From: Vampirovibrionaceae bacterium NZW_1234 | Lineage (GTDB): Bacteria > Cyanobacteriota > Vampirovibrionia > Vampirovibrionales > JAGQHJ01 | Length of the DNA stretch: 64,000 nt | Direction: 5' to 3' | Assembly (NCBI GenBank): GCA_041697335.1 | Contig: JBGUGD010000001.1 | Coordinates: 32,001-96,000 of the forward strand | In this document: positions 1 to 64,000 of the stretch, one piece after another | Layout: each line of letters begins with the position of its first letter | Position numbering within the stretch: position 1 is the first letter of the stretch | Position numbers and translations under genes: made by a program | The notes under the pieces: generated by a model | Databases searched by the model: none | Told to the model about the DNA's origin: nothing | Seen by the model: only the letters and a program-made list of their open reading frames with translations

Positions 1-458
1 CTGTGTTCCAGGCGCTGATGTTCCGGCTGTGATTCCAGCCATGCCAACTCCGGCTCTGTTAGGTAAAGGCTTTCTCCCAGGGGGCGGGATTGCGACCCGG
101 GTTGAAAATCAATACCAATGCCACAGGCCATCGCGGGGTCTTGGTGCCCAATGGCAAACGCCCACGGCAGATGATGGGTGAGCGAGTAGCGCGGATGCGG
201 GAAGGATAATCCGGTTGTGTCGGTTTGGTCATCCCCACAGGCGTGCATCACCTGTTTCAGAGCGGCCCGTGCCCGCTGCCAGGAGTCTTTCTGCCGCACT
301 GAGGAAAGGCTCTCGATCACGGCGATTTCTTCCGGGCTCCAGAGGATGTTTTCATGAAGGTGATCCCGTGCCGAAACAGCGACCGGGATGTTCCAGTGCG
401 CTGAGAAATACTGCGTTAAGTCCCTTGTCAGTGTGTCCCGGTCGAAGGATGTTGTCAT
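1..458 (-). CDS. 4'-phosphopantetheinyl transferase (Sfp/EntD-like), 3' end outside window
   Basis: Absent from the ORF track; my manual translation from ATG 458 stays open to base 1: MTTSFDRD...WQRARAALKQ...RYSLTHHLPWAFAIG...GIGIDFQ...LTEPELAWL. SLTH and GIGID motifs fit PPTases. Confidence 0.7.
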   Translation of the reverse strand, partial: MTTSFDRDTLTRDLTQYFSAHWNIPVAVSARDHLHENILWSPEEIAVIESLSSVRQKDSWQRARAALKQVMHACGDDQTDTTGLSFPHPRYSLTHHLPWAFAIGHQDPAMACGIGIDFQPGSQSRPLGESLYLTEPELAWLESQPEHQRLEH

Positions 459-633
459 CGTTTTACACGTCTGTCCCTGTCATGATTCTCGCAGGATAGA
501 GGGTTTGTCTTGGTCTCATGCGTTCTGTGTTCATTATATCGCGGCATGATAGCTGACGCATAACGGCCCCCTCGTTTCGGGTTTGGGCTTCGCTTCGCTG
601 GTTAGGGAATCCGAGAATGACCCAGGCGTGATA

Positions 634-1116
634 TCAGGGGTAGGCCAAGGGGCGGGACGGGACGACGATGGTGGACGTGGAGCGGATGACGGGTTCCTGG
701 GCTTGGTTGTAGGTCATTTGCCGGAGCTTGACAATGCCTTGATGGGGCTTGGAGTTGGAGCGGCGGATGGCAATGATTTCGGTTTCCAGGCGGATGGTGT
801 CGTTGGGGCGAACGGGCTTTAGCCATCGCAGTTCTTCCAGCCCAGCGCCAATGAGGCCTCCGGCAATCGGGAGGCTTTCGGTGAGCAAGCGCATGGTGAT
901 GGCGGCCGTATGCCAGCCGCTTGCGGCCAGGCCCTGGAAAAACGTCTCCTTGGCGGCCTCCTCGTCCAGATGATAGGGCTGTGGGTCGAACTCCTGGGCG
1001 AAGGCTTTGATGGCGTCCGTGGAAACGCGGTAGTCTCGGGAGACAAATGTTTGTCCCACGGCTAAGTCATCCAGATACAGCTGTGTTGTGCCGTGATTGG
1101 CTAGGTGGTCGGACAT
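634..1116 (-). CDS. MaoC-family (hotdog) dehydratase
   Basis: LYLDDLAVGQ, FDPQPYHLDEEAA, GLAASGWHT, LRWLKPVRPND; GGAGG RBS before ATG 1116. Confidence 0.88.
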   Translation of the reverse strand: MSDHLANHGTTQLYLDDLAVGQTFVSRDYRVSTDAIKAFAQEFDPQPYHLDEEAAKETFFQGLAASGWHTAAITMRLLTESLPIAGGLIGAGLEELRWLKPVRPNDTIRLETEIIAIRRSNSKPHQGIVKLRQMTYNQAQEPVIRSTSTIVVPSRPLAYP

Positions 1117-1257
1117 GGGGCCTCCGGCAGGCCAATGGCCTGATCTCGCTGCGGTTGTCATGGAATTGGATTCATTGAATCACGTCCACGCAATTCTGGA
1201 TATTGAGGGGTTTGTAATACCAATACCCCTGTTTCACAGATTGAGGGATACACACGC

Positions 1258-4200
1258 TTGATGCCTCTGTTGCCCGTTGGGTTTCTGCACCATGCCTCCC
1301 GCCTTGGGGCGGGTCAGCGCCATCTTGGTGACCCTATTTCCCGGCCTCGCTTTGGGTCGGATGCAGCGTCGCCCTCAGCCGAAGACGCGTCCCCGGGGTA
1401 TGGGCGTCGGATCTCGGCCTCACACGAACAGGCGTTGGTGGCCCGCCTTCGCGAGGGGGATCAGGAAGCGTGGCTGGAACTTCATCAGGCGTATCTGCCC
1501 TTTGCCCGCTATCTGGCGCGTCTGAATCAAAATCGCCATGGGCTTGATGTGGAAGAGGTGGGCAATGCCTGCGAGTTTGGGTTGGCCATGGCCATCGAAG
1601 AGGTTAAGAAGGAAGAAGTCAAGCAACCAGAGTCTGCCGAGGAAACGTTTCTCAAGCGCATTACCCGCCATGCCAATCGGGCCCTGAATGAGGCTCGGGG
1701 GAAAAACCCGTTGGGCAGTTCCTTGAATGCGCCCATGGCCAGTGATTCGGACACAACCTTTGCCGCCCTGCTGGCTGAAGACACCTTGAGCCCCGATGAG
1801 CAGGCCGCTCAGGACAAGAAGATCCGCATGGTTTTGCAGGCCTTGCCGTGCCTGACCTTTATGGAAGAAGCCGTCGTTATTTTAGGGTTCGGGTTGAATA
1901 CCCGGGTTCCGTTGCCGCCGGAAGAGATAGGCCAGCGCCTTGGCGTGTCGGCGGATACCGTTCGCAAGTATACCGATGCGGGTTTGGACAAGATGACCCA
2001 GATCTACCGCTGGAAGGCCTCTAAGCGCAACCGGGGGGATCAGGCCTCGGTGCCCATCAAGCGGGTCAATGCCCTGGCCAAACTGGTGGAAGACAAGCGC
2101 GCCATCCGGCCCCTGGTTCAGCGCCATTGGGATGCCTTTACCGAGGCGGAGCAAGCTACCCTGCGTCGTCTGGTGTTCATCCAGATGTCGCCGGAACATG
2201 CTGCCCAGGAACTGAAAATACCGGAAGAAAGGCAATACCGGCATGCGGTTGATATTCTCAGCAAGCTACGACAGTTGGTTGGGGTTGAAGCCCCGGTTAC
2301 GGATGCGTCTCAGGAAGACGCTGAGTTTTTGAACAACTTGATTCGCCTGACGGGGCTGACGAAGCTTCGGCCTCAGCACCTGGATTGCCTGACGTTACAG
2401 GAACGGACGCTCTTGCGCTTGTCCGTGGGCGAGGTAGCTTCGGATGAGGAGGTTGCTGATACCCTGTCGATACCTTTGGATGCAGTGGCCAAGGGGCGGG
2501 ATGAGGCCATTGTGAAGCTTAAACAGCACTTGCAAAAGGGATCGACCGGCTTTCGGGCCACCCGTCAGTCTGTGACCGCCGGATTGGATCAGGTTCTCGA
2601 TGACCACCATGTGGATATTCTGGCCCAGCAGTGGGAAGAGGGCCAATCGGCCCAGGCTATCGCCGAGGCCAGTGGGGGGCTCAAACGCTCGACGATTACG
2701 GGGCGGATTCAACACGCCGTGAAGGCTCTTCGGGAGTCTCGTGAATTGCCCGCCGCTGCGGTAAAGGAAGCCCTGGAGGTTCCGGTGACGGATGACCGCT
2801 TGGCCCAGGCCCTGGTGAAAGAAGGCATTCAGGGGCTGACGCCCCGGATGCTGCAAACCCAGCTGACGGAGAATCAGCGCCAGGTGCTTCGATTGCGCCT
2901 AAAAGGCTGGAGCTATGCCGACATTGCCCGGCATCTTGAACGTACCGAGGCGCCCATCAAGAGTACGGTCGCCCGGGCGCTGGCCAAGCTCAGGAAAGTG
3001 GCCCAAGCCAACGACATCCTGACGCCGCTCCACCAACACGGGTTGACCCAAATCCGATCGGAGGATCTGGCCCCACTATCTCCGCGTCATCAGCAGTTGC
3101 TGGGGCTTTACTTTGCCAAGGGGCACCATCTTAGGCGGTTTGTCAACGAGATGCAGGCCGTTTCCGGGGCGGATACGGTGAAGCAGTTGGAGACACGTTT
3201 GAGTGCGGCTGTCGAGGCCCTGCCGCCCCAGCAGAAGTCTTATCTGACCCTGCGGTGTGACTCGGAGAAAAGCTTCAGCGAACTGGCACGGGACCTGAAC
3301 ACCGGCTTGTCCCAGGTGACGCAGGCGGTCTATGCCGGGTTGGTCAATGTCGAGAAAAGCATGAACCCGGTCACCCTGGTTTCTCAGCTTCAGGATGAAG
3401 GCTTTGTGGCCCTGGATGAGGTGTCTCTGAACGCGATTTCCGAGCCGCACCAGGCATTCTTGAGGGCCTATCTGAACGAGGGCTTCTCTCTGGCCGGGGT
3501 GGTCCATCGGCTGCCCAAGGGGGCTTCGGGCAAGACGCTTGCAATCGGGCTTGCCCAGGAGATTGCCGCGGGCTTTGAGAAGGTGCCTCCCCGTTCGCTG
3601 GACATTGCCCTGCATTACTGGACCCATGACTGTCAAGACGGGGCCGTTACCCAGAAGTATGGCTTGACGGCTTCGGGCAGACGGGATCATGTGGGTAAGG
3701 CCTTGTCTATCCTGGTGCCTGCCTTGGGCGATGTGTCCCTGGAGCAGCGGTTGAAACGATTTGGGCTGGACGTGGGTGCGAGCACCCTGGGCTTGTTGTC
3801 CGAGAAAGAGCGGGGGATTCTGGAAGCCTATTTGCGCCAAGGCCATGGACTGGAGACGCTGGCCGCCAACCTGGCCGGGTTCCCGAAGGGGACGGTTTAT
3901 GGGCAGCGCTTTGTTGACGAGATTCAGGCCGCCATGGGGGCGATGACGGACAAGCAGCAACAGGCGATGGATGTCTACCGGCAAAACGGCTTTCGCATGC
4001 AAGCATCTGCCAAAGCCTTGGCGGTGAACTTTCATTCGGTTCGCGCCCTGTTGGCCAAGGGGTGTGTGAATATGGCCCAGGTCTTTTCCCAGGGCAGCTT
4101 GGCGATGAAACTGCATCACCAGGGCTTTGCCCATATCCGGCCGGAGGCTTTGAAGGCCTTGCCGGAGGAGACCGGTCGACTGTTGCGCCTGTATCTGGAC

Positions 4201-4494
4201 AAGGGGTATTCCCTGGCACTGGTGGCCAAGCCGGTACAGGGCAATGAAGCGCAGTTTGTTCCGGCCATCCAGAGTGCCCTGAAGGGCGCACTGGCGGGTC
4301 TGCGGTCCGAACCCCAGCGCCAGGCCTTGAGTCATTATTGCAGTGGGGATCTGTCCTATGCCGATGTGGCCGAGAAAATGGGGCTGGGACGGGATGCCAA
4401 AGACCCGGCGGGGATGTTGATCCAGGCAGGCTTAAAAATGATGCGTCGCAGTTTGGAAGGCGAACACCTATCCGAGGGGACGGACCGCCCGTAG
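1258..4494 (+). CDS. Giant sigma-70-like protein with tandem region-4 HTH repeats and RFG leader
   Basis: Region 2-like GDQEAWLELHQAYLPFARYLAR...GLAMAIE, region 3-like SSLNAPMASDSDTT, region 4 LTFMEEAVVILGFGL...EEIGQRLGVSADTVR, then many more units such as LTENQRQVLRLRLKGWSYADIARHL. Confidence 0.75.
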   Translation: MMPLLPVGFLHHASRLGAGQRHLGDPISRPRFGSDAASPSAEDASPGYGRRISASHEQALVARLREGDQEAWLELHQAYLPFARYLARLNQNRHGLDVEEVGNACEFGLAMAIEEVKKEEVKQPESAEETFLKRITRHANRALNEARGKNPLGSSLNAPMASDSDTTFAALLAEDTLSPDEQAAQDKKIRMVLQALPCLTFMEEAVVILGFGLNTRVPLPPEEIGQRLGVSADTVRKYTDAGLDKMTQIYRWKASKRNRGDQASVPIKRVNALAKLVEDKRAIRPLVQRHWDAFTEAEQATLRRLVFIQMSPEHAAQELKIPEERQYRHAVDILSKLRQLVGVEAPVTDASQEDAEFLNNLIRLTGLTKLRPQHLDCLTLQERTLLRLSVGEVASDEEVADTLSIPLDAVAKGRDEAIVKLKQHLQKGSTGFRATRQSVTAGLDQVLDDHHVDILAQQWEEGQSAQAIAEASGGLKRSTITGRIQHAVKALRESRELPAAAVKEALEVPVTDDRLAQALVKEGIQGLTPRMLQTQLTENQRQVLRLRLKGWSYADIARHLERTEAPIKSTVARALAKLRKVAQANDILTPLHQHGLTQIRSEDLAPLSPRHQQLLGLYFAKGHHLRRFVNEMQAVSGADTVKQLETRLSAAVEALPPQQKSYLTLRCDSEKSFSELARDLNTGLSQVTQAVYAGLVNVEKSMNPVTLVSQLQDEGFVALDEVSLNAISEPHQAFLRAYLNEGFSLAGVVHRLPKGASGKTLAIGLAQEIAAGFEKVPPRSLDIALHYWTHDCQDGAVTQKYGLTASGRRDHVGKALSILVPALGDVSLEQRLKRFGLDVGASTLGLLSEKERGILEAYLRQGHGLETLAANLAGFPKGTVYGQRFVDEIQAAMGAMTDKQQQAMDVYRQNGFRMQASAKALAVNFHSVRALLAKGCVNMAQVFSQGSLAMKLHHQGFAHIRPEALKALPEETGRLLRLYLDKGYSLALVAKPVQGNEAQFVPAIQSALKGALAGLRSEPQRQALSHYCSGDLSYADVAEKMGLGRDAKDPAGMLIQAGLKMMRRSLEGEHLSEGTDRP

Positions 4495-4639
4495 CCTAGA
4501 GTTGGGAAACCGGGGCCGATTGTACATCCTCAGGCACGCCCGAGGTTTGGATCAGAGGTTGCCACTCTGGGCAATGGATAGTTCTGTGGCCAGCGCCATA
4601 ATGAGACGGTACGTCGCTTTGCCTAAGGGAGCTTGTGTG

Positions 4640-5140
4640 ATGCAAACCATTCGAGAAAGTCTGGAAATTAATGCCCCGGTCTCACTGTGTTATCAGGTGC
4701 TAACGCAGTTCGATCGCTACCCCCGGTTTATGCCCCACTTCACGTGCGTGCGTCCCATGGAGGATGGCACCTGGTATTGGGAGATGGAAGGCCCGCGGGG
4801 GCAGGAGGTGTCCTGGACCATTCAGGTGGATGTGATGATGCCGGATAAGGTCATTGTCTGGCACAGCCTGTCGCCCTCCTCCAGCGGTCTGTCGGGGTCC
4901 ATGAACCTGCAATCGCTTCAAGGGGATCGCACCAAGCTGGATGTTGCCGTGGCCTATGAAACCGGGGTGTGGGCTCGGGATATCCTGACTGAGATGGCCT
5001 TTCATCCGGCCCATCGGCTGAGAGAAGACCTGGAAAAATACAAGCTGCTGGTCGAGCATATGGCCATGCGGTCCGATGAGGTCCAGGAGCAAACGGGCGC
5101 GGATCCCTACGCCGAAATCCCCATGCCGCGCAGGTCCTAG
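4640..5140 (+). CDS. SRPBCC / polyketide cyclase-dehydrase family protein
   Basis: IRESLEINAPVSLCYQVLTQFDRYPRFMP...WHS...LREDLEKYKLLVE; RBS AAGGGAG before ATG 4640. Confidence 0.85.
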   Translation: MQTIRESLEINAPVSLCYQVLTQFDRYPRFMPHFTCVRPMEDGTWYWEMEGPRGQEVSWTIQVDVMMPDKVIVWHSLSPSSSGLSGSMNLQSLQGDRTKLDVAVAYETGVWARDILTEMAFHPAHRLREDLEKYKLLVEHMAMRSDEVQEQTGADPYAEIPMPRRS

Positions 5141-5234
5141 AGGCCTGTACGCGACGGCGGCCCTCCTGATAAAATAGGGGTGACATGGGTCAAGCCTCGC
5201 CCCGATTGTTATCAGTCAAGGAGTATCCCTGCGT

Positions 5235-5540
5235 ATGCGCGTCATTGTGGACTTGTGTGTTGTTCCCTTAGGTGTCGGTGTGTCTGTTTCCCAGTATGTG
5301 GCCGCGTGTGAGCGTGTGTTGCAGGAGGCGGGCCTGTCCCATCAGCTGCATGCCTATGGCACCAACATCGAAGGCGAGTGGGACGAGGTGTTTGCGGCCA
5401 TCAAACGGTGCCACGAAACCGTCCATGCCATGGGGGCGCCCCGCATCAGTACCACGGTGAAGCTGGGGACCCGCACCGATCGGACCCAAACCATGGATGA
5501 CAAGGTCAAGAGTGTCGAATCCAAGCTGGCCTCGTCTTAA
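5235..5540 (+). CDS. MTH1187/YkoF-family thiamine-binding protein
   Basis: DLCVVPLGVGVSVSQYVA, LHAYGTNIEGEWDEV, GTRTDR...DKVKSV. Confidence 0.9.
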   Translation: MRVIVDLCVVPLGVGVSVSQYVAACERVLQEAGLSHQLHAYGTNIEGEWDEVFAAIKRCHETVHAMGAPRISTTVKLGTRTDRTQTMDDKVKSVESKLASS

Positions 5541-5620
5541 CCGCTCCCCGGGGGGAGAGATTATCCCGGACCCAGAGACCTGGAGAGCTAGAGAGAGGCC
5601 GAGGGGCAAGGAGGGATGAT

Positions 5621-6112
5621 GTGATTTTCAAAGAACAGGCATCGCGTCGGGCAGACCGCTTTGATGCGTCAGGCTACTCCTGGAAGCCGGGGATTGATTA
5701 CCGCACCCATCCGGAGCTGTATCGGGTGGGCAAAGGGGAGCAGGGGGTGTTGATTTGTGAACCCTATAAAACGGAGATTTTGCCTCACTGGCGTTTTCGG
5801 GACCCGGAGACGGCCCGCCAAAGCAGTGCGCGGATCTATGGGTTGTTTCTGGACTACCTGGCCCAGGGGGATTTTGTGGGGGCCGATATGGCCCGAAAGT
5901 ACCTGCAAATGGGGTATACTCGGGCACGTCGCTATGCCAACTACCGGGGCGGCCGCAAGTATGAGCCCGAGACGGGTGAGCCTCTCGCCCGAGGGACCGG
6001 GGACCCGGTGAAAGCCGAGAGTGCGGAGATTTTTTACGCCAAGTGGCAAGAGGCTGAAGCCCACCCCGAATATCAGGCCTGGAAAGCGGCCTGGAAGCGG
6101 CAGTACGGGTAG
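5621..6112 (+). CDS. DUF4385-family protein
   Basis: YRVGKGEQGVL.CEPYK.EILPHWRF, DFVGADMARKYLQMGYTRARRYANY.GGRKY. Confidence 0.85.
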   Translation: MIFKEQASRRADRFDASGYSWKPGIDYRTHPELYRVGKGEQGVLICEPYKTEILPHWRFRDPETARQSSARIYGLFLDYLAQGDFVGADMARKYLQMGYTRARRYANYRGGRKYEPETGEPLARGTGDPVKAESAEIFYAKWQEAEAHPEYQAWKAAWKRQYG

Positions 6113-6127
6113 TAGGGGAGTCGGACG

Positions 6128-6496
6128 ATGGCCTTGCCCAATCGGACCTGTTTTTGGGTCAATTTGCGCGATGCCCTTCAGTGTCGTGCCTGTGGCCGAC
6201 GGCCGGAGGGGGCGGAGAATTATCATCGGGGGTTTGAGTATCATCACCTTCAACCCAAATCCCAGGGCGGGAGCGATTCGCCGGAGAATCTGGCGGTGGT
6301 GTGTCGGCAGTGTCATCAGTCCTTTCATGGGGCGAACGTCGCTCCAAATGTAACTGTGGGGCCCTTGCCCGAGGTGTTTGCATGTGCCGTCTGCCATGGG
6401 GCGCTTGACCCCACCCAGGTGGCGATGAACTGCGGGTGGTATCATTGTCATCATTGTCAGGAGACGACGCATTTGTTCCGGCATTTTTATGGCTAA
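6128..6496 (+). CDS. HNH endonuclease with additional Cys-rich Zn-binding motifs
   Basis: CRAC...EYHHLQPKSQGGSDSPENLAVVCRQCH; further CAVC and CHHC pairs. Confidence 0.85.
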   Translation: MALPNRTCFWVNLRDALQCRACGRRPEGAENYHRGFEYHHLQPKSQGGSDSPENLAVVCRQCHQSFHGANVAPNVTVGPLPEVFACAVCHGALDPTQVAMNCGWYHCHHCQETTHLFRHFYG

Positions 6497-6509
6497 TCGG
6501 CGCCGTGGT

Positions 6510-7352
6510 TCAGAATTGGATGGCCTGGGTTTTAATGCGCTTCAGCTCCGATTCACTCAGTGGCGGTTGTTGAGGCTGGGGTGAATTCGGTCCGTTGTTC
6601 GCCAGGGGGGATGGATAAAGCCCACCGGGGCTGAAATACGTTGAAGGTGGGCAAGGGTCCTGGGCGAGCTTGGCCAAAAGGTCCTGCCACGCTTGGGGCA
6701 GTTGGGCGAGCATCAACAGCTTGCTGGGTTGTGCCGGGCCGGGTTGCGCCGATTCGGGTGGGGTGGGTGTCGGGGATGAGTTATTTTGAATTGCTGATTT
6801 TTGCTCATTTTTACTCACGTCGTCCGGTTGCCTCATCATGTCCGGTGTGCCGATGGGCTTGGCACTGGTTGCCTCTGGGGGTGAGTTATTTTGATATTCC
6901 GATTTTTGCTCATTTTTACTCACCTTGCTCGTGTCCTCCGCGCTGGGGGGCTCGGTGTAGGTGCGCCAGGGTTCGGGGCCCTCGCCGAAGGTGTGGGTGA
7001 TTTCCCGGACTTTGACTTTCTCCGGCATGGCCATTTGCAGGCACAGGCGAAGCACGCCGCTTTTGATCGTCTTGCAGGCCTCCCAGTTCAAGGTGCCGTC
7101 CTCGTTAATCAGCGACGACAGGACGAGGTTCACAAACTGCATGGCTTTGGTATTCAGTTCCCGTTGGGCGTCCACGAACTCCTCGGCCACTTTGAGGCGG
7201 ATTTCCTCGCGTTGCTTTCGCCAGCCCTGGCGCACAATGATGTTGCTAAGCTGCTTGGGGTCGATCTCATACATCTGGGCCAGGTGCCGAGGCTTCTCCC
7301 CCGCCATATAGCGCCCTTTGATTTCGTACCAATCGATTGACGAATCGGTCAT
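6510..7352 (-). CDS. Hypothetical protein with N-terminal terminase-small-subunit-like HTH and Pro-rich disordered tail
   Basis: IDWYEIKGRYMAGEKPRHLAQMYEID...RQGW resembles phage TerS N-terminal HTH domains; GGGGAG RBS. Confidence 0.5.
   Translation of the reverse strand: MTDSSIDWYEIKGRYMAGEKPRHLAQMYEIDPKQLSNIIVRQGWRKQREEIRLKVAEEFVDAQRELNTKAMQFVNLVLSSLINEDGTLNWEACKTIKSGVLRLCLQMAMPEKVKVREITHTFGEGPEPWRTYTEPPSAEDTSKVSKNEQKSEYQNNSPPEATSAKPIGTPDMMRQPDDVSKNEQKSAIQNNSSPTPTPPESAQPGPAQPSKLLMLAQLPQAWQDLLAKLAQDPCPPSTYFSPGGLYPSPLANNGPNSPQPQQPPLSESELKRIKTQAIQF
6777..6923. repeat. Two imperfect 42-bp direct repeats inside the CDS (VSKNEQKS..QNNS)
   Basis: 6777-6818 and 6882-6923 share TGAGTTATTTTGA..GATTTTTGCTCATTTTTACTCAC. 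Confidence 0.9.
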
Positions 7353-7655
7353 AGCCTATATCTCCCTATGTTGTCTAACCTAAAGTATCACTACTACGGG
7401 CATTATATCTTATTTATATACAAAAATGCCCGATATTTAGACATTCTTAAGAATTTATCGGGTGAAATGCCTTATGCTGAGAGGTTATTAGGGTGTGGGT
7501 TATCTGATGATCTCTGTTAAGACTGGAAAAATGGCTTTATCTTTGTTTGGAAGTAGTATCGAATAAGGTATTCTGGAGAGGGTGTGTTTGAAATGTGCTG
7601 AGAGGGCCTATGCTATGAGGTGACGAAAAGGGTGTTTCACGTAACCTGCCGCAAC

Positions 7656-7688
7656 AAAAAGGCAAGCCCGGGTTAAAACAGGCTTGCC
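7656..7688 (-). terminator. Intrinsic terminator with no coding gene upstream on this strand
   Basis: GGCAAGCC/GGCTTGCC stem followed by T5 on the minus strand. Confidence 0.65.
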
Positions 7689-7852
7689 ATAAAAGCAATC
7701 AAAATAGGAGACAGTCCTTATTAGTATGAGGACATCTGCTATTCCTGTCTTCATTCTACACGACCGGGCAATGTTGTCGAAGATGTGTATTGTGTTGCGG
7801 TTCGGTTAGGATGTTCTAAGGGATTTTGATTATTTGAATGAGGATCCTGTAG

Positions 7853-8023
7853 ATGGTGCAGATTCAACGCCAACCCAATCAACCCGATCGGTACTGGAAA
7901 GAAAACGGTCACGTGTGGGTCGAAGAGAACGGGAAAAAAAGACGGCTTAATCCTGAGGAAGTCCAAAAGGATCCTGATCTTCAGGCACTCCAAGAAGGTG
8001 TAGAGATTATCTTCGACTATTAG
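7853..8023 (+). CDS. Small hypothetical protein, 56 aa
   Basis: Manual translation MVQIQRQPNQPDRYWKENGHVWVEENGKKRRLNPEEVQKDPDLQALQEGVEIIFDY; GAGGA RBS upstream; not in the ORF track. Confidence 0.6.
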   Translation: MVQIQRQPNQPDRYWKENGHVWVEENGKKRRLNPEEVQKDPDLQALQEGVEIIFDY

Positions 8024-8533
8024 AACGAGAAGCCTTTGACATGCAGGTAGGTCCTATCGGCTGGAGCCGAGACAGCCAGCTCTGTTCTAAGCAAGCTTTA
8101 AACGATGCCGTGGGGGCGTGACGATGCCTGGTGGCATCAACGCACTTAATGTTCAGTCAAGTTTCATCCAAGGATGTGGCTGGGGGACGGGGCCATTTTG
8201 GTGGGTTCTGTTTTTCGTCATGAAAACGCCGGGGCGGATCGGCGCTCGGGAAGAGAGGGGTTCTGGAAAACGGGATTTCGGGGCTGAATGCCCCGTTTCA
8301 AAAGGGAGAAGGCAGAGACGGCTGCTACAAGTCCATTGAATATGGGATGCCCTCTGATTCCGTGAGGGATTAAGCTGAAATATATTGATTTCCGGGTCGA
8401 CGATCGTCTGAAACTTTTCTGTTCTCTCTTTCGTCCGAAATACGTTTAGGGGCGTCCTCCGGTGAACCCGGGGCCACGTTTGAAGAGACCCTGCGGTCGT
8501 ATTGCCCGTTAAACCCCTGTGATTGTTGCAATA

Positions 8534-9190
8534 ATGAGATCCCGACTAAACGCTGCCCGCTGTATCCTGAACCCGAAGACCCTGGTATTGGCCTGGGTGG
8601 GTTTTCTGGTGGCTGGCTTAATCGTTTGGTTTCAGTATGATACGGGTGCCGGTGAGCTGGACGCCCCACCGTACCAATGGCCTTCAGAAAGCACGTTGCG
8701 GCTGCACCCGCAGAAGCCCACGGTTATCCTGTTTCTTCATCCGTTTTGTCCTTGTAGCCAGGCCAGTTTGACGGAATTCAGCCGTCTTCAGCGTGCCCTG
8801 GCCGATCAGGCCCAATGGTATGTGGTGTTCAGCCAGCCCGGGGAAATGAAGACCTACTGGCAGACCAGCCCGTTATGGTCCAAAGCCCAAGGCATGCCCT
8901 CGGTGAAGCGGGTCCTGGATCACCAGCGCCTGGAATCCCGCCGCTTTAAGGTCAACACGTCCGGGGAAGTCATGCTGTACACGGCCGCCGGAAAACTCCG
9001 GTTTTACGGTGGTATTACCCCTTCCCGAGGTCATGAGGGTGAAAGCGTCGGTCAGAAGCGCTTGATTTCTCTCGTCAGGTCGGATAGTTCCCTCCAGGAG
9101 CGCCTGGAGCATCCTTTTCAAAGTTTCGTATTCGGTTGTCCGTTATTTAAACAGGAACAGAAAATGCGGACTGTGTCAGCTCCCATGTAG
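8534..9190 (+). CDS. RedB-like exported thioredoxin-fold protein
   Basis: N-terminal TM, FLHPFCPCSQASL, TSGEVMLY, FYGGITPSRGHEG, VFGCPL, as I recall for Myxococcus RedB-type proteins. Confidence 0.7.
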   Translation: MRSRLNAARCILNPKTLVLAWVGFLVAGLIVWFQYDTGAGELDAPPYQWPSESTLRLHPQKPTVILFLHPFCPCSQASLTEFSRLQRALADQAQWYVVFSQPGEMKTYWQTSPLWSKAQGMPSVKRVLDHQRLESRRFKVNTSGEVMLYTAAGKLRFYGGITPSRGHEGESVGQKRLISLVRSDSSLQERLEHPFQSFVFGCPLFKQEQKMRTVSAPM

Positions 9191-9223
9191 GTTTCGCTCA
9201 AGGCTTAAGGAGAAGACCCTGCC

Positions 9224-11080
9224 ATGATTTCCAGTGTTTTAGCAAACAACAATGACTCTGAAACCGTTAATGCGTTCGAGTTCCGCGCAACGTGGATGAC
9301 TAACGAGCAAGAGCTGGCCCGACAAGCGGATCGGCTGCTGGCCGAGAGTCAGCAAAAACTCTATCAACAGGCCGATAAGGTCATGGCAATCCTGTTGTTT
9401 GTGGAATGGGTGGCTCAAATCATAATTGCCCTCGTTGTTTCACCCTTGACCTGGATTGGCGAGACCAGTCAGCCGCACCTCCATCTGGTGATGGCCCTGT
9501 CCCTGGGATTTCTGAATATTGCGGTTCCGTTGTACCTGGTGAAGACGGCATCCGGTAGGCCAATGACGCGCTATGCCATTGCCGTGAGCCAAGGCATCAC
9601 CAGTGTGCTGTTGATTCACTTGACCGGGGGACGGATTGAAACCCATTTTCACGTCTTTGCCTCCCTGGCGATTTTGGCCATGTACCGGGATTGGAAAGTG
9701 ATTGCCACGATTACCGTGGTGGTGGCTTTGGATCACTTGTTTCGAGGGCTTTTCTGGCCATTGTCCGTCTTTGGCGTTACCGACGGGGTGCAATGGCGTT
9801 GGGTAGAACATGCCGGCTGGGTTGTGTTTGAGGACATCTTTCTGCTGAAAGCCTGCCTCTACAGTGTTCAGGAAATGAAAATACTGGCCCATCGCCAAGC
9901 CACCACGGATATGGCCTTGAAGACCATTCAGCACGTCAACGACAGGATTTCGAGCAATGCCAATGCCCTGAACCAGGCTGCAAACCGGTTGTTGGGCAAC
10001 ACGTCCCAGATGCACGAGAAAAACGCCGGCATGGTCGACATTACCCAGGAAGTGTTTCAGTTCTTTCGATCGCTGGAGCAAAACCTGCAGTTGATGAACT
10101 CGAAAGCCCTTGAAACCAGCCAAAAGGTGGATCTGGTGGCCGCAGAAAGTTCCAGCGTGGTCGATGGGACCCATCACGCTGTTACGGCCTTGGAAGGCAT
10201 GGCCCAGGATATGCAGGCGATGACATTGGCGGCCGAAGATATGACCTCGGTCATCAATACGGTTGCAACCGCCCTGGAAGAAATGAGCGCAGGGCTTCAG
10301 GAGGTCGCCAAGAACGCCTCGCAAGGGGCACAGTTTGCCAGGAAGACCGAAGATTTTCTGGGGCTGACCCATCAGGCCACCAGCCAGCTGAGCCAATCCG
10401 CACAGCAAATTGATATGGTCGTGAACATTATTCGAGACATTGCCTCGCAAACCAACCTGCTGGCGCTGAACGCCACCATTGAGGCGGCCAGTGCGGGTGA
10501 AGCCGGCAAAGGCTTTGCGGTGGTCGCCAATGAAGTCAAAGCCCTGGCCAAGCAGTCCTCCGATGCCACGGAAGTGATCCGGGCAAGCATTGAGGAAATT
10601 AAAAGCGCGACCAATGCCACACTCGACTCGTTGAATGAAATTGCCGGCATGATCCAGGAAATTACCCAACTCAACACCTCTACAGCCTCGTCCGTGACCC
10701 AGCAGACGGCCACGGTCCAGGAAATTAATCTGTCCATGGTCAAAGGCACCCGGGCGGTTCAGGAGGTCACCAGTCAGGTGTCCGTGGCAACCAAGACCAC
10801 CGACACCGTATTGGCCCGAATGTGGGAAACGAAACACGCGTTAGATAAAATGGGGGACCAGTTTAACCGGATCCTGCAAAACAGTACGGAAGTGGTCCAC
10901 TGTTCCCATTCGACAGTGTCCCAGTCTCAGGATATGGACAAGAGCCTCCAGGTCCTAGGGCATTCGACCCAGGAAATGACGGACATTACGGAAAACCTGA
11001 AAAGCACCGTGTTTCAGCTTACAGAGATGGCTGATGAATTGAACACCTTGCTCAATACCGATACCAGGCCAGCCACATAA
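9224..11080 (+). CDS. Methyl-accepting chemotaxis protein with multi-TM membrane sensor
   Basis: TM sensor with [16 protein letters not shown]; signalling hairpin [37 protein letters not shown]. Confidence 0.92.
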
Positions 11081-11122
11081 GCCTTGATTCACTTGGTAAA
11101 CAGCTATCTTGGCCTGCTGCCT

Positions 11123-14100
11123 TTAATTTTGGAAGGCCCGGTAGAACTTTTGGGGGAGTTTTTCGGTGTCCATGATGACGCCTAAACGCTCCAGGAGCTT
11201 GTTGAAGTCCTGGTTGACGCCAAGGCGCTGGGCCGCTTGCACGGCTTTGACTGCATCCAGGGCGCCGGCGCCATCCACGCCGTCGTTGAGCTGATAGGCG
11301 GTGTCGGCCATGATTTTCTTGAACTGCTCGGTGTCCAGTGGGCGTCCTGCTGCCTGACTCATCAGAAGGGCCACAGCCGCCGTGACCGGGGCACTGAAGG
11401 AGGTACCGTCGGCTTCACCACTGGCCAGATCCCCGTTGGGTGCTCTGTCTAGAAGGGGCAGGTGGGTGCCCATGGCCATGATGTTGGGCGGAATGGCGTT
11501 AAACACATCCTGCATGCTGCTGAACCAGGAGGCCTTGTGTTGCGTGCGATCGGCGGAGCCCAGCGTATCGATGGCCCCCACCAGGATGACCCCTTTGCTC
11601 TGGGCCAGCTTGCCGTTTTCCTTGTGGAAGCCCAGGGCGTTCAAGGTGCCTACCAAGTGGTGGTTCAGGGTATCGCCGCGTTCGTTTCCGGCAGAAATGA
11701 TGAAGGTAATCCCGGCTTCGCTACCGGCTTTGAACCGGGCGCCCAGTTTGTTCAGGTAGCCTTTGACAGTGGTATCGTCGCCATACAGTAGGGCGGAGGT
11801 GCCGCCCAGGGAAATGTTGACTACCGAGACCTTGCTCTTGCCACTGGTGCGCTGGGCAATGATATCATCGATAGACCGGAGCAGGCCGTCGACTTGTTCA
11901 ATGGTGGCGCCTTTTTCCGGGAATTTCGCATCATCCCAGGCGGCGTAGCTCCAGATTTTTTCCACGCCCGGGGCAATGCCGTACTTTTTATTGGCAATGA
12001 CATCGGCCACGGTTTCGCCGTGGAAGGACTCTCTTAAGGCCATATCCCGGGTGCGTCCCCAGGTGGGGTAAACCACCTTGCCTTTGAAGCTGTCGATATC
12101 GTCGTTGATGTAGTCGCCGTCGATAATGGCAATTTCCGTGCCCCGGCCGTCAATGCCTTTTTTGTGCAGCTCATCGATGCCCAGCGAGGTGGCCAGCAGA
12201 TAAGAGGCGACTCGGTTGTCTTTCATGTAATTGGTTTTGCCGTTGCTGTTATGGATCAGGGCATTGGCAATGGCCCGGCGCAACACGGTGTTGGGTGTTT
12301 TTTCCATGAACTTCAGCAGATCCTCGCCGCCGCCATGACGCTCGATGGCTTGGGCATAGAGGTTTTTAATGAAACTGTTCATGCGATCGCCGGCTTCCAA
12401 ATCGACTTTGGGCATGCGGGTCATCAGGCGGGTGGCCAGCTCGGTGCGCTTTTGCAGAACCGCTTTGTCGGCGCTGGTTTCCGTGTTTTTGCCAATCTCG
12501 CCCAGGGCGTTGATGGCGAAAAAGTGGATGCGGCGATTGTCACTGCGAAGGGCTTTTTCCAGAAGCTCGGTATCGTCCATATTGCCGGATTTGCCCAAGG
12601 CCTTGATGGCGGCCAGGCGGGTCCCTTGGGCTACCTGCATCTTGGTATGGCCCGGGAACATGAACTGGTCGTTGGAGGAGGCGATATCCGGAATCTGGGT
12701 CCGGGCCAAGGGATCGCGAATCAGATCCTTCAGGGCGGGCTTCATGGATTCATCGCGCATTTCACCCAGGCTGCTGATCATCAGGATGCGTAAAAAGCCG
12801 TCGACATCTTCGGTTTTGCTGACATAGGTCCGCATGGCGTCGGCATGGGCTTTAAATTCCGGCTTGGCGGCCAGATCCTGCCATTTTTTGCCGAAGGACG
12901 AATAGCTCTTCACGCGCTGTTCGACAATACCCTGGGTGGCTTCATCCAGGGCTTTGCCCGAAGCATTCAGGCGTTGCAGGGCTTTTCGGACATCGCGGAT
13001 TTCGTTGAAAATTTCCGACTTGTAAAAGCTCTTGGTAAATTGCGGGTGGGTGCTGTACACGGCCGCATACTTTTGCAGCGAGCGCAAACGATTGGTATTG
13101 GTTTTCATGTCCCCGCCCAGAGATGGGGTCAGGATCTCATGGACCGAGGCCAGGGCATCGAACCGCGTATCGCTGTCTTCCATTTTATCGGTCGCAATGG
13201 TCATCAGGCTTTTAATGGCGGTTTCGTCTTTCAGCATGGCGCTGCCGACCATGGCCATGCGGCGCAGGGTGCGGTTGTCCTCGGAATTGGTTTGCAGCGT
13301 ATTGCTGTAGATGTCCTGAAACAGGGGGCCTGCCTTCTGGAGCTTCATGCTGCTGAGGAGGGAAATCCCCAGTTTGCGAAGCTTAACGGAGTTTTGTTGG
13401 ATCTTTTCGTTCAGCTGTTTCTCGACTTTGGGATCCGGGGTGGAAGAGCTGGATGCCGGTTTGGCCGTGACTTCCCGGACTTTGACCTGGGCCTGTTTGA
13501 GGCTCGCAAAATCCAGCAGCTGGTTTTGGACATCGTCTTTCTGGTGTTTGAAATACTCGATGGTTTTTTCAAACACAGTGTCGTTGTCCTGGAAGTACAA
13601 GGGGTAGGCTGCCATTTGTTTCAACAGGATGGGGGCGGCTTCCGGCTGTCGGTCGTCCAGTAAATAAGTGATAATGCGCTGGGCGCCTTTTTCGGGGAAG
13701 GATCCCGGAGGGGGTTCCGAGCCGCCGCCGAAAATAAAGGTGACTTTTTCGCCTTTGGCCGGAGGCATGACGGGGGCTTTTTCCGCGGGTGGGGCGGGTT
13801 TTGCCACGGTATCCTGAGGGACAATCAGTTTTTCCACCTTGGTCCATATGGTTTTGTTTTCATGGCGCAAGAGGACGCCGACGGTGGCTGCCGTGAGATC
13901 CGGCTGATCCGCCACTTTGAGTTGATCCAGAAACTTCAGCATCTCTTCGCCGACAGCTTTGTCCTGAGGTGCATAGCGAAGGGCTTCCAAGGACATCAGC
14001 CGGTTGGACATAGGCAATGTCACTTCCTGGGCGGCTTCCATCAGTTGGGCCTTGGTGCGGGGATCCGCCGTGCGACCCAGGGAGCGGGCGGCAATCAGGC

Positions 14101-14671
14101 GCAGATCCTTGACCACATATTTGGAACTGTCTTCCAGCTCCTCTACCTCGTCCGGGCTCATAAACCGGGAGGCTTTGGGGCGTTCACCGTCTTTGGTTTT
14201 CTCGGAGACCACCACTTTGAGCATATACGGCATGATGGCCTTGCTGAATTCTTCCCGATCGGCCGCGTTGCCTTTGGCACCCAGCTTGCCCAAGGCCTGG
14301 ACTGCTGCCTTGAGGGTGTATTCACTGGCAACGCCGTCGCTTAAAATGCGCTTGATATGGGGAATGGCATCGCGTTCGTTAATCTCCCCGGCATTGTGCA
14401 GGGCAGCTGCCACGAGGTCATCATCGGTGCTTTCCAACTGCTTGACCAGCTTTGCGCTTTCCGGGGTGACGGCGGCTTTGGCCGAATCCGTAAAGACAGG
14501 TGCAAATAAGCCTGCCGTGGCCAACGCGGCAACGGGAAGAAAGGCGCTTTTTCTCACCGGCCCCGATTCGCGTTGACTGCCAAAAACAGGCGATGCCTGA
14601 CGGGCTGCTGTGGACGTTGCTGTTTTCGGCAGACGATATGCAGGCACATGGCCGAATTGAATGGTCACCAT
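11123..14671 (-). CDS. HEAT-repeat protein with C-terminal S8 subtilisin-like protease
   Basis: IAIIDGD (Asp), FHGETVA (His), SAGNE (oxyanion Asn), DGTSFSAP (Ser); HEAT-like units AAVQALGKLG, RLAAIKALGKSG, FAINALGEIG. Confidence 0.85.
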   Translation of the reverse strand: MVTIQFGHVPAYRLPKTATSTAARQASPVFGSQRESGPVRKSAFLPVAALATAGLFAPVFTDSAKAAVTPESAKLVKQLESTDDDLVAAALHNAGEINERDAIPHIKRILSDGVASEYTLKAAVQALGKLGAKGNAADREEFSKAIMPYMLKVVVSEKTKDGERPKASRFMSPDEVEELEDSSKYVVKDLRLIAARSLGRTADPRTKAQLMEAAQEVTLPMSNRLMSLEALRYAPQDKAVGEEMLKFLDQLKVADQPDLTAATVGVLLRHENKTIWTKVEKLIVPQDTVAKPAPPAEKAPVMPPAKGEKVTFIFGGGSEPPPGSFPEKGAQRIITYLLDDRQPEAAPILLKQMAAYPLYFQDNDTVFEKTIEYFKHQKDDVQNQLLDFASLKQAQVKVREVTAKPASSSSTPDPKVEKQLNEKIQQNSVKLRKLGISLLSSMKLQKAGPLFQDIYSNTLQTNSEDNRTLRRMAMVGSAMLKDETAIKSLMTIATDKMEDSDTRFDALASVHEILTPSLGGDMKTNTNRLRSLQKYAAVYSTHPQFTKSFYKSEIFNEIRDVRKALQRLNASGKALDEATQGIVEQRVKSYSSFGKKWQDLAAKPEFKAHADAMRTYVSKTEDVDGFLRILMISSLGEMRDESMKPALKDLIRDPLARTQIPDIASSNDQFMFPGHTKMQVAQGTRLAAIKALGKSGNMDDTELLEKALRSDNRRIHFFAINALGEIGKNTETSADKAVLQKRTELATRLMTRMPKVDLEAGDRMNSFIKNLYAQAIERHGGGEDLLKFMEKTPNTVLRRAIANALIHNSNGKTNYMKDNRVASYLLATSLGIDELHKKGIDGRGTEIAIIDGDYINDDIDSFKGKVVYPTWGRTRDMALRESFHGETVADVIANKKYGIAPGVEKIWSYAAWDDAKFPEKGATIEQVDGLLRSIDDIIAQRTSGKSKVSVVNISLGGTSALLYGDDTTVKGYLNKLGARFKAGSEAGITFIISAGNERGDTLNHHLVGTLNALGFHKENGKLAQSKGVILVGAIDTLGSADRTQHKASWFSSMQDVFNAIPPNIMAMGTHLPLLDRAPNGDLASGEADGTSFSAPVTAAVALLMSQAAGRPLDTEQFKKIMADTAYQLNDGVDGAGALDAVKAVQAAQRLGVNQDFNKLLERLGVIMDTEKLPQKFYRAFQN

Positions 14672-14866
14672 AAGTCGATTCCTCCCCGACGCAGTAGCAC
14701 GATACTCCCAAGTAAAACGATGCTTTCAGTCGTCTCAACGGATTGTGAGACGTACCCTTCCATATGGTCAGTAAGGATAGGACAGTGGCATGAAGATGGC
14801 AAGTTATTTTTTAAACAATATCTTATATAGCCTGATAGTCTAATCTATCGTTATCGTTGCCTGAGA

Positions 14867-15502
14867 TCATCTGGGGAAGGTGTGTTGCCGGATCCACTTT
14901 GTGGCAACCCATTTCTCGCCGCGGATAACCGGGCTGGACCCATGCCAGGTTTGCCAGTCGACCTCCCCGTCGGCGTCGGTATTAAAGAACACCAGCGCCA
15001 TGCCTTTTTGAGGGGGGATGCTGAGGTGAATATGGGGAAAAATGGTTTCCCCACCCGATTCAACATCATTGAGATACAACAGTACCGTAATGTAACGCTG
15101 GCCGCCACGAGCCAGTTCCCGGGAGCGCCCGGGTGTTTTGGGGTTGAAAAAGTCATAGTGGGGAATATATTCCTCCCCAGGGCCGTAATGCAGCACCTGT
15201 AAATCTTCGCCATTCTCCAAAGGCATCTCCAACCACTGGGCCAAGCGTTGCTCAATGCCGGAAACCACGGCATCGCCCTGGAACGGTAAAAAGGTTACCG
15301 TGCTGGTTCTGGCCGAGTGGGTAATGCGCTCGCCCGTATCCGGATCCAGGACCGTGGCCCGCTGCATGGTGGGCGTTGCCAGGTCAATAATATGTCGGCA
15401 TTCGGCCTCTGTGAGAAATCCGGGGTATTGCCAGATGCTGGGTTTAAAACTGAGGCGCGTCAGCACGGGCTTTGGGGCTTTGGGCTTAAACAGGGTCCAC
15501 AT
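14867..15502 (-). CDS. Prolyl 4-hydroxylase (2OG-Fe(II) oxygenase)
   Basis: FLTEAECRHII, ENGEDLQVLHY, PHYDFF (HxD), GGQRYITVLLYLNDVESGGET.FP, WHGSSPV, GEKWVATKW. Confidence 0.9.
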   Translation of the reverse strand: MWTLFKPKAPKPVLTRLSFKPSIWQYPGFLTEAECRHIIDLATPTMQRATVLDPDTGERITHSARTSTVTFLPFQGDAVVSGIEQRLAQWLEMPLENGEDLQVLHYGPGEEYIPHYDFFNPKTPGRSRELARGGQRYITVLLYLNDVESGGETIFPHIHLSIPPQKGMALVFFNTDADGEVDWQTWHGSSPVIRGEKWVATKWIRQHTFPR

Positions 15503-15536
15503 CGGCTAAATTCGTCCTTGCGCTTGAAATGCTGTA

Positions 15537-16220
15537 TCAGGGGGTTCTTCTGGGGCGCGTGTATTCAGCTTCCCTGACCCATTTGGTGGCCACCCACTTC
15601 TCCCCGGCCAGGACCGGGGATGAGCCATGCAAGGACTCCGGGTCCAATTCGCCGTTGGCATAGACGTTATAAAACAGGAGGGCATCTCCTTGTCTGGGCC
15701 TAATCGTCAAGCCCGCAGTGGGGAAGATGGTTTCTCCACCGGATTCGACAGTGTTCAGGTACATGAGAATGGTGATGACCCGTTGACCGCCATAATTTAA
15801 AGTCTTGTGACTTCCGACACGGGCGGGATCAAAATAATCGTAATGCGGGCGGTATTCCTGGCCGATCTGGTAATTCAGAATCTGGATGTCTTCGCCATTT
15901 TCTACCGGTAACCCGCATAATTGGGCCAACCGTTCCTCGATGGTCGCCACAAAACTGTCCTGGCCCGGTTTGAGCATGACCAATGAACTGGTTCTGCCTT
16001 CCGATTGCAGGTTCTCTCCGGTCTCTAAATCGAAGGTCGTTGCCCGTGTGAGGTTCCCTTGGGCCATTTGGATCAGGGTTTCGCATTCCTCGGGTGTCAA
16101 AAAATCTTCGGCCAACCAGACACTGGGACATTCCGACAGATGAATCAGTGGTTTTACATCCACTTCCAAGTCTTCCATTGGGGTTGTGAGTTGCATAGGG
16201 GCTGGGGTCCTTGATGACAC
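15537..16220 (-). CDS. Prolyl 4-hydroxylase, tandem paralog
   Basis: FLTPEECETLI, PHYDYF, GGQRVITILMYLN, LHGSSPVLAGEKWVATKW. Confidence 0.9.
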   Translation of the reverse strand: MSSRTPAPMQLTTPMEDLEVDVKPLIHLSECPSVWLAEDFLTPEECETLIQMAQGNLTRATTFDLETGENLQSEGRTSSLVMLKPGQDSFVATIEERLAQLCGLPVENGEDIQILNYQIGQEYRPHYDYFDPARVGSHKTLNYGGQRVITILMYLNTVESGGETIFPTAGLTIRPRQGDALLFYNVYANGELDPESLHGSSPVLAGEKWVATKWVREAEYTRPRRTP

Positions 16221-16498
16221 ACTTACGAATACTGTGGGTTTACCCTGGTTTTGAATTTAACACAGTGGGTTGGGTTCAATTGCGTTACATATGACGTTTG
16301 TAAAAAAAAGGAAACATTGACATTGAATTTATAGAAAAAGGTTGCATGGAATTTTTAAAACCCGACAATGGTGCCTACTGTTTTTCAATTAAATGTTAAA
16401 ACTTTAAAGGTTATTTAAGCAATCGTGTCTTTTGTTTCGGAACTGTAAGTTGCGTTTGGCGATATCAAGACACATCGACAGTTGAGGAGTTTCTAGTA

Positions 16499-19400
16499 AT
16501 GAAAATTTCATTCCCTGGCGTGGGTTCGGAGCGAAAAACGAGTCTACCTCAAGCCCACACGGAAGGTCAGATGGTCTTGCACGCGCCTTCGGCAACACCT
16601 CGATTTTCGGGAGACGCTGGGGGCCGTCCCGCTCGTGCCGGTTTGTTGGCTCGGTTGATGGGGGCCGCTGCGTTTCTGCTTCCGGCCTCGCTGCCCTTGG
16701 TAACCCCAGCCACCCTTCAAGCGCAACAACCGGGACAACCCCAAAAAGTCTATACCGATCAGCGGCCTGATGGCACCCGCATTGAGTCGGTGGACTCGCC
16801 CCAGGATTTGAATCACCTGATCGAATTGCTCAGACAAGATAACCGAAACATTGTTCAACCGTTCAAACAGCCGTTGGTGAGTGAAAAGACGGAACAACGC
16901 GTCAACCAGCTGGTTCAACGCTTGCAAGACAAGCAGCTGGGCCACCTGAAAGTCATTATCGTCAACCGCTCCAATACGGGAAATCGCTTTTTTAACCTGG
17001 CCGAAGACATTCAGAGTTCCTTGCGCCTGGGCCGCAATAATACGATTTTAATCAATGCCGGTGCCCTTCGAGGTGAGTCAGGTGGCAAGCGGATTGCGGT
17101 GACCAACACCCAGTCCATGCTCGAGGCCATGCGGCTTTCCGTGGGGCAGTTCAACCAGCAAAGCGGCAACATTCTGGATGCCCACTTTAAGCCTGCCGCA
17201 TTGGCGGGTGACTACGACAAAGCGGTTGAGGATACGGTTGAAGCCTTGGTGAAACTGGTTGAAGAGCGTGCGGCTCAGCAAAACGGTGGCGAACGACCCA
17301 CGCCTGCCCCCGGTGGCAGTTCTGGTCCGACCATGGATGCTGAGACCACCAAGACGGTTTTTGGGGTGCTGTGCTTCCTGTTTTTTGCCGTCGGCGCCGG
17401 TGGGTTTGGTGTTCTGGTGGCGCGCCAGATGATGAAAAAGCGCCAGCAAGTCCAAGGCAACGTGAATGTGGCAAAGGCCGTCTTGAATGACATTGGATCC
17501 GGGTATGAAGTGGATCGCGGCAACCTGTATTCCATTCCCACGCTGACGGCCTTGTTGCAGCCTACGGGCTCTCCTCAGGCCCACCAGCTGCAAGCGGTTT
17601 TTAATGATATTGAAACCACGTTGGAGAAGAAAAACGCCTCGGGTGACAGTGCCCTGGTGCAACGTCAGCAACTGAAGGAACTGTATCTGAAAGAAGGGTT
17701 GAGCCATCCCAACGCCTTGGTGCGTAACTTCTTTGCCAAACGGTTCCTGTCCAAATTTGAGTTTGATGCCCAAGCCAAACAAACCTTTTATGCCCGCATT
17801 GCCGAAGAAAGCGATGGCGCCGTTGTCGAATCCCTCTCCAAGCCCTTGGTGGAAAAAGCGACAGCTGAGGATCGTCCCAAGTTTCTGGAAGGCCTCTCCA
17901 GTAAATTGGATGGCTGGCGTCAGTTGAGCGTGAACATGCTCGCCAAGCTGTATCAGCCGGGTGATGCCGATACGTTTTGGAAAGCTCTGGCGACAGAAAC
18001 CGATGTCGATGTGAAAGGCGCGCTGAATAAGGCTTTGTTGGCTCATCCCAATGACATCCCTGGCGATACGCTGAAGGCGGCTTTGGCAGCAGAAAACGTG
18101 GCGCAAAAAGAAGCTGCTATTGCTCTTTTAGCCAAGCAGGGTGAATTTACCACGTTATTCGATGCGGCCGAGCAGGAAGCCAATCCGGATTTCCAGAAAT
18201 CTTATCAGGTGGCCTTGAAGGACGCTGTCTCTGAGGCGTCCCTGCCCAAATTGAAGGAAGCCCTTCAAGGGTCCGATGTCGCATCGGCCTTGGCCTTGGC
18301 TTTGCTGGTTCCGGTTGCTCACAAAGAGAAAGCACAGGCCGGAAATGCGGCCCTGGCTGCATTTCATAAAACCCTGGCCAAGTCCCCGGAGACCCCGGAT
18401 CTGGTCGAAAGCCTCTTCGGGCTGGTGGTGTCCGGTTCTGCCGACAAAGCGGAACAAGCCTCCCAAGCGGTCGCTCATCTGGCCAACAAGGCAAGTAAAG
18501 GAAAACTGCTTGCCGCGCTAGGCAGTGACGCGAGTCTGGCTCGTTTGACAGCGGCCAATGCCCTTGATGGGTTGACCGAGGCTGCTGATCTGGAGTCGTT
18601 GCTCAAGGCCAAATCGAGTGAGCAGGATGATAGTGTACGGCAGGCTCTGGAGAAACCAGTAAAGACGGCTCTTAAATCGTCTGGGGCATTCGATACCCTT
18701 ACCGGTTTGTTGGTGAGCCGGTCTGCTTCCGTGCCAACCCAACTTCTAGCCATTCAACACATGACCGAATTTGACAGCAAAGCCGTTCAGCCCTTGGTTG
18801 CCTTGTATGAGGCCACTGAGAATAAGGAGCTGGATAACGCGGTTGAGGAAAGTCTGGAGGCCATTTCACGGGCCTCTGAAGAAGGTACGGAAGCCCTGAT
18901 GGGCTTTGTGGACGCCAGCAAAAAGCAGACCAAGAAAATGGCGGCTAAAATTGTGGCTCAAACCGTGACGCAATGGGCTGAATCCAAGACCTATGATAGC
19001 GCCAAAGCCATGACGCTCTTGCGGACCTGGAAAGATCATGACAATAAGGCCGTTAGCGCCGCAGCGAAACTGACCTACAATGCCCTGGTGGACAAGAAAG
19101 TCGTCGAGGTCAAAACCGAAGCGGCTGAGCGCTACAGTGAAGCTCGCATTAAAAAATTGAAGGCCTTGAGAGATTCTGCCCCGGAACAAACTATTCAGGA
19201 TGCGGCGGAAGAAACCATAACGGCATTGACGGCTAAAAGACCCAAACCGACCCCGCAGAAACCGTATGGAACTCCTTCTCCTTACGGGGGTGGTTCTTCT
19301 TCCGGCGGAAGACGGTCTTATGATCCGCCGCCCTCTGGTGGTGGTGTCGTAATTTTCCCGTCACCCTCGTACGATCCGCCTCCGCCGTCGTACTACCCGC

Positions 19401-19537
19401 CGCCGCCATCCTATTACCCGCCTCCACCAAGTTACTATCCTCCCTCGTATGATCCGCCTCCGTCCTATGACCCGCCACCATCATACGATCCACCCCCGTC
19501 CTATGATCCCCCTTCCGGTGGTGGCAGTGACTGGTAG
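16499..19537 (+). CDS. TPM-domain membrane protein with HEAT-like helical repeats and SY(D/Y)PPP tail
   Basis: Leader ...PRFSG, signal-like segment, TPM-like domain (LVSEKTEQRVNQLVQRLQ...FKPAALAGDYDKAVEDTVEAL), one TM, Ala/Leu-rich helical repeats, ends GGGSDW like YgcG-type TPM proteins; GAGGAG RBS. Confidence 0.7.
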   Translation: MKISFPGVGSERKTSLPQAHTEGQMVLHAPSATPRFSGDAGGRPARAGLLARLMGAAAFLLPASLPLVTPATLQAQQPGQPQKVYTDQRPDGTRIESVDSPQDLNHLIELLRQDNRNIVQPFKQPLVSEKTEQRVNQLVQRLQDKQLGHLKVIIVNRSNTGNRFFNLAEDIQSSLRLGRNNTILINAGALRGESGGKRIAVTNTQSMLEAMRLSVGQFNQQSGNILDAHFKPAALAGDYDKAVEDTVEALVKLVEERAAQQNGGERPTPAPGGSSGPTMDAETTKTVFGVLCFLFFAVGAGGFGVLVARQMMKKRQQVQGNVNVAKAVLNDIGSGYEVDRGNLYSIPTLTALLQPTGSPQAHQLQAVFNDIETTLEKKNASGDSALVQRQQLKELYLKEGLSHPNALVRNFFAKRFLSKFEFDAQAKQTFYARIAEESDGAVVESLSKPLVEKATAEDRPKFLEGLSSKLDGWRQLSVNMLAKLYQPGDADTFWKALATETDVDVKGALNKALLAHPNDIPGDTLKAALAAENVAQKEAAIALLAKQGEFTTLFDAAEQEANPDFQKSYQVALKDAVSEASLPKLKEALQGSDVASALALALLVPVAHKEKAQAGNAALAAFHKTLAKSPETPDLVESLFGLVVSGSADKAEQASQAVAHLANKASKGKLLAALGSDASLARLTAANALDGLTEAADLESLLKAKSSEQDDSVRQALEKPVKTALKSSGAFDTLTGLLVSRSASVPTQLLAIQHMTEFDSKAVQPLVALYEATENKELDNAVEESLEAISRASEEGTEALMGFVDASKKQTKKMAAKIVAQTVTQWAESKTYDSAKAMTLLRTWKDHDNKAVSAAAKLTYNALVDKKVVEVKTEAAERYSEARIKKLKALRDSAPEQTIQDAAEETITALTAKRPKPTPQKPYGTPSPYGGGSSSGGRRSYDPPPSGGGVVIFPSPSYDPPPPSYYPPPPSYYPPPPSYYPPSYDPPPSYDPPPSYDPPPSYDPPSGGGSDW
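19316..19516 (+). repeat. Coding repeat: nine SY(D/Y)PP(PP) units
   Basis: SYDPPPSGGGVVIFPSPSYDPPPPSYYPPPPSYYPPPPSYYPPSYDPPPSYDPPPSYDPPPSYDPPS, with varied codons. Confidence 0.95.
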
Positions 19538-19552
19538 GTCTGCAAGGAGTTT

Positions 19553-21718
19553 TTGATGAATCCGATCACGAAAATTGATGCTCTGTCCCTGCGCTTTGGC
19601 ATGGCCTTGCCCGAAGGGGACCCCGCGTCCCAGTCGGCGGCTTATGCCGGTGCCAACGAGCTAAGGGCCTGGTTGAAAGAGGCCGATAAAAGAATGGATG
19701 ATATGGTGTTTAAGCCTGTCAACCAAGCGCCTCCTGAAACCACCCTGTCTAAAGCCAAGGCGGCGTTGAAACGAGTGCTACTGCCCTTGGCGGGCTTATC
19801 GGCGCTTTTGATTACTTCGGCTGCCAGTAATCGGGCTCATACCCAGAGTATTACCGGCAATCCGTTTTCGGCCTATGGGCACAGTCAGGATGCGCGGCCT
19901 CGGATCTATCCCAATTGGCAGCGTTTGTCAGAAGTGACACAAACGGCCCAGGCCACGGGGAAAACCCAGGATCCCCAAATGATCGGGCAATTCGTCGATC
20001 GTTATCACGGGTTTTTATACCAGGTCATGGGGGTCTTGCGGGATCATCCGGGCATGCTGGATCAGGCCCTTCAGGATAAGTTGGCCAGAACACCGGACTT
20101 TCGCCCCAACTCCAACCTGCGAAGCTATGCCAATGATTTTATTGATTTTATGAAGCGCGAGATCAACCGTCTTGGCGTGGCCTATGATCCGGATCGCCCC
20201 ACCAGCCCAATCCCGGGACCGGATGTGATCAATCAGGTCGACATCAAAGGCAAGTTCCTGGATAATTTGCCGGAGTTAGGTGTGCCCCAGGATCGGCGCC
20301 AGGAGTTTGCCGATGCGCTTCGAGAGGCGTTTAAACGCAGTGTGCGTTCACCCAAGTCCAGTGATTTTATGGATATCTTTGTGGCCTCCGTGGGCACCGG
20401 TGTGGATGGGGTGACCCTGGATGAATTTGCAGGCGCCCATACCCGAGAGGATGCCCAGCGCTTGCTGGATAAAACGTTAAACAACAGCAATAACTTTAAA
20501 AACTGGACGCCTGCCGAGCGGGATGCCTTAAAAAAACGGGTCAACCAGATTTTAGGGGGCGTCAACAGCCAGTCCCATGATGTCCTGCTGATGCTCCTCA
20601 CGTCTCTGGCGGGTTTGGGAGCCGTGGGTGTGGCAGCGCTTTATAACAAGCGTTTTATTGGCGCCGTCCAAGCGCTTGCAGTTGGGGTTCCCAAGGGCCT
20701 TCGTGAATCGGTTCTGGTGATTAACACGGCGGATATGAATAACCCGCAGGTGCGTCAATATTTAGGCAATGCCTTTGGGCTGTTGAAAGATGAAGCCCAA
20801 AGTGCGGCCGATCTGTTTGCTGCCAGCTTTGAAAACAGTTCGGATTTTCAAGAGCAATGGCGAGCCCTGGGGAAATCCCAAAAAGACTTGCCGACGGCCG
20901 ATGATATCCTGCAACAAGTGCTCTATGACGTTAAAGAAGCGTCGAAAAACGATCGGACATTTTTGCAGCGATGGAAAGAAGAACCCCTGTCCGAGCTGGC
21001 CTTTGTCCAGGCGTTGGTGAATGCCTTTGAAGAGGGCAAGGAATCCGGGGCGCTCTTTGTGAAGTTGGGGATGCCTCAAGGGACGGTCACTCCCACTGAG
21101 ACCGATGTTGCCAAGGCGAAGGATCCTGTGGATGCCCTTCGGATTCGCCGTCAAGTTGTGCAACATAAACTGCGTGATGCGCGTAAACTGTTCCTGCAGC
21201 ATACGTTAATGGCACTGCAGGTGGATGCTGAAATTGCCAAACATCAGCAGGCAATCTCGGATATTGCGAGACAGGCCCGCATTGCCAATGTCTTAACGGA
21301 TGAAGCGAAGAAGAAACAGCAACGGTCCCAGCTCGGGGCTCAATTGTTGGAGCGAGAAGCGGCCCTGAAAGCCGCCAACGCCCGGAAGAAAACCACAGAC
21401 GAACTCCTGCTTCGGACAAAGTTGACGATTCGGGATGCTGTTGCGGATTACTCGCGACACCTTGAGCAACTGAACGAATGGATTCAGCGAGGCGAACATG
21501 TGGCTCAGCGTGAGCAACTGTTGGCTTTGAGAGACAAATCGAAGCAAGAGCTGGATGATCCGAGATTGAACGAAATTACCGAGGATATTTTGGATCAGGA
21601 AGCGATGCAGGCAGCCATTGCCCAGCGCGAAGCCAAGGAAAAAGGTCAGTTGGTTGAGATTAAAACCCTTCTGCATCTGCCTGCACAAGGCGCCAGTGAT
21701 GCCGCCGGGGCTTCTTAG
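19553..21718 (+). CDS. Membrane protein with C-terminal PspA/IM30-like coiled coil
   Basis: LRFG leader, two hydrophobic segments, C-terminal KDPVDALRIRRQVVQHKLRDAR...ARQARIA...DDPRLNEITEDILDQEAMQAA. Confidence 0.55.
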   Translation: MMNPITKIDALSLRFGMALPEGDPASQSAAYAGANELRAWLKEADKRMDDMVFKPVNQAPPETTLSKAKAALKRVLLPLAGLSALLITSAASNRAHTQSITGNPFSAYGHSQDARPRIYPNWQRLSEVTQTAQATGKTQDPQMIGQFVDRYHGFLYQVMGVLRDHPGMLDQALQDKLARTPDFRPNSNLRSYANDFIDFMKREINRLGVAYDPDRPTSPIPGPDVINQVDIKGKFLDNLPELGVPQDRRQEFADALREAFKRSVRSPKSSDFMDIFVASVGTGVDGVTLDEFAGAHTREDAQRLLDKTLNNSNNFKNWTPAERDALKKRVNQILGGVNSQSHDVLLMLLTSLAGLGAVGVAALYNKRFIGAVQALAVGVPKGLRESVLVINTADMNNPQVRQYLGNAFGLLKDEAQSAADLFAASFENSSDFQEQWRALGKSQKDLPTADDILQQVLYDVKEASKNDRTFLQRWKEEPLSELAFVQALVNAFEEGKESGALFVKLGMPQGTVTPTETDVAKAKDPVDALRIRRQVVQHKLRDARKLFLQHTLMALQVDAEIAKHQQAISDIARQARIANVLTDEAKKKQQRSQLGAQLLEREAALKAANARKKTTDELLLRTKLTIRDAVADYSRHLEQLNEWIQRGEHVAQREQLLALRDKSKQELDDPRLNEITEDILDQEAMQAAIAQREAKEKGQLVEIKTLLHLPAQGASDAAGAS

Positions 21719-21726
21719 GAGAGGAC

Positions 21727-23454
21727 GTGATGATGTCGATGATTGCTTCTCTCCCCTCGCGTTCACACGGTCTTCGCACGGCTTTACCGCACTATCCTGC
21801 TTCCACGCACCCTCAGGTGCGGGTTCGCTTTGGTTCTGATGCCACTGCTCAGCCCCCGGCAAACGCTGGGACCGCAACCACCAAGCTGCCTCCCTTTACC
21901 CATGAAGGCTATATGTTTATCAGTCTTCTTTCGAACATGGAGCATCCCGCACCGGCCAAAACCGGCGCCCTGATTAATTTAATTAAAATTCTGACGGCTT
22001 CTCCCGATTTGACGGCTTATCTCAATAAGCAAGGCAGTCGGGCCATCGATATTTACCGGGGTGTGGATGAACAGTATTTGCCTTCGCTGAGAGCCAAAAT
22101 GCTGGAAAAGAAGCGTACACCCGGGTACCAGAAGCCTTTTTACGCCAAACTGAACGATGACGAGTTTGAGGAGCTGAAACAGTCCATTCGTCGTTTTGCG
22201 CAACAAAACGGCTTGGAGCGGGTCAATCCGATCACAATTTGGCATTGGTTGCTCAAAGAAGACAAAGACAATTTTGTCCGAAACGTTTTGGTGGAGTCCG
22301 GATTGACCACCGAACGCATTGCCGCCATGAAAAATCTGCCGATTCCCAAGCCGGAGCCACCGACGCCACCCGGTGGCGTCATTGTCGCTTCGAACAAGCG
22401 CCCCACCCGTGCCCAGTTGGAAACCATGGAAAAAGGCTTTGAGAAAGTTCCCCGAATCCTGGTAGGCCAAAAAGGGGCTGTTCGCAAGATTATGGAGTTT
22501 ATCCAGGAGCGCCAGATCGGGTACAAGATCGAGGATGAAATCAACGAACACCCCAATAAGCCCGATTGCAATATTCTGATTCTTGGCCCCTCCGGTGTGG
22601 GGAAAACCTTGCTGGGAAAGACCTTGGCTCACGTCTTGGAGCGGCCTCTGGTCAGCCGAAAGATGAACGAATACAAAGACTCTCAAAGTATTCGCCAACT
22701 CCTCGGTGCCGGGCCCGGTTACGTCGGCTATGGCAAGAAAAGTTTGGCCAGCGACATGATTGATGCCAATGAAAATACCCAGACCAAAGGTACCAATCCG
22801 CCAGTGGTGCTGTTTGATGAAATTGAAAAAATGGATGATGAAGCCTTTGAAGTGCTGATGCAGGCCTATGACGAAGGTGAGCTGCAAAGCGGCACCGGTG
22901 AGACGGCCTCGTTTAAAAATACCATTATCCTGAACACATCGAACCTGGCCCAGGATAAAATCAAGCAGGCCCAGGCCGAAGGCAAGAGCCCTCAGGAAAT
23001 TGAGAAAATCGTGAACGAGGCACTTGAAGGCCGTTATAAGCCTGAACAGTTGGGCCGCTTTGATCTGGTGGTTGTGTTTGAGTCTCTCACCGAAGATGAT
23101 TTCCGGGTTGTCCTGGAGCGTGACCTGGAGAAGCTGAAAGCCCATGTCAAAGACGTGGATCACATTAATCTTGCCATTGATCTGGAAGCCGTTAATCAGC
23201 TTCATAAAGCGGGCTACAGTCGCGATTTCGGGATCCGTCACCTGAAACGGACCATCAAGTCCAAATTGTTGTCGCCCCTGGCACAACAGCGTAAGCAATT
23301 GATTTTGCAGGATAAGTTAACCGATCGCCCGGACAATGGGACTTATTTTGTGAAACCGGGCGATAACGGCCAGTTAGCCATTACCTATCAACCCCCGGCG
23401 GAGCCAGTCGCTCAAGCTGCTGAGCCACCGCCAACCGCTTCAAGTCCCTCTTAA
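21727..23454 (+). CDS. Clp/Hsp100-type AAA+ ATPase with a single (D2-type) ATPase module
   Basis: Walker A GPSGVGKT, pore loop GPGYVGYG, Walker B VVLFDEIEK, FKNTIILNTSN, KPEQLGRFD, FGIRHLKRTI; Clp-N-like helical segment upstream. Confidence 0.9.
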   Translation: MMMSMIASLPSRSHGLRTALPHYPASTHPQVRVRFGSDATAQPPANAGTATTKLPPFTHEGYMFISLLSNMEHPAPAKTGALINLIKILTASPDLTAYLNKQGSRAIDIYRGVDEQYLPSLRAKMLEKKRTPGYQKPFYAKLNDDEFEELKQSIRRFAQQNGLERVNPITIWHWLLKEDKDNFVRNVLVESGLTTERIAAMKNLPIPKPEPPTPPGGVIVASNKRPTRAQLETMEKGFEKVPRILVGQKGAVRKIMEFIQERQIGYKIEDEINEHPNKPDCNILILGPSGVGKTLLGKTLAHVLERPLVSRKMNEYKDSQSIRQLLGAGPGYVGYGKKSLASDMIDANENTQTKGTNPPVVLFDEIEKMDDEAFEVLMQAYDEGELQSGTGETASFKNTIILNTSNLAQDKIKQAQAEGKSPQEIEKIVNEALEGRYKPEQLGRFDLVVVFESLTEDDFRVVLERDLEKLKAHVKDVDHINLAIDLEAVNQLHKAGYSRDFGIRHLKRTIKSKLLSPLAQQRKQLILQDKLTDRPDNGTYFVKPGDNGQLAITYQPPAEPVAQAAEPPPTASSPS

Positions 23455-23505
23455 TAATTATCTTGATTTGCGTATTGCTTCATCAGAAGAAAGGAGATCT
23501 GCGTT

Positions 23506-24432
23506 ATGCAAACGATTCATCTATCCCCCACGCAAGCCCAGGTGATGCGCCCAGGTCATCGCCCGGCTGCTGTGGCTCCCTCGATGGCCATGTTGACCTC
23601 GACCCGCCTTCAGGGGCAAACAGCAAACTCCGTCCGGTTTGGCGGGTTTGGTGTTAAAGCTATTGGTGAAACCATTGCGGCTAAGCTGGAATGGTGGGCA
23701 TGTAAGCTGCTCTTTATGTCCGATGAACAAATCATTCAGCGTCGGATTCGCAAGCATTCTGAGCGCAAAGAAATTGCCAATCAAGCCTTGGATCTTCAGG
23801 TGGCTGAAGAAATTAAAGCCAACAGCCGCTTGACGGCCCTACAGGCTGAGCGTCAAAACTTGTTTAATCAAGCATCAAGAAAGCGCGAATTGGCTAAGAA
23901 AGCTGCCGGAGATGCGCAAGCGGGCTTAAATGCGGAAGCAGCGGAATTGGCAAAACAGTTGAAAGCGAAAGATGCTGAAATCGAAGCCCAACAATCCGTG
24001 GTGAATGATGCAACTGTGATGGCAAATCGGGCTCGCCTCAGACATTCTGATCTGCAAGCGAAACTCGATAAATATCAACAGCAATTGAAAGCGCTGCAAA
24101 GCCGTACCAAAGTGGTGAAGCAAAAAGAAAAATTGCAAAAAGTCGAGGATGAAGCAGATCGCTTGGCTGGTAAGGCGGATGCTGCTGGAGATCCCATTAT
24201 GGATGCTATTCAAGGCAACATTGAAGACAGAGAAGCAATGTTGCAAGCACGTGATCAACGTAAAACGGGGGATCCAACCCAAATGCAACAACGTGTTGCG
24301 GCTCAGGAATTTGAGCGCCAGCAAGCGGAACAAGATGCATTAGCTGCCTTGGATGCTGAAATTGCCGCTAAAACCGGCGGGAATAAAGAAGACAAAAAGC
24401 CCGCCGATCGCTCTGACGAAGTCGAGAAATAA
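23506..24432 (+). CDS. PspA/IM30 (Vipp1, ESCRT-III superfamily)-like coiled-coil protein
   Basis: After the VRFG leader: amphipathic N-helix, SDEQIIQRRIR, long helical hairpin, DLQAKLDKYQQQLKALQSR, GDPIMDAIQGNIEDREAMLQAR, final ALAALDAEI helix. Confidence 0.65.
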   Translation: MQTIHLSPTQAQVMRPGHRPAAVAPSMAMLTSTRLQGQTANSVRFGGFGVKAIGETIAAKLEWWACKLLFMSDEQIIQRRIRKHSERKEIANQALDLQVAEEIKANSRLTALQAERQNLFNQASRKRELAKKAAGDAQAGLNAEAAELAKQLKAKDAEIEAQQSVVNDATVMANRARLRHSDLQAKLDKYQQQLKALQSRTKVVKQKEKLQKVEDEADRLAGKADAAGDPIMDAIQGNIEDREAMLQARDQRKTGDPTQMQQRVAAQEFERQQAEQDALAALDAEIAAKTGGNKEDKKPADRSDEVEK

Positions 24433-24460
24433 ATGATTTGATTTCAGTCTCATCGTCTTT

Positions 24461-24497
24461 AAAAGCACCCTCTGGATCATCCAGAGGGTGCTTTATT
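24461..24497 (+). terminator. Intrinsic (possibly bidirectional) terminator closing the 16.5-24.4 kb operon
   Basis: AAAGCACCCTCTGGAT-C-ATCCAGAGGGTGCTTT perfect inverted repeat. Confidence 0.85.
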
Positions 24498-24660
24498 TGG
24501 GTTCATCTGCAAGAAGTCGTCTGGAGTTGAGAAACCCAAGACACGCAATCAACTCATTAAGATGATGGATGTGGTGGTTCGAGGGAATTTTCTACAATAC
24601 CCAGTGAGATACTCTATCGCTTTTTGCAAGAACGAGTCAGAAAAGGGGTCAAGCAACGTG

Positions 24661-25923
24661 ATGGTCTTTGTTAATTTCTCGAAACGGATCCGCCGTGGTG
24701 TTGCCATGGTGACTTTGTTACTGACCTTGTTGCCCATGTTCACTGCAGGGCTTTATGCTGAGATGCCCTCAGATGGTCGGTTTCAGGCCATTGTAAACCG
24801 ACCTCTTACGAATGATAAGTTTGACGACGATTACATTCAATTTGTTGCCAATAAGTGGTTGCAAATCAAAGAACAAAAAGCCAGTATGCCTGCTGTTCTC
24901 AAGGGCAGTATCTCGAAAGGCGAAAGTGATTATATTTTGGGTGCCGGGGATACTTTGACTGTTGTTATTCCCTATTTATACAATTCCACGAATCGCAATT
25001 TAACCTTAAGACAACAGCAAACCCGAATTTTTGAAGATCCGCCGGAATCCATTGATGCGGTGATTCGGGCAAACGGAAAGGCCACGATTCCACCATTTGG
25101 GACTTTTACTGTCTCAGGGATGACGGTGACGGAATTCAATCAAATGCTGACCGAAATGGCAAAACTGTATCTGATTGAGCCCAGGGTTTATGTCAGTATT
25201 AAGAGCATGCGTCCCTACACCGTTTATATTACAGGAGAAGTGCAGCGGCCGGGTGGCTACCAAACCCTTAATGCCCCAGAAGCTGCGTATTTGTCCTTTG
25301 CCGATAATGCTTCAACAGACGCGAAAACCCAGCATTTTTATGAACCTCGCATTTCGTCTATGATCGTAAAAGCGGGCGGGATTCTTCCTTACGCCGATGT
25401 ACAAAATGTGAGTGTTACAAACACGCGCACCGGGAAAAATATCGTCGTCAATCTCGAGGACATTGTGGCCAAGGGCGACACATCTCAAGATTATGTGCTT
25501 CAACCGGATGATGTGATTCATGTTCCTCCCAGTAAAACTCAGGTCGCTCCTGAACTTTTAGCGTCGGTTATTGGTTCTGAAACGGTTATTGTCCGGGTCT
25601 TTGGCTATATGAATAAAGGGGGAAGTGGAAATACGGATGTGCGCTTGGATCCCAGATCGATGACGGCGTTAAACGCCCTCTCGCATGTTAATACCGACCC
25701 TGAGGCCGATTTGCGCCACTTGTATGTGTTGCGCAAACGCGAAGATGGGAATACCTTTGAAAAGTTTACCTTTAATGGTCTGGAACGGGATTTTCCGCTG
25801 CAACCCAATGATGTAGTGGTAGTTCCTCATCGCCGTCGCATCCATGAGATTCAGCAATTGCTCACGGCGGCATCAACATTACTGTTTGCTGGATTCTCTG
25901 GGGTTAATATTTTTAGACAGTGA
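24661..25923 (+). CDS. Polysaccharide export protein (Wza/SLBB domains)
   Basis: DYILGAGDTL, IRANGKATIPPFG, VYITGEVQRPGGY, DYVLQPDDVIHVP; start codon uncertain. Confidence 0.85.
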   Translation: MVFVNFSKRIRRGVAMVTLLLTLLPMFTAGLYAEMPSDGRFQAIVNRPLTNDKFDDDYIQFVANKWLQIKEQKASMPAVLKGSISKGESDYILGAGDTLTVVIPYLYNSTNRNLTLRQQQTRIFEDPPESIDAVIRANGKATIPPFGTFTVSGMTVTEFNQMLTEMAKLYLIEPRVYVSIKSMRPYTVYITGEVQRPGGYQTLNAPEAAYLSFADNASTDAKTQHFYEPRISSMIVKAGGILPYADVQNVSVTNTRTGKNIVVNLEDIVAKGDTSQDYVLQPDDVIHVPPSKTQVAPELLASVIGSETVIVRVFGYMNKGGSGNTDVRLDPRSMTALNALSHVNTDPEADLRHLYVLRKREDGNTFEKFTFNGLERDFPLQPNDVVVVPHRRRIHEIQQLLTAASTLLFAGFSGVNIFRQ

Positions 25924-26035
25924 TAAAGCTTCAGAGAAATTGGACCGCTCTTAGACGTTCTTTTTTATTGTAATTGCCAGGAACAATGGTCAGTTGGGCA
26001 ACTGAATCCCTACTCTTTTTGGACATGTTCATCTT

Positions 26036-26422
26036 TTAGGTGACAGGCGCTTCTGCGAGTGCAATAGAATACTCTGTTGCCCAATCGGTGAGTGCATGTG
26101 TCATTTCGGGAGTCCAAGGCGGTTGAGTTGATTCGTTGCGTTCTTCAAATAAAGCAATGCCTCTGGCTTCATCCTCATGCCAGCGGGGATAGAGATGAAT
26201 ATGAAGATGGGGCAGTACCTCTGAAAGTGTGATCCAGTAGACTCGTTTGGCCCCGAGGCTTTCTAAACGCGTGGCCCAGGCCTTGGCTGCAACAAACATC
26301 TCGATAGGAAGATCTTTATAAGATGTGCTCAATGTTGTGGGTGCAAGTTGCAGGTAACCCCCGCGGATTCCGGGGAGGGCTGCTAGAGAGTATTCCGAAT
26401 CAAGTAGGAACGGATTGTTCAT
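26036..26422 (-). CDS. HIT-family protein
   Basis: SEVLPHLHIHLYPR histidine triad. Confidence 0.8.
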   Translation of the reverse strand: MNNPFLLDSEYSLAALPGIRGGYLQLAPTTLSTSYKDLPIEMFVAAKAWATRLESLGAKRVYWITLSEVLPHLHIHLYPRWHEDEARGIALFEERNESTQPPWTPEMTHALTDWATEYSIALAEAPVT

Positions 26423-26460
26423 GTGAGGCTACTCTAATTGAATTCACCACTAAAAAACTT

Positions 26461-27702
26461 CTAACACGGCTTAGCGTATGAAGGCTGAACGTTTATTCGC
26501 ACAGAGGCTATTGCGGATTCAACGTGAGAGATGACGCTTTTTCTATCTTCGGCGCTGACCATGACGTAGCCGAAGCGGTCGGGGTGGGATTGGATGGGGG
26601 GCTGAAAATCGCCCGGGCTTCGAAAAAAGCCATAGGTCATTAGCCCTGGAATTTTTTTCAGGTCCTCTTCTCCGTGAATCTGGGTCACGACTCCGGAGGG
26701 TGGGAACCAATAGCGAATGGCCACTGCGCGATGATGCGTAGGCGTTAAATCATCGGGTCGGATGGGTTCACCCAAGGCATGGGAAATAACGGCCTGGACC
26801 AAGTCGACGCCACTGGCCTCAGGAATCTGGTGGGTGGCAAACCAGCCGCCGGATAAGCGGGCCGCCAGCTCAATAATCATGGGTGTGCCGTCTTCGTGGA
26901 TGACCAAATCCCCTTTGACAATCCCTTGGGTGATACCCATGGCTTTAGCACCCTCAAGAATCAAATCATCAATTGCGCGGCGCTGGGATTCACTGACGGG
27001 GGCAGGCATCGTACCCCCATCTTCGATGATATAAGGCGAGAACTCCGCCATTCGCGAGTAATTACGCTCCGAGAGAGTTGGGGTGTAGATTTTGCCGCCG
27101 AGTAAAAAAGATTCGCTGGAAATTTGCATGCCACCAATGAACTGTTCAATCATGACTCGGCCACAATCTCCCCAGCGGACCGACTCTGCATAGGCCCAGG
27201 ACAAATCAGTGGTGGTGTCTATTTGTAAAACGCCTCTTGCCCCTCTACCGTCAATGGGTTTGATGACATACCGTGTGTTTGGGTTCGCCAAAACAATTTG
27301 GCGAAGCTCTGCTTCGGACCCAAGCTCTTGAAACCATGGGCAAGGCACGTTATGGGCTGCAAAACGTTGCTTCATCAACAATTTGTTGCTCGCCACGTGT
27401 GCCGACTCCAGGCTGATGCCGGGAAGGCCTAAGGCGTTTGCCACCGTTGCAACGGTATAGGGGACGTCGTTTGCAATGGTCATCACGCCATCAATGGGAT
27501 GAGATGCATGAAATTGCTGAACAGCTGCCAGCGTCTCCTCTGGATCTCGGGTAGAGGCCAGCAAGGTTGCGTCGGCCAACCGGAGCCCTGGGGCATGGGC
27601 ATGTTTATCTGTCCCCACAACAAAAAGGCCTCTTGCGCGGGCTCGTTCATAGGCAGGTACTTGTTCGACTCCCCCACCAATAATGAGCAGGGTCTTTGGC
27701 AT
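26461..27702 (-). CDS. ATP-grasp domain protein
   Basis: LLIIGGG, NKLLMKQRF, VIKPIDGRGARGV, IEQFIGG, IIELAARLSG. Confidence 0.88.
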   Translation of the reverse strand: MPKTLLIIGGGVEQVPAYERARARGLFVVGTDKHAHAPGLRLADATLLASTRDPEETLAAVQQFHASHPIDGVMTIANDVPYTVATVANALGLPGISLESAHVASNKLLMKQRFAAHNVPCPWFQELGSEAELRQIVLANPNTRYVIKPIDGRGARGVLQIDTTTDLSWAYAESVRWGDCGRVMIEQFIGGMQISSESFLLGGKIYTPTLSERNYSRMAEFSPYIIEDGGTMPAPVSESQRRAIDDLILEGAKAMGITQGIVKGDLVIHEDGTPMIIELAARLSGGWFATHQIPEASGVDLVQAVISHALGEPIRPDDLTPTHHRAVAIRYWFPPSGVVTQIHGEEDLKKIPGLMTYGFFRSPGDFQPPIQSHPDRFGYVMVSAEDRKSVISHVESAIASVRINVQPSYAKPC

Positions 27703-27789
27703 ATGTGAGATGACCTTATGGGATTGAAGGTTATAGTAGCATCATAAAAGAGGTGACTGGAAAGAGGAACCGGCTCTTCAAGACGGGGC

Positions 27790-28356
27790 CTATGCAATTC
27801 TTTTGCTCTGGTTCAGCCCCAGGACCCATCGGGTCAGGACCAGGACAGGCCCGAAAACAAGGACATCACCAAGACAGGCTTTTGCAAAAGACAGAAGGTA
27901 GGGTTGTCCCAGTGCATAATAACTGCCGACACTTCGCATAAAGAACAGGGGGGTGTAAAAAAATTGATCCGAAAAAGGCCACAGCAATTGTGTTCCGTAG
28001 GGTGGCTTAAAGTCCAGGCAGCTCATATCCAGAATGGGATGACTCATGACGGCTAAGGGAAGAAGCCAAATCAGGTGCTTGGGACGAGGCAAATGTTTCC
28101 GGGAGTGCCAGATTAAAATTCCTGTGGCAATGACCACGCCAATCACAAAATCCGTTGGCAACGCATGGCTGAAGGTTCGATGTGTTGACTTGGGTAGTAA
28201 TTCCAAATGGATTGGGACGATATCCAGATCGGGCAAGCCGGTGGCGATGACAAAGATGCCTGCCCAGAGCCAGGAAAATCGTGGCTGATGGTTCAGTTTC
28301 TGAAAGACGCTATAAAGGGTTAATCCCACAAGCATGTGGGCGATGGGTGCCGACAC
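27790..28356 (-). CDS. Membrane-bound metal-dependent hydrolase (YdjM-like)
   Basis: PIAH, LPDLD, HRTFSH, SHPILD, LLWPFS. Confidence 0.85.
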   Translation of the reverse strand: MSAPIAHMLVGLTLYSVFQKLNHQPRFSWLWAGIFVIATGLPDLDIVPIHLELLPKSTHRTFSHALPTDFVIGVVIATGILIWHSRKHLPRPKHLIWLLPLAVMSHPILDMSCLDFKPPYGTQLLWPFSDQFFYTPLFFMRSVGSYYALGQPYLLSFAKACLGDVLVFGPVLVLTRWVLGLNQSKRIA

Positions 28357-28446
28357 GAAGCATTCCTGCGCTGTAGATTACACTAAGGCTTTATTATAGT
28401 CAGTTTCGCTTGTTATGGGAAACGCCGGGCAGGCAGGTTTTTTATC

Positions 28447-29190
28447 TTATGCCTTTTGGAAGGCTTCAAGCGCTTGTAAAAAAGCCAAATCTTTTTCGGA
28501 TAAAGTGGCTTCTGCCAGAAGCTCCGGGCGATATCGATACGTGAGCTCCAGTGATTTCTCACGACGCCAGCGGGCAATTTCGGCATGGTTGCCTGAGAGT
28601 AAAACGGATGGGACTTCCAATCCTTCGAATATCGGAGGGCGTGTAAAATGAGGGTATTCCAGAAGTCCTTCCGTAAACGATTCCTCTTCGGCAGAGGCAT
28701 CTTTTCCCAAAGCCCCGGGAAGAAGCCTTGTTGTGGCGTCAATAATGCTCATGGCTGCTAACTCGCCGCCCGTGAGAACAAAATCACCGAGAGAAACCAG
28801 TTCGATTTCTGGAATCAGTTGCATGATGCGGGCATCAATACCTTCATAGTGACCGCAAAGGATGACGATCTGTTCGGCCTGTGCCAGTTCCTTGGCCATA
28901 GCCTGGTTCAGGGGTTTGCCCTGCGGGGCGGTCATCAGGATGCGATGGTTGGGTGCCATCGGACTTAAACTTCGGTAGGCATCCATAATGGGTTTACACA
29001 TCATCACCATTCCAACGCCACCGCCATAGGGCGCATCATCCACTTTATGATGAACGTCGGTTGTAAAGTCACGAGGGTTGATGGTTTGAACCTGGATAAT
29101 CTGGTTTTTCTGGGCTCTTCCGATAATGCTGGCGGCACAGTAGTGCTGTATTTCATTGGGGAAGAGGGTAATGACAGAAAAGGTCAGCAT
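28447..29190 (-). CDS. trmD: tRNA (guanine-37-N1)-methyltransferase
   Basis: VITLFP, VDDAPYGGGVGM, LCGHYEGIDAR, SLGDFVLTGGE, LLSGNHAEI. Confidence 0.97.
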   Translation of the reverse strand: MLTFSVITLFPNEIQHYCAASIIGRAQKNQIIQVQTINPRDFTTDVHHKVDDAPYGGGVGMVMMCKPIMDAYRSLSPMAPNHRILMTAPQGKPLNQAMAKELAQAEQIVILCGHYEGIDARIMQLIPEIELVSLGDFVLTGGELAAMSIIDATTRLLPGALGKDASAEEESFTEGLLEYPHFTRPPIFEGLEVPSVLLSGNHAEIARWRREKSLELTYRYRPELLAEATLSEKDLAFLQALEAFQKA

Positions 29191-29197
29191 AGGTGGT

Positions 29198-29734
29198 TTA
29201 GGAGCCCGTAGCGGGTTCAAACAAATTATCCAGACCCGTGATGAAAATTGTTTCACGATCACGGTCTACGGACGGAATAAACACCGTCTGGAACGGAATC
29301 AGAATGGGTTCACTCAAAGTCTCGTTTTGAATTTCCAGAAAATCGCCGGCTGCAGAACTCAATACTTCGGTAACCACGCCCAGGGATTTACCGGAATCAT
29401 GGCTTGTCACTTTCAGACCGACCAGGGAATCGGCATAAAATTCGTCTTCGTCCAGTTCAGGTAAGTCCGCTTCGATGGCTTTTAAGGTAAATCCTTTCAG
29501 TTTTTCTGCGTCATCCCGGGTTTCGACACCGGCAAATTTAAGAATGACTCGGCGCCCTTGCCAGCGGCCCGACTGGATGTTCATTTCTACAGGTCCGGAA
29601 GGTTTAAACATGTAAACCTGGGATAAATGGCCAAGCCAAGAGGCATCCTCGTCAAACGGCTTTATTTCCACGTCCCCTTTAAGGCCGTGAGCGTCTGTAA
29701 TGACAGCAATGGTGCGTAAGGTCTGCGCTTTCAT
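29198..29734 (-). CDS. rimM: Ribosome maturation factor RimM
   Basis: AHGLKGDV, LPELDEDEFY, LIPFQ; immediately upstream of trmD. Confidence 0.95.
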   Translation of the reverse strand: MKAQTLRTIAVITDAHGLKGDVEIKPFDEDASWLGHLSQVYMFKPSGPVEMNIQSGRWQGRRVILKFAGVETRDDAEKLKGFTLKAIEADLPELDEDEFYADSLVGLKVTSHDSGKSLGVVTEVLSSAAGDFLEIQNETLSEPILIPFQTVFIPSVDRDRETIFITGLDNLFEPATGS

Positions 29735-29796
29735 GCCGTCTATCTTGACACTATGGTGTCAGGTTTTCAAGCCTGGTTGCTGAAGGTCGATCGGTC

Positions 29797-30681
29797 CTAG
29801 GCGACAGCGGCCAATGAAGCGACAAGATCGGGATATTGGTTTGCCAGGAGACTTGAGAAAACGCTATCGTCAATTTGACTTGCTGCGGCGGCCAAGGCTT
29901 TGTCAGGCAGCTGGGAGAGAAACTGGACAAGCAGATTATCCGGCAACAGCTGAAATAATTCGATGAGACTTGGCTTTGGCATGGTATCGATGACCCGGAA
30001 CAGATTCTCCCGGGGCACCATCATTAACAGTTCCGGATCCCGCTTTACTTGGAACGTGATGAAGTCCAGCAAGTTGCGCTGATCCATGGACTTTAGACCT
30101 TCGACAATTTGTTCCTTCTTCAACTGTCGAAACATGGCCATCAGTTCTTTGTGCTTTAATTTGTCAACGTTTTGGCTGGTAATATTCCCCATGAGCCGCT
30201 GTAAGACATCCAGGGGCATGTTCTCGAAGCCTTTGACCAGGTCTCTTACCTCAAGGCGTTTTGAGCGCAGGATATTAAAAATAACTTCGGTAGGAAAAAG
30301 CTGCATTAAACGCTCAACGGGGATGACCCAGAGTAAAAGCTTCAGAATGACTTCCTTGGGCAGTTGTCTCAGGAATAAAATGAGTTTGGAGCGAGGGAAG
30401 AGATTTAATGCATTAACCAACTTGTCCTTTTCCAGAAGGTATAACAAGGCGGTAATGTCTCCTCGTCTCATGAGTCTGATAATGTAATATTTATTTTGGC
30501 TGATGTTGAGTTTTTTAATCATGCTGTCCAGGTCTTGGGGACGATAGCCGGTTTCCTGGAGATAGCGGTCTCCCCCATTGTTTTCCACGGTATCGGGCGT
30601 GAAAAACGTGTTCAACTGCATTTGATCCAGATAATAATACTGCGATGCCAAATCCGCCGGGTTCAGCGCGTCAATCTGCAC
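29797..30681 (-). CDS. Hypothetical all-helical repeat protein (MgtE-N/FliG-like)
   Basis: Recurrent ~12-aa units (LRQLPKEVILKL, IDTMPKPSLIEL, FQLLPDNLLVQF, LSQLPDKAL); GAGGAG RBS and GTG start. Confidence 0.55.
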   Translation of the reverse strand: MQIDALNPADLASQYYYLDQMQLNTFFTPDTVENNGGDRYLQETGYRPQDLDSMIKKLNISQNKYYIIRLMRRGDITALLYLLEKDKLVNALNLFPRSKLILFLRQLPKEVILKLLLWVIPVERLMQLFPTEVIFNILRSKRLEVRDLVKGFENMPLDVLQRLMGNITSQNVDKLKHKELMAMFRQLKKEQIVEGLKSMDQRNLLDFITFQVKRDPELLMMVPRENLFRVIDTMPKPSLIELFQLLPDNLLVQFLSQLPDKALAAAASQIDDSVFSSLLANQYPDLVASLAAVA

Positions 30682-30782
30682 GGCTCTCTCCTCGTACTTC
30701 TCTTCTATATTTTCGGGGGCAATGTGGAATAAGCCGTGTATCGGATCGATAACCTGCTCTATGGAGAGCGGTCAGGGTTATT

Positions 30783-30800
30783 GTTACATGTCGTTACAAA
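30783..30800 (+). promoter_or_regulatory. HLR1-like direct repeat (OmpR-family/RpaB-type site)
   Basis: GTTACATG-TC-GTTACAAA versus cyanobacterial (G/T)TTACA(T/A)(T/A)-N2-(G/T)TTACA(T/A)(T/A). Confidence 0.45.
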
Positions 30801-30860
30801 ATAAGTGAGATTTCTATTTTGTTGTTTGCACGAATTCAAAATTCATGTTATTTAAAATTC

Positions 30861-30932
30861 ATCAATTCCTCTAATTAATATCTTCTCTTACTTCTCTTCT
30901 CATGGACGACAGCTCGATCTGTCGTCTTTTTA
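30861..30932 (+). ncRNA. Candidate ~70-nt small RNA with CU-rich segment
   Basis: TTGCAC at 30826, AT-rich -10 region, CU tract 30881-30903, terminator GACGACAG/CTGTCGTC+T5 on + strand while both neighbours are on -. Confidence 0.5.
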
Positions 30933-30973
30933 TTTGGGTTGGTTTCAGAAACACGATTTTTTTTCCTGACGGG

Positions 30974-31585
30974 TTAAAAGTCCAGCTTCAGCCATTTGGG
31001 CTTCGTGTCATAGGGCATTGTGTTGTTGGCCGTTATGCATTGGCCATTATTGAGGCAAATTCGGGTGTTTGGTCGTAAACTGTTGGTGCCTCCTACTCTG
31101 ACAATGCCATCGGTGTACAAATACAGATTGACACCATCGTAGGGACCAATACCGACATGGGAGTTGGAAAGGCCGTCCGGGTCAAAGTAAATGAGGATGG
31201 CATTATTGGGCTTTGTACCCCCAAACCTGCTAGGGAGCGTATAACCCATGGCAGTTCCATTAGGAAGCTGAAGGCAGGCGAATTGAGGCATTGAGCAATT
31301 CAGCAGGTTTGCATTGCCTTCAATGAATTTAGCTTCGGTTGTTCTATGTGCGTTTAGCCCCTGACGCAATTGTTCCATGCCTGTACTCGTCTTCAAGGCG
31401 CCTTTATACACGGCCATCATGTCGGTTAAAGTGACCATGGCCTCCTTGGTAAAGCTGTTTCGTTGCTGATTTTTTTGGTTCGTCAAGACTTTGGGAATGG
31501 TAAAGCTTGCAATAACACCTAAGAGCAGAACACCAACCAGTAGTTCGGTTAGCGAGAACCCAGACTTTTTTTGTAGAACCAGCAT
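30974..31585 (-). CDS. Type IV pilin-like protein
   Basis: KKSG|FSLTELLVGVLLLGVIASFTIP prepilin cleavage/methylation motif; GGAGG RBS before ATG 31585. Confidence 0.88.
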   Translation of the reverse strand: MLVLQKKSGFSLTELLVGVLLLGVIASFTIPKVLTNQKNQQRNSFTKEAMVTLTDMMAVYKGALKTSTGMEQLRQGLNAHRTTEAKFIEGNANLLNCSMPQFACLQLPNGTAMGYTLPSRFGGTKPNNAILIYFDPDGLSNSHVGIGPYDGVNLYLYTDGIVRVGGTNSLRPNTRICLNNGQCITANNTMPYDTKPKWLKLDF

Positions 31586-31782
31586 CGGGTGGCCTCCAGC
31601 CATAGTAAAAAAGTTGTCCTGCCTGAAACAAATCGGGTATCGGTAAGGCAACTAAAAAATGAAGGGAGATGTTTATGAAATTTAAAATCAGGTCTATGCA
31701 ATCATGGTTGAACTGCTATAATCGGCGTAGACCTCGCACTTGTATTTTTGGAATTGATACCCTACGGATTTAAAGGAGTTAT

Positions 31783-32439
31783 TTGATGACCTGGCCTGTG
31801 GCCCCTCAATTTGCTGCGGCACCGCCGTCGGTTGCTCAGATTCTTCAATCTAGCCGTGGTCAGTTGTTTGTTTTGTCAGGCCCTTCCGGTTCCGGGAAGA
31901 CCACTCTGATTGATGAACTCTTTAAGCAACCCGATATGACTTCCCAATTTTCCCGAATTCCTTCCGTGAAGACACGCCTGCCCCGAAATGCCGAGGAACT
32001 CCATTCCTCTATAAACCGTTTTGTTTCCCATGACGAGTTTCGTCGTTTGATTGATACGGAGCAAATGTTGGAATGGGATGAGTACAACGGGCATTTGTAT
32101 GGCAAGGCCATGCGGGATGTTTTGCCCATTGTGTCTCAAGGGCATCATGGCGTTATGGAGCTGACCGCTAAAAAGGCCTTGGAATTAAAAGCACGTCTAG
32201 GGGATAAACTCAAAACGATCTTTATAGCACCGCCGAAACTGAGCTTAGAAGCGCTTCGGGTACGTTTGTTTTCTCGGGCGACGGAATCTGTGGACGCTAT
32301 TGAGCGGCGGCTGACAGAAGCGGCAGAAGAAATGAAATTAATGCCTCGATTTGACCATGTGATAGAAAGTGTGGAAGGGTTGGTTCAGTTGCCGCTGGCG
32401 CAATTGCGGGCCTATCTGGAAGAGCAAACAAAAAACTGA
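31783..32439 (+). CDS. Guanylate kinase-like protein (divergent)
   Basis: GQLFVLSGPSGSGKTT, TRLPR, LEWDEYNGHLYG, IFIAPP, IERRL. Confidence 0.8.
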   Translation: MMTWPVAPQFAAAPPSVAQILQSSRGQLFVLSGPSGSGKTTLIDELFKQPDMTSQFSRIPSVKTRLPRNAEELHSSINRFVSHDEFRRLIDTEQMLEWDEYNGHLYGKAMRDVLPIVSQGHHGVMELTAKKALELKARLGDKLKTIFIAPPKLSLEALRVRLFSRATESVDAIERRLTEAAEEMKLMPRFDHVIESVEGLVQLPLAQLRAYLEEQTKN

Positions 32440-32673
32440 TCCACCGCCCTTGACTTCGATTCATGATTTGCCATAAAGTGTATCCCGAGCGGTTGAAGTA
32501 TTCATTCCCAAGGGTAAGGGTATTACGTTAGGACATTTTGGTAGTTTGGTTAACCTGAAAAAACGATTTTCTTTGGGTTTTGTTACATTTTAACGCTTTG
32601 TTGCAATTTCGGTGCATCAGCTCTGTTTACTAAAGGAGTATGTTGCCCGCGCTTGAACTTAAGGAATGTGGTT

Positions 32674-33978
32674 ATGATGATTCGCTTTGGCAAAATTATT
32701 GATAATCCCGTGTTTGATAATCGTCCTGGCTTTCTTGGCCAGCTTGAGCCACGAGAGGCAGACTGGGATACTCGTACTGTTGGTGTTAAAGGCTCGAAAG
32801 ACTTTGCGACGGTAAAGCAAGCCAGAAATTCCCAGGTCGATGTTGAATTTCACAACGGCAAAAAGGCTCAAACGGCTATTGTGACGACACCCAATGCTCG
32901 ATATATTGTTTTGGAAGGTGGACGTCTGCAATTGCCTGACACCGTTGTGGAACTTCAGGGAGATACCTTTTCCGGTAAGATTGATCAGGTTAAAGTTCCG
33001 GCTCCACAAGAAATTCACCCTCAAACGGCTACGCCTCAGGCCTTTTTGTTGACGGCCGGTGTCGGCTCTCGCTTTGAGCCCGTTTCCGGGGATATTACGG
33101 ACTTGCCAAAGCCCGCTGTTCCCCTGATTGGTCGTGAATCCATTGCTCGAAATATTGTGAAACTCTTACAAGCGCATGGCATGAATGATGTGCTGGTTCA
33201 CACCTTTTATAAACGACTCCAGGTTCATAAATCCCTGGCCGGGATCCCCACGGTTCGTTTTATGGATGATCCGGAAGCCCCCGGAAGTGCCGGGGCCTTG
33301 TATAAAGCCTTGAAAGCCAATTTGATCGATACCACCAAACCCGTCGTCATCATTGCCGGTGACGCCGTGACCAATGGTGATCTGTCTCAGCTGGTCCGCA
33401 AACATGTTGAAACCGGGGCTGGGGTAACCATTGGTGTTCAGGAAGTGTCTGATGAAGATGTGCCTAACTTTGGCATTATTCAAACGGATAACCCGACGGG
33501 CAAGGATTCCGGTGAAATTCAGAGCTTTCTGGAAAAGCCGTCACTTCAGCAGGCCGGTAAAAATCGTCTGGGAAGCACTGGGATTTACGTCATCAGCCCT
33601 GAAGTTTATCCGACTATCATTGCCTGTGGGGATGTGATTTTTAATGATACCTCCAGACCCAAGAAAGATCGGATCTACGATTTCGGGATGCATTTTCTGC
33701 CTATGTGGTTGCAGCTCGGGAAGTTTAAAGCGAAACAACCCGGCAAGTCCCACATGTATGCCGAGGTGATGCCAGGTTATTGGAACGATGCCGGTAATCC
33801 GATTGATTATCTTCGCACAGTCAACGACATTGCTCGTGGCCTGATGGGGCGTTCCCTGGCAAGTCGTCTGAAACGGTTCTATGAAAATGGCGTCTTGTTC
33901 TGGGAAGGCACGAAGGCCAAAGCCAAGCTAGATGGAGCCAAGGTTTCCGGGAATGTTATCGTCACAAAAAAACCGTAG
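32674..33978 (+). CDS. NDP-sugar pyrophosphorylase (mannose-1-phosphate guanylyltransferase-like) with N-terminal extension
   Basis: AFLLTAGVGSRFEP, LPKPAVP, GSAGAL, IAGDA, FLEKPS, GYWNDAG; starts MMIRFG after AAGGA RBS. Confidence 0.85.
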   Translation: MMIRFGKIIDNPVFDNRPGFLGQLEPREADWDTRTVGVKGSKDFATVKQARNSQVDVEFHNGKKAQTAIVTTPNARYIVLEGGRLQLPDTVVELQGDTFSGKIDQVKVPAPQEIHPQTATPQAFLLTAGVGSRFEPVSGDITDLPKPAVPLIGRESIARNIVKLLQAHGMNDVLVHTFYKRLQVHKSLAGIPTVRFMDDPEAPGSAGALYKALKANLIDTTKPVVIIAGDAVTNGDLSQLVRKHVETGAGVTIGVQEVSDEDVPNFGIIQTDNPTGKDSGEIQSFLEKPSLQQAGKNRLGSTGIYVISPEVYPTIIACGDVIFNDTSRPKKDRIYDFGMHFLPMWLQLGKFKAKQPGKSHMYAEVMPGYWNDAGNPIDYLRTVNDIARGLMGRSLASRLKRFYENGVLFWEGTKAKAKLDGAKVSGNVIVTKKP

Positions 33979-34045
33979 TACTTTACGTCCCTGAGTGTCT
34001 CACCTGCCCACACAATCCTATTGTCCATGCTTCATTCGTGGGCTG

Positions 34046-34858
34046 CTAGAAAATCGCGGCATGGTCATTCAGGTAGTGTTCCAGGAGTTTGATAAAAATA
34101 GGCAGAGTGGCCAGAAACACCCCGAGGCCGATACAGGGTTTTAAAGCAAAGCTTAGCTGGAAGACCTGGATTTGTTGTGCCGTTCTATTCACGATCCCGA
34201 GCATCAAATCTACGGTGATGGTGACAATCAGGACAGGGGCAATTAATTGTGCTCCGATGGCAAGGGAGTTGCCGCCCAGTTGAATGAGATAATCAATGCT
34301 GATTTGACTGGCAAAATCCGGGGTCATGCCTTGGATGGGGAAGACTTCAAACGTCCGGTTCAACGCATTGATAAGCCAATAAAATCCGCCCAGATGCAGA
34401 AAAACCATTAAGCCGATGTAGCCGGTGAGTTTTTCTGTTAGTGCCACTTGTTGCCGGGAACTGGGGTCAAACATCATGGCGGAGGACAAGCCTATCTGGT
34501 TGTTCATCAGCGAACCTGCCGAGTTGATACACTCCATAATCATGGAACCGATAAACCCGATGAGCAGACCTACCGTGATGTTGGCAAAAATCTGAATCAA
34601 GTAAGGGAAGAGATCCAGCATGGTTACAGCCCGATTGTGAATGGGATCGCCTGGAAGGTGCCATGCCAGAACAAAGCTCATCAGAAAAGCAATGCCAAGT
34701 TTGATGTTGAAGGGGATATCTTTTCGTCCCAGGATTGGAGCCACCATCACAAAGCCCAACATTCGGCAGAAGACGAGAAAGGTGGTATCCACAATAGCGC
34801 CAAACTGGTGATGAAGAAGGGCTATTTGGCTGATGAGGCCTCCAAACTCCGCTTGCAT
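34046..34858 (-). CDS. fliR: Type III export gate subunit FliR/SctT
   Basis: LVFCRMLGFVMVAPILG, QIGLSSAMMFDP, DLMLGIVNRTAQQIQVFQLSFALK. Confidence 0.93.
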   Translation of the reverse strand: MQAEFGGLISQIALLHHQFGAIVDTTFLVFCRMLGFVMVAPILGRKDIPFNIKLGIAFLMSFVLAWHLPGDPIHNRAVTMLDLFPYLIQIFANITVGLLIGFIGSMIMECINSAGSLMNNQIGLSSAMMFDPSSRQQVALTEKLTGYIGLMVFLHLGGFYWLINALNRTFEVFPIQGMTPDFASQISIDYLIQLGGNSLAIGAQLIAPVLIVTITVDLMLGIVNRTAQQIQVFQLSFALKPCIGLGVFLATLPIFIKLLEHYLNDHAAIF

Positions 34859-34864
34859 TCCGTT

Positions 34865-35404
34865 TTATTCCTTCTTGAATTCGGGGGGCTTGGGTAATGT
34901 GCCTGTCGCTCGACGCTTCATGTAAATTTGCTCGCCAACACCCGGCTTGGGAGCCACTCGCGTGCTGTTGACGTTTAGCGTGGAATTATTTTCCGTGAGT
35001 TCGTTGACTTTGGACGATTGCTTCATCATGGCCTGGATTTTGTTTTCACCAGGGACGTGTTTCGGCTCCCGGAAAAAGTCGTCTTTGGCTTTGGCGCCGT
35101 AAGCAATTCGGGGTTTGGGGGGGAGAATCATCAGGGAATCTTTTGGAATGACTTCCAGGCCCAGGTGAAAGGACTCTAAAATAAAATCTCGCATTGCGTC
35201 CATCATGAAAGGACCACCTAAAACAATCAGCATAAACACGCAGACAATCTTGGGTGCAGCCGAGATGGTTTGTTCCTGAACCTGGGTAACCGCCTGAAGA
35301 ATCCCGATGATTAAACCGATACCGGCGGCCAGTAATACGGCGGGCATGGACAAGAGCAGCATAAGCCCGATACCGTGGCTGACATGTTGCATTAATATGT
35401 CCAT
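34865..35404 (-). CDS. fliQ: Type III export gate subunit FliQ/SctS with long C-terminal extension
   Basis: LSMPAVLLAAGIGLIIGILQAVTQVQEQTISAAPKI; 179 aa. Confidence 0.9.
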   Translation of the reverse strand: MDILMQHVSHGIGLMLLLSMPAVLLAAGIGLIIGILQAVTQVQEQTISAAPKIVCVFMLIVLGGPFMMDAMRDFILESFHLGLEVIPKDSLMILPPKPRIAYGAKAKDDFFREPKHVPGENKIQAMMKQSSKVNELTENNSTLNVNSTRVAPKPGVGEQIYMKRRATGTLPKPPEFKKE

Positions 35405-35430
35405 GAACAGTACCTCCTTGGGCGTGCCGG

Positions 35431-36072
35431 TTAATTGTAACTGTTGACGAGGCCGTTAATAATGAGTCCCCATCCGTCCACGGCAATAAAGATGAGGATC
35501 TTGAACGGCAATGAAATAATGGTTGGTGAGAGCATCATCATCCCCAAGGCCAGAAGTACGTTTGCCACCACCAAATCCAGGACAATGAAGGGGATGAAAA
35601 TGAGAAATCCGATTTCGAAGGAGGTGCGCAACTCGCTGACCATGAAGGCGGGGGCTACTTCCCAGAAGCTGAGTTCTTCTACACTTTTTGGAGGTGATTT
35701 ATGGGCGAGTTCCACAAAGTAGGCGACGTCTTGTTGGCGGGTCTGGCGCATCATAAATTCCTGAAGCGGTTGGGCGGCTTCTGTAATGATGGCCACGACA
35801 GATTGTTTTTGCTTGATGGGCACCTCGGCTCGTTCGTACATTTCACCAAACACGGGCCCCATAGTATAGATGGTCATAATCAGAGAAATCCCAACTAAGA
35901 CCACGCCGGGAGGCACCTGTTGTGTCCCCAGCGCGGTTTTGAGAATGGACAAGACAATGACATAACGGGTAAAACTGGTGAGACTGACCAAAATAAAAGG
36001 CAGTAAGCTCAAGGCACCCATCAGGATAATGAGTTGAAGTGCGGGATCCATTTTGCCGAATAACTGTTCCAT
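35431..36072 (-). CDS. fliP: Type III export gate subunit FliP/SctR
   Basis: LTSFTRYVIVLSILKTALGTQQVPP, PAFMVSEL, LGMMMLSPTIISLPFKILIF..DGW. Confidence 0.95.
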   Translation of the reverse strand: MEQLFGKMDPALQLIILMGALSLLPFILVSLTSFTRYVIVLSILKTALGTQQVPPGVVLVGISLIMTIYTMGPVFGEMYERAEVPIKQKQSVVAIITEAAQPLQEFMMRQTRQQDVAYFVELAHKSPPKSVEELSFWEVAPAFMVSELRTSFEIGFLIFIPFIVLDLVVANVLLALGMMMLSPTIISLPFKILIFIAVDGWGLIINGLVNSYN

Positions 36073-36077
36073 TGCGG

Positions 36078-36536
36078 CTATTTCCCTCCGAGTTTAAAGC
36101 GATCGGCCAAAATTAATTTGAGGCTGTAGTGGAACCGTTCCTTGAACCCGGCATTGGGGCTCAGCGGTGATGGACTACTGGAATAGTTTGATCCGGTAGT
36201 CAAGCCTGCAACAGTTCCCTCGTCGACTTGTTCGGCCAGAGCCGTTTCGCAAAGGGTCGTGTCAGGTTCTGATTCAAGTGTGGTCAGGTATTCGATTTTG
36301 TCCATGGTTGTTGAGACCAGGACACGCTGGGAACCATAGCGGATGACATATAAATTTTTACGCGGCTCCAAGGCCAATGCCGACTCGACCTGGAGTCCTG
36401 TCCCTGATGGGTTTGATGGCGTGGATGGACCGGTGGGCAGGAGGGATGGATTTTTCTTGAGATAGGCATAGATCAACAGTAAAAAGCCGATGACGCTTAA
36501 GGTTGCCAGGATAAAGTTGGTGAGATAATGGGCCAT
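36078..36536 (-). CDS. fliO: FliO-like protein
   Basis: N-terminal TM, then LQVESALALEPRKNLYVIRYGSQRVLV; directly upstream of fliP. Confidence 0.75.
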   Translation of the reverse strand: MAHYLTNFILATLSVIGFLLLIYAYLKKNPSLLPTGPSTPSNPSGTGLQVESALALEPRKNLYVIRYGSQRVLVSTTMDKIEYLTTLESEPDTTLCETALAEQVDEGTVAGLTTGSNYSSSPSPLSPNAGFKERFHYSLKLILADRFKLGGK

Positions 36537-37792
36537 TAGGTCCAGTCCTCTTCGTCGTCCATATCGTCAAAATCGGATTCTTCCAGGTTTAAGTCCATCA
36601 AGTCGTTGGCTGGGGGCATCTCTTCCTGCTGATGCATTTCTTCGGGGGCTTGAGATACATGGGGCTCCGTCGGCTGTGAGGCATAGGCCGATTTTTGACT
36701 TCGGTTACCCCGAGGTGGTGAGTCATCGACGCCTAAGATTCGGACACCGAATTTGTCACCAACGACCAGGAGTTCCCCCCAGGCAACCGGATGGCCTTCC
36801 ACTTCAATATGAATTCGGTTTTCCATCAGATCACCCACTTCCACCACCAGACCCTGCTCCATGTCTCTGAGGTGACGAAGCGGGAGTTTGACCGGCTCAA
36901 AGGTGGCGGTGACTTCCACTTCCAGGGTGTCCCAAATGTTTTGTTTGATTTCTGCGTCGTTCGCCATAGCGTCGTATCCTTGTTGTTGTAAATGTTCTGG
37001 GGCATGAAACCGTGGTGGAATGGAGATGTTGACGGGAATGGTTCCCTGGGTGATTGAATCGAGCAGATGCCAGCGGCTGGCATGGCTGTTTTCCAGTAAC
37101 ACCACATCGCCCTCTTCCAGGTTTTGGGCTTCTTCCAATTCCACACGGGTTGAGCCGATGCGAAAGCGGGCTTCCACATCAGCGTGATGAAATCGTTCTT
37201 CCGGCAGATTCCAGACCGGCGGCTGCGGGAGGTCTGGAAATTCGGTTTTAAGGCATGATTGAGGAGCTGTGAGGACAATTTGATTAATCTGTTCCGGCTC
37301 GCTGCTATCAAGTATCCAGACCAGGTGGACCAGTGGGTCATGTTCGGGGAGAGGTGCATGTTTATCGGCTTGTTTCAGAAACATCGGATAGAGGATGTGA
37401 AACAATTTCCTGCTGAAGCGCTCCAAAAGGAACACTTCAAAGTTGCGGATATGGTCCAGAGAAAATTCTTTGTCCTCAGCGGGTTTCCCTAGGGCAGATT
37501 CGAACAGGTGTTGGCAAAGCCCTTCTGATATCCGGAGTTGGGTCCAGCGAATACCGTCTTTGTCGAGGCCTTTTTGAGCGACATAAAAATCTTGCATATG
37601 CCAGTAATAATGAGGCTCTTTGGCCACACTGAACAGGCGGGTCCGAATCTGAAGATTCCAGAATTCATGGAGCAATTGCTCAATGGCTGCCTGAACATGT
37701 GTTCCCGGATACAGCAACTGATGTGGTGAAACATCCCGGATTTCCACCGGGGCTTCAGAATGTTGAACAGGGGGGACTGTAAGACCTTCCAT
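36536..37792 (-). CDS. FliM/FliN (SctQ-like) C-ring protein with two SPOA-like domains
   Basis: RIGSTRVELEEAQNLEEGDVVLL and VKLPLRHLRDMEQGLVVEV...VAWGELLVVGDKFGVRI; start placed at ATG 37792 after GGAG. Confidence 0.8.
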   Translation of the reverse strand: MEGLTVPPVQHSEAPVEIRDVSPHQLLYPGTHVQAAIEQLLHEFWNLQIRTRLFSVAKEPHYYWHMQDFYVAQKGLDKDGIRWTQLRISEGLCQHLFESALGKPAEDKEFSLDHIRNFEVFLLERFSRKLFHILYPMFLKQADKHAPLPEHDPLVHLVWILDSSEPEQINQIVLTAPQSCLKTEFPDLPQPPVWNLPEERFHHADVEARFRIGSTRVELEEAQNLEEGDVVLLENSHASRWHLLDSITQGTIPVNISIPPRFHAPEHLQQQGYDAMANDAEIKQNIWDTLEVEVTATFEPVKLPLRHLRDMEQGLVVEVGDLMENRIHIEVEGHPVAWGELLVVGDKFGVRILGVDDSPPRGNRSQKSAYASQPTEPHVSQAPEEMHQQEEMPPANDLMDLNLEESDFDDMDDEEDWT

Positions 37793-38270
37793 CAACGCAC
37801 CATACTTCTCTCCATCCCCTACCTTATCGGTTTGTAGACGCCTCCACATCATCCGGCTGAAGGAAGCCATAGGGCAGGAGGAGGATGGAGGTAGGGTGGA
37901 TCTTGTGTTGAATGAGTGTCGGAATGAGCCAGCGAAAAGTGTTTTTGCCATCAATTATGTTCCCAGGCCAATAGGCTTTCTTAAGCGTAATGGGTTTTCT
38001 GGGATTGCCAAGAATCCTATGTCTGAAGGAGAGCCTTTGGAAAAGTGCCATCACGAAAAAGAGCGGCACTTCTATTGTTTGTTTATGTAAATAAAAGTAA
38101 CAAAATTCGCTATAGGCTCTCTTTGACTAGCACGTTTTTGAGCCTTCCGGTTTTTATTAAGGAAACCTTATATTTATCTTAATTATATCTATCATTGGCA
38201 ACTGCCATAGCAAGCCGATGCTGCTTGTTCAGGAAGAGAAGAGAGAAAGAAAAGTAGGAAGAGAAGGGCA

Positions 38271-40307
38271 ATGATTAATTTAGCGGGTAATTATTTTACA
38301 GCTAACCAGACCCAAAACAATGTTGGAAATTATTCGGCCAACCAAACGCTGAATATGGGCTTTAATTTGGGCGGTGGTACCCAAATACTGGGTGGCGTGC
38401 CTCAACCCCAAGGGGCCTTCCTGCAAGCCTACCCGCAAACTCAATTTGCTAACTTCCAGCAACCACAACCTTTCGCAATGCCCATGAATGGCTATGATCA
38501 AAATTCTACCTGGGGACAAGCCTTTGCACCCATCTATACCCCGGTGTCTGCTCCGCTGACTCCCCCTATTATGATGCCTGCTCCCACAGTGTTTTCGCAG
38601 CCACAGGTACCTTTCTTGACACCCGGAATGTCTTTCGGTTTTCCGTTCAGTATGCCTGTTCACATGCCCTACGTCATGACTCTGCCAGGTGCCTTGCTAC
38701 CCCAACCCCAAGGGCTTTCTGGGATTGCAACCTTTTTACTGGCACTGGTCGCCAAAGAATTGAAGAAACTCGGCAACACGGAAAAGCCTAAAACAGAAAG
38801 TCCCGCACCAGCGCCTGCTCCTCCAGGTGGCGATACACCCGTTGGTGGAAATCCTCCCAATACGCCATTACCGCCGGATGCAGAAGGTCCCAATGATGCC
38901 CCTGGAAACACAGGCGGTACAGATAATAATGGTGGTACCGGCAATACGGGCGGCACTGATAATAACGGTGGTACCGGCAATACGGGTGGTACTGATAATA
39001 ACGGTGGTACCGGCAATACAGGTGGTACTGATAATAACGGTGGTACCGGCAATACAGGTGGTACCAATAATAACGGTGGTGGTGGTAATACCACGCCGGT
39101 GACACCTCCTGCTCCGCCACCTGCCACTGCATCTGACTTATCCTTAACCACGGCAGTAATGCAGCGCTTTGTCTATAATGCCGACTTCAACCAGGATGGT
39201 AAAACCACTCTTGAAGAAGCACAATATGCGGTCACTCAGTTAGGTCGCGAGAACCAAGAGCATCCTAACGTGGAAACCGAGGCCGAGATGCTGGCAGGTC
39301 AGCGACTGGTTGCGAATTTCAGTTTGTTTGATAAAGCCCATGACATTAAGTATTTCAATGATCACAAGGCCCCTGGGGATCAGCCTATCCAGCAAACGGT
39401 GGATCGTAACCGTGGCGGTGTGGATAGTGCCAAGGTGAATATTATTGCAGCCTTGGATGGTCAACAGGCCAATGTCAGTGATACAGACTTTACGAATGCC
39501 AGAGCTGCATTACAAGCAATGGCAGTTCCTGGCCAAGCGTTTAGCGGTGGCATTCAAGCCAATATTTCCCAAGTGGATCTGGAAGAATTCTTCCTGCTCG
39601 CCAGCCCCGATGGTCTGGCTATCCCCAAGGATGAGGCCGAGCACACGCTAAACCTGTTGAAGCAGGCTCCTAATCCGGATGACACTGTACGGCGTCAGAT
39701 TGCTGCCGGCCAACTCATTGTGGATCAATGGGATGTATTCAGTAACGCCAATGGAGTAAGCAACCTGGTAAACGGGTCTGATGCTACTGATGCGGCTCCA
39801 GGGCAGGTGACGGTTGCCAAATTGCAGCTCATCTCTTCCTTGGATGATGATCACACCAAAGTAAGTGCGGGGGACTTTGATACCCTGGGCCTGTACAAGA
39901 ACTTGAAAAACACTGTGCCAGCTAATTTTACGCTGGATACTGAGTCGGCACTTAACGTCTTGCGTCAAGCCGGGGCACACCGCGGTCCTCAGAACGATGC
40001 CGACTTGGTTGTCACCGATCAGGACTTGATTGCCTTCCTGAATCGGACCAACCCCAATACGGCTGAAGCGGATATTGCACGAGTTCTATTGGCGAACAAA
40101 GAGATCTTTGCTCGTCAAATTGTGACCAGCCTGGCCAGCCCCATTCCGGGCAGCGCGTTGAGCACGCCGCCGGATACCCGTTCCTGGTCCTTTATGATTT
40201 CCCGCATTCGTGATGTTGCGGATAATGCCGGTGTTGCGGCTAATATTACCCAAGCCGATGTCGCTGCCAGCACCCCACTGAATCCGCAATTTATTGGTCC
40301 GGCCTAA
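38271..40307 (+). CDS. Hypothetical low-complexity protein with Gly/Thr/Asn repeats and EF-hand-like loop
   Basis: Gln/Pro/Met-rich N-terminus, repeat linker, ADFNQDGKTTLEEA. Confidence 0.7.
   Translation: MINLAGNYFTANQTQNNVGNYSANQTLNMGFNLGGGTQILGGVPQPQGAFLQAYPQTQFANFQQPQPFAMPMNGYDQNSTWGQAFAPIYTPVSAPLTPPIMMPAPTVFSQPQVPFLTPGMSFGFPFSMPVHMPYVMTLPGALLPQPQGLSGIATFLLALVAKELKKLGNTEKPKTESPAPAPAPPGGDTPVGGNPPNTPLPPDAEGPNDAPGNTGGTDNNGGTGNTGGTDNNGGTGNTGGTDNNGGTGNTGGTDNNGGTGNTGGTNNNGGGGNTTPVTPPAPPPATASDLSLTTAVMQRFVYNADFNQDGKTTLEEAQYAVTQLGRENQEHPNVETEAEMLAGQRLVANFSLFDKAHDIKYFNDHKAPGDQPIQQTVDRNRGGVDSAKVNIIAALDGQQANVSDTDFTNARAALQAMAVPGQAFSGGIQANISQVDLEEFFLLASPDGLAIPKDEAEHTLNLLKQAPNPDDTVRRQIAAGQLIVDQWDVFSNANGVSNLVNGSDATDAAPGQVTVAKLQLISSLDDDHTKVSAGDFDTLGLYKNLKNTVPANFTLDTESALNVLRQAGAHRGPQNDADLVVTDQDLIAFLNRTNPNTAEADIARVLLANKEIFARQIVTSLASPIPGSALSTPPDTRSWSFMISRIRDVADNAGVAANITQADVAASTPLNPQFIGPA
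38904..39083 (+). repeat. Five tandem 36-bp coding repeats (GNTGGTDNNGGT)
   Basis: Contiguous near-identical units GGCAATACRGGTGGTACTGATAATAACGGTGGTACC, no spacers. Confidence 0.95.
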
Positions 40308-40406
40308 TCTATCGCTAATAATAAAACAAGCCTGCTAATACTTGGTGTTTGTCCGGTACAGGCAGAATGACTCAACAACACTGGATGTGTTGCAAGAGTT
40401 GATAGA

Positions 40407-43358
40407 TTAGCCTGCGGTGCCAAGCCCAATGGCAATGCCTTCGATGCTGGAGACAATGGCTCGGTTGTAGCGCTCTAAGAGTTCCGGTGCGGCCTGGGAA
40501 TCCTGAAGTTCTCGGTACTTCTGGAGTAATCGGACCTGAATGTAATTTAAGGGATCCAAATAGGGTTCTTTGAGTTCAATGGAATTTTTTAAGGTCTGAT
40601 CCTCCGGGCGCTCCAGAAGGGTATGACCTGTTATCGCTTCAATTTGAGCCAGGGTGCGATGGTACTCGGTATCGATTCGATCCAGAATGCATTGTGCCGC
40701 ACCTGGATCTTTGGCCAGGGAGTGACAATAGTATCGAGCAATCTTGAGGTCTGTCTGGCGCAGGGCGATCTCACTGTTTTCGATGAGGCTTCTGAAAAAC
40801 GGCCATTCGTTGTACATGGTTTTTAAAATCGCAGGATGCTCAGTGGGGTTTTGCTGAACGAATGCTTCAAGCCCCGAGCCTAATCCAAACCACCCGGGAA
40901 TAATCTGGCGGGATTGAAACCACCGAAACACCCAGGGGATGGCACGCAAGTCTTTAACGGCCTGGAAATTACGTCGCCGCTGAGGACGGGAGCCAATGTT
41001 AACCAGCTCCACTTCGCGTGGGGTGACGTGTTCGAAATAGGGAATAAAGTCAGCATTGTCATGGATGAGGCTTTTATAAGCCTGGAATGACAGTTGGGAT
41101 AGGGTTTCAGCTGCTTCGATCCAGGGTGTTAGCGGAGGGGTTTCCTCTGTTATGTTCTTGGTAATGAGAGCACTGAGGACGTTTTCCAAGTGGGCTAAGG
41201 CAATATCCCGGACGTTGTAATAGCGGGACAAGACTTCACCTTGCTCGGTCAAGTCTTCCCCATACTCACAGGATTTGGGGGGAAGGGCCTTAATGGCGCG
41301 TTGTGTGGGGACGCCACCGCGACCAATATTGCCGCCGCGACCATGGAAAAATCTGAGGCGAATGCCATAGCGCTTTGCCAGGTCCAGGAGCACACGTTGC
41401 GCTTTATAGGCTTCCCAGTTGCTGCAGAAGTAACCTCCATCCTTATTACTGTCGGAGTACCCCAGCATCACAATCTGAGTATTTCCCCGGCAGGCAAGCT
41501 GACGCTGGTAGGCCTCATTGCTGAAGAGGAGTTCAAACACGGGCGCCGCATGTTGCAAATCAGGGATGGTCTCCAGAAGGGGGATCAGGTCCATTTCACT
41601 ATGATATTGACCGGCGAGGTCCCGATAGAAAAGTCCTTCGGTTTTAAGGACCAGGAGCGCGTTCAAAACGTCCTGGGCTGATGAAGTCATGGTGAGAATA
41701 AAATGTAGACATGCACCTTCGCCAATGTAGCGGTGGGCTTTACGGGTGACGGTCAGCATGCCCAGCAATCGCTGAACCACTTCTCGGTTTTCAAAGGTTG
41801 CCAGGCTGTCGGCTCGGTTTAAAAACTCCAATTGCCGAGCGCTGACCACCTTCGGGGACAATATCTCCTGGGTTAGGATGTCCAGAAGACGTGAATCGTC
41901 AGAATGATCATAGTGGGGGAGGGTAATATCCGCTGCATTCAAAATGGCCTGAGCTGCCTGGTTAATGTTTTGGGTGTCTTCCCGTAAATCGATGGAAGCG
42001 AAATGAAAGCCGAAAATCTGGACCTTTTTTCTGAGATTATCCAGGGGGCCGGTGACGGATCGGGTGTACCCATGCTGGAGATAGCTCTCAATGACAACGT
42101 CAATGTCCTGAATCAGTTGCTGACTATTCATATAGCGAAATACGGTATGGGTATGCCCGCCCAAAAGAAACTGCTGGTGAAGGGATTGTTGGAGGCGCTC
42201 AGCCATGAGAACCAGCTTGAGACGGTGCGGTTCTTTGTCGATGGAAATTTCAAAGGAGCTTGTTTCCATATCCGATGCCTGCATATCTCGAATGTCTTGC
42301 TGAATGGAGGCCAACAAGGCAGGACTGGGAGGAACCCGGTAGATAGAGTGGCTGAGCCCGGGGGCCATAGTTTGTAGATCATGAATATAGAGATTTAAAA
42401 TGGTCTCATGCTGGCGGGTTAGGGCTTCGGCAAACACATCGGGGGTGACAAAGGGGTTACCATCCATATCACCGCCAACCCAGCTGCCAAGGCTCATAAT
42501 GGGAGCATTCCGGGTCACACAACTGTCTTGATAATAAAACGAAAATAGCTGCTCCAGCTTCTCATGAAGTTCCGGCAATGTGGAATAGAGGGTTTTACTA
42601 AAATACCCCATAACCTGACGCACTTCATCTCGGACTTTGGGTTTGGTCCAGCGGCTGAAGTGGGTTGCCCATAGCACTTCAATTTTTTCGGTCAGCTGGT
42701 TCATCAGTTTTTTTTGTTGCACCGGTGTTAAATGTGGGGCATACAAGGCCTTTAAAATATCGTACAAGTCACTTTGATGTTCTAACAGCGTTTGTCTCAA
42801 AATAGTGGTGGGGTGTGCGGTTGCGACTAGGCGCACGGACAGTTTTTCCAGGATCTCCTGGAGGGTGTCGCACGAAACATCCCGTTGGGCTAAATGGCGA
42901 ATGATGTGATTTAGGCCCTGTTCTTCATGTTCAAACTGCACGCTTTGATGGTACCCCTCGGCAATGCCGGTCAGTGTTAAAAACAGGCGAAATGCCGATG
43001 CGGCATCTTCCAGACGGGATACCTGTTCCTCTAGGGGGAGATGGGCAATTTCGGACTGCAAGATATTATCGAATTCTTCGAAACCCAAGGTCCCCGACAG
43101 GCGCCGGGCTTTCTTCGAGGCTTTCCTGAGACGTTCAATCAGCTTATAAAACTCGCTACCTTGATGTTCCGACATGACTTGGCCGAGCAAGGCGCCAAAC
43201 AATCGCACATCGTCGTTCAAGGCGGTATCAGAAGTGCTGACCGGGATGGCTTCGGTTAATCGGACGTCACTGTCACCAATCATCGGCAGCGCTTGACGCA
43301 CCTGCCAATACAGCTCACGGTGACTGAGGCGTTCCGGGTTCGGCAGCGTGTGAGGCAT
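40407..43358 (-). CDS. ppc: Phosphoenolpyruvate carboxylase
   Basis: VATAHPT, SWVGGDMDGNP, VMLGYSDSNKDGG, FHGRGGNIGRGG, TEQGE, LRAIPWVF. Confidence 0.96.
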   Translation of the reverse strand: MPHTLPNPERLSHRELYWQVRQALPMIGDSDVRLTEAIPVSTSDTALNDDVRLFGALLGQVMSEHQGSEFYKLIERLRKASKKARRLSGTLGFEEFDNILQSEIAHLPLEEQVSRLEDAASAFRLFLTLTGIAEGYHQSVQFEHEEQGLNHIIRHLAQRDVSCDTLQEILEKLSVRLVATAHPTTILRQTLLEHQSDLYDILKALYAPHLTPVQQKKLMNQLTEKIEVLWATHFSRWTKPKVRDEVRQVMGYFSKTLYSTLPELHEKLEQLFSFYYQDSCVTRNAPIMSLGSWVGGDMDGNPFVTPDVFAEALTRQHETILNLYIHDLQTMAPGLSHSIYRVPPSPALLASIQQDIRDMQASDMETSSFEISIDKEPHRLKLVLMAERLQQSLHQQFLLGGHTHTVFRYMNSQQLIQDIDVVIESYLQHGYTRSVTGPLDNLRKKVQIFGFHFASIDLREDTQNINQAAQAILNAADITLPHYDHSDDSRLLDILTQEILSPKVVSARQLEFLNRADSLATFENREVVQRLLGMLTVTRKAHRYIGEGACLHFILTMTSSAQDVLNALLVLKTEGLFYRDLAGQYHSEMDLIPLLETIPDLQHAAPVFELLFSNEAYQRQLACRGNTQIVMLGYSDSNKDGGYFCSNWEAYKAQRVLLDLAKRYGIRLRFFHGRGGNIGRGGVPTQRAIKALPPKSCEYGEDLTEQGEVLSRYYNVRDIALAHLENVLSALITKNITEETPPLTPWIEAAETLSQLSFQAYKSLIHDNADFIPYFEHVTPREVELVNIGSRPQRRRNFQAVKDLRAIPWVFRWFQSRQIIPGWFGLGSGLEAFVQQNPTEHPAILKTMYNEWPFFRSLIENSEIALRQTDLKIARYYCHSLAKDPGAAQCILDRIDTEYHRTLAQIEAITGHTLLERPEDQTLKNSIELKEPYLDPLNYIQVRLLQKYRELQDSQAAPELLERYNRAIVSSIEGIAIGLGTAG

Positions 43359-43475
43359 ATTTGAAGACTTTCCTGGAGGCTATCTGTTTCCAAAGTTTGG
43401 AATTCGATTTTACCATAACGGCCAGGAAAGGTTATAGGTGTTTACGGGGTAAATGGATTTCTGCAGGCTGAACTG

Positions 43476-44486
43476 CTACTGATTGGGCTTAAATGTTTCA
43501 ATCAGCAAGGCAAAAGCGCTGGCTGAGATTCCTGTTTTGCCCTGGCTGTTATCTGAAAATTGTTGGTGATATTCTCCTGATTGCCCTGCATTGTTGATAC
43601 GGGTATAGGCATTTTTTAGCTCATTTTCTTTTTGCTTTAGCTCACGCATAAATTGTTGGCGTTGCACATTAGTTAGTGGAGGTTGCAGCAAATTTCCATT
43701 CTCAAGCAGATCCTTAATGGTCTCAATGCGGGTTGCTATTTTAAGCAAGCTGTCATATTCAGGAAGTTTTGCGGCTTTGATAGCAGGTTTATTTACACCA
43801 GCAGGTGCCATCGGTTGTTCCACAGGCTTTGCTGCAGGCTTGGCTGGGTTTTGCTTTTCGAGCTTTTTGAGTTCATCTTGTGCCATTTTTTTGACGGCTT
43901 CAGCATCTTTCTTCATTGTATCGGCGCCTGGAAAGAGAGGGGGGCCACCCGGCTTCGCTGGAGGCTTTGGTATCGCTGCAAGACCTGTGTCTATTGCGGT
44001 AATGAGGGCTTTTAGCTCCTCTGGCGTCTTTCCTTTAAAAAAATCTTTGGGGGCTTTGCCATCAATAGTTAAGCTTACAAGGTTACCATTGGCATATTGT
44101 GATTGAATATTGACCCCAAACATTGCCCCCACGCCGAAGACAATTGGAGGTCTGTACGTAGGTGTTTCTGGTTTTTTCTGTAGGGAAGGACTCACTGGAG
44201 GTGCATCGCTATTGGGCTGCGCTGCTGGAGGGGCCGGAGCTGGAGACAAAGTTTCAGTGTCTGGAGTGTCTTGTGCAGCAAGTTGTTCAATTGCTGATGA
44301 GGGTTCCTGAGTTTTCGTTTCAACTTTGAGGAGGTCCTCCGCTAAATCGACTTGATCCGTTTCTGTTGGGCTGGTAATGGTCAGAAAGGTTAGTGTCGTT
44401 GGATCCAAGTCTCTCGTGGTGGGTTCAGTAACTTCGGAAGGCATTATGAGGGGAATAGTGAGTTTGTTCGGCTCAATTGGGGGCAT
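43476..44486 (-). CDS. Hypothetical Pro/Ala/Lys/Thr-rich protein
   Basis: Long ORF; GAGGAG RBS before ATG 44486 (MPPIEPNK). Confidence 0.65.
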   Translation of the reverse strand: MPPIEPNKLTIPLIMPSEVTEPTTRDLDPTTLTFLTITSPTETDQVDLAEDLLKVETKTQEPSSAIEQLAAQDTPDTETLSPAPAPPAAQPNSDAPPVSPSLQKKPETPTYRPPIVFGVGAMFGVNIQSQYANGNLVSLTIDGKAPKDFFKGKTPEELKALITAIDTGLAAIPKPPAKPGGPPLFPGADTMKKDAEAVKKMAQDELKKLEKQNPAKPAAKPVEQPMAPAGVNKPAIKAAKLPEYDSLLKIATRIETIKDLLENGNLLQPPLTNVQRQQFMRELKQKENELKNAYTRINNAGQSGEYHQQFSDNSQGKTGISASAFALLIETFKPNQ

Positions 44487-44529
44487 GCGGTACTCCTCAA
44501 AGTCTGTGCCAGGAAAATGGTGTATTTTT

Positions 44530-44556
44530 TTATCGACCGAGTGAACCATCTCTTTA
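44530..44556 (-). promoter_or_regulatory. Sigma-28 (FliA)-type promoter
   Basis: TAAA-N15-GTCGATAA versus consensus TAAA-N15-GCCGATAA. Confidence 0.65.
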
Positions 44557-44628
44557 GATGAAAAGTCACCCTTTCGCAAAAGATCTGTCAGGGCTGCTTT
44601 ATGAAAATTTTAAGTATATTTTATTCTT

Positions 44629-45105
44629 CTAAGAGAATGAATTACCCTGGCGCAAGGCTTTAAAAAATGTGTCTAGTTGAGTTTGGCAGGGTTTTTCCAA
44701 TATGCCTCCGATGACGGTGGCATGAGCGCCGAAGAAGGTGTTTAAATTCAAGGCACTGCCCAAGGCTCCCTGTAAGGGATCCGAGGCGCCAAAAATGACG
44801 GTTTTGATTCTGGCCTGGAGCATGGCGGTGGCGCACATGGGACAGGGTTCCAGGGTTACCACGAGTGTACAGTCCGAGAGGCGCCAGTTTTGAAGATGTC
44901 GACAAGCAGATTGAATGGCCATTATTTCGGCATGGCCTAGTGGATCCGAATTCTCTTCGCGGGTGTTCCAGCCTTCGCCAATGACCTGGCCTTGAGGGTT
45001 GAGAACCAGGGCGCCGACAGGCACATCTTTTGGCAGCGCTTTTTGGGCAAGCCCTAAAGCGGTTTGCATCCAAATCTCGTATGTTTGATGGGAATTTTCC
45101 GACAT
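44629..45105 (-). CDS. tadA: tRNA adenosine(34) deaminase
   Basis: DVPVGALV, GHAEIMAI, VTLEPCPMCA, FFKALR. Confidence 0.9.
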   Translation of the reverse strand: MSENSHQTYEIWMQTALGLAQKALPKDVPVGALVLNPQGQVIGEGWNTREENSDPLGHAEIMAIQSACRHLQNWRLSDCTLVVTLEPCPMCATAMLQARIKTVIFGASDPLQGALGSALNLNTFFGAHATVIGGILEKPCQTQLDTFFKALRQGNSFS

Positions 45106-45217
45106 AAGGCCTCTTTGGGTCAGACTTCCTTTGTCTAGGGGATTGGGGACGTTGCATCCATGACTAAAATAATTACCATATCTCTACCAACCGACAAAGT
45201 ATTGAGGAGAAGACGGC

Positions 45218-45496
45218 ATGACATTTTTGGCTGCCTTGAAGGCGCTGATTGAAGGACTGGTGACCTCTGCAAAACAGGAAAAGCCGATTGGGCTGAAAAC
45301 CGTATCCGAATTGATGAACTACTCGAATGACGAGCTGTTGAATCAGTTGGCTCAACCGATTGCATCTTCTCAGAAGTTTAAGTTGGAAATTCGCTCGAAG
45401 AATCTGCATAAAACGGCTCCGGCCTTTGTGCACTTGCCTAAGCCCGGCTATGCCCGCTTTGATGCAACCCAACGAACCTTTATTTCCAAACCGTAA
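45218..45496 (+). CDS. Hypothetical protein, 92 aa
   Basis: GAGGAG RBS; fills the tadA-rel gap. Confidence 0.6.
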   Translation: MTFLAALKALIEGLVTSAKQEKPIGLKTVSELMNYSNDELLNQLAQPIASSQKFKLEIRSKNLHKTAPAFVHLPKPGYARFDATQRTFISKP

Positions 45497-45614
45497 CCAG
45501 ACCGTTACATGAATCCGTTGCGGAACTTGCCAAGCTTGGCCTTGTCCTTTACCTTGGAAATCCAGGTCATTTCGGTAGATGATATCGGATTAGATGGGGT
45601 AAAATGAGTGAGTG

Positions 45615-47828
45615 ATGTCTGACTCGGTTCCCATGGAAGAAAAACTGTTTAACGACCTCGCTGTATTGCTTCGTGAGCAGGGGCGATCGGAGGAGGACGT
45701 TCAGTTGGCGCGAAAAGCCTTTGAATACGCTGCGCAGAAGCACGACGGTCAACTGCGAAAAAGCCAGGAGAAATACATCGTTCACCCGGTTCAGGTGGCC
45801 ACCATGCTGGCCCGGATTCCGGTGGATACGCCAACTGTATGTGCGGCTATTTTACATGATGTCCTTGAAGATACGGATGGCACCAGTGACGAGATCAAGG
45901 CCATGTTTGGCTTGGATGTGCTTCATATTGTCGAAGGTGTCACGAAGCTGGGGAAATTTCATTTTGAATCGGCCGAACAGCGCAATGCCGAAAACTTCCG
46001 CAAGATGTTTTTGGCCATGGCCAATGATGTTCGGGTAGTGTTGCTGAAGCTCGCAGATCGCTTGCATAATATGCAGACGCTAGAGTTTATGAAGCCTGAA
46101 AAGCAGCGTAAAATTGCTCGAGAGACCCTGGAAGTCTTTGCGCCCCTGGCCAACCGCATGGGAATGGGAAAGTGGCGAGCCGAGCTGGAAGATTTGTCGT
46201 TTAAATACCTCGATCCAGAGGAATATCAGTTGCTCATCGATCAGGTGGCCGGTTCCATGCGGGACTGGGAACACAGTATCGAGGATATGCAGGCTAAGTT
46301 AAGTGATTCACTCAAACAACTCAATATTGATGCCCGGATCTACGGTCGAGTCAAAAACTATTTCAGTATCTACAAGAAAATGAAGGCCCATAACAAGGAA
46401 ATTCAAGACGTATACGACTTGGGTGCTCTGCGTGTCATTGTGGAATCGGAAAAAGAATGTTATGAGACCCTGGGGGTGGTTCATAGCAGTTATAAACCTA
46501 TCCCGGGACGATTCAAAGATTATATTGCCATGCCCAAGAGCAATTTGTACCGTTCATTGCACACCACGGTTATTGGGCCTGTCGGGAGACCGTTGGAAGT
46601 TCAGATTCGGACTCAGGAAATGCACCGGGTAGCCGAGTACGGGATTGCGGCTCACTGGCGATATAAAGAAGCCGGTGAAAGTACTTCGGCGGCCAGTATC
46701 GAAGAACAAAAACTTTCGTGGCTGAAGCAGATGCTGGAATTGAAAGATGAATCCAGCGATGCTCAGGAGTATGTGGACAACGTCAAGCTGGACTTGTTCC
46801 GCGATGAGGTCTTTGTCTTTACCCCGCGGGGCGATGTCTTTGATTTACCTCAAGGAGCCACACCTGTCGATTTTGCATACCGGGTGCATACCCAGGTGGG
46901 GAATACCTGTACGGGTTCCCTGGTCAATGGCAAAATTGTCCCCTTGGACTATCAACTGAGAAATGGGGATATTGTTGAGATTTCCACCAGCAAAAAAGCC
47001 ACGCCTCGCCTGGATTGGATTAAGTTTGTACAGACCCCCCATGCCAGAACCTGTATCCGTCAATGGTTTAAGAAAAACTTCCGGGAAGATCATATCGAAC
47101 AGGGACGAATGCTCCTTGAAGCCGAACTGACGCGGGCGGCTGTGGATGAGTTTATGAAAAACGGCAAAATGGCCGAAGTGGCTCAGCAGTTGAATTATGT
47201 GAAAGTCGACGATATGTTCCTGGCTTTGGGGTACGGGGAATTGTCGTTGCCCCGGATCCTCAACAGGCTGAAAAAAGACAAAGAAGAAAAGCCTGAGCCT
47301 ACGCTCGAGTCGCTCGCGACCAATCCCAATCTGTATCAAAAACGCAAGCGCCAGAACCGAGAGGAAATTGAAGGGCTTCAAGGAATGCTCTATCACTTGG
47401 CCAAGTGCTGCTCACCCTTGCCGGGGGATACTATTCTGGGTGTCGTGACGCGTTCTCGTGGGGTTATGATTCATCGTGATGACTGTGTGAATCTGTCTCA
47501 TGTCAGTGAAAACCGGGTTCTAGATGTCTCTTGGACGAATGGCAACGCGATGGAGCAGAAGAAGAGCCTTCACTCCATTCGCCTTGAGGTTCACGTCATT
47601 GACCGGCTTGGCATTTTCAAGGATGTTCTGGCCCGCATTGCAGATATCAATACCAACGTTTCCAACGCCAGAGTGAAGATGTTGGCCAATAACACTGCAC
47701 TTATCGAGGTGACGGTTGACATTGCCGATTTGGATCATCTGGAAAAAGTGAAAAGAGTGATTGCCAAGTTGAGTGATGTAATTTCCGTAACCCGGTCTCA
47801 GGTTCGTCCCTTGAAAAAGAAAAGCTAA
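45615..47828 (+). CDS. rel: Bifunctional (p)ppGpp synthetase/hydrolase (long RSH)
   Basis: ILHDVLEDT, KLADRLHNM, GRFKDYIAMPK, EVQIRT, TGS VFVFTPRG, LAKCCSPLPGD, ACT domain. Confidence 0.96.
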   Translation: MSDSVPMEEKLFNDLAVLLREQGRSEEDVQLARKAFEYAAQKHDGQLRKSQEKYIVHPVQVATMLARIPVDTPTVCAAILHDVLEDTDGTSDEIKAMFGLDVLHIVEGVTKLGKFHFESAEQRNAENFRKMFLAMANDVRVVLLKLADRLHNMQTLEFMKPEKQRKIARETLEVFAPLANRMGMGKWRAELEDLSFKYLDPEEYQLLIDQVAGSMRDWEHSIEDMQAKLSDSLKQLNIDARIYGRVKNYFSIYKKMKAHNKEIQDVYDLGALRVIVESEKECYETLGVVHSSYKPIPGRFKDYIAMPKSNLYRSLHTTVIGPVGRPLEVQIRTQEMHRVAEYGIAAHWRYKEAGESTSAASIEEQKLSWLKQMLELKDESSDAQEYVDNVKLDLFRDEVFVFTPRGDVFDLPQGATPVDFAYRVHTQVGNTCTGSLVNGKIVPLDYQLRNGDIVEISTSKKATPRLDWIKFVQTPHARTCIRQWFKKNFREDHIEQGRMLLEAELTRAAVDEFMKNGKMAEVAQQLNYVKVDDMFLALGYGELSLPRILNRLKKDKEEKPEPTLESLATNPNLYQKRKRQNREEIEGLQGMLYHLAKCCSPLPGDTILGVVTRSRGVMIHRDDCVNLSHVSENRVLDVSWTNGNAMEQKKSLHSIRLEVHVIDRLGIFKDVLARIADINTNVSNARVKMLANNTALIEVTVDIADLDHLEKVKRVIAKLSDVISVTRSQVRPLKKKS

Positions 47829-47979
47829 GGGTGTTCGCATCGGTTATCTTGGGTGGTTGACGGGTTACCCCGGCCGGAAAGATTTCGTATAATGAAGCTA
47901 CTGTAGAGGGCTGGGCTCGTCATATCAGGCCTGCCTGAGCATTTGCACCGGTGTGATAATAAAGCAGAGATGGGTGGCT

Positions 47980-48783
47980 ATGAACATATTGGATTCCATC
48001 ATTTTGGGAATTGTTGAGGGCGTAACAGAGTTTTTACCAATCTCGTCCACAGGGCATATGATTCTGACCAGTCACCTGATGCACTTGAACGATCAATTTG
48101 TGGATACCTTTGAGGTCGTGATTCAGTTGGGCGCCATTCTGGCCGTGGTTGTCTTGTACGCCTCCCGCTTTAAAATGCTGCTGAAGCCCAGTGAAGACCA
48201 TGCTTTTTCGGGTCTTAGAGGTTTATTGCTCCTGATGGTAACCAGTTTTCCTGCCGCATTCTTGGGTCTGGTGTTGCACAAGAAAATTGAAACGTATTTG
48301 TTTGGTCCGGGGCCCGTGTTGGCCGCCTTGGTTGTAGGGGCGGTAGCTATTATTCTGGTTGAACGCCAAGTTTTTCGTCATTCGGTTCGCTCGCTGGATG
48401 ATATTGGGTTTAAGCAGGCCCTGATGATTGGCTGTTTTCAATGCTTTGCACTTTGGCCCGGGATGTCTCGGTCCGCTTCAACCATTATTGGCGGCTTATT
48501 TTCCGGTTTGGAGCGTAATGTCGCGGCTGAATACTCGTTTATTGCGGCGGTTCCCATTATGGTAATGGCGACAGGGTATTCACTTGTAAAATCACTGGAT
48601 CTGTTACAGGGATACAACTTAATGGTCTTGGCCGTCGGGTTTGTGACCGCCTTTGTTTCCGCCATTTTGGCCATCAAGTTCTTCATCCGCCTCTTGCAAC
48701 GGTGGACCTTGGTGCCCTTTGGTATTTATCGCATTGGGCTGGCTATCGTCATGTTCTTCGTATTTCAAGCCACCGGTTGGTAG
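47980..48783 (+). CDS. uppP: Undecaprenyl-diphosphate phosphatase
   Basis: LGIVEGVTEFLPISSTGH, IQLGAILAV, PGMSRSASTI. Confidence 0.96.
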   Translation: MNILDSIILGIVEGVTEFLPISSTGHMILTSHLMHLNDQFVDTFEVVIQLGAILAVVVLYASRFKMLLKPSEDHAFSGLRGLLLLMVTSFPAAFLGLVLHKKIETYLFGPGPVLAALVVGAVAIILVERQVFRHSVRSLDDIGFKQALMIGCFQCFALWPGMSRSASTIIGGLFSGLERNVAAEYSFIAAVPIMVMATGYSLVKSLDLLQGYNLMVLAVGFVTAFVSAILAIKFFIRLLQRWTLVPFGIYRIGLAIVMFFVFQATGW

Positions 48784-48820
48784 TCGCCCTCCAAGGAGGA
48801 TGCTAAAGCCGTATTTGGAT

Positions 48821-64000: not shown

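Follow-up and report, generated by a model that had tools for sequence, protein, structure and literature searches.

A sigma-factor derivative with a tandem array of region-4 units in a Vampirovibrionia bacterium, a probable pseudo-sigma and candidate transcription effector

The 64,000-nucleotide window analysed here comes from the genome of Vampirovibrionaceae bacterium NZW_1234, a member of the Vampirovibrionia, a lineage that includes algal predators. The open reading frame P0001 occupies positions 1258–4494 of the forward strand, encodes 1078 amino acids, and is open throughout. It begins with TTG, which is followed by ATG at 1261, and is preceded by the sequence GAGGGA (1243–1248, forward strand), which may function as a Shine-Dalgarno element. 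The protein has a basic N-terminal leader and a core composed of sigma domain 2, a region 3.2 finger, and region 4. Instead of one C-terminal domain 4, there are nine full and four degenerate copies of region 4. The neighboring genes encode MaoC, polyketide cyclase, thiamine-binding, DUF4385, and HNH proteins. A phage origin of P0001 was rejected, given these non-phage neighbors and the absence of a relative in viral contigs scanned with query A3.

The reading frame is real, and the earlier observation is confirmed. P0001 belongs to a small family of intact, colinear proteins of 1073–1121 amino acids with identities of 26–31%; the full-length family comprises P0001 and five homologs. Contigs matching the region were found in four public runs, which represent at most three samples, one of them possibly the source sample, and cover 19–27 of 30 bins. 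No substitutions, insertions, or deletions are listed for these contigs, and the long pieces across the reading frame contain no differing letters. The DNA occurs in hot-spring and microbial-mat metagenomes, and no RNA data are listed among the matching public runs. That P0001 is a non-functional repeat expansion or an artefact is hardly credible. The gene is rare and has a single copy in its genome, as such an origin might produce, but the conservation of the colinear homologs and of the upstream element already largely refutes it, and the other runs provide matching contigs. A scan with query A3 identified no relatives in genome, metagenome, or viral contig collections. A word-based search with query A2, in which one of 8000 candidates was scored, returned only the query itself, and two of 301 genomes of the class matched the same query. 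Sigma-like clusters in the ESM Atlas reached 0.93 with the complete protein and no more than 0.85 with its C-terminal half; these are leads obtained without a structure search.

The complete P0001 sequence matched Sigma70_r4 (8e-27) and Sigma70_r4_2 (5e-24) in a library scan of the kind proposed in the earlier note on this DNA. Pfam gave no match to Sigma70_r2, and the homology to sigma domain 2 was recovered by HHalign. Among the 25 NCBIfam models shown, the superfamily model TIGR02937 was alone in passing its cut-off (98.9 bits, cut-off 42.9). The domain 2 scaffold (1411–1707, forward strand), delimited by HHalign and by alignment with the genome's own sigmas, contains the end of region 1.2 and regions 2.1 and 2.2. 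It matches the sigma 2 profile with an HHalign probability of 97.3% (E 2e-11, 86 columns, score 60.9; shuffles 9–13) and, with a mean family identity of 37%, is among the better conserved segments. The aromatic –10-melting motif of region 2.3, present in the SigA-type proteins of the same genome, is absent from all six full-length family members. A linker resembling the region 3.2 finger (1708–1824, forward strand; alignment and PDB match) is fused straight to domain 2. The sole region-3 profile match falls on the helix-turn-helix of the first region 4; an intact region 3 is ruled out, as regions 3.0–3.1 are deleted in the alignment and the finger alone is left. The degenerate region 2-3-4 core described in the earlier note is thus correct for domain 2 and region 4, and for region 3 only as far as the finger.

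These features support the derivation of P0001 from a sigma factor. The deletion of regions 3.0–3.1 and the loss of the aromatic motif indicate that it is probably a pseudo-sigma. In a phylogenetic tree, the cores of the six family members form one group (support 99/96). The tree, with unresolved deep forks and long branches, gives this group no position among the sigma groups, and therefore no donor is claimed. P0001 could instead be a working sigma whose melting surface departs from the standard one and which steers its own or a host polymerase to long composite promoters recognized by the array. It keeps domain 2, the finger, and region 4 and passes the TIGR02937 cut-off; related leader-tagged sigmas are intact, and there are sigmas without region 3 that have an intact 2.3 motif (P0010 and P0016). 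However, the six family members do not have the conserved aromatic in region 2.3, and Sigma70_r2 is unmatched, which makes an active sigma very unlikely.

Sigma factors have a single region 4, which contacts the –35 element and the beta-flap of RNA polymerase. The first copy in P0001, U1 (1825–2007; all units are on the forward strand), is a region 4 of the group-1/2 type with an FGL insert and a recognition helix diverged from that of SigA (HH score 66); its best PDB matches are RpoS and SigA, over residues 146–251. It is followed by the full units U2 (2110–2280, score 37.9), U3 (2365–2538, score 49.4), which is shortened in two homologs, U4 (2575–2745, score 31.7), the least conserved with 22% identity, and U5 (2839–3009), which is basic (pI 11.3), has a conserved SPxK at the recognition helix, and has a family identity of 40%. 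Profile matches divide the remaining part into four super-repeats, each of which consists of a degenerate H unit and a full unit. The first (3052–3366) contains H1 (3052–3195) and U6 (3196–3366), the most conserved unit with 46% identity; the second (3415–3729) H2 (3415–3558) and U7 (3559–3729); the third (3775–4089) H3 (3775–3918) and U8 (3919–4089); and the fourth (4135–4461) H4 (4135–4275) and U9 (4276–4461), with a family identity of 40%. The H units begin at residues 599, 720, 840, and 960, which corresponds to a period of 120–121 amino acids, slightly shorter than the approximately 125 proposed earlier for the four super-repeats.

The family profiles of all nine full units match the canonical region-4 profile, with HHalign scores of 29–66 over 47–57 columns and probabilities of 86–98%, whereas ten column-shuffled profiles per unit reached maximum scores of 10.6–14.6. 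Profile self-comparison of the family gives an off-diagonal E of 2e-46, whereas self-BLAST of the single sequence does not reveal the repeat. As single sequences, U5 (Sigma70_r4_2, 6e-12), U6 (8e-6), U1 (7e-5), U3 (1e-3), U9 (3e-3), and U8 (0.06) have Pfam matches of decreasing strength, U4 matches at 0.03 and GcrA at 9e-5, and U2 and U7 have none; two of the nine pass the curated region-4 cut-off alone. H1–H4 match the region-4 profile with scores of 17.5–23 over 17–47 columns, and each other with scores of 30–73. The count of about nine full and four partial units in the earlier note is therefore borne out, with the four degenerate units as a second class. The partial units had been described as halves; a better reading is that they are degenerate, each with a third helix that would continue into the next full unit.

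The units of the array differ from each other, yet they are conserved by position among the homologs. The conservation of recognition-helix faces is clearest in U2, U5, U6, and U9, and DNA reading by all units is not supported. U1, U3, and U6 are acidic (pI 4.7–5.1), and U5 and U8 are strongly basic; U5 is the best DNA-binding candidate in the array. None of the units keeps the SigA recognition-helix sequence and several are acidic, which counts against P0001 being an effector that acts on transcription. It is possible that the units bind proteins instead of DNA, and that P0001 is an exported multivalent decoy that soaks up the host beta-flap, anti-sigmas, or activators in the manner of PhyR. 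Region 4 is known to be contacted by the flap, anti-sigmas, and activators (PMC4598750), and the most conserved unit, U6, is one of the acidic ones. However, a simple sponge would not need units that are mutually different and conserved by position, including the recognition-helix residues of U5 and U9, and the strongly basic U5 and U8 fit it poorly. Such a decoy is considered quite unlikely.

The N-terminal leader (residues 1–33; 1258–1356, forward strand) is basic, contains one acidic residue, and ends with PRFG (RFG at 1348–1356). Motif enrichment makes it a candidate export signal, and the RFG leader pointed out in the earlier note is a genome-wide signal. The enrichment of the leader is strong (p 1e-20). 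RFG is the most N-terminally enriched tripeptide in the genome (165 matches versus 38 expected in 2669 ORFs, so that about a quarter of the matches are expected by chance, which counts against the effector reading), and the counts for [PLVI]RF[GAS] among the same 2669 are 167 versus 14. The leaders are rich in S, P, and T and poor in acidic residues. Variants of the form RF-x-G are present in three of the five other full-length homologs; a clear leader as called is absent from two (P0004/P0125 and P0006), which also counts against an effector. Of 172 leader-motif ORFs scanned, 102 had no Pfam match, and the others include proteases, AAA ATPases, and hydrolases. Many orphan proteins carry the leader, as do spare copies of housekeeping enzymes: leaderless paralogs exist for each of the leader-bearing ClpB/C-, FtsH-, AGPase-, MDH-, PRPP-synthetase-, and M16-like proteins. 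Plain housekeeping genes encoding FliW, ACPS, and RseP have RFG matches too, which is a further point against the effector reading. Whole bacterial modules, PrkA, DUF444, SpoVR, and CheR, are among the tagged cargo. In favor of the effector reading, the flagellar export substrate FliD begins with an I-x-F-G motif. Eight proteins of the genome match Sigma70_r2, seven of them leaderless; there are two more leader-tagged sigma derivatives, and relatives contain intact leader-tagged sigmas.

P0001 shares a promoter-like element, GCAATT-N7-TTGAG-N3-TTTGT (1190–1215, forward strand), with other leader-bearing genes. At this fixed spacing, GCAATT-N7-TTGAG has 16 sites genome-wide, compared with 0–6 at nine other spacings; 14 of the 16 precede an ORF, and nine of those ORFs bear the leader. 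The element is found family-wide. The downstream box of P0001 is 1 nt nearer than the 15–17 nt consensus, and a stricter pattern therefore misses the gene. GCAATT followed by a TTTTAT box precedes P0009, a leader-sigma of genome G001, and, as GCAATC, the 974-residue leader-sigma of the present genome. GCAATT is absent before three of seven other leader-sigma genes, and a fourth has it without a clear downstream box. It is also absent within 200 nt of three tested operon starts of the second export gate described below, and these absences count against the effector reading. Upstream of leader genes, sigma-28 and sigma-54 patterns show no enrichment and a sigma-70-like pattern a slight one (6 of 167 versus 13 of 2040), and a sigma-70 scan upstream of P0001 found no site. 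Genomes G004 (92% complete) and G002 contain 31 and 16 sites of the element, respectively, and the array protein was found in neither, which rules out that P0001 reads the shared promoter.

A second, divergent export gate of the flagellar type, a candidate route for P0001, was recognized by the model scores of its fliR-, fliQ-, and fliP-like genes (34046–36072, reverse strand). FliR (157, cut-off 169) and FliQ (71, cut-off 89) score below their cut-offs, whereas the 213-residue FliP matches the SctR subfamily model best (236, cut-off 179) and passes the FliP model too. The canonical flagellar set is on another contig (C2). Of two FlhA-family genes, one is sub-threshold for both FlhA and SctV and is retained across most of the class; in family f5, 1 of 39 has any FlhA. 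Searches for type IV, type VI, and sheath markers (VirB4, VirD4, VipB, and sheath proteins) found none in this genome, which is 95% complete, and a type IV route was rejected for it. In sampled regions of genomes G106, G160, and G008 (112–274 ORFs each), leader enrichment is not significant in any and no correlation with the second gate was apparent, which counts against the effector reading. None of the literature searched treats Vampirovibrionia together with a T3SS. V. chlorellavorus, a relative in culture, preys epibiotically, with spikes that enter the prey, and a type IV system is the published proposal for it (PMC4451040). This proposal counts against the effector reading, and so does the fact that, to our knowledge, delivery into bacteria by type III systems is not established.

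P0001 could also act at home, as a stage-specific sigma competitor or large transcription factor, with the leader as a degradation or localization tag of an attack-phase programme. Export is something that we infer, the test for leader–gate correlation was blank, and the tagged PrkA, DUF444, SpoVR, and CheR could act in their own cell. The bacterium's own polymerase is of the cyanobacterial split type, with RpoC1 frames of 574–599 amino acids in 25 of 25 genomes. On the other hand, P0001 does not read the shared promoter. The region-4 arrays were found in three of 49 genomes of the order, a patchiness that counts against the effector reading; together with long branches, and with the many orphans and spare hydrolases that bear the tag, the patchy spread nevertheless resembles an effector repertoire. 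An endogenous regulator is considered rather unlikely.

The N-terminal tag and the promoter suggest that P0001 is exported to interfere with the bacterial-type transcription of another cell. The reading favored here, tentatively and at slightly less than an even chance, is that of an exported effector that occupies the bacterial-type RNA polymerase of the prey but does not open promoters, with some of the additional region-4 units binding DNA. P0001 would be expressed from a dedicated promoter class along with other leader-tagged proteins, and the RFG leader would send it through the second gate into a compartment of the prey or host that contains a bacterial-type polymerase. Domain 2, the finger, and the first region 4 may dock on the core polymerase. 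Because region 3 and the –10-melting aromatics are lost, the resulting holoenzyme would be unable to open ordinary promoters and would compete with the host sigma. The extra units would form an arm, with the H units as spacers and the conserved full units U2, U5, U6, U9, and possibly U8 touching DNA or polymerase surfaces, and the arm would hold the polymerase at certain long sites or repress them. The shared upstream element, the second gate, and the other leader-tagged sigmas favor action on a foreign polymerase, about which the earlier note had speculated with the plastid as its example. The occurrence in hot-spring and mat metagenomes and the bacterial-type tagged cargo fit cyanobacterial or other bacterial prey equally well, and a bacterium and an algal plastid are considered about equally probable destinations. 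Overall, the earlier interpretation is partly supported.

Like sigma-70 groups 1 and 2 (RpoD/SigA, RpoS), its best PDB matches, P0001 has the domain 2 scaffold, the 3.2 finger, and a region 4 with the FGL insert. Unlike them, it lacks regions 3.0–3.1 and the 2.3 aromatics, its recognition helix is altered, and it carries the leader and 12 additional units of region-4 type. Phage sigma factors and region-4-only proteins (PHROGs 351, 1740, and 1190) resemble the proposed role as foreign sigma modules on a host polymerase, but they are produced inside the host from phage DNA and have a single region 4. TAL effectors are injected, have modular repeats, and alter host transcription. The chloroplast-targeted type III effectors HopK1, AvrRps4, and HopN1 are injected and alter host transcription or plastid function (PMC6321325), as proposed for P0001. 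Both kinds of effector differ from P0001 in that their folds are unrelated to it and their targets are eukaryotic, in the nucleus or the photosystem, and none of the three type III effectors is described in PMC6321325 as sigma-derived or aimed at a bacterial-type polymerase. ECF sigmas with C-terminal extensions (ECF41 SnoaL, ECF42 TPR, ECF238 Cys-rich; 10.1101/2019.12.11.873521) share domains 2 and 4, the absence of domain 3, and a long extension with P0001, whereas its core is group-1/2-like, with finger and FGL insert, and its extension consists of region-4 copies. No such extension was found in the text of that study, in which the word 'tandem' does not occur. PhyR is likewise a protein with sigma-2/4-like domains apparently unused for initiation, but it has a receiver domain, binds NepR, stays in its own cell, and has neither array nor leader (PMC4598750); Pfam detects no receiver domain in P0001. 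No description of a sigma-family protein with a tandem region-4 array was found in the literature searched.

The array of P0001 is a natural scaffold for modular recognition of DNA or polymerase, and this sigma derivative probably acts in the manner of an injected transcription effector. Should it be exported, a bacterial-type polymerase would be the target of an injected effector derived from a sigma factor, a combination of export and target that would be categorically new if true. A wider proposal, possible but doubtful, is that Vampirovibrionia inject leader-tagged, co-regulated bacterial-type proteins, working sigmas and pseudo-sigmas among them, into the cyanobacterial cytoplasm or plastid stroma through a second, class-wide, flagellum-derived type III system, with P0001 as a TALE-like region-4 reader that hijacks the prey RNA polymerase. 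Export of P0001 would also provide testable candidates for the machine, the signal, the promoter, and the cargo list behind the poorly understood predation or parasitism of the Vampirovibrionia.

The gene encoding P0001, a probable 1078-residue pseudo-sigma protein with a region-4 array, was identified from its open reading frame (window 1258-4494, + strand) and profile matches. It is single-copy in the source genome (3.70 Mb, completeness 94.75%). No substitution or indel is listed for it in contigs of four public runs, which represent at most three samples, one possibly the source itself, and in which no single piece spans the gene. In the HMM scan that the earlier note had proposed, region 4 was recovered by Pfam (8e-27) and the TIGR02937 cut-off was passed, but region 2 had no match in a Pfam scan of the whole protein.

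The nine full units anticipated from the sequence (U1-U9) are confirmed as region-4-like. As family profiles, all nine match the canonical region-4 profile over 47-57 columns with scores of 29-66, above a shuffled maximum of 14.6; the profile is biased towards U1 because it was made from the SigA-like protein of the source genome and 78 matches from the P0001 search. When scanned singly in Pfam, seven of the nine match region 4 at E ≤0.06 and two reach the curated cut-off. The four predicted partial units (H1-H4) are present and mutually alike (30-73), but their match to region 4 is weak (17.5-23). Likewise, the four super-repeats exist, but with a period of 120-121 residues rather than about 125. 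The best-kept units in the family are U6 (46%), U5 and U9 (40% each), and U2 (36%), recognition-helix positions included; H1-H4 are conserved at 26-30%, chiefly at hydrophobic positions. Units U5 and U8 are basic, and U1, U3, and U6 are acidic. It is improbable that P0001 is a protein decoy. P0001 is a real, conserved, and unusual protein outside every sigma group tested, and that it is non-functional is hardly credible.

Among 1.84 billion representatives, P0001 has 122 matches, among them four colinear proteins of full length (P0003-P0006, 26-31%) and two partial ones. The partial P0008 groups with full-length P0127, itself close kin of P0006. One partial homolog is labelled "Cyanobacteria bacterium" (MBY0402301.1), and JGI annotates three homologs as "sigma24 family protein". 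In a core tree of 26 rows and 268 of 521 columns, the six cores from proteins of about 1080 residues form one group (support 99/96), the deeper placement of which is not settled. Simpler arrays on an equivalent core lacking region 3 occur in P0009 from genome G003, where several of the 11 profile matches are weak, in P0017 (six), and in a 654-residue protein of genome G001 (five). Among 49 genomes of the order, a search whose query itself contained G001 and G003 rows found region-4 arrays only in these two and the source genome, all three of which lie in one family. Searches of the accessible literature, which covered few subscription journals, turned up no account of sigma proteins with region 4 in tandem. 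The extensions named for ECF sigmas in the accessible text of 10.1101/2019.12.11.873521 are other domains, whereas that of P0001 consists of region-4 copies.

Domain 2 of P0001 is homologous to sigma domain 2 (97.3% in profile comparison; family conservation 37%); U1 is region 4 of the group-1/2 type, its recognition helix unlike that of SigA. The degenerate region 2-3-4 core described previously thus holds for domain 2, the 3.2 finger, which is clearest in P0001, and region 4. However, regions 3.0-3.1 are deleted, and the aromatic region 2.3 motif, present in SigA-type proteins of the source genome, is missing in all six full-length members. According to the accessible text of PMC4598750, region 2.2 contacts the beta-prime coiled coil, capture of the -10 strand falls to regions 2.3-2.4, and domain 4 contacts the -35 element and the flap. 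Since regions 2.2 and 4 are kept and the 2.3 motif is lost, the simplest inference is that P0001 would bind core polymerase without melting; that it is an active sigma is quite unlikely. A short RpoC1 of the split type is present in 25 of 25 genomes. The small sigmas P0010 and P0016 lack regions 3.0-3.1 and have an intact 2.3 motif and 3.2 finger; they may resemble the ancestral core.

The proposal that the RFG leader of P0001 is a signal agrees with a genome-wide N-terminal enrichment. Among 2669 ORFs called mechanically for this analysis, RFG, the top N-terminal tripeptide, lies at residues 6-70 in 165 and at residues 81-145 in 38 (p 1e-20), and [PLVI]RF[GAS] occurs 167 times N-terminally versus 14 times at control residues. 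Residues P, S, and T are abundant before RFG, and D and E are scarce. Three of the five other full-length homologs of P0001 have RF-x-G-like leaders. About 150-240 ORFs of the source genome, mostly orphans and spare protease or metabolic-enzyme copies, carry an RF[GAS]-type leader and are a candidate effector repertoire. Of the 165 RFG ORFs, 71 were scanned in Pfam and 40 had no match (at 1e-6); of 101 others, taken from a wider motif set of 242 ORFs, 62 had none (at 1e-8). The matches include proteins of the FtsH, Clp, Lon, Deg, and M16 types, as well as AGPase-like, MDH, PrkA, DUF444, SpoVR, Ppx-GppA, RtcB, and hydrolase proteins; some housekeeping matches are due to chance. Leaderless paralogs are present for six enzyme types checked, and no ubiquitin-system or F-box domain was found among 172 scanned leader ORFs. 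Adjoining PrkA, SpoVR, DUF444, second PrkA-like, and ClpP-like genes each have the leader motif (L043:86-4453, L168:1-5800). In a HEAT and subtilase protein (window 11123-14671, - strand) and a TPM and HEAT protein (window 16499-19537, + strand), a hydrophobic stretch like that of a signal peptide comes after an FG/RFS leader, an arrangement resembling a two-step targeting signal; a hydrophobic stretch lies shortly past the motif in 13 of the 165 RFG ORFs.

Sequence analysis identified five leader-tagged sigma derivatives besides P0001 (L026:2944-5103, +; L154:2692-4746, -; L156:1627-2793, -; L155:2041-3228, +; L027:2822-5746, -). The melting motif and recognition helix are intact in four, which are candidate working sigma effectors; the fifth, of 974 residues, is degenerate. 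The source genome encodes this degenerate protein and one of 719 residues with region 2.3 and the recognition helix intact, and genomes G001, G003, and G004 each encode one intact sigma that is extended in a similar way at its N-terminus, the motif in G004 being RWG. A leaderless sigma-like pair of the source genome (C16:18950-19630, C29:179872-180600), with region 4 and no Sigma70_r2 match, are candidate readers of the shared promoter. The most RpoD-like gene (C18:3584-4189, - strand) appears as a 206-residue open frame beginning within region 2, possibly a frameshift or assembly error.

The element GCAATT-N(15-17)-TTYRW has 134 sites in the source genome versus 65-76 at four control spacings. 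The leader is present in 28 of 79 ORFs downstream of it versus 412 of 3082 overall, with a p of 4e-7 that is not independent because the motif was discovered in these same genes. Counts in relatives provide independent support (31, 21, 16, and 4 sites in G004, G003, G002, and G001 versus 0, 2, 0, and 1 when the spacing is shifted). The subclass GCAATT-N7-TTGAG (16 sites versus 0-6 at other spacings) was found by motif search 68 nt before the P0001 gene (window 1190-1215, + strand). A matching element precedes three of seven other leader-sigma genes, and a fourth has a partial one; none was found at three operon starts checked of the second export gate. The promoter-like element GCAATT...TTTAT has two subclasses: the TTGAG type before leader genes, and a type with TGTTTTTAT that precedes many genes whose products lack the leader and have N-termini of low complexity. 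P0001 was considered as the reader of the shared element and rejected: G004 and G002 (56% complete) carry the element, and no array protein was found in either. P0001 is therefore a regulon member, and the regulon is a candidate export regulon. It is possible, though unlikely, that P0001 is an endogenous regulator.

The source genome has a canonical flagellar gate on contig C2, flagellins, and stator-family genes. Profile matches identify a second, divergent flagellar-type export system (L022:10110-19485; window 34046-37954), with an FlhA-like gene and FliI-, FliH-, FliF-, and rod-like neighbours on contig C32 and fliPQR-like genes in the window. The second FlhA-like protein scores 678 bits, under both the FlhA and SctV cut-offs. 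Of 80 matched loci, 13 share 62-67% identity with it, eight of them labelled Vampirovibrio, Gastranaerophilales, or Melainabacteria and two otherwise; the other 67 share 32-51%. From these identities and the split RpoC1 type, the source genome is assigned to Vampirovibrionia, probably to the order Vampirovibrionales. At least two FHIPEP matches are present in each of the 38 genomes scanned from the order. In three other families, most genomes have a single match, with a score resembling that of the second type; in family f5, a match is present in 1 of 39. As judged from these matches, the second system is kept across most Vampirovibrionia families, even with a single FlhA-family gene, and is nearly missing in f5. 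Contigs that carry FlhA-like genes of the Vampirovibrionia type under the labels Muribaculaceae and Acinetobacter (L050, L052), and one with a long RpoD in genome G181 unlike that of its lineage (L251:5971-8490), are likely mis-binned. A search of the 94.75% complete source genome for VirB4, VirD4, VipB, and sheath markers gave no match. No significant leader enrichment was found in sampled regions of genomes G106, G160, and G008, which counts against a link between leader and gate. The accessible literature searched, with few subscription journals, contains no description of such a leader or second gate; exported sigma factors are likewise not described there, the matches listed concerning only "sigma factor mimic".

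The target of P0001 could be a bacterium or a plastid. A bacterium is suggested by the microbial-mat habitat, by the presence of PrkA/SpoVR/CheR among the tagged cargo, and by the second gate being kept in the gut-associated Gastranaerophilales; public runs containing the source DNA carry hot-spring or microbial-mat metagenome labels, with equal-size rows that are possibly one duplicated data set. The leader composition and several tagged cargo classes, which resemble stromal ones, point to a plastid. According to the accessible parts of the sources, Chlorella is the prey of a cultured relative (PMC4451040), and type III effectors are able to enter chloroplasts (PMC6321325), both in favour of a plastid target. 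The reading that we tentatively favour, at somewhat short of an even chance, is that P0001 would be exported from its own cell and would act as a sigma mimic that does not melt promoters, with an arm that may contact DNA or polymerase.

Follow-up and report, generated by a model that had tools for sequence, protein, structure and literature searches.

Several described bacterial systems place PspA beside membrane proteins and ATPases. In the sections of Ravi et al. 2024 drawn on here, PspA is reported to occur with TPM membrane proteins, and operons are described that combine PspA with a membrane-anchored divergent Snf7 protein and an AAA+ ATPase, for which ATP-dependent remodelling like that of Snf7/Vps4 was proposed (PMC11237479). 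In B. subtilis, the membrane proteins of pspA-ydjGHI (samGHI) recruit PspA (PMC11237479, PMC13713150; see also PMC8581546), and the TPM protein SamH is part of the PspA-recruiting complex (PMC13713150, in part). A Vps4-like ATPase appears to be absent in bacteria, according to the relevant portion of a 2025 review (PMC7619361). An earlier note on the DNA analysed here had regarded the combination of genes reported below as undescribed; given the published PspA operons with TPM proteins, or with anchored Snf7 and an AAA+ ATPase, that claim does not stand (PMC11237479, excerpted sections). Neither a Clp-type partner nor the architecture of the present locus was found in the literature searched.

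A four-gene locus and its membrane proteins

The source organism is an uncultured relative of cyanobacteria. In the window (the whole stretch of 64,000 nucleotides that was analysed), the ORF list places four genes on the plus strand at 16499-24432, separated by gaps of 15, 8 and 51 nt: g1 (16499..19537; 1012 aa), g2 (19553..21718; 721 aa, TTG start), g3 (21727..23454; 575 aa, GTG start) and g4 (23506..24432; 308 aa). An intrinsic-terminator-like hairpin (24462..24494, plus strand; 15-pair stem with 8 G-C pairs and a 3-nt loop) begins 29 nt 3' of the g4 stop codon and ranks strongest among 18 terminator-like sites in 15500-25500, a number of sites that is at chance level (shuffles give 14.3 +/- 3.3). 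The short gaps and the 15-bp stem agree with the earlier description of four close co-directional genes closed by one strong terminator, and, as judged from sequence, g1 to g4 form a single predicted operon for a membrane module of the Psp/ESCRT-III type, which a few Vampirovibrionales possess.

The product of g4 comprises a disordered leader with an RFG motif (aa 44-46), an alpha0 helix (52-69), a helical hairpin (73-132 and 136-224), helices at 230-252 and 257-290, and an acidic tail (291-308); the AF2 model likewise contains alpha0, the hairpin and alpha4-6. Foldseek against the PDB returned Vipp1/PspA as nine of the ten top matches (E 3.7e-4 to 6e-3 over 213-242 columns, 15-22% identity). 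PspA_IM30 is the Pfam family matched by the most g4-family members (3/20, best E 9.6e-6); g4 of the window aligns collinearly with it, residues 83-285 on profile positions 20-217 of 220, at a sub-threshold E of 0.4. With hhalign, the g4-family alignment (A4) matched cyanobacterial Vipp1/PspA at 96.7% (E 3.8e-10, 215 columns) and a broader PspA set at 97.8% (E 7.2e-13, 235 columns), the family alignments being shallow (6-20 sequences); reversed controls gave E 0.003-0.03, and ten column shuffles gave E of at least 0.19. The A4 HMM pulled out proteins of other Vampirovibrionia orders at E 4e-9 to 6e-7, and the two that were scanned scored 135 bits on PF04012, i.e., they are true PspA. The ends typical of the family, with an amphipathic helix at the N-terminus and an LAxL helix at the C-terminus, are common to g4 and PspA. 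These data identify g4 as a very divergent PspA/IM30 homologue of the ESCRT-III superfamily, as the earlier note had proposed. The g4 family is tiny, with 15 matches among 1.84 billion representatives; canonical PF04012 was not found in genome G000, and of 41 genomes searched from a sample of the order, just 1 had a match over the cut-off.

The g2 protein carries an RFG leader (aa 14-16), TM1 (70-93), a helical domain predicted to be periplasmic (~94-343), TM2 (344-362), a cytoplasmic helical region and, at its C-terminus, a PspA-like hairpin domain (aa ~520-707; 21110..21673, plus strand) with helices at 525-578, 584-666 and 670-707; its topology follows the positive-inside pattern. A hairpin is present in this C-terminal region of the AF2 model (pLDDT ~65-90 there). 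The earlier note had pointed to a similarity between g2 and g4 behind the TM segments, and this was recovered by BLASTP at E 0.002 (115 aa aligned, 25% identical) and, over 161 columns, by an hhalign comparison of A4 with the C-terminal part of g2 (89-90%, E ~2e-6; ~0.05 for the reversed control). The C-terminus of g2 is thus a paralogue of the g4 hairpin placed behind TM segments. Direct comparison of this region with PspA profiles gave no match (E 0.15-0.6), and Foldseek with the full g2 model gave nothing at E <= 0.001, Vipp1 appearing only at ranks 28-47 with E ~1. Of the two ESCRT-III/PspA-like proteins claimed previously, g4 is supported; the link for g2 is weaker and transitive, running through g4 only.

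Alternatively, g4 and the g2 C-terminus could be generic coiled-coil hairpins from a different envelope-spanning or cytoskeletal structure that resemble PspA by convergence. In VIA-align, Vipp1 (Z 11.3, rmsd 25 A) tied with many unrelated hairpins, among them YscO, FliJ and SMC-like coils (Z 10-12), so geometry alone cannot discriminate g4; the unmet Pfam thresholds and the lack of a significant Foldseek match for g2 point the same way. However, the profile-profile matches are full-length, collinear and far beyond the reversed and shuffled controls, bona fide PspA was retrieved by a plain HMM search, and both characteristic terminal helices are shared; convergence is very unlikely.

The remaining membrane protein, g1, has an RFS leader (aa 35-37), a weakly hydrophobic signal/TM1 segment (47-71), a TPM domain predicted to lie outside (aa 126-252; 16874..17254, plus strand), TM2 (290-308), ~600 aa of HEAT-type repeats predicted to be cytoplasmic and a Pro/Gly-rich tail; tandem repeats at its 3' end (19367..19506, plus strand; periods 21 and 18 nt) code for PPPSYY/PPPSYD units. 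The TPM match (PF04536) of 21.9 bits falls just short of the 22.1 cut-off, and among six orthologues two exceed it (42.5 and 24.9 bits) and two more match below threshold. A HEAT_2 match of 34.2 bits, two hydrophobic segments and a +4 charge past TM2 complete the evidence that g1 is a TPM-TM-HEAT protein, consistent with its earlier annotation as a TPM-TM-helical repeat protein.

The Clp-type ATPase and its variable presence

In g3, an RFG leader (aa 34-36) precedes a family-specific N-domain (aa 55-240; 21889..22446, plus strand) that is conserved in five orthologues, followed by a ClpB-NBD2-like AAA+ module with D2-small (aa 279-521; 22561..23289, plus strand). Pfam assigns AAA_2 at 279-447 (108.8 bits) and ClpB_D2-small at 454-521 (41.6 bits), and residues 237-521 align with T. 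thermophilus ClpB NBD2 chains at E 1.8e-42. The alignment with ClpB NBD2 pairs up Walker A (GPSGVGKT), Walker B (DEIEK), the pore loop (GYVGY), sensor-1 (TSN), the LGRFD Arg and sensor-2 (GIR). The complete motif set characterizes g3, at the level of sequence, as a ClpB-NBD2-type ATPase that is intact, has one AAA+ module and carries an N-domain of its own, and its earlier reading as an intact Clp-derived AAA+ ATPase holds. The N-domain is possibly Clp_N-like: its language-model features are closest to Clp_N clusters (0.90), which serves as a lead only; Pfam matched it in 0/4 orthologues, and further comparisons gave no confirmation. Its family is restricted to 5 genomes among 49 of the order and 185,579 species genomes.

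Because g3 matches the PADLOC models PDC-M37B (84 bits) and DolB (64 bits), an anti-phage defence system centred on a ClpB-like ATPase was also considered; these matches, however, span the generic AAA+ module only, none of g1, g2 and g4 (0/3) matches a defence family, and the ORF lists showed neither mobile elements nor a defence island nearby; a defence role is highly improbable.

The synteny check covered eight loci with visible flanks: the order g1-g2-g3-g4 occurs in G000, G020 and G038, g2-g3-g4 in G003 and G042, and g1-g2-g4 in G022, G034 and G012. The ATPase gene is thus present in 5/8 loci and absent from 3/8, and where present it always lies between the g2-type and g4-type genes (5/5); these counts are not independent, as the loci come from related genomes and G020 and G038 belong to one genus. 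The conserved core is g1-g2-g4. Since the ATPase is missing from 3/8 loci, it is not essential to core function, and the proposed co-conservation of the four genes holds for g1, g2 and g4 and is weakened for the inconstant g3. A g4 tail consisting of a G/S/T spacer and an acidic end was found in all six g4 proteins of g3-bearing loci versus none of the three from loci without g3.

This inconstancy would also suit a Psp-like envelope module in which g3 is no disassembly motor and g4 forms a static membrane patch, g3 either holding g4 in the unassembled state, as a regulator or holdase comparable to PspF in its binding of PspA, or serving as a quality-control extractor for g1 and g2. The AAA+ partner of PspA is regulatory in Proteobacteria, as given in the part of the review drawn on here (PMC7619361). 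However, g3 retains the substrate-threading pore-loop Tyr and all ClpB NBD2 ATPase motifs, a Pfam scan of g3 found no DNA-binding domain, and the systematic variation of g4 tails with g3 presence fits a substrate tag; such a role is unlikely, although it deserves consideration.

The shared leader and a proposed mechanism

An RFG-type leader had been noted on all four proteins, and the motif is present as RFG in g2, g3 and g4 and as the variant RFS in g1, with the F invariant across the g2 and g4 alignments. Across the ORFs of this genome, RFG is ~5-6x commoner within residues 1-40 (2.4% in each 20-aa bin) than further in (~0.4%), and among crude ORFs of G000 it occurs in 166/2829 within residues 1-60 versus 36/2324 within residues 121-180; its codons vary synonymously, indicating a motif at the protein level. 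A genome-wide leader carried by all four could point to another location of these proteins. If it were an export or translocation signal, all four might function beyond the producing cell, for instance in or on its prey, in line with the earlier note's suggestion of delivery into a prey cell; Vampirovibrionales include a predator, a TM segment past the motif is rare among carriers (14/232), and of 20 carriers sampled at random, 11 match no Pfam family. However, ordinary enzymes and an FtsH-like protease are among the sampled carriers too, the predicted topologies of g1 and g2 are those of ordinary resident inner-membrane proteins, and TPM proteins of g1's build reside in the membrane (PMC13713150, in part). 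Leader frequency, moreover, does not track the system: G012, which has it, carries the leader in 4/313 ORFs, much as do G008 (4/306) and G005 (2/331), which lack the system. Action outside the producer is accordingly rated a slim prospect.

The reading preferred here, given a probability only slightly above one half (about 0.55), is a membrane module in which a g2-anchored g4 polymer sits on the cell's own cytoplasmic membrane, with g1 as sensor or scaffold and g3 carrying out disassembly and recycling. Both g1 and g2 would be N-in inner-membrane proteins that expose the TPM domain or helical domain, respectively, outside and keep their large C-terminal domains cytoplasmic. Through its tethered PspA-like domain, g2 may nucleate or anchor polymerisation of soluble g4 at the inner leaflet, alpha0 serving as the putative membrane-binding element, and g1 would play a part comparable to that of the TPM protein YdjH/SamH for B. 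subtilis PspA. The g4 polymer would stabilise or reshape the organism's own cytoplasmic membrane; a g3 hexamer would then grip the flexible acidic tail of g4, which occurs only in ATPase-bearing loci, and thread subunits via its Tyr pore loop, so that the polymer is disassembled and recycled. This action would be akin to what Vps4 does to ESCRT-III or ClpV to the T6SS sheath, with a separate origin, and g3 would be an add-on, g3-less systems turning over by other means. Polymerisation, co-polymerisation and ATP-driven disassembly are what we infer, and they would bear on how bacteria turn over PspA-type membrane-repair polymers.

Comparison with known systems

The full PspA/IM30 (Vipp1; PF04012) architecture of bacterial ESCRT-III (alpha0, hairpin, alpha4, alpha5 and the C-terminal LAxL helix) is common to g4, which differs from PF04012 proteins in its ~13-20% identity, its score under the Pfam gathering threshold and a 50-aa disordered RFG-bearing leader ahead of alpha0. 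Unlike B. subtilis pspA-ydjGHI, the g1-g4 operon has no SPFH/flotillin or zinc-ribbon partner, and it adds ~600 aa of HEAT repeats in g1, another PspA-like protein that is anchored in the membrane, and an ATPase of the Clp type.

ClpV recycles the contracted T6SS sheath, itself a polymer. ClpV/TssH and human CLPB/Skd3 are, like g3, Clp/Hsp100-derived ATPases specialised via their N-domains (g3 against NCBIfam TssH, 155 bits; against PDB CLPB-homologue chains, E 1e-20 to 1e-24), and Skd3 likewise sets one NBD2-type module behind a different N-domain. ClpV, in contrast, has two AAA+ modules, the partner proteins are unrelated, and the g3 N-domain matches no Pfam family. With ESCRT-III and Vps4 (CdvB/CdvC in archaea), the proposed shared principle is that a hexameric AAA+ unfoldase recognises the C-termini of the subunits and dismantles a membrane-bound polymer of hairpin proteins; however, g3 lacks an MIT domain and does not belong to the Vps4 clade, and ESCRT-I/II parts are absent from the operon.

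The operons of Ravi et al., as far as the excerpted sections describe them, share with g1-g4 the encoding of soluble and membrane-anchored ESCRT-III-superfamily proteins with an AAA+ ATPase in one operon. Their ATPase, however, combines an inactive and an active classical-AAA domain, whereas g3 has a single Clp/Hsp100 NBD2-type module; their anchored protein is Snf7-like with a signal and TM segment, whereas g2 is PspA-like and has a predicted periplasmic domain between its two TM segments; and where their operons may include ABC transporter or PBPB-OmpA genes, the g1-g4 operon carries a TPM-HEAT scaffold.

The operon and its two PspA-like proteins

Four co-directional genes were delimited on the forward strand: g1 (16499-19537, 1012 aa), g2 (19553-21718, 721 aa), g3 (21727-23454, 575 aa), and g4 (23506-24432, 308 aa), annotated here as a TPM-HEAT scaffold, a putative membrane-anchored PspA-like protein, a Clp-type ATPase, and a divergent PspA, respectively. 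The intergenic gaps are 15, 8, and 51 nt, and a terminator-like hairpin with a 15-pair stem lies 29 nt 3' of g4 (24462-24494), confirming the tightly spaced gene set and closing terminator described in an earlier note on this DNA. Terminator-like sites occur at chance level in the region (18 compared to 14.3 +/- 3.3 expected); the hairpin following g4 is the longest of them by far. The source genome (3.7 Mb in 41 contigs, 94.75% complete) is contained in 11 DNA metagenomes, labelled hot-spring or microbial-mat; no RNA data set was among those listed.

By direct sequence comparison, g4 matched only a coiled-coil fragment and no family in Pfam at E <= 0.1, and had no match in the PDB. Against Pfam PspA_IM30 (PF04012) it scored 10.7 bits (E 0.4), below the gathering threshold of 33.9 bits; the sub-threshold alignment is still collinear, pairing g4 residues 83-285 with profile positions 20-217 of 220. 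A six-frame search of the source genome with PF04012 found nothing anywhere. A 5.8-billion word-index search returned a single relative of g4, and the family profile matched 15 proteins among 1.84 billion representatives at E <= 0.001. PspA_IM30 is nonetheless matched by more members of the g4 family than any other Pfam family is (3/20 at E <= 1, best 9.6e-6).

The AlphaFold2 model of g4 (mean pLDDT 66.5; hairpin 88-98) contains a disordered 50-residue leader followed by helices at residues 52-69, 73-132, 136-224, 230-252, and 257-290. The predicted arrangement is that of PspA/IM30: an N-terminal amphipathic alpha0, an alpha1-alpha2/3 hairpin, alpha4, and alpha5. Nine of the ten best Foldseek matches to this model in the PDB were Vipp1/PspA structures (E 3.7e-4 to 6e-3), with alignments of 213-242 columns and 15-22% identity. 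Structural alignment with VIA-align also paired g4 with Vipp1 (Z 11.3, 208 aligned residues, rmsd 25 A); however, YscO, FliJ, RipA, and SMC-type hairpins tied with it at Z 10-12, so geometry alone does not single out PspA.

In profile comparisons, the g4 family alignment matched 15 Vipp1/PspA sequences of the phylum with a probability of 96.7% (hhalign, E 3.8e-10) over 215 columns, which extend from the amphipathic helix at the N-terminus to the LAxLKA-type helix at the C-terminus, and a broader PspA set with 97.8% (E 7.2e-13). Control E-values ranged from 0.003 to 0.78 (0.003-0.03 for reversed alignments, at least 0.19 for ten column shuffles), so the match is not due to composition. When 301 genomes of the class were searched with the g4 family HMM, proteins of 250-277 aa were retrieved from other orders (E 4e-9 to 6e-7), and the two that were scanned scored 135 bits with PF04012. 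Four independent lines of evidence drawn from sequence and a predicted model (model and Foldseek, Pfam matches of the family, hhalign, and HMM search) agree that g4 is a highly divergent member of the PspA/IM30 family, as the earlier note had proposed.

Canonical PF04012 proteins scoring over the cut-off were found in 1/41 genomes of the order sample compared to 37/61 of the phylum sample, where tandem Vipp1/PspA pairs are frequent, as they are in cyanobacteria. Within the class, a normal PspA is retained by some gut-type genomes. The operon shows that non-photosynthetic cyanobacterial relatives, mostly PspA-negative by Pfam, keep a PspA descendant that is too divergent for routine annotation. 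The accessible parts of one study of Vipp1 (PMC11304991) concern photosynthetic lineages and have no bearing on the g4 family.

Hydropathy analysis of g2 revealed transmembrane (TM) segments at residues 70-93 and 344-362. Positive charges precede the first and follow the second; this charge pattern predicts that the helical domain of about 250 aa between them is outside and the C-terminal 360 aa are inside. The C-terminus, with predicted helices at 525-578, 584-666, and 670-707, is similar to g4 by BLASTP (E 0.002), and a profile of nine such sequences matched the g4 family by hhalign (89-90%, E about 2e-6) over 161 columns corresponding to alpha1-alpha5, with the reversed control at E about 0.05. 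The claim that g2 carries a g4-related domain behind TM segments therefore stood, but a direct link to canonical PspA was not found: profile comparison gave E 0.15-0.6, the C-terminal domain matched no Pfam family at E <= 0.1, and Foldseek of the full-length model returned nothing significant, with Vipp1 at ranks 28-47 (E about 1). The predicted periplasmic domain (residues 100-340) had no usable match in the ESM Atlas, and a word-index search retrieved no relative besides g2 itself. On this transitive evidence, g2 is probably a membrane-anchored paralogue of g4.

Related genes were also seen outside the operon. A solitary g2 paralogue of 717 aa with an RFS leader is encoded on another contig of the source genome (C34:213129-215282; locus L013, 8130-10283; family-profile E 3.5e-224), without g1, g3, or g4 alongside; by eye, its neighbours are polyphosphate kinase-like (judged on the N-terminus) and exopolyphosphatase-like. 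An 8.2-Mb genome from another family of the same class (G178:C6:698685-701773; loci L084, L089, and L090) contains three tandem genes, each encoding an N-terminal TM segment and a domain that is not recognised by Pfam and matches the g4 family by hhalign (96.9%, E 2e-10). By these profile matches, the tandem genes are a further membrane-anchored PspA-like lineage.

The Clp-type ATPase and conservation of the operon

The protein g3 consists of one ClpB-NBD2-like module and a D2-small domain, with a single AAA_2 domain. Its Walker A and B motifs, GYVGY pore-loop tyrosine, sensors 1 and 2, and arginine finger are intact and invariant in all four aligned orthologues, in keeping with its first description as an intact-looking AAA+ ATPase. 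It is similar to NBD2 of Thermus thermophilus ClpB (E 1.8e-42); against the NCBIfam ClpB model it scored 191.9 bits (cut-off 1232), with g3 residues 239-521 aligned to ClpB 561-829 only, and the Hsp100 class I layout of two AAA+ modules and a coiled-coil M-domain is lacking. ClpA and TssH models were matched as well, and PADLOC matches cover the generic AAA+ part only. Nor is g3 of the Vps4 type, which belongs to the classical AAA clade and has an N-terminal MIT domain; no MIT domain was found. On reading the sequence, no IGF/IGL-type tripeptide was seen C-terminal to Walker B, where a ClpP-docking loop would be expected.

Residues 55-240 of g3 form a family-specific N-domain of about 185 aa without an AAA signature. 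Its language-model features were closest to Clp_N clusters (0.90), which serves as a lead only; none of four orthologues matched Pfam in this domain at E <= 10, a PDB profile search gave no Clp chain among its matches, and comparison with the N-domain of the genome's own ClpC by hhalign gave E 0.089, so none of these three checks bore out a Clp_N identity.

Conservation was assessed in the 49 species genomes of the order, 11 of which, including the source genome, matched the g2 profile at E <= 0.001. Weak matches (E about 3e-4) occurred in G005 and G029; that in G005, the one of the two whose locus was inspected, was taken as spurious because the ORF lacks a similar gene context. All four genes occur in order in the source genome, G020, and G038. 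The arrangement g2-g3-g4 was found in G003, where the contig begins inside g2, and on contig C127 of G042, which is cut inside a g2-like gene (HMM E 1.7e-18, 6.2e-120, and 4.9e-22); the g4-like gene of G042 was found by hmmsearch and missed in one genome-wide profile search. In G022, G034, and G012 the order is g1-g2-g4, with a g2-g4 gap of 32-63 nt. A second G042 contig (C206) ends after g1-g2, and G023, the sole order-sample genome with a canonical PspA, has a 1443-aa HEAT protein and g2 only. These arrangements indicate that the conserved core is g1-g2-g4. The ATPase is present in five of the eight loci with visible g4 flanks, and those five genomes are the only ones of the 49 with an ATPase bearing the g3-type N-domain; in each (5/5) the gene is flanked by g2-type and g4-type genes. 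Searching 185,579 species genomes with the N-domain alignment returned four further loci, all in the same genomes, and a search of metagenome contigs returned no locus. Since the genomes are related, with G020 and G038 belonging to one genus, these counts overstate the independence of the loci. The co-conservation anticipated for Vampirovibrionia thus holds for g1-g2-g4 but extends to the ATPase in only part of the loci.

The G042 bin (completeness 83%, contamination 5%) apparently holds two g2-type genes on short contigs, one after g1 (L029, C206) and one before g3-g4 (L067, C127), and may thus contain either a pair of paralogous systems or DNA from two strains.

Presence of the ATPase coincides with a difference in the C-terminus of g4. 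The six g4 proteins encoded in loci with the ATPase continue past the conserved LAxL helix with a spacer rich in G/S/T and then an acidic end (SDEVEK, GADVKK, GEDVKR, NPVDEAFPTEKK, and SSDPFDD), whereas the three g4 proteins from ATPase-less loci end directly after the helix, two of them with basic ends. Among further g4 family members compared by protein sequence alone, five (P0006, P0009, P0012, P0013, and P0015) have ends of the NPVDxD type and two (P0007 and P0011) lack such a tail. In this small and related sample, the acidic tail is likely a handle for g3.

The scaffold protein, neighbouring genes, and the N-terminal leader

The TPM domain (PF04536) of g1 scored 21.9 bits, just below the cut-off of 22.1. 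Two of six orthologues exceeded the cut-off (42.5 and 24.9 bits), two were sub-threshold, and two had no match. A weak signal or TM segment is present at residues 47-71, a strong TM segment at 290-308 is followed by a charge of +4, and the protein contains HEAT_2 repeats; the predicted topology places TPM outside and HEAT repeats inside. The tail of g1 consists of Pro-rich tandem repeats (PPPSYY/PPPSYD, 19367-19506), which are replaced in the orthologues by Gly/Ser-rich sequence. The family has the layout of TPM proteins, with a TPM domain over the gathering score in orthologues, a TM segment, and a low-complexity tail, and the original assignment of g1 as a TPM-TM-helical repeat protein is upheld.

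Upstream of g1, in divergent orientation, are two 2OG-Fe(II) oxygenase genes on the reverse strand (14867-15502 and 15537-16220; 2OG-FeII_Oxy_3, 62 and 59 bits for the pair), and a Wza-like polysaccharide exporter gene lies downstream of the operon. By eye, the oxygenases look like prolyl 4-hydroxylases, and an oxygenase-like ORF, also judged by eye, is located some 5.5 kb away from the operon in G022 (L011, 1250-1882). The oxygenases and the PPPSYY/PPPSYD tail could be a prolyl-hydroxylation enzyme-substrate pair. Further upstream, a reverse-strand gene (11123-14671) encodes a protein of 1182 aa that combines HEAT repeats with an S8 subtilase domain at the C-terminus. Its N-terminal FG motifs (IQFG, PVFG) precede a hydrophobic segment, and no sequence similarity to g1 was found (best E 0.41).

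The earlier note had assigned an RFG-type leader to all four proteins. RFG is present in g2, g3, and g4, but g1 has RFS; all are within the first 46 residues (codons at 16601-16609 in g1, 19592-19600 in g2, 21826-21834 in g3, and 23635-23643 in g4), and the phenylalanine is invariant across orthologues. The consensus in the source genome is (S)-[PLVI]-R-F-G, and the codons vary synonymously, indicating a protein-level motif; the N-terminus of the HEAT-subtilase protein (11123-14671) is counted as another example in the window. RFG occurs in the first 60 or so residues of 166/2829 crude ORFs of this genome, 5-6 times background, at 2.4% per 20-aa bin over residues 1-40 compared to about 0.4% further in. 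A TM segment follows the motif in 14/232 leader carriers, compared to 637/2829 ORFs with a TM segment in the first 100 aa. Of 20 carriers sampled at random, 11 match no Pfam family; among the others are a few enzymes, an FtsH-like protease, and a C39-like peptidase. Besides g3, two AAA+ proteins were seen to bear the leader: an atypical Clp-type ATPase (862-aa ORF, region of C15:25636-26637, ARFGS) and, with a long N-terminal extension, an FtsH-like AAA+/M41 protease (987-aa ORF, C25:44792-47755, VRFGA), indicating that several AAA+ machines of this genome share it.

The possibility that the operon is a handling machine for RFG-leader proteins was considered and rejected, because the share of ORFs with N-terminal RFG does not correlate cleanly with the system. 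Measured over the whole source genome and over 320-400 kb samples of the others, the shares in genomes with the system were 5.9% (166/2829) in the source genome, 5.6% (14/248) in G022, 3.4% (11/320) in G034, 2.0% (7/347) in G020, and 1.3% (4/313) in G012, and those in genomes without it were 1.3% (4/306) in G008 and 0.6% (2/331) in G005. Enrichment is evident in G022, weaker in G034, and absent in G012, G008, and G005. The leader could serve in targeting, processing, or export; literature searches on an N-terminal motif in Vampirovibrio gave nothing relevant among the matches listed.

A possible disassembly mechanism and comparison with known systems

The question at stake is how polymers of the bacterial ESCRT-III proteins PspA and Vipp1 are disassembled. 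One tentative reading, to which we give roughly three chances in ten, is that the ESCRT-III/Vps4 principle was invented a second time, independently, in bacteria: a ClpB-NBD2-derived hexamer would recognise an acidic C-terminal tag on the divergent PspA and actively recycle a heteropolymer. The heteropolymer would be nucleated by the PspA paralogue anchored in the membrane, with the TPM-HEAT protein as its sensor, in a lineage that would otherwise have lost canonical PspA/Vipp1. True membrane remodelling beyond repair (vesiculation, septum, or attachment-site dynamics) could result, and the common RFG leader may mark one shared targeting route. The interpretation from which this analysis started fared unevenly: homology and co-conservation hold, but mechanism and novelty had been overstated. 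The operon is a compact, testable candidate that combines a soluble PspA-like subunit, a tethered paralogue as possible nucleator, and a context-specific unfoldase; natural variants without the ATPase, and a tail found only together with it, add to its value. With all parts expressible, it is well suited to reconstitution in vitro.

Literature searches found no description of the four-gene system, and a 2025 review states, in its accessible parts, that a Vps4-like ATPase seems absent from bacteria (PMC7619361). The belief that such a combination had not been described was nevertheless too strong. In the accessible parts of Ravi et al. 2024 (PMC11237479), PspA is reported in the context of TPM membrane proteins (YdjH) and, separately, alongside a divergent Snf7 anchored in the membrane and a classical AAA+ ATPase of two domains, and ATP-dependent remodelling is proposed for the PspA/Snf7/AAA+ operons. 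The TPM protein SamH/YdjH of Bacillus subtilis is described as part of a PspA-recruiting complex in the accessible parts of PMC13713150. That complex, PspA-SamGHI, has an SPFH/flotillin partner, SamI, whereas the four proteins scanned here had no Band_7/SPFH match. The ATPase of Ravi et al. pairs an inactive with an active classical-AAA domain, whereas g3 has a single Clp-type module. The four-gene system joins both themes of that study, and differs from them in its Clp/Hsp100 NBD2 motor, its putative PspA-type anchor, and its HEAT scaffold.
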